Source: a virus
Taxonomy: Duplodnaviria; Caudoviricetes
Virus record (IMG/VR): IMGVR_UViG_3300010413_000114
Location: 1 to 31,774 of that record
Length of the DNA: 31,774 bases
Reading direction: 5' to 3' (one strand)
Positions 1 through 31,774 of this stretch are shown one piece after another (within the stretch, counting starts at the first letter, position 1; each line of letters opens with the position of its first letter). The notes beneath the pieces were generated by a model, which saw nothing but the letters and a program-made list of their open reading frames with translations, was not told the origin of the DNA and ran no database searches. A program made the translations under genes and the position numbers.

Positions 1-29
1 CTCTGATATGATGGAACGATCTTACGCAT
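1..29 (-). CDS. 5' start of the next late-operon gene (MRKIVPSYQ...), truncated by the window edge
   Basis: ATG at 29 overlaps the end of the upstream ORF, with GGAG upstream. Only 9 codons are visible. Confidence 0.4.
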
Positions 30-387
30 AGACCATCTTCTCCCACCATGCATATCCGGTCTTCTTGCCAACCTGCAGATCTGCAGATACCCTGCGACTT
101 ATTTCCCTGAAAGTCTCATCCCCTATCCAGCTCCCGATCAGGACCTTCTTCCAACCAGGTTCACGCATGTAGTTTTCCCGGCCAGCATTGTCGGCACAAT
201 ACCATTTAGAGACACCATCTCTGGTATCCCAAATGAAATAATCAGAACCAGACAACGCCACCCATACATGGTCAGGGTCCTCTTGTGCAATGAACTGGAC
301 CCCGGTTACACGAGCTTCAGGTACACCAATGATCCCTTTTCCTGTATGAATTGTGCGATCGTCATAGTAGATGCAATATCTAACCAT
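22..387 (-). CDS. Hypothetical phage protein (~121 aa, MVRYCIYYDD...)
   Basis: ORF track 22..546; start moved to ATG 387, which overlaps the previous gene's end and avoids a long overlap. Confidence 0.7.
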   Translation of the reverse strand: MVRYCIYYDDRTIHTGKGIIGVPEARVTGVQFIAQEDPDHVWVALSGSDYFIWDTRDGVSKWYCADNAGRENYMREPGWKKVLIGSWIGDETFREISRRVSADLQVGKKTGYAWWEKMVYA

Positions 388-868
388 TGCGCCTGAACAG
401 TCGATCAAACAAACTACGCTTTTCTTCTTGCGTAGGTGGTGGTCCGAATCCATGGGCCTGGTATGCAATATGGTTTTGCTTGGCCACATCACTGTACTTG
501 TCTGACAACTCGGGAGGCATCCAAACAGTCTGCCCATACTCGCCAAGCTCTGGGATTACACTGCTCAATCGCACATATAAGGTATATGGATTGGCCCACT
601 TTGAATTCAGGAAGACAGCTTCATTGTTGTGGTCCACCATGATGACGGCCCCGAATCTCTTGATCAAATAACGTTCATTAGGAACATTACGCCTGGTATA
701 TCGATCTAGATTCATTGGGTCCAATTCATCTGGGTAGATCAGTTTCAGGTCCCGGGTGACATCAAGATATTTCCTGATCGCAATCATTGCATCTTGATTG
801 CCTACCTGCCTGGCAACCAGGTACCTTCGCATAAGGCGTACATCATTCTCCACAGGTTTATTGCTCAT
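380..868 (-). CDS. Hypothetical phage protein (~162 aa, MSNKPVEND...)
   Basis: ORF track 380..964; start moved to ATG 868, an ATGA overlap with the stop of the 180-aa gene. Confidence 0.7.
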   Translation of the reverse strand: MSNKPVENDVRLMRRYLVARQVGNQDAMIAIRKYLDVTRDLKLIYPDELDPMNLDRYTRRNVPNERYLIKRFGAVIMVDHNNEAVFLNSKWANPYTLYVRLSSVIPELGEYGQTVWMPPELSDKYSDVAKQNHIAYQAHGFGPPPTQEEKRSLFDRLFRRNG

Positions 869-1407
869 GCTGCCGTATCTCCCTCGATCCGCATGGTTAC
901 AGATTCTGCAGCTGCTGCGCTGGCTGAAGCTGAGATAACCCTGCGTAACCATACGCCCATCCATTCGCCAGTGCCAAGATCACCACCACCATTGGGACAA
1001 GCCTTACCTGTGCCTTTCGAGGTGGCATCTGACCATCCACCCAGCCCGGTGGGTGCGGTGCTCTCGTTGGCTATTGTCTGGATGTAACCATTGGTTTCTG
1101 CACTGGGGGCCTCCACATCGAATGAGATATCGTCTTCGCCATTCCCGGTATCCACCTGGATCCAGACCACCGCATCCTGCAGGTCCAGTGATCCATGTGT
1201 GTTGACAATAGCGAAAGCTCTGTACTCGGTATCACCCGAGGAGGCCTCATCTCCAGACACATCATCAAACAAGTTGTTGTCTGAAGAGCTGGTGATCTCG
1301 GTCGATGAATAGTAATTACCCAGACTCGCATCCGGATCTGATTGTGCTCCCTGGTGGGATGATGCACCTGTTAGATAGAACTTAATATCTGCTGCTGTTA
1401 TAGCCAT
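865..1407 (-). CDS. Putative virion structural protein (acidic, S/T/G/A-rich)
   Basis: GGAGG RBS. The motif NNLFDDVSGxE...TEYR...VWLRR recalls a conserved phage morphogenesis-region family. Lies in the late operon. Confidence 0.6.
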   Translation of the reverse strand: MAITAADIKFYLTGASSHQGAQSDPDASLGNYYSSTEITSSSDNNLFDDVSGDEASSGDTEYRAFAIVNTHGSLDLQDAVVWIQVDTGNGEDDISFDVEAPSAETNGYIQTIANESTAPTGLGGWSDATSKGTGKACPNGGGDLGTGEWMGVWLRRVISASASAAAAESVTMRIEGDTAA

Positions 1408-1410
1408 TTA

Positions 1411-1596
1411 TTACCTCCGTTTTGCTTTACCCTTCACTCGTTTGAGTCTAGGGTTCTTACGTTTTGCTTTGGCTGATGCACGCCTGGTCGCACCTGCCAG
1501 AATAGCATTGGCACGTTCTTTCGATACTCCTTGTTTCTTGGCTATTTGTGCTGCTGCAGCTTTGAAACCAGGATGTGGGTTGAGTTTCTTAGCCAT
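1411..1596 (-). CDS. Small very basic phage protein (61 aa, MAKKLNPHPGFK...)
   Basis: TAATG coupling at 1596; K/R/A-rich; HPGFK...NPRLKRVKG pattern recalled from phage late regions. Confidence 0.75.
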   Translation of the reverse strand: MAKKLNPHPGFKAAAAQIAKKQGVSKERANAILAGATRRASAKAKRKNPRLKRVKGKAKRR

Positions 1597-1901
1597 TATC
1601 CTTCTCCCCATTGATATTGTAGATCGCACGTTGCCGACTCTTCGATAACCTTGATGACCGTTGATAGACCCAATGGTATCAATAGTGGAGGATCTCCAGC
1701 TGCCAGCTGGAAACCTGTGGCCGTTGTTGGCGTAGTGCCATCTAGTGTAAATCTGCAGGCCGTGTCCAGTGCTTGGATAAGGATCTTTGTAGCACCATCG
1801 GGTGGGGTCAGTGTCACAGCACTGGAAATATCTAGGCCATCACTGTGTGCGCCTACCGGATTAAATTCTAGGGTGTCTCGGGGATCTCCCTTTTGGACCA
1901 T
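1596..1901 (-). CDS. Small beta-rich putative virion protein
   Basis: GGAGG RBS; RFTLDGTTPTxxxGxxL motif; late operon context. Confidence 0.65.
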   Translation of the reverse strand: MVQKGDPRDTLEFNPVGAHSDGLDISSAVTLTPPDGATKILIQALDTACRFTLDGTTPTTATGFQLAAGDPPLLIPLGLSTVIKVIEESATCDLQYQWGEG

Positions 1902-1904
1902 AGA

Positions 1905-2402
1905 TTATCCTCCCATATAACCAGGCCTGATCAGATCTGTGTCTGCCAGTTCATCTTCTTTCTTGGCCTTGGCTATTGCATATTCTTGTGCTCGTGCATT
2001 GATGTCTGCTTGCAGCTGCGCTTCATCTTCTATACCATAGTATCGAACCTGGTAACCAAAATCATTCTTGAATGCCATAGCTGCTTTCTGGGATGAGGGG
2101 ATCTTCTCCCGTTCCCGGATCTCTTTACGCTCTGCAGCTGAATATCTTTCCATCTCTGAGTCTTTCAATGGCGCCAGGTTGAATGCTGGGATAACCTTCA
2201 CCATGGGAATAAACGCCATGCCCTGAAAGAAACGAATACCATACATGGTCCCTTCATAAGTGACCTCGGGGGTAGTTACTAGCCAACCTTCTTTCTTGGC
2301 AACCTCAGCACGCAGTGCTTCTGTATTTTCTGCAAGCCTACCTTTAGCTTCTTGCAGCTCCTTGATCAGGTCAGCTTTAGTCATCGAATCATAATTTGTC
2401 AT
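1905..2402 (-). CDS. Hypothetical phage protein (165 aa)
   Basis: AGGAG RBS; tightly packed ORF; N-terminal YDSMTKADLIKEL helix followed by a coiled coil. Confidence 0.75.
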   Translation of the reverse strand: MTNYDSMTKADLIKELQEAKGRLAENTEALRAEVAKKEGWLVTTPEVTYEGTMYGIRFFQGMAFIPMVKVIPAFNLAPLKDSEMERYSAAERKEIREREKIPSSQKAAMAFKNDFGYQVRYYGIEDEAQLQADINARAQEYAIAKAKKEDELADTDLIRPGYMGG

Positions 2403-2404
2403 TT

Positions 2405-2680
2405 CTATCTCCTATTAAAATCTTTTGCTGGTATTGGTGATACTGGTCGATTAGCCACCTGGATTCGAGGCTTGCCAGTTCGCCATCTGCGATAATTATC
2501 ATCCATCCAATCAGTAGCGATATCGAATGGGTTGAAACCAAATCTAAACTTCTGAGGTACCCGGTTCATTTTCTGGCCACACACCGGGCATGCTACCTCT
2601 GGGTTGTCATCAAAGCTCAGTGTTATCTCAAGCTTCGGGTGTTTGGGATCCTTACATCCATATACATATGTCGGCATCAT
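2405..2680 (-). CDS. FmdB-family zinc-ribbon protein
   Basis: MPTYxYxC...CPVCG..MNR pattern. The first knuckle is C-x4-H rather than CxxC. AGGAGG RBS; start could be 2677. Confidence 0.8.
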   Translation of the reverse strand: MMPTYVYGCKDPKHPKLEITLSFDDNPEVACPVCGQKMNRVPQKFRFGFNPFDIATDWMDDNYRRWRTGKPRIQVANRPVSPIPAKDFNRR

Positions 2681-4242
2681 TCTCCTCCTGTGATCTTTTC
2701 GTACAAACCAAACAGGTGCTTATGCTGCACATTAATATAATGGCCATCAAGCTTTATCCGGACCAGGTCATCACCCATCGGACGGATCTGTACTTCCTTC
2801 TCCTGGTGCAGAACAATAGCATCCTGAGCTTCTTGCATATTACCGCCGATATCGCCCAGCTCCAGGCCATCTTCCCTGGCACAGTAAAGGCCCAGCGTGG
2901 TGGGAATATGGAAGTAGTTGTCTCGATCCGCACATCTCAACCAGAATTCATAATCCCCTGCAGATTTCCAGTGGTCCATAAAATATCCATGACGCTGGTG
3001 CAGGTTCGCACGCCACATCGGGTGAGGCCCAATGAAACAACCATCAACCAGTTTATCTCGTTCATAGTCTGGCCAATTGAATATGCCAGGTTGATATAAC
3101 GCCCGGCCAACAATCAATGGTTTATTAAAGTTTTCCTTTACAAATTCCTCGAAGAGCTGGTTAGGTTTCCAGGTGATGAAGCTGTCATGATAGACCAGGT
3201 CCAGATCTGGCCGGGCATCCAATACACTGGACATTAGTTCATAAGCATATGGATGATGTCTATCATCCGTGTTCGCATTTGTAATATATTTCCCGGATGC
3301 AGATCTAATAGCCTGGTTCCAGGCAGCATAGACCGTGGGAATATCGGTGGTTTGGATCAACCTCACATCACAGGGATAATCCTCGTCAGCAACTACTTCC
3401 ATGGCCAGGTCAATTTCTTTACTATCTTGCTGGGCAATCAACACGATCTCCAGCTCAGTTGCTATCGTCTGCCTGGCCAGGTCAAACATACACCCCTGGA
3501 TAAAATCTTCTGCATGATAGGCTGAGACAATTGCTGACACCTTATTGTCTAGAACTGAATTCATATAATTGAGTGGCTCGATTGGGAATACTGGGCATTT
3601 GGTCCTGCTGCTGCAATTAGTGATTGATCGTCCGTTTTTCTCGAATGCTGCTTTGGCCAGGCTATATGCCAACTCGGATTTGCTTAGATCAGGTGTATGC
3701 CAACGCACACCACCACTGAAGTAGTTTTCGTCAAAGTGATATCGATCTGGACCATTAGCCACAATCGACAGGTTGGGTGCAATTTGCTCACCGTAGTCAT
3801 GATCTAATCCAACCAGGTAGACCCTCTTGAAACCCATATAGTATGCCAGCTGCAGACATACATAAGTTACCGTATGACCTTCCCATATTGGTCCTTCTGG
3901 ACTGGCAAAAATTGCAGAGTTTAGAGTAGTATCTAGTAGGATCACATCCTCGTCTTTATCCGAGAACCTCTCCTCGGTGAAGGGAGTCCTGGCCAGGAAT
4001 TTTATTGTAGGGATCCTCATGATCTCATCGATAAACTGTTCGATCACCAATGGATTAACGGCCACATAAAAGTCTGGAGTGTAATCCTTCAAGTAAATAC
4101 GATTGGTGCCAAATGTCGGACAATCAAAGTTTGGCAACCAAACATCGTTCAAGCTTGGCCCATTGCCCATGATCACGCATTCTGGATTACCAGTGCGTGC
4201 ATCACTGCGTGCAGATATGTTTGCATAATCTTCTATTCTCAT
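2677..4242 (-). CDS. Two-domain glycosyltransferase: N-terminal DUF115/Maf (CstII/GT42-like) domain fused to a GT2 domain
   Basis: N-half: CVIMGNGPSLN, FGTNRIY, PDFYVAVN, LQLAYYMGFKRVYLVGLDH. C-half: VSAIVSAY, AAWNQAIRSASGKYITNANTDD, AGDYEFWLR. Confidence 0.85.
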   Translation of the reverse strand: MRIEDYANISARSDARTGNPECVIMGNGPSLNDVWLPNFDCPTFGTNRIYLKDYTPDFYVAVNPLVIEQFIDEIMRIPTIKFLARTPFTEERFSDKDEDVILLDTTLNSAIFASPEGPIWEGHTVTYVCLQLAYYMGFKRVYLVGLDHDYGEQIAPNLSIVANGPDRYHFDENYFSGGVRWHTPDLSKSELAYSLAKAAFEKNGRSITNCSSRTKCPVFPIEPLNYMNSVLDNKVSAIVSAYHAEDFIQGCMFDLARQTIATELEIVLIAQQDSKEIDLAMEVVADEDYPCDVRLIQTTDIPTVYAAWNQAIRSASGKYITNANTDDRHHPYAYELMSSVLDARPDLDLVYHDSFITWKPNQLFEEFVKENFNKPLIVGRALYQPGIFNWPDYERDKLVDGCFIGPHPMWRANLHQRHGYFMDHWKSAGDYEFWLRCADRDNYFHIPTTLGLYCAREDGLELGDIGGNMQEAQDAIVLHQEKEVQIRPMGDDLVRIKLDGHYINVQHKHLFGLYEKITGGE

Positions 4243-5279
4243 CTCATTTCCTCTATTGTTGTGCGTAATTCTCCTAGATCAACTTCCATATTTTTACCTA
4301 CCGGGGTACAGCAAATCCCCCGGTAGTCGGCCCCGATTGCCATGGCCATGGTCATGATACATGGGTTTGCATAGTCAGGTGTGTACAATTCTATGATCTT
4401 TGGGTCCCATGAAAATACAGAATTGACCAGGCCAGATCCGTGTGGGCCTATAATAAAATCGGCATTAACGAATGCATTGACCTGGTCAATCCATGGCATC
4501 GTTTCGGGTTGAATGCGTTCTATTTCTACGGGCCACACCTCCTTCCATATCCGGGATTCGTTTACGATATGTCTTCCCTGTGCCAGTTCCCGAGATATAA
4601 AATAATTCTTTGGTAGTGTTAGTAATAATGCCTGTTCCCAAACTGTACGCCTTAACCAATCTAATGCTGTAGGATCTGTTCGGCCATTAGATCTGCGGAT
4701 CGTAGGCAGGACCAGGTTCTTAGCCCCTATGTGCATGGATGTGGTGGGGAGATGGCGTAATGATATGATGGATCTCTCGGCTCCTAACAGGAATCGTAGA
4801 CTATCGTACTGCCATTGTGGTGGGTTCTCCTCGAGTAAGATTACAACCTTCTGGTTGGTCATAGCTTCATAATGTAAAATGCCTTCGAGCTTCGGCAACC
4901 ATTCTATAATCCAATGGAAGTAATTACCGGACCACACCCCCACCATCGGGAATAACGGATCTTCGATTACATACCCAGGCTTGGCCATTGATTTGAGGGC
5001 CAGCATGTAATAGGGTTTGTTTCGGTCCAGGACATCTAGCCTGTTAGCATATGCTGTATCAAGTATCACATCCCCATCTTTGAAACCAACCATTGCTGGT
5101 CCACATAGATCTACGTCATGGATCTCATGGACCAGGAACCTATCGAATACATGTAGTCCTGATTTCTCCTGGAATTCAGCTGGCCAATTATCCTGGCTAT
5201 CTATTCTTAAGGCACATGGATAATTGTCCACGAACCAGGTGGCATGTGCTATTTTATGTATCGTGTTATTTGATATCAT
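4239..5279 (-). CDS. Glycosyltransferase family 61 (DUF563-like)
   Basis: NYFHWIIEWLPKL, YFISR...RHIVNE, QVNAF..ADFIIGPHGSGLVNSVF: hallmark GT61 motifs. Confidence 0.88.
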   Translation of the reverse strand: MISNNTIHKIAHATWFVDNYPCALRIDSQDNWPAEFQEKSGLHVFDRFLVHEIHDVDLCGPAMVGFKDGDVILDTAYANRLDVLDRNKPYYMLALKSMAKPGYVIEDPLFPMVGVWSGNYFHWIIEWLPKLEGILHYEAMTNQKVVILLEENPPQWQYDSLRFLLGAERSIISLRHLPTTSMHIGAKNLVLPTIRRSNGRTDPTALDWLRRTVWEQALLLTLPKNYFISRELAQGRHIVNESRIWKEVWPVEIERIQPETMPWIDQVNAFVNADFIIGPHGSGLVNSVFSWDPKIIELYTPDYANPCIMTMAMAIGADYRGICCTPVGKNMEVDLGELRTTIEEMR

Positions 5280-6039
5280 CGACTTCCACTATCCATCTGG
5301 ATTGATCATCTACGATGTAATCCTGCTGAACATACTTGATCCATGCCATTAATTCTACCAGGCCAAAGTCTTTATCTTCACCTATTAAATGCCCGGTGTG
5401 AATTGATATATCAGTATAAATTGGATATCCAGCTTTGCGGATCTTCTGGGATAGATAAAAGTCTTCACCAGCTCCATTGTTTCCCTCCATCACGCACCAT
5501 GGTTTGCTAATGTCTTCAAGTACATCTCGCCTGATCATTGTGAAATGTAGACCCACTCCATCTCGTGGGACCAGGTCGTCCTTCTCCTGGGGAAGGCACA
5601 TCGCATTGCTGCTTGCACTCTCATCAATACCATACTTCTTTGCTTTCTCGATGATCAGTTTGGCGATATCGGCAAATGCATAGATATGTTTACCTTCTTT
5701 GGTAGGACCTAAGTATCTGCCCATGGTGGGTGTCGGTGGTAATGACCTGGTGTACATGCATGCTGATACAACTGGTAGATCATGCAGCATCAATCGTTTG
5801 ATGGCCTCCCCGGACCACACCGCATCGTTATCAATGAACAATAAGAACCGTGGTTTTTCAGGATTGTCTATAAAATTCTGGATCAGATGATTGCGTGCAA
5901 CATCAACCCCCATGCCGTACAGTCTATTAAAATAAATGGGTGCAGGTTTCCATGAGTATAGAAGCGAGTCCACAAATGCGCCCATAAAAGGTTTCGTATA
6001 TGGGACACATACCTGCACACCAGATGTCAATACATCCAT
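5266..6039 (-). CDS. GT-A fold (GT2-like) phage glycosyltransferase
   Basis: VDVARNHLI, LLFIDND (DxD), GLHFTMIRRDVLE, GEDFYLS, TGH. Start moved from GTG 6072 (inside a hairpin) to ATG 6039. Confidence 0.85.
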   Translation of the reverse strand: MDVLTSGVQVCVPYTKPFMGAFVDSLLYSWKPAPIYFNRLYGMGVDVARNHLIQNFIDNPEKPRFLLFIDNDAVWSGEAIKRLMLHDLPVVSACMYTRSLPPTPTMGRYLGPTKEGKHIYAFADIAKLIIEKAKKYGIDESASSNAMCLPQEKDDLVPRDGVGLHFTMIRRDVLEDISKPWCVMEGNNGAGEDFYLSQKIRKAGYPIYTDISIHTGHLIGEDKDFGLVELMAWIKYVQQDYIVDDQSRWIVEVDDIK

Positions 6040-6051
6040 AATTGCAGGGTG

Positions 6052-6078
6052 GGGCAGGTGCCTGGGTGACACCTGCCC
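6052..6078 (-). other. GC-rich stem-loop between the cement gene and the glycosyltransferase cassette
   Basis: GGGCAGGTG-N9-CACCTGCCC perfect 9-bp inverted repeat. No U-tract follows on the coding strand, so it is not a classical intrinsic terminator. Confidence 0.6.
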
Positions 6079-6111
6079 GTGGTAAGGAGAATGAGAATGA
6101 GTGGGCCTGGC

Positions 6112-6501
6112 TTACTCGAACGAGACTGCCCTGGTCCAATCATAACCAACATTCAGAACAATCCCGGCCTTAGCAGCACCGAAGTTCGCAGTACCATTGA
6201 TCACTAATTCTGTTTTGACGTATTTCTTGTCAGAGACAAAAGCTACCACGAATTCTTTACCACCCGAGGCCCAGGACTGTGCGCCACCAGGATAGCTTGC
6301 AGCTAACACATAGGTGGAGTCATCGTCAGAAACCCAAACACGAGGTAGTACATCTGTGGTGGTCCCAACAGTAGACGGCAACACAAAGTATGCTGCCATG
6401 CCGTGAATGGGAGTACCACGGATCTCTACACCGGAAGAGCTTTCGGACTGTGTCAGGTCGCCCGTAGTACGGGTCATCAAGTTAGCATCAAATGTAGGCA
6501 T
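6112..6501 (-). CDS. Capsid cement/decoration protein (Bbp16-like)
   Basis: Lies directly after the major capsid gene; 129 aa, beta-rich; FDANL...VSDDDSTY...KKYVK pattern resembles Bbp16-type cement proteins; AAGGAG RBS. Confidence 0.6.
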   Translation of the reverse strand: MPTFDANLMTRTTGDLTQSESSSGVEIRGTPIHGMAAYFVLPSTVGTTTDVLPRVWVSDDDSTYVLAASYPGGAQSWASGGKEFVVAFVSDKKYVKTELVINGTANFGAAKAGIVLNVGYDWTRAVSFE

Positions 6502-6512
6502 AATTGATCTCC

Positions 6513-7511
6513 TTATGCAGTCCAGTTGGATGGATCTTCAACGTTCTGGCCTCGTGCAATACCATAGCTACCGAAACCAGCAAGGCCTACCCACCAATCA
6601 ATACGTACTAGCTTGGTTGGGGTAGATTCCTGCTCACCACCACCGAGCGGATCGTAGACTGCCATTGGCTCAAGCTGGATACCAGTGACACCCTGCATCT
6701 CATTAAACGCAATTGCATAGATGGAGGTGGCATCGGTACCAGCATCACCAGCAACTTCGGTCCCGGTGATGATCTCGGTGCTCTGATCTTTCTTAAGCCC
6801 GATATCGATGATGGGGGATCCATACATGGTTGGGATGCTACGATCAAAGCTATCCTTGGTAACATCAAGAACATTGCCACCACCGGATTGAATGTAGCGT
6901 GCAACACGGCCAATACCCCATACCATGCCTTCATTGCAGATAAAAGCATTATGCTGGCCACGATTGGTTTTGTAATGCAGTTCTTCGAATTTCGTGTAGA
7001 AGGTATTACCAGATGCCACCGAGGAAGTAGGATCAAGTGCAGCTGAAGAGGCACCAGCAAAGTAAATGGTTTGCCTGGACGGCATACCACTGATACGTTT
7101 CTTCAGGCCCTCGAATCCTTTGTAATCGGTCGCATGGTCACCATTGATGAAGTAATCGTTGAACTTACAAGCCATGGCCATCAGCTTCATATCTGTGTGG
7201 GTCTTCTTTAGATCAACGATAGTATCCTTGACCAAATCAAAAACCCGGTCATATTTGATCTCGCCACCAAAACCATAAACAGATTCCCACACCTGCTCCA
7301 GGTCGCCCTCGGAGGGTGTATAGCCTTCATTGATTGTACGGAATGCTACATCGGGAAGAGTCTGCCAGCGTACTGCCACAGACCGAAGGGAGCTTACGTT
7401 TTGGAATGGCAAGACCTCAGCGATTTTCACTTCTCGCAGCAAGTTGGTGATCACATATTTCTTTAGTGGATCAGTCTCAACTTTTGCAAGATGTGCAAGA
7501 GTTAATGCCAT
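6513..7511 (-). CDS. Major capsid protein (epsilon15 gp7/BPP-1-like)
   Basis: MALTL...VLPF...LPDVAFRTINEGYTPS...FINGD...FEGLKKR motifs; follows the scaffold gene; AGGAG RBS. Confidence 0.85.
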   Translation of the reverse strand: MALTLAHLAKVETDPLKKYVITNLLREVKIAEVLPFQNVSSLRSVAVRWQTLPDVAFRTINEGYTPSEGDLEQVWESVYGFGGEIKYDRVFDLVKDTIVDLKKTHTDMKLMAMACKFNDYFINGDHATDYKGFEGLKKRISGMPSRQTIYFAGASSAALDPTSSVASGNTFYTKFEELHYKTNRGQHNAFICNEGMVWGIGRVARYIQSGGGNVLDVTKDSFDRSIPTMYGSPIIDIGLKKDQSTEIITGTEVAGDAGTDATSIYAIAFNEMQGVTGIQLEPMAVYDPLGGGEQESTPTKLVRIDWWVGLAGFGSYGIARGQNVEDPSNWTA

Positions 7512-7526
7512 AATGGTTCTCCTGAA

Positions 7527-8264
7527 TTAAACCCGGCCTCGTTTCTTGGCTAGATCCCATAACGAGTCAGGGTCCATAGTTGAGTGTACAGGATCACCTG
7601 CTGGAGCACCTGGACCACCAGACCCAGTAGGCATCCTACCAGGACCTGGTTCTTCCGGTGGTGCAGTTTCAGGAAGATCCTTGCCAGTATTTTCTAGTCG
7701 AGCTTTCTTAGCTTGGATTGCTTTCTCAATTGCCTGAAAATACTGCCGGGGTGTCTGGGCCTTGGCAAGGTATAGCTCTGCCTCTGGATCTTCCTGGCGA
7801 ATGTATACACCAGCTTCTTCCATCATGGCCCATCCATCTGCAGTAACACTATCAACACCCTGGTCCCGGGTGGGAGGCCTTTGGGCAGGAGCTTCTCCCG
7901 GGGTGACAGGTTCTTCATCAGCGTTAGCATAGGCATCAGTGATCACCCTCTGTCGCATTGCTTCTTCCTGTGCAGGGGTGACCTCGATACCAGTAGCTTT
8001 CATTGTTCCAATGCTGGTATTCAGTGCTTTGATTTGTTCGCTGATCTTACGGGTGATAGTGTCAGCTTGTTTGGTATTCAATCCCTGGACCCGGCGGAAA
8101 AGATTTTCCGTGATCTCATCAAGCTGCTCTTGACTAATAGTGACAGGGACTTCCTGCTGCTGGGCAGGTGTCTTCTGTTCAACTTCTGGTTTTTCAGGTT
8201 GAACTTCAGGTGGTTGCCCACCACCCGGATACTCTACGGCAGCATTATCAGTCTGGTTGTTCAT
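7527..8264 (-). CDS. Capsid scaffolding protein
   Basis: Acidic P/E/Q-rich N-terminus, helical core and short C-terminal helix; immediately upstream of the major capsid gene. Confidence 0.7.
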   Translation of the reverse strand: MNNQTDNAAVEYPGGGQPPEVQPEKPEVEQKTPAQQQEVPVTISQEQLDEITENLFRRVQGLNTKQADTITRKISEQIKALNTSIGTMKATGIEVTPAQEEAMRQRVITDAYANADEEPVTPGEAPAQRPPTRDQGVDSVTADGWAMMEEAGVYIRQEDPEAELYLAKAQTPRQYFQAIEKAIQAKKARLENTGKDLPETAPPEEPGPGRMPTGSGGPGAPAGDPVHSTMDPDSLWDLAKKRGRV

Positions 8265-8278
8265 ATTAGTTCCTTTTC

Positions 8279-8352
8279 ATTATACACTATTTGCAATATT
8301 TTTTTCTAAATGTGGCCAACCTGGTCCAACGTTTATTGCATTTGCAATTCTG
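8279..8352 (-). promoter_or_regulatory. Putative late promoter/operator, copy A (scaffold-capsid operon)
   Basis: TATAAT on the minus strand (8279-8284). 8291-8352 matches 26626-26687 without gaps (48/62). Contains the ATTGCA-N2-TGCAAT palindrome (8335-8348). Confidence 0.8.
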
Positions 8353-8382
8353 CTTGCACCGGCAGCTGACGAAATGCAATAA

Positions 8383-11300
8383 TTACTGTATCGGACTGTA
8401 TTGCATAAACTGTGTGACCAGGATCTCATCAATGAAGGTATCGAGATCCCCACCGGGCCGACCCATATCTTCCCAGATCTTACGTACTGCTATTCTGGCA
8501 CCATCTGAAAGCGGATCTCCGGTCCAGTAATAGCCCATCAAGGAACGAACCAGGCTAGTGGGCATCTCATCAATATTCACTTGTACTTTCTTCTCATAGT
8601 TATTTCCAAGCACATCTTCCGCAATTGATTCTACAGACTTAAGATATGGGATCATTTCCGGGTACATGCTCAGGAAGGAATCTTTGTGGTCCCAGAAGTC
8701 GATCAACTGTGGGAATTCCTTCAGATACTGTCGCTTGGCATTGCGTGTTGGTTGCTCATAGTAACCATTCTGTATATCGTAGATCTCATCACCCCAGAGG
8801 GTTTCGACCTGACCGTAATACTGGTAGTACAACGCTTGGGCCTCAGCTGGAGCACCTTTCATTTTCGCTTGATCACTAAGCACGTACTCAATGATGTCCG
8901 GATGTTCTGATAGATAAACCGTTTGCCAATCATAGTAGTCGTCAAACATGGGCATCTCGTCAGAGATTTTCTGTCTTTGATTTTCAGGTAGAGAGTAGAG
9001 CATATCCCACATCCGACTCAGGTGTGGGAACCGGGTATTACGTTCATCAACGTAGGCCTGGTACTGAGTGTCTATCTCGGGTGGGGAGAACTCGAACTCC
9101 ACCTGCGGTAATTCGGGCGCACTAGTAGGTACATACTCGCCCATTGTCTTGGACCACAGTGCAAGGGTTGCGGTGTCTATGCTGTCATAACTGCGAGTTT
9201 CCTTATCAAGGAAGGCATTCTGGAATACATCACCTAATCGTTCGGTCACCTCCTTTTTTTGTAGGCTAGACAATTTATTATTGTAGGCATCCCAGATCTT
9301 AGACCGCATTAGCATTCGCAGTCTTTCTTCTGGGTCATCAATAAAGCTTTGTTTCCTGGCCTGATATTCTGGGTATTCATCGAAGAATTTCCCAACGGTG
9401 TCTTCATATTTGCCACCATTGACCCAGGCCTCCATGGCTTTGTCATAATCATTCTTCAATGCTCGTTGCTTCTGTTCTCCTTCTGGGAACAGATCTACAC
9501 CGAAGGGTCCACCAATCCATCTTAGCTGGCCCGTAGCTGCTACCCTACGTTCTGCTTCCTCGAATGCAGGTCCTGAATATTCCACCTGTGCTCTCAGTAT
9601 TTCTTCTGTATCCCATCCTTCTGCAGCCATGTTGGATAGCTCACGTTCTATTCTATAATCCTGCCACATGTCCTGCTCTGGGAGGCCCAGCTGCTTTCGC
9701 AATGGAGCTTCTATATTGATGCCCTTGTTGGACCCACCGAGCATACCACCCAACATTCCTGTGATGTTTTGTATGGTCCTGGAGATGGGTAGCTGGCTGA
9801 TACGTTCTGGTCTACCTTTATAGACTTCGTACGCCCAGGTCAGTGGAAGGGACCACCCAAGTAATACCCGGCTGAATTCTATTGGTGAAGTGATCTCGGG
9901 TTCCACATCCAGGTAAGCCTTGCTGTAAGCTTGTTCCCAAACAGGTCCCTCGAGATTAGTCAAAGCTAGTTTAGCTTCTTCTGGTGTGATCTCCCCGTTC
10001 TCCACCTGGTTCTCAATTATTCCCTGCGCTCGTTTATTGATCAGGTTCTGTTCTTCTGCGTATGCATCATAAGGCCTGGTCAGCTGGGTGAAGGGAAATA
10101 GCTTCTTGAGTGGATCCATGTACAGACCACCACCCATCCATTCTGGCAAGAACGGTGTTGGCATTCTGATCTTATTCTCGAGGCGTTTTGGAAAACCAGG
10201 TTGTTGTAATGCTTTGGTTTGTGCAGATCTCAGCCTGGCATAGTTCGCAAATATTGCAGGACTATCCATAGCACGCAAGGCCCACTTAGCTGCAGACCTG
10301 GTGTACCAGAATTGATAGGGCATGATAGCTTGCAACAGGTTATCAAAGTTATATCTCTTGTTGTAATTCAGAAGAGCTGAGTCCCTCTTCATCTCACCGT
10401 ACCTGGTTGCTGCAAGCTTCGTATCATTCTGCTGACCATACACATTACCCATATATCCACGCAGATCTCGCATGGTTTCTTCTGGAATAGCCTGGCCAAC
10501 ATTCTGGATTCCTTCCGGGATCACTGCATCATCACTTGCTATTCTTTCCCTGGCCCCATCGAGTAGTGGTTTCAATATTGTTTCATAACCATCCAGTGCC
10601 ATCCAGCTCTGGGGTGCATTGTCATCTATGTCACCAACAGACCCAGGTGGAAGGTTCATAGCTGGATTATCTTCTATCTGAGGCAGGTTCAATTCCCGGC
10701 CATCTTCCATCTGGAAGAGGATCGAAGGGTTCTCAGGATCATAGAGTCCACCATTGTAGATTGATTTGACCTGCTTACTGTCGAACACCACATAGGATAT
10801 TGCGTCAACCCGATCAGCTGCTCTACCGTTTCTCCATACATCAATGTAGTCAGGGAATATGAAACCATCATAACCATTAGATCTTGCAATCCTGGTTAGA
10901 TCTGTCGAGTCATTTAGGACCTTCATCAATACCCATGGTATAGCTGGAGCAGCACGCCCCTGATCAGTGTACAGTTTAGTGATCTTGTTGTAGATGAATT
11001 CTTCTGTTAGTCCTTCTGCTGCAAATTCCGGAATTGATCCAATAGCCTTTGCCAGGTCCCTGATTGCATCAACGGATGAGTCATAGCTATGTTTCAAATT
11101 GCTAAGATCTAGAGGGTTCTCCATTTTAAGATTGACAGGTTTTATTCTTGCATTGTTCCATTCACCTGCCATCTCTGATGCATACCTTGGATCATCTGTA
11201 AAATACATCCATCCTCTGACACCCTGCCTCGGATCGAAGATATCAAAGTCGGCACCATCGTAATTCATTTTGCTGGTCCCATGATAGACTGTCTTTGGTG

Positions 11301-14300
11301 CGCCATCTTCATCCATAATCTTGGACTCGCCAAACCATTTCATGAAGTTCTCAGCTCTGGCATCGGGTGGTTGGATCCTTGCGTATCCTTGTTCGGTCCG
11401 GATCTTGTACTCTTCGATCTCTGGGTATTCAGCTAATAGCCTGTCGTATACACCTCTCATCTCATCTGTAAGATTTGGCAGCTGTCCTTTTGCCCTTGCG
11501 TAGATCGTTGCAATCCATTCCTTTAGCTGCTCGAATACTCTTGCTAATCCCTCGACCGGGGCCTTACCTTCTCGTAGATACTGCACCCAACCATCAGCGA
11601 ATTTCTCCTCTGCTGCCCTGGTCCATACACCGTTCTTCGCCCCAGCCCAATCCTCAGCTATCTTCAGATCTGCAGCATCAAGATCTCTCCGGAATATATG
11701 ACCCACTTCATGTAGGACCGTTGTCAGATCTGGATTGTTCAGTGCATGAATAATGGCCTTGCCGTCATCTAGGAATGACACCGCACCTCGTGCTGTTTCA
11801 CCCATCATCTGATCATAGGACATCTTGTATAGTACATTGCTGTCCTTGTCGGTTAGGCCAATCATCCGATCAAAGATACCTTTCACTGTATCGTTGACTG
11901 TTGCTTTATATGCTGTGTTCGATTTGACCTTCCAATAGATTCTGCTCAACCACTCGTTGAACTTATCGAACATTGGCTGCAGTCTCTCGGGTATTGGCAA
12001 TCTGTATGTCCCACTGGTAACATAATTCTTTCGTTTCTTAAGATAGATTTCGAACCAGGTCCCAACTTTATTTAGTGCAGCTTCATTCCATTCGGCTCCT
12101 GCTTTCAGTCCTGCTTCAGCTTTCAATATTGAACTATCATCTGGTGTTAGATACTTCACGAATACTGGCATCAATGAGTTAGCAAAATCCCCAACATTAG
12201 TTGCATCACTGAAGGCGTGCATAATAGCTTTGCCATCATGGCCGAATTCAACAGCTGATCTATTGACACCATTCAATACCATGTTGATGATATCGCCACC
12301 ATCACCACGTTTGAAACCACAGCACACACCACAGGTAGAACAACGACCAGTGCCACAACACAACTTGGACCAGGCCTTGTCTGTGAATTCATCCATGGTT
12401 GCATCAGGCCCAGCCCATTTGTGCAGGAAGTCTTCATCTATAGCCTTGAAGAATTCTGGGACCTTGCGTGAGCTATACATGTTGGCCAATATATCTACAG
12501 TATTGGGGCCTAATACTTCCTTCAAATGTGGATCTTGATAATCCCATACGATCTTGAATATATCCGGATCGACATTGCCATGGTATAGAGTAACCACATC
12601 GAACCGATCATCCATAATAGCTTTGACGGCATCTTCTGCATTCATGGCCACATAACGAACAGCTACTCTTGGATTGTCTTTTGCCAGTGCTGCTGCTTCA
12701 TCTATGTCCCAACCAAATGATATCTCTCGGTTCGCAGTTGTCAGTGACTCAACTAACATGCTTTGTTGTCTCATTACGAACTTAGCCATCTCTGGTAATT
12801 CATCAGCTGGCATACTCTTGATCACATCAAGTCGAGGCATCATTGCATCAATCTCTTTAGGACTATGACCACCAGCTTTCAGCAATTGTCTATTCTGTTC
12901 AATCAATTGTGTAAGTGCAAATTCAGATAATGCATCAGCATGTTGTGGGTTGTAATCGGTGGAGAGATTGAAATAGACATGTTCGTACTGGCCGTATCTT
13001 TCCAGTGCTTCTGGTTGTTTGGTGATCATCTTTAGATTCAGACCACGTTCTGCAGCATCAGCTACTGCCTGGTCCAGGACCGGGATATCCATCTCTTGAA
13101 AATCACCAATGCTAAACACCCTCATTCCACCGGAGGCATTCAAGAAGTCAACTGTATCCTGTGGCATATCTAGTATTTGCATAGACTCATATGGTGCAGA
13201 TTCGTATATCAGGTTTGGATTAACAGGTCCTTTCTGTATACCCACAGCTTTTTTGGATCTTGGCAAATCAACATAACAGATTATGCATGAACGATTCATT
13301 TTCCTGAATGGACAATTAGCAGAAACATCTAAGGCCATTAGTGTTTTGTCATTCAAATGAACTGCATTAAACCCCTTCATTTTCTTGCCAGTGACCGGGT
13401 CTATTATTGGCAATCCTGTATCGGGATCCTTTATTTCAAATGACCTGTTCTTCCTCATAATGAAGTTAACAAAATCATCAAAGTATTTATCTGAATCCTG
13501 GCCATGAACCTTATTCAAATATTCTGTGACTGCCATGTTGTCGATGTCTGGTAGTGCAGTTTTGTATATCATCCCGGTCGCAGTAGAATCATATTGCGAT
13601 CTCTTCACACCACCCCAGTTGATAGATACAAAGTGATCTGGATCTATACCTGCAGTCTCGGCCACAGCTTCTACTAATGCGCCTACATACTTGGCCTGTT
13701 CGGGTGTGACTCGGGTCCCGGTATTCTGTATCTGACTAACAAACTCGGCCAATGTTTGCGGTGGTGTAATGGTTTGTTCAGGCCTGGCAGATCCCTTTAG
13801 ATATGCACTGTCAGGTAGCATCTGGAATAGAGATGACCGTGATGGTTTCTCGTTGGTGATCTCAGCAAAGTGGGTTGCATAATATTCTTCAGGTGTCTTG
13901 CCATACTTCTTGGCCCAGAGATTAGCTCTTCGATCAATGACATCAATCACCACCTGTGCTTCTTCTGGCCACAGTTCAAAGTAGTGCATCAAGTCCATAT
14001 GGACCTGCATCTTATTCATACCCAGTGCAGCTGCAGCCATGTTCTGTTCACCGAATAATGGACCACCCACTTCACCACTGCCAGCATTGACGGCACCTTT
14101 CATCCTCAGCTGGGACTGCATTGCATCTTCCATGCCGGGCAGTATTGGTTGTGGTTCTTCACCTGGTTTGAATTTACCACCCTTAGCTTCTTGCATTTCT
14201 AGTGTGAGCTTCGGCCGTTCTTCTGGGAACATGCTCAGTTGTTCTGCAGGTTGGAATAGAATGGATGGTCCATCGGTGTAGTTGCCGTCATGCCAGATGG

Positions 14301-17300
14301 ATTTGATCTGGTTCGCCCGGAATGCCACCCAGGAATAATCGTTTGTTACATTACCAAATTCGTCAACCACGCCTTCTACTGCATTGATATATTTCAGACC
14401 ATCGTAACCCAGATCCTCAATATAATTTCTTAGTACCCTCCACTGTAATTGCTGAGAATCTTTAAACTGACGTTCCCATGCAAAGTATTCTGCATCGGTC
14501 CACTTCTCACCTTCAACATATTTAGATATAAACTCTCCGTATGTTTCGCCTTTGACTTTATCTATCTCATTTATAAGTTTCATTGACTCTCTAAAACTTA
14601 TGTAATTTCTTTTTTCCATATCCTCAATGAGCTTATAAGGATCAAACGCATCCGATACTTCCATAGGATTTACAATCTTCAATATGACCGGAAGGATCCT
14701 GGAATTCTCGGGGGGTGCAGTGTCCAATAATCCAAACATTTGCAATCTGTCATTGGCAGCTTTTGCTGTACCAAAGTGAAACCCTATATCAGATGATCTT
14801 GCAAAGATAGTGAATGGTTGTTCAGCATCGGTACCGTGGTATACAACTAGTGGCATACCATTAGATTCTGATACAGCACTTTCTCCAAACCAGCGCATAC
14901 TTGCTTCATCACCAACCTGATACAGTATCTCGGGGAGAGTGTCATCCTTAGCTGTGGACCTGGCTGCATCATCAAGATTGGTAGCACGCCTGATGTATTC
15001 CTGGATCTCCTTGGCATAGGGGATCGTCTTCATGATGTCATCCATCTCGGGGATGGTTGGCTCGGCCGGGTATTTCAGATCAGCAAGCCTGGCCTGGATC
15101 GCAAGGTAATCATCGATCAGGTCCTGGGATGCATCCTTTGGCATGGTCAATTCAAGGTCAGTCAATCGAGCTTCTACTTTCTCAAGCTGTCCTTCTATCG
15201 TGATAATACGGGGATCTCTGAGAGTCTTCTCGACATCATTCAGTTCTCGTCTAAATAGATTCTCGGAAAAGTCCAGGCCCAATGATGCTCGAACATCAGA
15301 TCTATTTCCTATGTCACCCAGTGCTATTTCCCTGAGGGACCTGGTTATAGCCACATCAACTGCCTCACCTTTAATCATGTCTTGAAGAGCACCTACGATC
15401 GCATATTTCTTTCGCCTGGTTGCAGGTATATCGTTATTCGGATTATTGTAGTAAGTCTGCTTGAAGGTTTCGTACCATACCGGGTAAGTCTTTGGTAGAG
15501 TGCTTTCGTATCTGCCTTCAATATAGATATCTTGTGCTGGTTGTCCCATCTCGATCTCGGCCAGCATTTCACCTAGTCTTTCCTCGAGTGCTGCCCTTAC
15601 AACTTCATCACCGATCTCACTAATAGGCACAGTTGCATCCAGGATCTGATGCTCTACTGGATGTAACTTCCTTCCTAGCATCATTTCCTTTTTCAGATCT
15701 CGAACCTTAGCCACTGCTGCAAGGATCTCTTCTGGTGTATCGATCAGTGATAGGTTTAGTTCTCGTGCTACCTCCAGGTGCTCTGGCATATCAGCTGTAA
15801 ACAACCACTCGTTTACATAATTGGTCAGCTGTTCTGTTGCCTCGGGTGTCAATGCCTTAGTGACCGCACTAACTTCCCTTTCAATTCTTTGTAATTTCTC
15901 CTCGATGTAACCCCAATCGGGATATGTTTTGGTCAGCTCTCTGAAGACATCACCTGCACCTTCAGCTATGATACCGATATCCCGGTTCTCCATTGCCTTG
16001 GGTAGTTGCTCAACGGTATCGTTCTGCCAGTTGTACCATTCAAGATCCTGCTCTTTAGGTGGTTGTATCTGCCAGTATTGGACATCGACCCCGGACTCCT
16101 TCATCTCTTTGCGTTTCTCGAACACTGCCCGGGCCAGCTCTTCAGTAATATCATTGAAGGTATAAACATCATCAGCTTGTTTGGCCAGGTTTGGATCATC
16201 AAGGATGGGACCGTATTTCTTTACCGTCTGATATATTCGGCCATCAGCACCACGTTTATAGTGACCTGCAGTATCAGCTGTTTCTATTCCATATTCCTGG
16301 GCAACCTTCCTTACCTTCCCACGCTGGACCCTTTGGTATTCCTCATATGCCATTCGCCAGATATCGTTCAGCTCTTCTGATGTGCGACCACCAAGGGCCT
16401 CATGGATCTGTTCGATGTCATCAAGTGCAGCACCCAGCTGTTCCCAATCCTGAGATACCACAGCTTCACCGAGTTTCTTTTGTGCTACCTCGGAGGCCTT
16501 TCTATTTCTCAGGTCGATCAGTTCTTGCTGCCTCATTGCTGATATAGCATCGGCAGCTGATCCAATTATCTTAGGTTCAGGTGGTGGTGGTGCTTCTGGG
16601 ATCTCCGCACCCAATGCTGCTTTCTCGGCAGGTCCTTCCATTCCAACAGGGGTTACTTCACCTGGTACTGCTGGTTCCATGGGTTTAGGTCCACCTTCTG
16701 GTGCAGCATGTGTGGGTGGTGCGCTTGGTTCTGGACCGGGACCTGGTTCTGTTGGTGGTGCTTTCTCCTCGCCTACACCCATGATCTTGCGGATCATTTC
16801 CCTAACACCAACTACATTGCGTTCATACTTAGATAAGATCTTCTCGTAATAACCACCACCTGTCTGCAGGAAATTACGCCAGGCATCATGTCTCTTCTTA
16901 CCTTTGATTGTCTTTAGTCTTTCCTGGAACTTGTCCATCTCCAGGTTCATTTCTTTGACGATATTGCGAACACCCTCTCTCCATTCTGTAACAGCTTGTT
17001 TGCCAATGTCACCAAATTGATTGTATGCAAGCTCGGCCAGGTGATTATCCATAGCTTCCATCAGCTGCATCTCTTGGTCCATTCTTATACGTGATAGCTC
17101 GTTGATCGTATCTACTGTACTGGACCATCCTGCATCACGTTCAACCTTGGATTTCCATTGCGTACCCCAGAATTCATCTAATGCTTTTTGTTTCGCATAA
17201 TAGAATTCTTTATTGTTCAACATCTTTTCTTCTACAAATCGCAACAACTCCAGGGTATCAGGACCGCATACACCCAGGCCTTGAGCAATGCCCAGGTAGT

Positions 17301-20300
17301 GTGCTTTCTCGATCATGTAGTATCTATTCCAGTGTGCAGTTTCCTGTGCTCTGGTCTTCTGGTACAGTGCGGATCGTGCATCAAAGTCAAGCTTCTCCCC
17401 GGCCAGGAAGGCAGCTTCCCAATGTTCATATCCAGCTAACCATCTTTGCGTGTACTGTTCTTGGAGCTTATCCCATATCGGCAGCACACCAACCAATCCT
17501 TCACCCTGTGCAGAGGTAGCAAGTGCAGCCTGTTCGGTCATAGCTTTTGTTTCTCGTGTGATCATCTCGTCTAGCTTCTTAACGATATGCTCATCTAAAC
17601 TATTGAATACATCCATGACCTGTTCAGGTGTGACTGCATCTACTAGACGCTCATCCAGGAATTCTTTCACCCCCAACTTGCTGATCAAATCCGTAGCCTG
17701 GTTGATGTCTAATGGTATACCTGCAGCCTGAGATTCCTTTACCATATCATCGACTGCCCAGCTCAACCCCCGGCGTTTTATATTGGCCCACAGTCTATTC
17801 TCAATAGCTTTCTGTGATATTCCACCTTCAATAATTCCGTATATCAATTCGGGTAGATCTGGATTGAGTGCTCTTAGATCATTCTCCAGGATAGCTGGCA
17901 TTCGATCGAAACCTAATCCCCTTCTCCAGTTAGTATCATAAAATTGTTTGGTAGCTATCGTATATCCTTGGGCCGAGGCATGAGCTTCAGCGTTAGATGA
18001 CAATGTTTGGAAGACCTGGATCTTCTCAACCCCTTTCGATCTTAGTATGCGATTGACCTTGTTTAGGAAGTCAGTCTTTTTCGTTGCCTCAGTTAATCCA
18101 GTGTAATCAACATTAATCCCGGTGGCATAAGGACCTTGGCCATCACTATATCGGACCGGGCGCATACCCTTTCCCAACATTTCATCCCAAATCTTGGCCC
18201 GGGATGCTGGTGTATTGAAACCGAATATACCCTCAGCTATGGATACCACCGTGTTATCGATCGTGTTGTTGAAGAAGTAAGTTGGGTTAAGCCCGAGCAG
18301 CAAGAAGCTTTGTGATGCCTTCATCGTGTTAGATAATCGGACCCACAGTGGATCAGGTTTCACACCGAACCAGGTTGCTGCCCATTTGCTCATGTGTTCC
18401 ATCTGTGCTCCAACCATAGCTTTCTTAAGATGATCGAAGTCAACAAATGTATTATCGTTGGTGAAGGGAAGAAGCTTCTGTCTTAGATTGTCGGCATATA
18501 AGGTGCCATCCTCAATACTCTTGATTATGAGCTTGGCTGCATCAGTATCTGTTTCATATGCTGCACGCTTTATAGTCTCGAACACAGCATCGAACTCTTT
18601 TACTTCTTTGATCTTTTGCAACAACCCAGATGTGGAATCCTTTAGCATATCCCTTACAGCATGGAAGATCCCACGGTTCCAATCATATGCCTTGAAGTTA
18701 TCTACCATTTCTGTGGCCGTGGGCATAAAGTCTTTGCTGGCCATTGGTATCACCCGGGCATCAGGTGATTGTATTGCCTTCATTGAAAGCTCAGTTGCCA
18801 ATTCATCTGGCGTATTACTGATCTTATCGACCAGGCCCAGTAGCTCATCTTCATTCTTGGCCGTGTCATAAACCTTCATCAATACATCAGCACCATGGTT
18901 TAGAGTCTCACCAGCTCTGGCCTTTGGCTGCAGCTGGAACAGCCAGGATACTGCACGAATGGCAGCGTTGTTACTTGGTTTGTAATTCACGGATCGAGGC
19001 ACGCCATCTTTAGTAACATCACCCAACCACCTGGCCACGGATCCCATGGTAGCTATCTCTTCTGCAGGTACAGCTCTACGTAATATGGCACCATAGGTTT
19101 GGAACACTTTTGGCACACCACCCTGGACTCTTGCTGCCATCTGGAGATATTTGTTTTTGGTAAGCCCGGCATATGCTTTGATTGGAGCTTTGGTTATAGG
19201 TCCTGCAACATTCAGCGGATCGAGCGCAACTTGTCCAACCAGGTCCGAGGTAATAGCATTCAGGTTTAGCATGCCGTCAACGTACATAGCACGCTCCATG
19301 ATCTCCCTTACATTGGCATCTGGATTACTGACCAGCTCATTGAAGACACTCCATACCAGATCATCACCAGTAATAGGTGCCTCCATTGGTGCAGCAGCTC
19401 CGAGATACCACTCCTCACCTGGTCCAGCTATGTAATCAAATATTTGTTCTGGATGTTCTATCTTCCCCTTCTTCATTGCCTCAGCTACACTAGCAAGATT
19501 CCATATTCCTGATCCACCACCACGAGAAGTTGCCATACCACGAAACATCCTTGCTAATCCAGGTATTGCATCCTTCCACTCAAGATCACCACTGTCCTCT
19601 TTTTCCTTGAGCCAACTGTATGTATCTTCCAAGTGATACATAACATCAGGGATTCCAGCTGACTGACCAGATTCATAGTATGCAAGGTTCGCTTCATATG
19701 CCTGAGGTAGATTAGCAAGAATAGTTTCCAGGTCCCTTCCTTCTTCTGGGTATCTCCATGCATTCCATAACATCTCCCCTGTACCCAGTGCTCTTTCCAT
19801 ATGTTCAGCTGGTACGTTCAACCACTTAAGAATATTGCTGACCAATGGCATACCTGGAGCTTCAGGATATTTTTGTGCAAGCAGACCCACTCCTCCCAAA
19901 CCTGCACCCATAGCACCACCAATTAATGTCCCAACACCAGGCGCACCAAATGTACCCATGACGGCACCCATCAATGTTGGCTGCACAATACCACCACCAG
20001 CTGTCATCAACCCCTGCATTGTCTTCATCCAGGTAGGTAGCTCTTCGTATTGTTTGTTGGTGAGTCCACCTAGTGCAGGGTTCTGGATGTCTTCCTCGGG
20101 GATCGTGCTATATGGTTGCTGCCATCCTCGTCTGATGTCAGATAGTGGTACTCTTCCACCCGGGTAATACTCTCGAATACCTGCCCATGGATCCTTGGGT
20201 GGCTGGGGTAGGTTCAATAGCTCCAATGATGTGGGATCATCGTAGGGCAAATAATTCCACAACCACCATGGTTTACCTGCATTCTGTTCGGAGAGCTTCT

Positions 20301-20661
20301 TATACGCATCCCCCATGACCTTGGCGTTATACCAGGGTGGCATTGCAGCCTGACGCTGGATCTCACTGTCAAATGGTTGGGTTTCTTTGATGGCCTGGTA
20401 CCTGGCTATTCGTTGTGGGTTCTCCCAATATCCCCGTACATAATTCTGCCAGTATTGTTTCTGTGGCCACCACGGTTTGACAAATGAGAACCCACCAGCT
20501 GATGGTTGTTGTACTGGTTCTGGTTCTTGTGCTGGTCCCACTGGTCCTGTTGCTACAGGTGTCTTCCCCTTCAATGCATAATAGCTTGGTGCATCGGGCG
20601 AATAGCTTGGACCAGAAGGTTTAGCTGGCTCTTGTGGTTGCTTCTTCAGCCAATTTAACAT
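8383..20661 (-). CDS. Giant polyvalent virion/ejection protein (~4,092 aa)
   Basis: Uninterrupted 12.3-kb ORF. Start moved to ATG 20661 (TGATG coupling). N-terminal Gly-zipper hydrophobic segment, two ART-PolyVal-like domains, an HEVGH zincin motif and a Cys-rich GP88-like domain. Confidence 0.88.
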   Translation of the reverse strand: MLNWLKKQPQEPAKPSGPSYSPDAPSYYALKGKTPVATGPVGPAQEPEPVQQPSAGGFSFVKPWWPQKQYWQNYVRGYWENPQRIARYQAIKETQPFDSEIQRQAAMPPWYNAKVMGDAYKKLSEQNAGKPWWLWNYLPYDDPTSLELLNLPQPPKDPWAGIREYYPGGRVPLSDIRRGWQQPYSTIPEEDIQNPALGGLTNKQYEELPTWMKTMQGLMTAGGGIVQPTLMGAVMGTFGAPGVGTLIGGAMGAGLGGVGLLAQKYPEAPGMPLVSNILKWLNVPAEHMERALGTGEMLWNAWRYPEEGRDLETILANLPQAYEANLAYYESGQSAGIPDVMYHLEDTYSWLKEKEDSGDLEWKDAIPGLARMFRGMATSRGGGSGIWNLASVAEAMKKGKIEHPEQIFDYIAGPGEEWYLGAAAPMEAPITGDDLVWSVFNELVSNPDANVREIMERAMYVDGMLNLNAITSDLVGQVALDPLNVAGPITKAPIKAYAGLTKNKYLQMAARVQGGVPKVFQTYGAILRRAVPAEEIATMGSVARWLGDVTKDGVPRSVNYKPSNNAAIRAVSWLFQLQPKARAGETLNHGADVLMKVYDTAKNEDELLGLVDKISNTPDELATELSMKAIQSPDARVIPMASKDFMPTATEMVDNFKAYDWNRGIFHAVRDMLKDSTSGLLQKIKEVKEFDAVFETIKRAAYETDTDAAKLIIKSIEDGTLYADNLRQKLLPFTNDNTFVDFDHLKKAMVGAQMEHMSKWAATWFGVKPDPLWVRLSNTMKASQSFLLLGLNPTYFFNNTIDNTVVSIAEGIFGFNTPASRAKIWDEMLGKGMRPVRYSDGQGPYATGINVDYTGLTEATKKTDFLNKVNRILRSKGVEKIQVFQTLSSNAEAHASAQGYTIATKQFYDTNWRRGLGFDRMPAILENDLRALNPDLPELIYGIIEGGISQKAIENRLWANIKRRGLSWAVDDMVKESQAAGIPLDINQATDLISKLGVKEFLDERLVDAVTPEQVMDVFNSLDEHIVKKLDEMITRETKAMTEQAALATSAQGEGLVGVLPIWDKLQEQYTQRWLAGYEHWEAAFLAGEKLDFDARSALYQKTRAQETAHWNRYYMIEKAHYLGIAQGLGVCGPDTLELLRFVEEKMLNNKEFYYAKQKALDEFWGTQWKSKVERDAGWSSTVDTINELSRIRMDQEMQLMEAMDNHLAELAYNQFGDIGKQAVTEWREGVRNIVKEMNLEMDKFQERLKTIKGKKRHDAWRNFLQTGGGYYEKILSKYERNVVGVREMIRKIMGVGEEKAPPTEPGPGPEPSAPPTHAAPEGGPKPMEPAVPGEVTPVGMEGPAEKAALGAEIPEAPPPPEPKIIGSAADAISAMRQQELIDLRNRKASEVAQKKLGEAVVSQDWEQLGAALDDIEQIHEALGGRTSEELNDIWRMAYEEYQRVQRGKVRKVAQEYGIETADTAGHYKRGADGRIYQTVKKYGPILDDPNLAKQADDVYTFNDITEELARAVFEKRKEMKESGVDVQYWQIQPPKEQDLEWYNWQNDTVEQLPKAMENRDIGIIAEGAGDVFRELTKTYPDWGYIEEKLQRIEREVSAVTKALTPEATEQLTNYVNEWLFTADMPEHLEVARELNLSLIDTPEEILAAVAKVRDLKKEMMLGRKLHPVEHQILDATVPISEIGDEVVRAALEERLGEMLAEIEMGQPAQDIYIEGRYESTLPKTYPVWYETFKQTYYNNPNNDIPATRRKKYAIVGALQDMIKGEAVDVAITRSLREIALGDIGNRSDVRASLGLDFSENLFRRELNDVEKTLRDPRIITIEGQLEKVEARLTDLELTMPKDASQDLIDDYLAIQARLADLKYPAEPTIPEMDDIMKTIPYAKEIQEYIRRATNLDDAARSTAKDDTLPEILYQVGDEASMRWFGESAVSESNGMPLVVYHGTDAEQPFTIFARSSDIGFHFGTAKAANDRLQMFGLLDTAPPENSRILPVILKIVNPMEVSDAFDPYKLIEDMEKRNYISFRESMKLINEIDKVKGETYGEFISKYVEGEKWTDAEYFAWERQFKDSQQLQWRVLRNYIEDLGYDGLKYINAVEGVVDEFGNVTNDYSWVAFRANQIKSIWHDGNYTDGPSILFQPAEQLSMFPEERPKLTLEMQEAKGGKFKPGEEPQPILPGMEDAMQSQLRMKGAVNAGSGEVGGPLFGEQNMAAAALGMNKMQVHMDLMHYFELWPEEAQVVIDVIDRRANLWAKKYGKTPEEYYATHFAEITNEKPSRSSLFQMLPDSAYLKGSARPEQTITPPQTLAEFVSQIQNTGTRVTPEQAKYVGALVEAVAETAGIDPDHFVSINWGGVKRSQYDSTATGMIYKTALPDIDNMAVTEYLNKVHGQDSDKYFDDFVNFIMRKNRSFEIKDPDTGLPIIDPVTGKKMKGFNAVHLNDKTLMALDVSANCPFRKMNRSCIICYVDLPRSKKAVGIQKGPVNPNLIYESAPYESMQILDMPQDTVDFLNASGGMRVFSIGDFQEMDIPVLDQAVADAAERGLNLKMITKQPEALERYGQYEHVYFNLSTDYNPQHADALSEFALTQLIEQNRQLLKAGGHSPKEIDAMMPRLDVIKSMPADELPEMAKFVMRQQSMLVESLTTANREISFGWDIDEAAALAKDNPRVAVRYVAMNAEDAVKAIMDDRFDVVTLYHGNVDPDIFKIVWDYQDPHLKEVLGPNTVDILANMYSSRKVPEFFKAIDEDFLHKWAGPDATMDEFTDKAWSKLCCGTGRCSTCGVCCGFKRGDGGDIINMVLNGVNRSAVEFGHDGKAIMHAFSDATNVGDFANSLMPVFVKYLTPDDSSILKAEAGLKAGAEWNEAALNKVGTWFEIYLKKRKNYVTSGTYRLPIPERLQPMFDKFNEWLSRIYWKVKSNTAYKATVNDTVKGIFDRMIGLTDKDSNVLYKMSYDQMMGETARGAVSFLDDGKAIIHALNNPDLTTVLHEVGHIFRRDLDAADLKIAEDWAGAKNGVWTRAAEEKFADGWVQYLREGKAPVEGLARVFEQLKEWIATIYARAKGQLPNLTDEMRGVYDRLLAEYPEIEEYKIRTEQGYARIQPPDARAENFMKWFGESKIMDEDGAPKTVYHGTSKMNYDGADFDIFDPRQGVRGWMYFTDDPRYASEMAGEWNNARIKPVNLKMENPLDLSNLKHSYDSSVDAIRDLAKAIGSIPEFAAEGLTEEFIYNKITKLYTDQGRAAPAIPWVLMKVLNDSTDLTRIARSNGYDGFIFPDYIDVWRNGRAADRVDAISYVVFDSKQVKSIYNGGLYDPENPSILFQMEDGRELNLPQIEDNPAMNLPPGSVGDIDDNAPQSWMALDGYETILKPLLDGARERIASDDAVIPEGIQNVGQAIPEETMRDLRGYMGNVYGQQNDTKLAATRYGEMKRDSALLNYNKRYNFDNLLQAIMPYQFWYTRSAAKWALRAMDSPAIFANYARLRSAQTKALQQPGFPKRLENKIRMPTPFLPEWMGGGLYMDPLKKLFPFTQLTRPYDAYAEEQNLINKRAQGIIENQVENGEITPEEAKLALTNLEGPVWEQAYSKAYLDVEPEITSPIEFSRVLLGWSLPLTWAYEVYKGRPERISQLPISRTIQNITGMLGGMLGGSNKGINIEAPLRKQLGLPEQDMWQDYRIERELSNMAAEGWDTEEILRAQVEYSGPAFEEAERRVAATGQLRWIGGPFGVDLFPEGEQKQRALKNDYDKAMEAWVNGGKYEDTVGKFFDEYPEYQARKQSFIDDPEERLRMLMRSKIWDAYNNKLSSLQKKEVTERLGDVFQNAFLDKETRSYDSIDTATLALWSKTMGEYVPTSAPELPQVEFEFSPPEIDTQYQAYVDERNTRFPHLSRMWDMLYSLPENQRQKISDEMPMFDDYYDWQTVYLSEHPDIIEYVLSDQAKMKGAPAEAQALYYQYYGQVETLWGDEIYDIQNGYYEQPTRNAKRQYLKEFPQLIDFWDHKDSFLSMYPEMIPYLKSVESIAEDVLGNNYEKKVQVNIDEMPTSLVRSLMGYYWTGDPLSDGARIAVRKIWEDMGRPGGDLDTFIDEILVTQFMQYSPIQ
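10710..11350 (-). other. ADP-ribosyltransferase-like (ART-PolyVal-type) domain, copy 2, in the giant protein
   Basis: FMKWFGESKIMDEDGAPKTVYHGT...F..F...MYFT...NPL...GYDG...YVVFDSKQVKSIYNGGLYD. Confidence 0.75.
11425..11795 (-). other. Zincin metallopeptidase-like domain (HExxH) in the giant protein
   Basis: RGAVSFLDDGKAII...TTVLHEVGH (11698-11712)...EEKFA (candidate third Zn ligand). Confidence 0.75.
12315..13380 (-). other. GP88-like / radical-SAM-like Fe-S domain in the giant protein
   Basis: C-x8-C-x2-C-Y (13273-13314), GGMRVFSIGDF, ITK, NLSTD, and the C-terminal cluster CCGTGRCSTCGVCC (12319-12360). Confidence 0.6.
14250..14900 (-). other. ADP-ribosyltransferase-like (ART-PolyVal-type) domain, copy 1, in the giant protein
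   Basis: RWFGESAVSESNGMPLVVYHGT...GFHFGT...NP...GYDGLKYINAVEG...WVAFRANQIKSIWHDGNY. Confidence 0.75.
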
Positions 20662-21659
20662 CAGATATTCCACCTGACCATGGCCATCATCCAATCAGGT
20701 ATCTGTCTATTTTGATTTCTATTTTGATATCCCATATATTTGGATGATGGTCCATAGCTGTAATTGCTTGGATATTCTGTTGGCGTTGATGGTTGTCCAC
20801 CTCCACCACCTCCACCACCTCCACGGCCTCCACGACTTCCACCACCTCTATATCCTCCACCACCTCCATATCCTGTATCTGGTCCTTGCTGTTGTGGTGG
20901 CATTGGTTGTGGCCTGACCACTGGATTGATGTATCGATCTTGACCGCTATAGCCCATACGTGTAAGCAAATAATCTATCCATGCTCCACTAGAATAACCT
21001 TCATCCCAGAATGGTCCGAAGTGTGGGACTACACCTTCTTCTAGTAAGTAATTGGTGAAGTCTTGTGACTCGTATTCTGGCATTCCTGTTTCCGGATTGT
21101 AGATGATGTTGCCGAACTCATCACGCTTGAAGACATCAGCCTTTGGTAATGATGGGTTGAAGAAGACACCTGTCTGATCAGTGGGTGGATTCAGCTGTGT
21201 GTTCATTGCATAGTTGTACCAATCCTGTGTGGTCCAGGTTGATTTGTCGGCAGCATTATATGGAGGTGCAGGTTGCAATCTATATTGATCTGGTGTCATT
21301 CTTCCTCGTGCTCCACCTGGTGTAAATCCATAAGGACCTGGTACTGTTGCACCTCTGTATTGGTAATAGCTTGGATATCCAACACGCTGGTATTGGTTCT
21401 GTCGCAAATGCTGCCCGGTCAACCATGCTGGTGTTCCAAATCCTACTGGTTCCTGAGGCACTTGTTCTACTTCATATGGTGGTGGTTGTGGTGGTCCAAC
21501 TTGCTTTGTATGTTTAGCTGGTTTCCTACGTGATGGATATGTGGCAAGATTTGAGAAGTCAACACCATACTTGGCCAATGCTTTCTTGGACCCACCCCTG
21601 GCACTACCCTGGCTAGCTGTTGATCTTGTTGGTGTTTTGTATTTGAATCTTACTGGCAT
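20661..21659 (-). CDS. Low-complexity P/Q/G/Y-rich protein with RGG tract (putative internal virion/ejection protein)
   Basis: 332 aa; basic N-terminus, poly-Gly/RGG segment; translationally coupled to the giant protein. Confidence 0.7.
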   Translation of the reverse strand: MPVRFKYKTPTRSTASQGSARGGSKKALAKYGVDFSNLATYPSRRKPAKHTKQVGPPQPPPYEVEQVPQEPVGFGTPAWLTGQHLRQNQYQRVGYPSYYQYRGATVPGPYGFTPGGARGRMTPDQYRLQPAPPYNAADKSTWTTQDWYNYAMNTQLNPPTDQTGVFFNPSLPKADVFKRDEFGNIIYNPETGMPEYESQDFTNYLLEEGVVPHFGPFWDEGYSSGAWIDYLLTRMGYSGQDRYINPVVRPQPMPPQQQGPDTGYGGGGGYRGGGSRGGRGGGGGGGGGQPSTPTEYPSNYSYGPSSKYMGYQNRNQNRQIPDWMMAMVRWNI

Positions 21660-21662
21660 GGA

Positions 21663-21872
21663 TCACCTTCCATAATTATCTTCTAATCGTTTCATTGCAT
21701 CTGGTGCCAGTGCTCGTAGTTCTTCCCGGGCAGCTGGTGGTAATGTCTTTATCAATGCAGCCACCAATGCTTCACGTAATGGCATCTCCCATCGTTGATC
21801 AAAGGATGCCTTCCATAATTCATACTTGGTTGTACCACTGAGATATGCCGACTCAGCTATCTTCCTGTTCAT
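21663..21872 (-). CDS. Hypothetical protein (69 aa)
   Basis: ATGA coupling to the upstream gene; fills the gap in the operon exactly. Confidence 0.7.
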   Translation of the reverse strand: MNRKIAESAYLSGTTKYELWKASFDQRWEMPLREALVAALIKTLPPAAREELRALAPDAMKRLEDNYGR

Positions 21873-22084
21873 CTTCGCCTACGTCTGGGTGGTGCTATCT
21901 TTGGGAATGGCACACCTTCAAACCAATCACGAGCTTTATTGACTATCCTTCTAGCCTGGTTCCTGGGTGTAGCTTGACCTGGCACCGTCTTAGCTGGTCG
22001 TTCTTCTCCTGTCTGCATGTTGACTGATCGATAGGTCCTACGTGTTGGCCTGGTTCTATTCTGTCGTCTGGATCTACTTGGCAT
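21869..22084 (-). CDS. Arg-rich small basic protein (71 aa)
   Basis: AGGAG RBS after the portal gene; MPSRSRRQNRTR...PPRRRRR. Confidence 0.7.
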   Translation of the reverse strand: MPSRSRRQNRTRPTRRTYRSVNMQTGEERPAKTVPGQATPRNQARRIVNKARDWFEGVPFPKIAPPRRRRR

Positions 22085-22086
22085 GA

Positions 22087-23916
22087 CTAATCTCCTATTG
22101 GTTCCACATTAGCTCTAGGTGGTACGGGTAATGGTGATCGAGGCATTGCTGGATTAGGACCAGGTAATGGACCCTGATTGCCACCCATCATCTCTTCTTG
22201 GGATGGTCCCATTTGTGCGCCCGGTGGCATTCCTGGTGGCCCCTGCTGTGGTGGCCCCTGCTGTGGTGGTCCTTCCTGTGGATAATAACCTGGTCCGAAT
22301 TGACCTTGACCATACTGCATTCCCTGGACCTGCATCTTCATCTGCAACAGCTCTTGTTCTTTCTGCATGTTCTGTTGTTCTTGCATCAGGAAGTCTGCCT
22401 TGGCACGCAGATCTGCAGCTGTCTCATCCCAGATATCTTCCACCATCTTGTCTGGTTGTCCGATACCCAGGTATTCTTCACGGGCATACTTGCGTGATAC
22501 TAGTGGGTGCTCTCCATCGGTGAGGATCCTGGCCGTGTTCGCTTGCTGCAATCTGTCTTGTGGTAGTGCAATGTCGAGCTTGGCCTCCATCTCAAATACA
22601 TCTGGTATTGCATCAGCACTTAACCCACCGTACCTGCCTTCATACTTGACCTTGCTGCCTTCCTTCTTCCACCACTGCAAACACAACTTGATCACATCTG
22701 CAATTGCCCATGAAGCTTTCCGCTGGGTCATGAGTAGTGGTAGTCGCCCGGCCTGGTGCAGCATGGCAACCATACTGAAGGGCGCATTACTTCCAAGTGG
22801 TTCACCTAGTGTCTGGCTATAGATCGAGGACTCAGCCACTAATCGTTCTGCCAGCTCCAATCCTTGGGTTAGTGATGGATCGATAATCTGTTTATTCAGT
22901 GCTTTGAATTCTTCCCCGGGTAAGATCGTTGCAACTCCACCTGGTGTATCCCATCTGACATCAAGCTCTCGTTCTGGATTCTGTGCAGTGAATATAAATT
23001 GTGGGTTGGTCCCGAGCGCATACATCAAGGTGTAGATCACTGACATTGCCAGGTTCTGCCTCTTCCACAGTTCTGATTTATCGATGGAGTATAGGAATGG
23101 TTGTCGTTGCTGTTCTGGATCTTCAAACAATAGGGACCCTTCACCAATCATAGAGATGACCGGGATCCTTCCAAGCTTGTGCTCTTCAAACCATAAGGCC
23201 TGATCATTACTGGATGTCAACCAATCGTACCTGATCTTGTTGTCCCAGAATATGTTTAGCTCAGTCTCAGCATACCTGTTCTCAGATCCTAGCAACTTGA
23301 TGGCCTCATCCCCATAGTCATCAATTATCTGACCGCTGGTTGTCTTCACCTTTCGATGGAATGCCTTCAGTCCAGTGGGACCATACTCCGGATATCCTTC
23401 ATTGGGGTGCCAGACATCAGCTATATATGGGGTCATCAGCTCCAGCTCTTTCGCTCTGATCATTGCTGCATCATCACCACCTTCAGCTTGTTTGACCAGG
23501 TCCGAGGTTTTGGTGATACCGATATGCACTTCCGAGTACAACAACAGGGATAGCACGATGTCATAATGAAGGGGATTCTGTCTGACCCTACCCATGTTTC
23601 GCCATAGGACCGTGGCCCACCGTTCTAGCTTATCCCCGATATCAACCACATTCTTTTCGTTCTTATCCTCTGGCACCGAGAATGCAGGATCTCCAGCTAC
23701 CAATAATCGTAAGGCCCCAATGACCTTATTGCGTGGATCTGGAGACTTAGTTACCCTGAGATTTTCTTGCTTTCGTTTCATCTCGTTTTCTTCATCCCAG
23801 GTCATAAGGAATAGTTCCTCATACTTATCGTTGTAGCTGTTCCTTTCGCCCATATCCTCGACCATCTTCTGGCACCTGAGCTTCACTGAATTGAATTCTT
23901 CCTGGTTCACATCCAT
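22087..23916 (-). CDS. Portal (head-tail connector) protein
   Basis: 609 aa directly after the large terminase; PGG.....PGE motif; Q/M-rich helix and P/Q/G-rich tail typical of podovirus portals. Confidence 0.8.
   Translation of the reverse strand: MDVNQEEFNSVKLRCQKMVEDMGERNSYNDKYEELFLMTWDEENEMKRKQENLRVTKSPDPRNKVIGALRLLVAGDPAFSVPEDKNEKNVVDIGDKLERWATVLWRNMGRVRQNPLHYDIVLSLLLYSEVHIGITKTSDLVKQAEGGDDAAMIRAKELELMTPYIADVWHPNEGYPEYGPTGLKAFHRKVKTTSGQIIDDYGDEAIKLLGSENRYAETELNIFWDNKIRYDWLTSSNDQALWFEEHKLGRIPVISMIGEGSLLFEDPEQQRQPFLYSIDKSELWKRQNLAMSVIYTLMYALGTNPQFIFTAQNPERELDVRWDTPGGVATILPGEEFKALNKQIIDPSLTQGLELAERLVAESSIYSQTLGEPLGSNAPFSMVAMLHQAGRLPLLMTQRKASWAIADVIKLCLQWWKKEGSKVKYEGRYGGLSADAIPDVFEMEAKLDIALPQDRLQQANTARILTDGEHPLVSRKYAREEYLGIGQPDKMVEDIWDETAADLRAKADFLMQEQQNMQKEQELLQMKMQVQGMQYGQGQFGPGYYPQEGPPQQGPPQQGPPGMPPGAQMGPSQEEMMGGNQGPLPGPNPAMPRSPLPVPPRANVEPIGD
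22234..22278. repeat. 15-bp tandem repeat x3 (encodes (Q)QGPP repeats in the portal tail)
   Basis: TGGTGGCCCCTGCTG twice exactly, plus TGGTGGTCCTTCCTG. Confidence 0.85.
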
Positions 23917-23917
23917 A

Positions 23918-25255
23918 TTAGATACCTCTCACTGTTTGTAGTGGTGATTTTGTTCTGACTTTCTTCTTCTTATCTGCAGCACCCAACAACAATGCCGTCA
24001 GTCCATATCTCAGCGCATCATACGCATGGTCCTCAGCATCAGTGTCCACATCTTCCACATTAGTTTCATCATAGGGTAATGCCGGGAGAGTCTCGGCCAG
24101 GTTCTTGCATGTTCTGAATATCTGCAGGCCTGGTCGTCCATCTGGTCCATTGGCTAGTGCTCGATCGACCTTACGCTTCCCACTCAATCTGTTGTTGTCG
24201 GCCTGGGTCAGCATCACACCCACTGCAGCATACTCATCAGCTGTGGATGTTTTTCGCCCAGCCCACTGCATCGATTGCCACATGCTAGGATCTGCATATG
24301 TGAATATTATTGTCTCGTTCTGTGCGGTCATCTCCCTGATCAACATTGCCTGTTCTCGATCCGATAGCTCCCTTGCATATGCTTCCCGGTATACATATAT
24401 GGTGCCTCGGACCGGGTCCTTAGCCAACCACAAACAACAGAACGGAGCACTATAACCCCAATCAACAGCTCTCCATCTTGGCCAATGACCAGGTAGTTCT
24501 ATCGGATCGATCAGGTGCAGATCTTCACGCCATGCCGGGAATGCCATGCCAGCGAATACATCCCAATTGCCGTCAACCCAGGCAGACCTCAATGGTTCAG
24601 GCAGCGAATTCAATTCATCCCAATAAGATTGTGATAGGTGTGGGTTGTCTTTAGGTAAGGCTTTGATGAATTGGAATTGATCAGCTTTTGGTACCAGCTC
24701 AGATGGATAATTGTGATCTATCCAGATCCGCTTGACCCATAGATGACCTGGTCCACCTGGGTTCGTTGCCCCTGCGAAGGGATTGTGTGGGATCCCCGGC
24801 CATCTTAAGGACCCACGCAACACATTGAATGTATCGTAACTGTTCTTGGTCAGCTCATCCACTCCGATTGCAGCGAACTCGGCCGACTGATATTTGGTTG
24901 GATCGTCCAGGTTTCTCAGTGCCACCATACCACCCCCCAGTGACTCATTGATGTAGAACCCGAGGCCATCAGTCTGTGTTGATTTCAATTTGCCCAGCCA
25001 GATGGGGAATTCTTTATTGATCTTGCTGATCTGACGGTCCTTCAAGCTCGGGTAGTCTTCACAGAACAGACCCACCCTGGCTCCTGGTATGCCCAGCACA
25101 TCGGTGTAATACAGTGGCAGCATAACGAAAGACCACCGCAACCAATACGACTTTCCAGGACCACGAGCACCACCGTATAAGATGTACTTGTGGGAGAAGA
25201 GTGCCTTGAATGCAAGGTTTTGTTTGCTGGTCCACTTCACCAGCTCGGAAAGCAT
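23918..25255 (-). CDS. terL: Terminase large subunit
   Basis: Walker A YGGARGPGKS, Walker B IGVDE, ATNPGGPGH coupling motif, nuclease AVDWGY and DHAYDALRY. Confidence 0.96.
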   Translation of the reverse strand: MLSELVKWTSKQNLAFKALFSHKYILYGGARGPGKSYWLRWSFVMLPLYYTDVLGIPGARVGLFCEDYPSLKDRQISKINKEFPIWLGKLKSTQTDGLGFYINESLGGGMVALRNLDDPTKYQSAEFAAIGVDELTKNSYDTFNVLRGSLRWPGIPHNPFAGATNPGGPGHLWVKRIWIDHNYPSELVPKADQFQFIKALPKDNPHLSQSYWDELNSLPEPLRSAWVDGNWDVFAGMAFPAWREDLHLIDPIELPGHWPRWRAVDWGYSAPFCCLWLAKDPVRGTIYVYREAYARELSDREQAMLIREMTAQNETIIFTYADPSMWQSMQWAGRKTSTADEYAAVGVMLTQADNNRLSGKRKVDRALANGPDGRPGLQIFRTCKNLAETLPALPYDETNVEDVDTDAEDHAYDALRYGLTALLLGAADKKKKVRTKSPLQTVRGI

Positions 25256-25761
25256 TACGTTTTGGGTAATGGTGGTACCTCCAGATCCCAGATCAGATTG
25301 ACGTTGCCCTCATGCTTGACTTTCTCCGAGAACAAATCATGGTACTTCCCCATCAGTTCGATGGCCCGTAGCTTGTTATGCATTTGCACATTTACTCGCC
25401 CGGTTAGATCTCGTTTCAGACTGCTGACCAGATGACCATTGGCTTTGATCTTCCTCATGTCCAGATGATATGGTGGTCCATCTGTCATCAGGCTACCTAT
25501 ATCACCTTCCACTATCTGGGACAGTCTAGTCAATACCTCGAGGGGAGACATCAATCGTTCTTCCAGGACCTGGTCGATTGCCTCCCTGATCTTAGGTTTT
25601 CTTAGGTTATCATACCCGGTCACACTCAGGACGTTGTCAGATCCTCTGTAACCTGCACGCCTGGCAGCTTCTGTTGCATTTAAGGTTTCGATGTAGTGTG
25701 ACACAAACGCTTTCTGCTTTACCGTCAATCCATTACCGTTACTTGGTTTTCTTTTTCGCAT
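25255..25761 (-). CDS. terS: Terminase small subunit
   Basis: LTVKQKAFV..Y...NATEAARRAGY...NLRKPKI. Start probably ATG 25761 (track gives TTG 25788). TAATG coupling to terL. Confidence 0.93.
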   Translation of the reverse strand: MRKRKPSNGNGLTVKQKAFVSHYIETLNATEAARRAGYRGSDNVLSVTGYDNLRKPKIREAIDQVLEERLMSPLEVLTRLSQIVEGDIGSLMTDGPPYHLDMRKIKANGHLVSSLKRDLTGRVNVQMHNKLRAIELMGKYHDLFSEKVKHEGNVNLIWDLEVPPLPKT

Positions 25762-25900
25762 TTCCTTTCGGATTCTGCTTGCGATCAATGGTAGCTACAT
25801 ACGCCCGTGCTCGATCCCGGGTTAGATGTTGTGTTCGTTGGATGTATGAAACTGCCTCGCCAAAATTATGAAATGTTCTTGTTCCTATTTTTATCGGCAT
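25739..25900 (-). CDS. Small basic protein (53 aa, MPIKIGTRTF...)
   Basis: AAGG upstream of ATG 25900; bridges the holin-like gene and terS; ungapped similarity to the 61-aa protein at 1411-1596. Confidence 0.6.
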   Translation of the reverse strand: MPIKIGTRTFHNFGEAVSYIQRTQHLTRDRARAYVATIDRKQNPKGNAKKKTK

Positions 25901-26231
25901 TGTTATGCCTTTCATTATCATCATGAATATATGATTGCATTCGCCTGTCATGATCCATCAGCATTGTATTCTGTATCCGCAGGTTCTCACCGATTGTCTT
26001 TAACTCTTCAGCTATTCTTGAGTTGCAATCATTTCGTTCTTGCTGGATCATGTTTAGTTGGTTCATCCATTCCTTATCTTGCCGGGTGAACCACTCACGC
26101 CAATCAGCCATAACCTGACCAGCATGTGCTCTCTGTTCTTTTATCAATACATATGCGAATGCAGCGAATAATAATGCTACAACAATTGAAGGTGCCGACT
26201 GTGTAATCGACACCCAATCTATTGGTCCCAT
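25866..26231 (-). CDS. Single-TM plus coiled-coil protein (BhlA/UviB-like holin or lysis accessory)
   Basis: N-terminal TM segment SIVVALLFAAFAYVLI followed by a coiled coil; adjacent to the holin gene. Confidence 0.55.
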   Translation of the reverse strand: MGPIDWVSITQSAPSIVVALLFAAFAYVLIKEQRAHAGQVMADWREWFTRQDKEWMNQLNMIQQERNDCNSRIAEELKTIGENLRIQNTMLMDHDRRMQSYIHDDNERHNNADKNRNKNIS

Positions 26232-26236
26232 GTTTT

Positions 26237-26509
26237 CTACTCTAGCCTGGCAAATCTTTTGCTTAGATCATATAACCCACTGGCAGATAATGCTGTAGTC
26301 AACCCACCGATTATTACATTAAGCCAGGGAGATATCTGCGGATACAGATTCTGTAACTCCCACGCCAGACCTAAGACTAAACCTATTACCATGCTAAGAA
26401 CTATGGACCAGTTACCATTTACCCCCAGCTTCTTGGCGAATTCAACCAGGCCTACGATCACACCAATAATGATCACTACTGTTAGTGGATTCTCACTTGC
26501 GAAATACAT
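26237..26509 (-). CDS. Holin-like membrane protein (about 3 hydrophobic segments)
   Basis: IVGLVEFAKKLG...GLTTALSASGLYD motif, basic C-terminus, AGGAG RBS; first gene of the late operon. Confidence 0.75.
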   Translation of the reverse strand: MYFASENPLTVVIIIGVIVGLVEFAKKLGVNGNWSIVLSMVIGLVLGLAWELQNLYPQISPWLNVIIGGLTTALSASGLYDLSKRFARLE

Positions 26510-26537
26510 TGTTCACTCCTATAGTTACACTACTCTT

Positions 26538-26584
26538 CCACCTCCTGATCACCAAACCCACACCGTTTGTTGATCATGAGGTGG
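26538..26584 (-). other. Long stem-loop in the 5' leader of the holin/terminase operon
   Basis: 20-nt arms (26538-26557 and 26565-26584), 18/20 paired, 7-nt loop. Confidence 0.7.
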
Positions 26585-26613
26585 GCCATCTGGTGCTGCT
26601 GATATTGTATACC

Positions 26614-26687
26614 ATAATACCATAATTGCAATATTAATTTCTAAACACCCCCAACCTGGTCCAACAAAAATTGCAAATGCAATACTG
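26614..26687 (-). promoter_or_regulatory. Putative late promoter/operator, copy B (holin-terminase-portal operon)
   Basis: TGnTATTAT at the same offset as TATAAT in copy A; ungapped match to 8291-8352; ATTGCA-AA-TGCAAT at 26670-26683, with a near copy at 26721-26734. Confidence 0.8.
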
Positions 26688-26756
26688 ACCTACATTCCTT
26701 CAGCTGCAGAAACAACGGGGATTGCAAATGCAAATCTTTTTGTTACCGGTTCTTGG

Positions 26757-26810
26757 AAAATGCAAATTAAAATGACCTCGCCCAGACAGGGGGGGACTGC
26801 CTGGGCGAGG
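26757..26810 (-). terminator. Intrinsic terminator ending the leftward early/middle operon
   Basis: CCTCGCCCAG...CTGGGCGAGG stem (26776-26810), followed on the minus strand by TCATTTTAATTTGCATTTT. Confidence 0.75.
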
Positions 26811-26833
26811 ACTAAAAGGGTGAGGTGGTTTGA

Positions 26834-27292
26834 TTATACTACAGAAGGTCTTTGGCCTTTGATATCTGCTACCAGCTGGCCCCACTCATCAACAAACGCA
26901 CGATAGACCCATGCCCCACAATTGCCTGGCCTTAGCTGCTTTAGTTCTGTAAATGGTTTGGCCGAAACGTAGTACAGTTGTGGCGAATCTGGACGGATCT
27001 GTACCTTGTACCCTGGTTGATTAGCCTCAACTTGTCTAAGAGCTGCGTATCCTCTCAACCACACAGGCTTGACAAATTCTGGGCATCCCATTGCCTGATA
27101 TGCAGCCTCAGTTATGATGATATGACCACCCTTGGTGAATATAATCACCACCTGGTTTTTATATGCATCATAGATACCTCGCCTGAATTGTGGTGGATAC
27201 TCTTCCCATTGCTCTTCTATACTTGGTGTCTTACCATAGGTTGCAAATGGGTTATTCGCTTTAGCCCTTTCATGATTATATGAACCCGACAT
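26834..27292 (-). CDS. Hypothetical protein, possibly AbrB-like DNA-binding; candidate late regulator
   Basis: AAAGGAG RBS. IIFTKGGHIIITEAAYQAMGCPEFV suggests a swapped-hairpin fold (weak). Last gene before the late promoter. Confidence 0.55.
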   Translation of the reverse strand: MSGSYNHERAKANNPFATYGKTPSIEEQWEEYPPQFRRGIYDAYKNQVVIIFTKGGHIIITEAAYQAMGCPEFVKPVWLRGYAALRQVEANQPGYKVQIRPDSPQLYYVSAKPFTELKQLRPGNCGAWVYRAFVDEWGQLVADIKGQRPSVV

Positions 27293-27293
27293 T

Positions 27294-27551
27294 TCATTCT
27301 CCTTTCGTTATGCTGTCAATACCGATTGATATTCCGTGACCGTATTTTTCTTCGTGTTTCATTGCTGGCCGTTCTATGAAATAGGTATTCTTCCACCCTT
27401 CCATCTGATACAACACAAGCTCTTCCTCTTCCGAGATGTTCTTGCGTACACGGATCTCCGCTTCAACTGCAGCTGGGTCCGAGGTGTAGATAAGATGGGT
27501 GTACTTGGGTAGTTGTGTAGTCTTCTCAACTATCTGTATTCTTATGCTCAT
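27294..27551 (-). CDS. Hypothetical protein (85 aa)
   Basis: AGGAG RBS; ATGA coupling. Confidence 0.75.
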   Translation of the reverse strand: MSIRIQIVEKTTQLPKYTHLIYTSDPAAVEAEIRVRKNISEEEELVLYQMEGWKNTYFIERPAMKHEEKYGHGISIGIDSITKGE

Positions 27552-27838
27552 GCTGCTGCTCCTATAATCTTGATCACATCAGCGAATGACTCAGCATAAT
27601 AAATGTAACCATCGTCCCAGGTTTCTCGAAAGCTCTCTTCAGCTGGTGTCAGGTTATCCAGTTCACCCGGGGATTTCAATTCAATCAGGTATACCTTGCC
27701 TTGAAACCCAACCACAATATCCGGAAACCCATTACCTACCTGGGATGTGACTGCGACCAGGATCCCCACCTGACGTAGCAAGGCCACGATCTCAGCCTGG
27801 TTCTTATCTGATCGATGTCTCTTATATGCTGCCGTCAT
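27548..27838 (-). CDS. VRR-NUC domain nuclease (PD-(D/E)xK)
   Basis: DKNQAEIVALLRQVG...GFPDIVVG....LIELKSP...LTPAE..F...W. Confidence 0.88.
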   Translation of the reverse strand: MTAAYKRHRSDKNQAEIVALLRQVGILVAVTSQVGNGFPDIVVGFQGKVYLIELKSPGELDNLTPAEESFRETWDDGYIYYAESFADVIKIIGAAA

Positions 27839-28308
27839 AGGTCTATGTACTCCAGGACCTGGTCCCTTGGTACCCTTAGGAAGTATTCATTTTCTGGTAC
27901 CAATCTGTTCTGATTTTCTGCTATCCGATAACCATGTATTACATCACCTTCAATAATACACGCTCGTTGCAGATCATCTCTGACGGCCCAGTATTCCATA
28001 TCCTGTTGATACTTCTGGATCATGGGCCATTTACGCATCGGGATATTGATTGGGTCCAGCTTCGATGGCCAGATATCCCACCGAGGTTCCCAGCTGCGCC
28101 TCCGTTCAACTTCAATATACAAGTCGAACTCTTCTCCATTAGGTTGATACATAACCACCTTGATATCAATATCCTTTTCCCCAAATGGATACTGTTCCAC
28201 CCACTTGACCATAGCTGATCCCTTAAGATACTCCAGGACCTTTCGTTCTGCAGCTTCACTGTATTGATATTCCTGGGGATCGAATGGTTTATGCACTCCG
28301 ATTGTCAT
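27835..28308 (-). CDS. PD-(D/E)xK-like nuclease-fold protein
   Basis: AAE...DIDI...YIEVERRRSW arrangement of acidic residues; ATGA coupling. Confidence 0.55.
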   Translation of the reverse strand: MTIGVHKPFDPQEYQYSEAAERKVLEYLKGSAMVKWVEQYPFGEKDIDIKVVMYQPNGEEFDLYIEVERRRSWEPRWDIWPSKLDPINIPMRKWPMIQKYQQDMEYWAVRDDLQRACIIEGDVIHGYRIAENQNRLVPENEYFLRVPRDQVLEYIDL

Positions 28309-28532
28309 TTGATCTCTCCAATATCCTCTAAGTGAACCTTATAAATAGCCCGGGCAGGGAGGAATGTCTCTTCAATTTTCAACCAATGCCCATTCTTACA
28401 ATCATGTTCTACCATCTTTAACCAATCTTCAACTTCTAGATGGGTTGATGTATCTGTGTACACACGATAACCCTCATCGTCATGAGGATCTTTAACTGTC
28501 CAACTTGTTATTATTTGATATTGTGATGCCAT
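28305..28532 (-). CDS. Hypothetical protein (75 aa)
   Basis: AAAGGAG RBS; coupled to the next gene. Confidence 0.75.
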   Translation of the reverse strand: MASQYQIITSWTVKDPHDDEGYRVYTDTSTHLEVEDWLKMVEHDCKNGHWLKIEETFLPARAIYKVHLEDIGEIK

Positions 28533-28544
28533 TTCATTCTCCTT

Positions 28545-28805
28545 TCATTGTAGTCTCATACATAAATAGAAAAACCCAGCGATCGCAAGCAGCAGGAATA
28601 TGGATAGCATGCAACCTACGAGCGCAGAGATACACAGGCCTTCATTCTCTGATGGTGGTTCGTAGTCCCAAATCCCATCGATGTAGAAGATCTCATCAAT
28701 GGCTTGCCACCTGGACACATCAGCACCGTGTGGTCCTGTCGCCCATCTCTTTGTATCCATTACAAAATCTTCGGGTGGTTCTGTTAGTCTAGCTTCGGTC
28801 TTCAT
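28545..28805 (-). CDS. Small membrane protein (C-terminal TM)
   Basis: Acidic N-terminus with hydrophobic C-terminus; start probably ATG 28805 (ATGA overlap). Confidence 0.65.
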   Translation of the reverse strand: MKTEARLTEPPEDFVMDTKRWATGPHGADVSRWQAIDEIFYIDGIWDYEPPSENEGLCISALVGCMLSIFLLLAIAGFFYLCMRLQ

Positions 28806-29557
28806 TGGTTCCACTCCGCATATTTTTCTCGTGATTGTTTGCTGTCCGGATCTTGCTTAAGCTTCTTGAAGTTCTGCTTCTTGCCTCCTTTCCCCTCAGT
28901 CTTCCAATTAGATAAGACGGCATCCACATACGCAGGTTTGCGTACATTCTGCTCGACAGCTACATCTATAGCTTCCTTAACCCAACCTGGTGGATAATCA
29001 TCTATCCACCCCTCGATCATCTCAGCTATCCGTGGTGTTAATAGACCAATGTGCTGCTCAAAGTACGCATGTATATTCCCGATCATCACATTTCCATTGT
29101 CATCGACAACGACATCCCATCTATTCTCGTCTGTCTCTGTATCTGATTCTTGTCTTATCTGATTCTTATCTGTATCTACATCACGTATTGTGACGTTACC
29201 GTTATCCCCCTGTGATGAATACGTTTCAATGTGCTTACGCTTGCGATACTGCCTTGCCCGTTCGGCATCACTGATGGGTGCTTGTCGTTTCAACCAGTTG
29301 ACAACCAGGTACCCGGTATCCTGAGGTTTAAGAATACCCTTTGCCAATAGTTTATCTATTACTGGTACAACTTCTTCCTTTGTCCTACGTAGTCTCCAGC
29401 ATATTTCAGGTATGTCTGGTAGGTGACCACCGTTATTCAGTTCAGCTGCCATGTGAAACAAGAATGTCATCCCACCGATATCAGCAAAGGAGAAGTCCAT
29501 CAGCTTGGGATCGTCAACCATTTCTACATATGCCTTCCACCAATAGGTAGTGGTCAT
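28802..29557 (-). CDS. Phage replication initiator (replisome-organizer N-terminus plus DnaD C-terminal domain)
   Basis: YWWKAYVEMVDDPKL, VVNWLKRQ...AERARQYRKRK; DnaD-like FEQHIGLLTP...WVKEAI..AV..N.RK..YV.AVL.NW..EG. Confidence 0.88.
   Translation of the reverse strand: MTTTYWWKAYVEMVDDPKLMDFSFADIGGMTFLFHMAAELNNGGHLPDIPEICWRLRRTKEEVVPVIDKLLAKGILKPQDTGYLVVNWLKRQAPISDAERARQYRKRKHIETYSSQGDNGNVTIRDVDTDKNQIRQESDTETDENRWDVVVDDNGNVMIGNIHAYFEQHIGLLTPRIAEMIEGWIDDYPPGWVKEAIDVAVEQNVRKPAYVDAVLSNWKTEGKGGKKQNFKKLKQDPDSKQSREKYAEWNQ
29130..29206. repeat. Short repeats in the initiator linker; candidate replication origin
   Basis: TATCTGATTCTT twice (29140-29151, 29156-29167), further TATCT/TCTGT units, TCAC-N5-GTGA and CGTTA twice. 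Confidence 0.45.
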
Positions 29558-29814
29558 TCCATTCCCCCTTTCTTAGCTATCTTCTTGACGTATTCAACAG
29601 CTTTGGTATTCCTGGCTATTGTGTCGATCAGGACCAGAGTATTGTAGGCTTGAGTGATACATCTATCTGCAGACTTAAGAGATAAGCGCACCTGCGTTGA
29701 AGCAAATGCGCTTACCTGGTCCAGTTCTGCCAGGTTATCCATGACCTGCTTGATACTAGTCTTGAGATTTTCACAATCAACCATGACCTGTTCAACTGAC
29801 TCAATGATACTCAT
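29554..29814 (-). CDS. Hypothetical helical protein (86 aa)
   Basis: ATGA overlaps at both ends. Confidence 0.7.
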   Translation of the reverse strand: MSIIESVEQVMVDCENLKTSIKQVMDNLAELDQVSAFASTQVRLSLKSADRCITQAYNTLVLIDTIARNTKAVEYVKKIAKKGGME

Positions 29815-30089
29815 TGGATTGCCCTCACTGTGGAAAGCAGCACACTCATTAGCTGCTCGGCCATGTCGTACTGCCAGGAGCCTTCTTTGTTCCTCTCCAT
29901 TATCCCCACTAATGTATCTACTGTTGGTTTGGTTTTCTTATTTTCCCACTTCGTGATGGTTTGATGCGATACCCCCAGCTCATCAGCAAATTGCCTGAGT
30001 GACATCTCATGGTTGTTTCGTTGCTGCGCTACGATATTGGCGCAGACCACCAGCTTGATGTCGTTTTCGTTGGTCGTTAGATATTTCAT
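29811..30089 (-). CDS. XRE-family HTH regulator (Cro-like)
   Basis: MSLRQFADELGVSHQTITKWENKKTKP; AAAGGAGGT RBS; first gene of the leftward operon. Confidence 0.9.
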   Translation of the reverse strand: MKYLTTNENDIKLVVCANIVAQQRNNHEMSLRQFADELGVSHQTITKWENKKTKPTVDTLVGIMERNKEGSWQYDMAEQLMSVLLSTVRAIQ

Positions 30090-30125
30090 ACTACCTCCTT
30101 TCTTAAGATGGTTTGGACCACTGAT

Positions 30126-30134
30126 ATTCTACCA
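30126..30134 (-). promoter_or_regulatory. Leftward extended -10 promoter element
   Basis: TGGTAGAAT (TGn + TAGAAT) about 36 nt upstream of the HTH start; no good -35. Confidence 0.5.
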
Positions 30135-30149
30135 TTAAATGGCACCCTG

Positions 30150-30174
30150 TGTTTACAAATTTCTAATGTAAACA
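30150..30174. promoter_or_regulatory. Operator-like inverted repeat between divergent promoters
   Basis: TGTTTACA-N9-TGTAAACA perfect 8-bp inverted repeat. Confidence 0.7.
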
Positions 30175-30178
30175 ATGG

Positions 30179-30208
30179 TTGACACTTGACAGAATTCAGG
30201 TATACTAT
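30179..30208 (+). promoter_or_regulatory. Rightward sigma70-type early promoter
   Basis: TTGACA (30179-30184) with 16 nt to TATACT or 18 nt to TACTAT; a second TTGACA at 30186-30191. Confidence 0.8.
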
Positions 30209-30243
30209 AGATGGGGGCCGAACTATATCGAAAGGAGAATAAA

Positions 30244-30513
30244 ATGAACAGTGAGCTGGAATTCATCCGCTACCCCAAGAGTCAGGGAGGTCAACCCAAC
30301 CTGCGACAGGCTTGCAACCTGGGCTATTTTGACCGATACTACAATGATCATCTGATCACTGTTGAGATGGCTGAATGGCCAGGTACCCACTTCCGAGCGC
30401 AGATCTACGACAAGAACTACAAGGAATTCAATCGATGTGCTGGTGATACTGTAGCTGATGTGATCGCAGAAGCCAAGCGCATCATCGACACCAACGAGTA
30501 CGTACCATTCTAA
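30244..30513 (+). CDS. Hypothetical early protein (~89 aa)
   Basis: AAAGGAG RBS before ATG 30244; the track start at 30211 probably precedes the transcription start. Confidence 0.75.
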   Translation: MNSELEFIRYPKSQGGQPNLRQACNLGYFDRYYNDHLITVEMAEWPGTHFRAQIYDKNYKEFNRCAGDTVADVIAEAKRIIDTNEYVPF

Positions 30514-30519
30514 TAGGAG

Positions 30520-30726
30520 GTGAGTTTATTGAACCAGACTAATGACGACCGCAACACCAATATCGTAATCCGTGAGCTGGCCCGGCTGCAGATGCTCGGG
30601 CAGGTGGACCAGGCCCGGAGACTCTCGGCCATCACTGGCATTGCGCTGGATGATCGTCGAGTGCAAGAGCAACGGTGGTCCTTCCTGGGGATGGCAACTA
30701 CCCCACGGCATATGGGCCACACTTAA
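30520..30726 (+). CDS. Hypothetical early protein (68 aa)
   Basis: AGGAG directly before the GTG (short spacing); collinear with neighbours. Confidence 0.55.
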   Translation: MSLLNQTNDDRNTNIVIRELARLQMLGQVDQARRLSAITGIALDDRRVQEQRWSFLGMATTPRHMGHT

Positions 30727-30727
30727 A

Positions 30728-30756
30728 CAGGTGTGGGGTTGAGGACCCCACACCTG
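30728..30756 (+). other. 12-bp stem-loop between early genes
   Basis: CAGGTGTGGGGT-TGAGG-ACCCCACACCTG; no U-tract, so possibly a weak terminator or processing site. Confidence 0.65.
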
Positions 30757-30778
30757 CCTATTCAAGGGAGAGGTACAC

Positions 30779-31084
30779 ATGTCTACTAGTAAGGAACCAC
30801 GATGGCTGCATGATCTATGGATCGAGTCCAATCTGGCCTGGGACAAATACTATCAGATGATCTACTCTGATAAGTCGTCCCTCGAGGAAACCCAGAAGGT
30901 CCTGCATCAGGCCCAATCCAAGGAAGCATCCTACAACCTGCAGTACGCACGGTGGATTGGTGACCACAATTACACCCCATACATTTTAGAACCAATTGAA
31001 TTCCGCTTTGGCGAATTCCCCACCGGGAAAGAACTTCAGACCAACTGGTCCGAGGTTATGGAGGATTTGTACTATGAACGATGA
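30779..31084 (+). CDS. Hypothetical early protein (101 aa)
   Basis: GGAGAGG RBS before the ATG. Confidence 0.7.
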   Translation: MSTSKEPRWLHDLWIESNLAWDKYYQMIYSDKSSLEETQKVLHQAQSKEASYNLQYARWIGDHNYTPYILEPIEFRFGEFPTGKELQTNWSEVMEDLYYER

Positions 31085-31448
31085 GAAGAAGTTCAAGCAT
31101 ACTCCAGGTCCCTGGTGGTGGTGCGAGACAATGGGTGATAAGCTCTATGTACAGTCCACCAGGAAAGAAGCTAAGACCTATTACGAAGGCAATGTGGCTA
31201 AGATCCCCAATCGTAAAGGGGAAGGTGTCCATAATGCCCGTCTGATTGCTGAGGCACCCAATCTTCTACTGGCTTGCATTACTGCCCGGGTGTATCTGAA
31301 GGAACTACTCAACATGGCTCCTGATTGCGAGGAAACAGAACAGCTTGCCAATACTGTGATCTTCATAACAGATACCATCAAGCGTGCTGTCGGCCTCGAG
31401 AGTAATTACTTCTCGGATTATTACTCGAATGTGGAGGTGAAAGAGTGA
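31074..31448 (+). CDS. Conserved phage early protein (HTPGPW...NARLIAxAP family)
   Basis: KHTPGPW and NARLIAEAPNLL motifs; GGAGGA RBS before ATG 31074. Confidence 0.8.
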   Translation: MNDEKKFKHTPGPWWWCETMGDKLYVQSTRKEAKTYYEGNVAKIPNRKGEGVHNARLIAEAPNLLLACITARVYLKELLNMAPDCEETEQLANTVIFITDTIKRAVGLESNYFSDYYSNVEVKE

Positions 31449-31525
31449 GTATCCTAATCGGGTTCATCCTGTTCGTTATAGCAGTGATCTGCTTAATCCT
31501 AGTTGAAATAGATAAGAATAGATAA
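31445..31525 (+). CDS. 26-aa single-TM peptide (MSILIGFILFVIAVICLILVEIDKNR), below the ORF-track cutoff
   Basis: GGAGGTG RBS, GTGA overlap with the previous stop, and its TAA merges into the next RBS (TAAGGAG). Confidence 0.7.
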   Translation: MSILIGFILFVIAVICLILVEIDKNR

Positions 31526-31535
31526 GGAGTGAGTG

Positions 31536-31774
31536 ATGAAACTTGTACCTGTGAAATGTCCCTATTGTGGGAATGAATTCAAGGTAGACACACATAACAT
31601 CCAATTGGTGTATGTCGACTCTACCCCTGCTGTAATCGAATGTGATACCACCGAGGGCAACCTACCATTTGGCCAGGCTTGCGGTAAGATGTTCGCAGTA
31701 CGTATCCGGTGGGTGCCTAAGGTTACTACCTATACAGTGGAAGAAGCTGTTGCACCAGCTAATCGTCACAGATT
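31536..31774 (+). CDS. Zinc-ribbon protein, truncated by the window edge
   Basis: AAGGAG RBS; MKLVPVKCPYCGNEF...IEC...ACGKMF; frame open to the end of the window. Confidence 0.75.
   Translation, partial: MKLVPVKCPYCGNEFKVDTHNIQLVYVDSTPAVIECDTTEGNLPFGQACGKMFAVRIRWVPKVTTYTVEEAVAPANRHR

Follow-up and report, generated by a model that had tools for sequence, protein, structure and literature searches.

A three-gene glycosyltransferase cassette behind the capsid cement gene of an environmental phage, a candidate for virion O-glycosylation

The IMG/VR record IMGVR_UViG_3300010413_000114, analysed here as a single stretch of 31,774 nt (the window), carries three glycosyltransferase genes on the minus strand (2677..6039) immediately behind the genes for the capsid and its cement. 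Their position, their fold relationships and the inheritance of transferase type with the cement gene suggest that this cassette acts late in infection and in the cytoplasm to O-glycosylate virion proteins, probably on a loop of the cement, using host sugar donors; we put the probability of this reading at roughly two in three. The order on the minus strand is scaffold-like, capsid, cement, GT-A, GT61, Maf/GT42-like plus GT2 and Zn-ribbon, and the features are as follows:

7527-8264, minus strand: probable scaffold protein, from position and conservation, with no family match
6513-7511, minus strand: major capsid protein of the GP7/phrog_212 type (PF20911; phrog_212, E 1e-41)
6112-6501, minus strand: putative Bbp16-like capsid cement, 129 aa, from ESM Atlas features
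6052-6078, minus strand: 11-bp GC-rich hairpin between cement and cassette, without a U tract
5266-6039, minus strand: soluble GT-A glycosyltransferase, 257 aa, from profile and fold
4239-5279, minus strand: GT61 glycosyltransferase, 346 aa (PF04577, E 1.9e-22)
2677-4242, minus strand: Maf/DUF115 (PF01973) and GT2 fusion, 521 aa, from Pfam domains
2405-2680, minus strand: FmdB-type Zn-ribbon gene, which closes the slot in many relatives

A first-pass annotation had described mutually overlapping GT-A, GT61 and Maf-like plus GT2 genes behind scaffold, capsid and cement, and this arrangement is confirmed by coordinates, profiles and bridging contigs. The overlaps are 14 nt (GT-A/GT61), 4 nt (GT61/Maf+GT2) and 4 nt (Maf+GT2/Zn-ribbon), and because the cement/GT-A, GT-A/GT61 and GT61/Maf junctions are all spanned by contigs that come from three studies and are mostly 99% alike, the cassette is not an assembly artefact. 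Two further descriptions in the annotation are borne out. The cassette is far from the replication genes, with a DnaD-like gene (28802-29557) about 23 kb away within the window, itself a genome fragment whose near-complete relatives are 41–42 kb, and the enzymes have no transmembrane anchor, their top 19-residue hydropathies being 0.89 (GT-A), 1.08 (GT61) and 1.06 (Maf+GT2) against 2.16 for the window's holin. Hairpins similar to that at 6052-6078 are present in relatives both with and without the cassette, and it is likely either a step-down terminator or an mRNA stabiliser.

The GT-A enzyme has no Pfam match of its own and is assigned by profile and fold. Its ATG at 6039 coincides with the first residue of its closest homologue, and the residues D70-N-D72, G191-E-D193 and H217 are conserved. 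The best profile match is STIV A197 (E 2.5e-9) followed by Mnn9, and the top Foldseek ranks for the predicted model (pLDDT 91) are A197, LH3, COLGALT1, Mnn9, mimivirus R699 and ppGalNAc-Ts, with a protein of mycobacteriophage Ardmore first appearing at rank 46 (TM 0.46). The model is thus nearest to STIV A197 and to protein O-glycosyltransferases. A197 is described as essential and as the proposed glycosylator of the STIV capsid (PMC10551542). Some DNA-modifying phage GT-As are likewise described as matching a capsid glycosyltransferase best and as sharing R...DDD...ED motifs (bioRxiv 2023.12.21.572611), so these fold neighbours do not settle the acceptor. A single-sequence scan of IMG/VR with GT-A gave no match, and GenBank phages gave weak partial matches only to GT-A (1) and GT2 (6) and none to GT61.

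The GT61 gene scores 80.4 bits against PF04577 (curated cut-off 27), and its profile matches POMGNT2 and EOGT (E 5e-7 to 4e-6), from which the phage enzyme differs in being soluble, 346 aa long and without an anchor; the family also holds polysaccharide enzymes. In the fusion protein, the MptE-like/DUF115 match covers residues 19–151 (E 2.9e-10) and the GT2 match residues 236–345 (E 4.1e-8). The PF01973 domain (approximately residues 1–228) is GT42 sialyltransferase-like: its profile fits CstI over 135 positions (E 2.7e-4) and MptE over only 24 (E 0.068), and the motifs GNGPS, N47, T126 and G145-x-D147 align to CstI. The same fold also covers the kinase MptE. The closest cellular relatives of the fusion protein are general surface-glycan enzymes, among them a Chloroflexi HGW-4 protein (42%).

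The slot behind the cement varies across the whole lineage. Among the 61 distinct capsids having a readable slot, 24 are accompanied by a GT-A-type cassette, 18 by an alternative enzyme (C6) and 19 by none. The full order of GT-A, GT61, Maf+GT2 and Zn-ribbon behind capsid and cement recurs in three more contigs (L004, L005/L038 and L111/L123), and GT-A is followed by GT61 in L001, L024 and L036. Companions in the slot include GT2 enzymes, sulfotransferases, FkbM/Methyltransf_23/24 methyltransferases and an NAD epimerase, and the GT-A, Maf and GT2 families are also found in head or head-tail modules with other capsid families (L138, L144, L146, L154, L162 and L164). C6, often the sole transferase of its slot, has a Maf/sialyltransferase fold: its predicted model aligns with CstI (Z 10.8, rmsd 3.7, 157 aligned), Maf 5mu5 (Z 10.0, rmsd 3.4, 158 aligned), MptE (Z 9.3) and thiamine pyrophosphokinases (Z ~7.5). 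Profile-profile comparison of C6 with Maf+GT2 (probability 2.7%) and a C6 sequence search of the PDB were uninformative. Maf is described as transferring directly onto protein Ser/Thr (bioRxiv 2020.06.03.131540). A second family, C8, is a membrane protein of about seven helices that ends the cassette after GT-A in 11 of the first 109 loci and in L204; its eight seed members have no Pfam or PDB match, and 2 of 53 distant members match GT87 or EpsG below cut-off. From these matches C8 appears GT-C-like, which fits a lipid-linked, membrane-side chemistry.

Transferase type follows the cement tree and not the capsid tree, and cement and transferase type are inherited together. On 57 shared rows, C6 requires one change on the cement tree (SH-aLRT 92) against five on the capsid tree, and GT-A three against seven; the cement tree is a short one of 139 columns. 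On the capsid tree, the grouping of C6 in a single clade is rejected by the AU test (p-AU 0.0195, 40 rows, under the simpler LG+G4 model). The downstream 165-aa gene does not cluster by transferase (four changes against a shuffled mean of 4.1, 13 rows). Because cement and transferase are adjacent, their co-inheritance may stem from linkage alone.

The cement itself has ESM Atlas feature scores of 0.95–0.96 to clusters in which 14–83% of members carry PF21190, and no Pfam match over cut-off. The first-pass annotation had offered the S/T-rich cement, a 101-aa protein and a 180-aa protein as acceptors. Bulk Ser/Thr richness is rejected as acceptor evidence, since S+T in the cement does not differ between classes (0.19 with the GT-A cassette, 0.21 with the alternative transferase and 0.21 with none); the 101-aa family is present in loci with and without the cassette, and for the 180-aa protein no evidence as an acceptor was found. 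The annotation's broader proposal of virion glycosylation loses that argument and gains support from the fold neighbours, the lineage-wide slot, the co-inheritance of cement and transferase, and searches that detected no DNA-modification or Gtr partners. Cement loop 56–66 (S58, S62 and T63) is the likely glycan acceptor. With motifs picked after the alignment was viewed, [ST][ST]Y is present in this loop in 14 of 22 GT-A cements and in none of 16 C6 or 19 cassette-free cements, and [AE]S[ST] is present in 13 of 16 C6 cements and in no other class; the loop has on average 3.4 S/T residues with GT-A, 6.4 with C6 and 3.5 with none. The W-T arm at the end of the major capsid protein is a secondary candidate. 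A W-[T/S] end is found in 40 of 42 cassette carriers and in none of 19 non-carriers, 18 of which are one clade. The capsid C-terminal Thr as an obligatory acceptor is weakened by L124, L115 and L204, in which the cassette is present and this end is absent; for the capsids ending at Trp (10 of 120), the locus search yielded none of that type.

In the mechanism that we propose, three genes encoding four soluble glycosyltransferase domains would build an O-linked oligosaccharide on phage head proteins late in infection from host nucleotide-sugars, with read-through past the post-cement hairpin probably giving lower enzyme levels. The A197-like GT-A would prime Ser/Thr, GT61 and GT2 would extend the glycan, and the Maf/GT42-like domain would add a CMP-activated ulosonic acid (a sialic-, pseudaminic-, legionaminic- or Kdo-type sugar is the candidate), either to cap the glycan or straight onto protein. 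A Maf-fold enzyme would occupy the first position in place of GT-A in 18 relatives, and methyl- or sulfotransferases may vary the coat. Such an acidic, hydrophilic coat would be expected to alter adsorption, stability or recognition. More tentatively, and at somewhat under even odds, cement and transferase may form a swappable module in a widely distributed group of phages from sediment and soil, exchanged between lineages and capsid types and serving as a capsid serotype locus, whose enzymes write onto the cement Ser/Thr loop either a glycan of several sugars with a sialic-acid-like cap, at times carrying sulfate or methyl groups, or just one Maf-type sugar.

The enzymes might instead remodel a host surface glycan (a lipid-linked O-unit, S-layer or pilin glycan) at the cytoplasmic face, using host flippases and masking the receptor. 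GT61, GT42-like and GT2 enzymes are chain-extending types, their nearest cellular relatives, such as the HGW-4 protein, are in bacterial genomes, and one relative (G004) has an integrase; the GT-C-like membrane partner C8 in sibling cassettes also fits this reading. We nonetheless consider it unlikely. As the first-pass annotation had noted, there is no GtrA-type flippase (0 of 5 records, the fragmentary window and four relatives; control positive in 8 of 14), the window's enzymes lack membrane anchors, the cassette genes overlap with late structural genes, and the transferase type tracks the cement gene. The cement/GT-A gap also has no promoter-like site on the coding strand, in a scan that was at chance level overall (16 found against 16.6).

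Hypermodification of phage DNA by these enzymes seems very improbable. Phage GT-As with similar active-site motifs are described as glycosylating 5hmC, some in sequential pairs with epimerases (bioRxiv 2023.12.21.572611), and G004 encodes a C5 methyltransferase. That gene is present in only one of five records, about 22 kb from the cassette, and a ThyS-type gene in none of the five, three of them near-complete, with positive controls for both searches; no dioxygenase was recognised among 88 non-structural ORFs of the three near-complete relatives. A Tet_JBP search gave 0 of 5 with its control also silent. There is a small chance, between those given to the two preceding explanations, that the target is another protein (tail, ejection or host cytoplasmic) or that a group other than a sugar is transferred, such as the phosphoryl group of MptE or thiamine pyrophosphokinase. 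The C6 matches to these enzymes and the MptE-like Pfam name of the window's PF01973 domain would suit this, but the far longer profile fit of that domain to CstI and its fusion to GT2 or GT-A domains argue for sugar transfer.

Virion glycosylation in mycobacteriophages is reportedly the subject of a study by Freeman et al. in 2023. In the literature consulted, mycobacteriophages are the only tailed phages whose virions are described as glycosylated, with the same suggested for other actinobacteriophages, and the systems involve Che8 gp108-110, Corndog gp36-38 and Myrna (PMC11256854, PMC12619734, PMC12363180, PMC13313380). The cassette resembles Che8 and Corndog in its predicted working, with several adjacent phage-encoded glycosyltransferases and a predicted O-glycan on head proteins, and a head-module position is shared with Corndog, in which the cluster with gp38 is just 5′ of the capsid protease gene. 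No homology of the enzymes is detectable: searched against 10 sequences, no window or sibling profile significantly matches Che8 gp108-110 or Corndog gp35-38, the best E being 0.013. The window differs further in adding GT61 and a sialyltransferase-like domain, in its short-tail-type gene set, and in having its predicted acceptor in the cement loop and not at the C-terminus of capsid and tail tube. The best sequence-profile and fold match, STIV A197 (PDB 2C0N), is likewise a soluble viral GT-A of small size with a capsid protein as its proposed target, but at 18% identity and in an archaeal turrivirus with a double-jelly-roll capsid, and the window adds three more glycosyltransferase domains; PMC10551542 gives the donor and acceptor of A197 as not established. 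The flagellin nonulosonate transferase Maf (PDB 5MU5), which shares its fold with C6 and with GT42 CstI/CstII, is a multidomain protein of 632 aa, whereas the window's domain is only about 228 aa fused to GT2, in a phage without flagellin and without a CMP-sugar synthetase (0 of 5 records, three near-complete; controls positive). Gtr serotype-conversion cassettes and C5-MT/5mYOX/GT clusters for DNA hypermodification are likewise phage-encoded glycosyltransferase clusters, from which this one differs in the partners described above and in its position inside the head operon; the membrane-anchored GtrB and GT-C traits of Gtr are absent from the window's cassette, with C8 a GT-C-like lead in its siblings.

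If the proposed O-glycosylation is correct, the trait extends to an unrelated environmental lineage through enzyme families that differ from those of mycobacteriophages, with cement S58/S62/T63 as a named candidate acceptor. The slot is also a source of two uncharacterised enzyme families, C6 and C8, and of small soluble enzymes that are candidates for O-glycosylating proteins and for sialyl-type transfer. If phages of sediment bacteria do vary their coat, this would point to a selective role distinct from antibody escape. Capsid relatives are present in 7 of 401 genomes of the class containing an Anaerolineales bin (a single class, with no control class), and the six GTDB loci are divided between Chloroflexota bins (3) and other bins (3).

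The 31.8-kb phage fragment carries on its minus strand genes for terminase, a probable portal, a 4103-aa protein, scaffold and capsid, and next a 129-aa gene whose product resembles Bbp16-type cement in its Atlas features. As the first-pass annotation had reported, three transferase genes overlap one another behind the capsid and 129-aa genes, with a Zn-ribbon gene next; contigs from three studies span the gene junctions at ~99% identity. The features in the window are:

5266-6039 (-), 257-aa GT-A protein, from profile and predicted fold
4239-5279 (-), GT61 (E 1.9e-22)
2677-4242 (-), 521-aa PF01973+GT2 fusion, from domain matches
6052-6078 (-), GC-rich hairpin 3′ of the cement gene, variable in sequence and lacking a U tract, with equivalent sites in relatives

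The 257-aa protein has no match in a Pfam search. D70-x-D72, G191-E-D193 and H217 are kept in a 30-sequence alignment, the profile matches STIV A197 (E 2.5e-9) and Mnn9, and the model (pLDDT 91) has A197, LH3, COLGALT1, Mnn9, mimivirus R699 and polypeptide GalNAc transferases as its top fold neighbours, most of them enzymes with protein or glycoprotein substrates. The GT61 profile (built from 5 sequences) matches POMGNT2 and EOGT. The fusion's N-terminal domain best matches the GT42 enzymes CstI/CstII, with MptE only marginal, and PF01973 is described in bioRxiv 2020.06.03.131540 as the catalytic domain of Maf, related to CstII. The fusion has ~65 near-full-length relatives (41-62% identity) on contigs up to 44 kb; its nearest named cellular relative is a Chloroflexi bin protein (42% identity), and a Chloroflexota host is a weak lead.

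Capsid searches gave 109 loci; these and loci from other searches carry L-numbers here. With identical, truncated and too-short rows removed and 5 rows from transferase searches added, 61 distinct capsids were classed: 24 have a GT-A-type cassette in this slot, 18 an alternative 290-373-aa gene (C6) and 19 none; L088, whose GT-A was identified later, is outside this count. The synteny survey proposed at the outset found the full window order repeated in L004, L005/L038 and L111/L123. Contigs L001 and L024 end after GT-A-GT61, L036 has the order GT-A, GT61, FkbM methyltransferase, Maf+GT2 comes first in L124, and further cassettes carry extra GT2, sulfotransferases, methyltransferases or an epimerase. 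HNH endonuclease genes are inserted in the slot of L025 (7636-8088) and L045 (1499-2835), and the L045 C6 gene has an apparent intein-like insert. Phages of other capsid families also have members of these GT-A, Maf and GT2 families, whether as fusions or as single genes, in the neighbourhood of their capsid, adaptor or terminase genes. In L155 (6602-7135) and L157 (6975-7457), dTDP-4-dehydrorhamnose epimerase genes are accompanied by glycosyl- and methyltransferases immediately upstream of the capsid gene. Two further families belong to the slot:

L002 1927-3036, L003 11442-12467 and other C6 loci, C6, unannotated family with a Maf/GT42 fold and helical C-terminus
L042 3673-4530, L052, L085, L092, L108 and L204 9212-10048, C8, ~280-aa, roughly 7-helix membrane family

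C6 is often the sole enzyme in the slot. Its model matches CstI (Z 10.8), Maf (10.0), MptE (9.3) and ST8SiaIII (8.0) and has an extra helical C-terminal part; its Atlas neighbours are nearly all viral, and it also follows head-tail genes in L147, L151, L155-L158 and L163. C8 (229 representatives) keeps P-x-Y-R, D-Y, R-E-T and E-x-R motifs, and weak GT87/EpsG matches in 2 of 53 members give a weak lead that it may be GT-C-like. L204 and 11 of the 109 loci have it as their last cassette gene; the cassette type of the window lacks it.

The cassette probably glycosylates the virion (probability roughly 0.68). Modification of phage DNA by these enzymes seems unlikely. DNA-modifying glycosyltransferases usually adjoin a dioxygenase and C5 methyltransferase, or ThyS, according to bioRxiv 2023.12.21.572611, but among five records (the window and four relatives) ThyS is found in none and a C5 methyltransferase in one, far from the cassette. 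Tet_JBP is likewise found in none of the five, although its control was silent too, and no dioxygenase was recognised among the 88 non-structural ORFs from three near-complete relatives. Host conversion by the cassette enzymes, also less likely than virion glycosylation, would fit C8 at the cassette end in siblings, which a purely cytoplasmic model leaves unexplained. Against it, GtrA was not found in the window and four relatives, and the window's three enzymes have no membrane anchors, as first noted from the sequence (maximum hydropathy 0.89-1.08 versus 2.16 for the holin). Neither a CMP-sugar synthetase nor a sugar pathway was found in the full-cassette relatives, and the donors would thus come from the host.

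If the virion is the target, which protein is the acceptor? The S/T-richness of the cement, initially offered as a clue, is uninformative, since bulk S/T is 0.19 in GT-A, 0.21 in C6 and 0.21 in loci with none. A W-[T/S] end is present on the capsid of 40 of 42 cassette carriers and of 0 of 19 non-carriers, and L058, which lies inside a carrier clade, has lost both cassette and capsid Thr. However, the 18 other non-carriers form a single clade and three carriers lack the W-[T/S] end, so this end is not required. The cement gives the stronger signal. With 57 rows shared by both trees, C6 occupies one side of a single cement-tree branch (SH-aLRT 92), whereas the capsid tree requires 5 changes for it; for GT-A the cement tree requires 3 and the capsid tree 7. 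C6 monophyly on the capsid tree is rejected (p-AU 0.0195). The tree of the downstream 165-aa gene (13 rows, poorly resolved) has no clustering by transferase. The class also shows in the loop that aligns with residues 56-66 of the cement: in motifs picked after inspecting the alignment, [ST][ST]Y occurs in 14 of 22 GT-A cements and [AE]S[ST] in 13 of 16 C6 cements, each in no other class, and S/T number 6.4 in C6 versus ~3.5 elsewhere. Because the cement tree, and not the capsid tree, groups by transferase and the loop differs by class, cement and transferase move as a unit; that function links them is a lead only, since adjacency alone could yield the same pattern.

Capsid and tail tube proteins are glycosylated in mycobacteriophages Che8, Corndog and Myrna, and STIV A197 is essential with the capsid as its proposed target, according to published reports (PMC11256854, PMC12619734, PMC12363180 and PMC13313380; PMC10551542). 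The Che8 and Corndog enzymes have no detectable homology to the window or sibling profiles; the cassette would work like the Che8/Corndog system but is not a member of it. The literature searched, seen in part and including few subscription journals, holds no report of this enzyme set, of glycosylation on a cement protein or of a head operon that encodes a Maf-type enzyme. In L131, L132, L137 and L139, GT2 and methyltransferase genes accompany GT-A+Maf fusions immediately upstream of the terminase genes, and these clusters resemble that of Che8 in position.

In the window, the 78 nt 3′ of the cement stop have a folding energy of ≤ -20 kcal/mol (no shuffle control), as they do in 56 of 57 loci, cassette or not. 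The sole exception is L058 (4820-5583), in which neither hairpin nor cassette lies between the cement and Zn-ribbon genes and the capsid ends in Trp without Thr. The window's start codon after the hairpin has no clear Shine-Dalgarno sequence. The hairpin may be a step-down element that separates the abundant head proteins from the genes that follow.

The 4103-aa protein (8383-20694, minus strand) has two ART-PolyVal domains, an HExGH motif and two Cys clusters, with different inserts in L001, and is probably ejected together with the DNA. Small genes of the structural region (1411-1629 and 21663-22084, minus strand), two of them strongly Lys/Arg-rich, possibly encode DNA-binding proteins. The best sigma-70-like match (10/12) lies at 8279-8308 (minus strand), just upstream of the scaffold gene, with matches overall at chance level. 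Head-tail adaptors of L118 (6846-7781) and L126 (5187-6353) carry a fused phrog_5707 domain, which is weakly similar to the cement of the window and looks like part of a tail tube family.

What the first reader, a model, noticed from the sequence alone, without database searches (positions are those of the whole stretch)
10710..14930. Modular enzymatic cassette in the giant protein: ART / nested peptidase duplication / Fe-S domain / ART
Reading N to C: ART-like 1 (~14900-14250); helical unit A1 (PEEAQVVIDVIDRRANLWAKKYGKTPEEYY, ~14020-13850); similar unit A2 (PEQAKYVGALVEAVAETAGIDPDHF, ~13757-13600); Cys-rich Fe-S-like domain; peptidase-like B2; peptidase B1; ART-like 2. B2 (SAVEFGHDGKAIMHAFS...W...L..MFDKFNEWLSRIY...IFDRMI) aligns clearly with B1 (GAVSFLDDGKAIIHALN...W...L..VFEQLKEWIATIY...VYDRLL). 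However, B2 has VGDFANSLMP where B1 has LTTVLHEVGH, so it lacks the Zn site. The order A1-A2-cargo-B2-B1 suggests an A-[cargo]-B unit inserted into the cargo slot of another copy, after which the inner peptidase decayed. Polyvalent proteins with ART and metallopeptidase domains are known; this nested architecture and cargo are what look new. The A1/A2 similarity is weak, so the nesting is inference.
Basis: partly seen in the sequence, partly recalled or inferred. Interest (0 to 1): 0.85.

Follow-up and report, generated by a model that had tools for sequence, protein, structure and literature searches.

The report
Nested cargo cassettes in phage protein
A 4,100-residue protein of an uncultured phage, likely injected into the host with the DNA, has a predicted zinc peptidase whose two halves enclose a swappable cargo slot, and here the slot holds a second such peptidase unit that likely came from another phage lineage, lacks its zinc site and carries a module with a predicted radical-SAM enzyme fold; the intact peptidase may cut the modules apart at a short recurring tag, which is untested.

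Summary
A1 and A2 do not align pairwise, but a profile built without this protein finds both (39 and 25.5 bits, controls 6.7 or less). In 80 related proteins, A precedes the peptidase core B across a slot of about 0-1,580 residues of changing cargo. The inner unit exists alone, with HExxH intact and the same cargo, in another phage (L021); a local duplication of B is rejected (AU p=0.011). Corrections: the inner peptidase is conserved, not decaying (50% identical in a second phage), and the 'Fe-S domain' has a predicted radical-SAM fold with Cx8Cx2C and a second cysteine cluster. Modules end in an L-F/Y-Q tag that marks swap points. Likely an ejected polyvalent protein self-cut at these tags (inferred, about 45%). 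A-B packing, cutting and activities are untested. Polyvalent proteins are published; slot, nesting, tag and this cargo were not found in ten searches. Earlier scan notes saw similar tags and a similar radical-SAM module on other DNA.

The parts
8383..20661 (-). Giant polyvalent, internal-virion-type protein (4,092 aa from ATG 20661; 4,103 from TTG 20694; aa numbers in this report count from the TTG)
   Evidence: lies between terminase genes plus a 609-aa gene (portal by position only) and the major head gene; N- and C-terminal blocks shared with related giant proteins
14251..14916 (-). ART1, ART-PolyVal domain (aa 1927-2148), preceded by LYQ and ending in LFQ
   Evidence: PF18760 48 bits, cut-off 31.2; motifs aligned
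13840..14013 (-). A1, helical front half of the outer peptidase unit (long, Trp-bearing type)
   Evidence: profile built without this protein, 39-44 bits; best matches are A units of proteins whose B groups with B1
13822..13830 (-). LFQ tag opening the outer cargo slot
   Evidence: sequence; kept in L002
13597..13761 (-). A2, helical front half of the inner unit (short type), followed by an IYK tag variant at 13569-13561
   Evidence: profile 23.7-25.5 bits; top matches include P0014, P0020, P0015, P0021
12310..13377 (-). Cargo: radical-SAM-fold domain with C-x8-C-x2-C (13314-13276), a C-terminal CC-x4-C-x2-C-x3-C cluster (12360-12319) and two helical insertions
   Evidence: AlphaFold model pLDDT 83.9, pTM 0.84; VIA-align ranks 1-34 all radical SAM enzymes; family alignment
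11857..12267 (-). B2, inner peptidase core without the zinc site (DFANSLMP at 12189-12166 in place of the HExxH helix)
   Evidence: groups with L021 and P0011/14/20/21
11824..11832 (-). LYK tag closing the inner unit and the outer slot
   Evidence: sequence; FYK in L002; K/S/A-ending tags are typical of the donor-type group
11425..11805 (-). B1, outer zincin-like peptidase core with HEVGH (11712-11698) and a conserved downstream Glu (11607-11605)
   Evidence: H, E, H and the Glu invariant in 22 of 22 aligned homologues
10711..11367 (-). ART2, ART-PolyVal domain ending in LFQ
   Evidence: PF18760 61.7 bits

Best explanation
This is a phage polyvalent protein, likely packed in the head and injected with the DNA, in which a predicted zinc peptidase is built from a helical front half (A) and a catalytic core (B) with a swappable cargo slot between them; a whole A-[radical-SAM-fold cargo]-B unit, likely from another phage lineage, fills the slot of the resident unit, lacks its zinc ligands and is likely kept as a folding scaffold, while the intact outer peptidase likely cuts the chain at L-F/Y-Q tags to free the modules. 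Shown by sequence comparison: the order of modules, A1/A2 homology, the variable slot, a donor-type unit elsewhere, loss of the zinc ligands with continued conservation, and tags at swap points. Predicted by modelling: the radical-SAM fold. Inferred: that A packs on B (about 85%), that the protein is injected (about 85%), that B1 cuts at the tags (about 45%), that the two ART domains ADP-ribosylate host targets early in infection (about 60%), and that the cargo is an active [4Fe-4S]/SAM enzyme (about 75%) whose substrate is most likely a nucleotide or nucleic acid (about 45%; protein target about 25%).
For: Slot: 50 of 82 B-bearing proteins have an A, always upstream; in 49 homologue units the A-B distance runs from about 0 to 1,578 aa, 9 of them 16 aa or less; cargos include ART-PolyVal, RadC, LPD3 and a shared unnamed block. 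Nesting: L021 holds one A-[same cargo]-B unit with intact HELGH and matching linkers; inner B (window, L002) falls with L021 and P0011/14/20/21, apart from 18 others that include outer B (support 97/95), and the AU test rejects an inner+outer clade (p=0.011); A2's best matches include that group's A units; the cargo tree joins window, L002, L021 and L022 (86/95). Scaffold: B2 is 50% identical between window and L002, against 45-51% for the ARTs and cargo and 65% for B1, with synonymous sites at or near saturation. Tags: L002 has a 214-aa extra module that starts right after the LFQ ending ART1 and itself ends in LFQ; the strict motif lies within 23 aa upstream of 35 of 82 B cores against 2.4% of background windows and in 12 of 64 swap-boundary windows against 2.6%; codons vary while the peptide is kept. 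Cargo; free-standing 220-245-aa members exist; an intein sits on the third cysteine in L019. Injection: late-gene position; B matches BPP-1 Bbp10, listed as an internal virion protein D homologue in PMC4819975 Table 2; self-processing was proposed for this class in PMC5512222 section 8.
Against: 32 of 82 B-bearing proteins have no detectable A, and Bbp10 gives only 3.3 bits. Only 7 of 16 swap events carry the strict tag at either end and only 8 of 42 A units are followed by it; a tag just before B could be part of B's fold. The tag differs between lineages (LFQ against LYK/LYS), which an outer peptidase would have to tolerate. N4 virion RNA polymerase, which has a zincin motif, is packaged uncut (PMC5512222 section 8), and the phi24B authors propose peptidoglycan as the target of such a domain. 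The tree rests on 138 columns, inner B is on a long branch, and the AU test used LG+G4 without the mixture model; A2-likeness of A tracks B2-likeness of B only moderately across related units (rho 0.52). The cargo's cysteine spacing is non-canonical, its best Z is 8.2 with rmsd 4.8, Foldseek gave no PDB hit at E<=0.001, and the window's own copy has no Pfam Radical_SAM hit. Only two nested copies were found (window, L002).
Confidence: 0.6

Rival explanations
1. Same nested history, but nothing is cut: the tags are structural hinges or unfolding/threading points (and by-products of recombination at a conserved peptide), the chain works as one ejected piece, and B1 acts on a host target such as the cell wall or a defence protein.
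For: N4 vRNAP is packaged unprocessed, and ArdC and TraC1 are transferred whole (PMC5512222 section 8); phi24B gp47 is proposed to form a conduit with its peptidase acting on peptidoglycan; tags vary and are missing at 9 of 16 swap events; keeping a dead B2 would be needless if the cargo were simply cut out.
Against: The tag also ends modules outside the slot (both ARTs, the L002 extra module), so it is not only part of B; all four zinc-site residues of outer B are invariant in 22 homologues; P1 DdrB, which has such a domain, is processed.
Confidence: 0.33
2. Simple tandem duplication of B beside an unrelated Fe-S domain; A1 and A2 are unrelated helices.
For: A1/A2 pairwise score is at chance level; 32 of 82 B proteins lack a detectable A.
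Against: A profile finds both A1 and A2 far above controls; the inner unit exists alone in L021; the inner+outer B clade is rejected; real tandem units read A-B-A-B, as in P0002, not A-A-B-B.
Confidence: 0.03
3. The cargo is a non-catalytic or zinc-binding remnant and the whole inner unit is a passenger on its way out.
For: Non-canonical cysteine spacing; no Pfam hit for the window's copy; only two nested copies known.
Against: Cysteines and the core K-T, R-x4-GD, ITK, S-x-D, R and H positions are kept in window and L002 and across 19 members; cargo core identity is 54-57% with saturated or near-saturated synonymous sites.
Confidence: 0.04

Closest known systems
Phage polyvalent proteins (Iyer et al. 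2017, PMC5512222; abstract, sections 8, 9, 32, 34 and word searches read; supplement not available)
   Same: Giant late-region protein joining ART-PolyVal and zincin-like peptidase domains; several peptidase copies in one chain and self-processing are already described or proposed.
   Different: [quoted passage not shown]
Internal virion / ejection proteins of podoviruses: BPP-1 Bbp10 (PMC4819975, passages and Table 2 row), phi24B gp47 (bioRxiv 10.64898/2026.04.10.717836, section 5), N4 vRNAP C1 domain (PMC13434306, passages)
   Same: Very large virion proteins with an HExxH domain; B1 matches Bbp10 at 32% identity, E 3e-11.
   Different: None is reported in the passages read with a nested dead peptidase or a radical-SAM cargo; the window's B was not compared with gp47 or N4 C1 directly, and the B profile found no PDB sequence.
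Radical SAM superfamily, minimal-core members (spore photoproduct lyase 4FHC, viperin 5VSL, PFL-activating enzyme 3C8F, QueE 5TGS)
   Same: Predicted partial barrel aligning over about 190-226 residues (Z 6.8-8.2) with three cysteines after the first strand.
   Different: C-x8-C-x2-C rather than C-x3-C-x2-C (canonical form recalled), a C-terminal four-cysteine cluster, 8-13% identity, fused inside a virion-type protein; no activity known.
GP88 (PF17338) / DUF7227 (PF23872) phage proteins
   Same: Language-model neighbours (0.90-0.93), a Foldseek match to a GP88-domain protein (probability 0.90, E 0.03) and a similar order of motifs in L5 gp88.
   Different: No Pfam GP88 or DUF7227 hit in 19 members and no profile match to L5 gp88: a sister family at most.

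Membership tests
Phage polyvalent proteins | Several biochemically unrelated domains in one chain, including ART and/or zincin peptidase | tested here: met
Phage polyvalent proteins | Encoded among late, virion genes | tested here: met
   between terminase genes and the major head gene; criterion from PMC5512222 section 32
Phage polyvalent proteins | Packed in the virion and delivered with the DNA | not testable with these tools
   uncultured phage; only analogy to Bbp10 and phi24B gp47
ART-PolyVal (PF18760) | Score above the curated cut-off | tested here: met
   48 and 61.7 bits against 31.2
ART-PolyVal (PF18760) | H (strand 1), Y (strand 2), D (strand 5) active-site set | tested here: inconclusive
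   H and D present in both; ART2 reads M-Y-F and ART1 F-H-F at the likely strand-2 position; the paper's alignment figure was not visible
Zincin-like metallopeptidase (outer B1) | HExxH helix plus a downstream Glu | tested here: met
   invariant in 22 of 22 rows
Zincin-like metallopeptidase (outer B1) | Zincin fold: N-terminal helix, three-stranded sheet, two helices | tested here: inconclusive
   single-sequence model unusable (pLDDT 38.6); no Pfam hit; PDB sequence search gave nothing below E 0.02
Zincin-like metallopeptidase (inner B2) | HExxH helix plus a downstream Glu | tested here: not met
   absent in window and L002: a homologue, not an active member
Radical SAM superfamily | Partial (beta/alpha) barrel core | tested here: met
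   model pLDDT 83.9; ranks 1-34 of 48,161 chains all radical SAM enzymes, best Z 8.2, rmsd 4.8, 226 aligned
Radical SAM superfamily | Three conserved cluster cysteines after strand 1 | tested here: met
   C2461 and C2473 in 19 of 19 rows; C2470 in 15 of 19, shifted in the four C-x9-C-x4-C members
Radical SAM superfamily | Canonical C-x3-C-x2-C spacing / Pfam PF04055 match | tested here: not met
   spacing is C-x8-C-x2-C; 2 of 19 members hit PF04055 at E<=1 (best 2.1e-5), the window's copy does not
Radical SAM superfamily | [4Fe-4S]-dependent reductive cleavage of SAM | not testable with these tools
   needs biochemistry
GP88 / DUF7227 | Match to PF17338 or PF23872 | tested here: not met
   0 of 19 members at E<=1; profile against L5 gp88, probability 0.1%

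The most novel reading that the evidence does not exclude
The split zincin is a self-excising cargo carrier: A and B close around any module that ends in the L-F/Y-Q tag, and the peptidase cuts at the tags after ejection, so phages trade effectors, and whole carriers, like cassettes. Here a carrier was swallowed by another carrier and turned into a scaffold that delivers a new family of injected radical-SAM enzymes acting on nucleotides or DNA in the first minutes of infection.
Probability: 0.3. Interest if true: 0.85.

Novelty: new variant of a known kind. Interest (0 to 1): 0.62.

Why it matters
How polyvalent phage proteins gain modules, and whether their peptidase processes them, has been open since 2017. 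This locus gives a defined insertion slot, a candidate cut motif and a natural intact/dead pair of peptidases with a known donor-type unit, which makes the self-processing idea directly testable in cultured relatives (Cobetia phage Carin1 gp32 has A, a roughly 880-aa slot, tags and an intact B). It also defines an unnamed radical-SAM-fold family found both as small free genes and as cargo of giant virion-type proteins.

Tried and rejected
Self-BLAST gave no off-diagonal hits. Pairwise A1/A2 alignment was at chance level. A single-sequence fold of A1-B1 failed (pLDDT 38.6). Word-index searches for cargo homologues found nothing at similar or greater length, and pattern scans with the window's or a two-sequence cargo query found at most L002; relatives appeared only after adding the Moorella phage protein. 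Filing the cargo as GP88/DUF7227 was considered and dropped. PDB sequence searches with cargo and B profiles gave nothing credible; Foldseek against the PDB gave no hit at E<=0.001. A strict indel search found only 1 event and was replaced by a looser boundary search. Neutral decay of B2 was rejected. A DNA-level recombination site at the tags is disfavoured because the codons differ. Look-ups of earlier scan notes by sequence found nothing. No host was determined.
Full report
Setting. The window is an IMG/VR virus record of 31,774 bases, estimated 48% complete. The finding lies in one minus-strand ORF, 8383-20694 (4,103 aa); an ATG at 20661 overlaps the stop of the upstream gene and is the likelier start. 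Residue numbers below count from 20694. The gene sits after the small and large terminase genes and a 609-aa gene with no family hit (portal by position only), and before a 245-aa gene and the major head gene. That is the late-gene position described for phage polyvalent proteins (PMC5512222 section 32).

Checking the observation. Both ART-like domains pass Pfam ART-PolyVal (48 and 61.7 bits, cut-off 31.2). B2 and B1 align far above chance (z=21), as do the two ARTs (z=23), but A1 against A2 does not (score 23, shuffled mean 21). B1 has HEVGH and a downstream EEKFA; B2 has neither.

A and B form one unit with a cargo slot. A search with B1 returned 41 proteins of 2,256-7,181 aa, one being the window's own. 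In seven of them an A-like helix pair runs straight into B. A profile of A built without the window's protein finds A1 at 43.8 and A2 at 23.7 bits, against at most 5.7 in 241 reversed or shuffled controls. I added 41 de-replicated viral-contig proteins: 83 B-bearing ORFs from the 80 best of 477 loci plus earlier loci, reduced to 41. In the set of 82 proteins, 50 have an A at 10 bits or more, always upstream of B, and 32 have none; with the window and L002 both left out of the profile, A1 scores 39.1 and A2 25.5, reversed controls 6.7 or less. All 82 were collected through B, so A without B could not be seen. Among the 32, a few are cut short before B (P0022, L044) and most belong to the more distant B group, where A-like helices score weakly (BPP-1 Bbp10 3.3 bits, Carin1 gp32 12.4 bits), so I read this as failed detection, which is not shown. 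In the 49 homologue units the A-B distance runs from about 0 to 1,578 aa, 9 being 16 aa or less. Slot contents differ: ART-PolyVal (P0004, P0005, P0038; P0019 by similarity), RadC (P0002), LPD3 (P0011) and a large unnamed block shared by eight proteins (29 of the 40 homologues were scanned with Pfam).

The nesting is real and the inner unit is foreign. A relative, L002, has the same A1-A2-cargo-B2-B1 order. A different phage, L021, has a single A-[same cargo]-B unit in a 2,882-aa ORF, with intact HELGH and similar linkers on both sides of the cargo. The AU test rejects holding inner and outer B together (p=0.011; LG+G4, 138 columns). Trees with the mixture model gave the same grouping (88/83; SH-aLRT 96). 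A2's best matches include the A units of P0014, P0020 and P0021, along with P0015 and L032; A1's best are those of proteins whose B groups with B1. Across 27 homologue units this pairing is moderate (rho 0.52; kin are not independent). The cargo tree joins window, L002, L021 and L022 (86/95). A true tandem case, P0002, reads A-B-A-B. Nesting was seen in 2 of 82 proteins.

The inner peptidase is kept. Between window and L002, identity is 50% for B2, 60% for A2, 49% for the cargo (54-57% in its core), 45-51% for the ARTs and 65% for B1, with synonymous sites at or near saturation. Both B2 copies read DFANS where the zinc helix should be. They are the only B domains in the set without HExxH or HExxxH (the third row is the second piece of P0017's interrupted B), though the searches favour intact motifs. 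B2 is therefore a maintained dead enzyme, likely needed to hold A2 and close the loop round the cargo (inference).

The cargo. No Pfam, PHROG or NCBIfam family names it. A free 231-aa gene of Moorella phage MTATph1 matches it (E 1e-9) and aligns end to end apart from two helical insertions. With it, scans found 14 metagenome, 1 genome and 11 viral loci: mostly free genes of about 220-245 aa, but also parts of 2,800-4,900-aa ORFs (L021, L027-L030). An alignment of 19 members (near-duplicates, two intein-bearing copies, the broken L017 and the Moorella protein left out) shows invariant K-T, C, C-Y, R, D, ITK, R, H and C-terminal cysteines. Its model is confident (pLDDT 83.9, pTM 0.84). Against 48,161 solved chains, ranks 1-34 are all radical SAM enzymes, led by spore photoproduct lyase (Z 8.2, rmsd 4.8, 226 aligned), tied within 1 with GDGT-MAS and ChlB. 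Foldseek gave no PDB hit at E<=0.001; its highest probability was PFL-activating enzyme (0.72), and in the viral library a large unnamed phage protein (E 1e-5) and a GP88-domain protein (probability 0.90). Two of 19 members hit Pfam Radical_SAM (best 2.1e-5); none hits GP88 or DUF7227, and L5 gp88 does not match the profile. In L019 an intein is inserted so that the third motif cysteine follows it, which fits a catalytic position (own knowledge of intein sites). Conserved Lys, Arg and His residues lie on or at the ends of the predicted barrel strands, which suggests a phosphate-bearing substrate; I could not check their orientation, and a shared fold does not show function.

The tag. LYQ or LFQ precedes ART1, ends ART1, follows A1 and ends ART2; IYK follows A2 and LYK ends the inner unit. 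L002 has a 214-aa extra module that begins right after the LFQ of ART1 and ends in LFQ. The strict pattern [LIVMF][FY]Q lies within 23 aa upstream of 35 of 82 HExxH cores (background 2.4%) and after 8 of 42 A units. At 16 swap events between 19 related pairs it occurs in 12 of 64 boundary windows (background 2.6%) and in 7 of 16 events; several misses carry close variants (YYQ, YNQ, WFQ). Units of the donor-type group use K/S/A-ending variants, like the inner unit here. Codons vary while the peptide is kept, so selection likely acts on the protein.

How it likely works. Shown: architecture, history, tags at swap points. Inferred: the protein is packed and ejected (B1 matches 49 cultured-phage records, among them BPP-1 Bbp10, listed as an internal virion protein D homologue in PMC4819975). 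My committed reading is that B1 cuts at the tags and frees ART1, the inner unit and ART2 (about 45%); the main rival is an uncut chain with hinge tags and a peptidase aimed at the host (about 33%). PMC5512222 section 8 gives precedents both ways: P1 DdrB is processed, N4 vRNAP is packaged uncut. The phi24B preprint proposes a peptidoglycan target (section 5).

What is known. Polyvalent proteins with ART and multiple zincin domains are published (PMC5512222: abstract, sections 8, 9, 32, 34 and word searches; supplement not readable). Passages of PMC7824862, PMC9503650, PMC13434306, PMC4819975 and bioRxiv 10.1101/2023.09.18.558157 add context but no slot, nesting or radical-SAM cargo. Ten searches found no paper describing these; most listed papers were seen only as listings, and subscription papers are not covered. 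Earlier scan notes, unchecked, report junction tags in other giant phage proteins (e1-5755287, e1-6087630) and a radical-SAM-like module with C-x9-C-x4-C in a giant protein (e1-5919854), a spacing that I see in L027-L030.

Verdict. A real and now well-supported nested architecture within a known protein class, with a candidate cut motif and an unnamed radical-SAM-fold cargo family. New variant of a known kind; interest 0.62.

Noticed in passing
L002:962-1600 (+): A 214-aa module absent from the window, inserted right after the LFQ that ends ART1 and itself ending in LFQ; no Pfam hit.
   Followed up: partly
L019:115-1971 and L018 (+): Free-standing members of the cargo family interrupted by an intein just before the third cysteine of the first motif.
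   Followed up: partly
P0003, P0009, P0010, P0017, P0018, P0030, P0033, P0038 (A-B slot): A shared unnamed block of up to about 600 aa is the commonest slot cargo and has no Pfam hit.
   Followed up: no
P0002 aa 1381-1970 and 2374-2582: Two complete A-B units in tandem, one loaded (RadC) and one empty.
   Followed up: partly
L112:1198-9762 (Cobetia phage Carin1 gp32): Cultured phage with A (12.4 bits), a slot of about 880 aa containing a VLFQ tag, and an intact HESGH core: a ready test system.
   Followed up: partly
window 2677-6072 (-): Three sugar-transferase-like genes right after the head genes: GT2 fused to an MptE-like domain, GT61, and a 268-aa gene with no family hit; at least the last two are shared with L002. 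Possibly virion or host-surface glycosylation.
   Followed up: no
window 14251-14916 (-): ART1 in both window and L002 has His where ART2 has Tyr in the likely second core strand, and lacks the following aromatic residue seen in some relatives; it may differ in activity.
   Followed up: no
L035 and L046 B cores: HExxxH variant of the zinc motif in otherwise typical B domains.
   Followed up: no
L027-L030: A separate cargo subfamily with C-x9-C-x4-C spacing in 2,800-4,900-aa ORFs; in L030 it also lies between A and B.
   Followed up: partly
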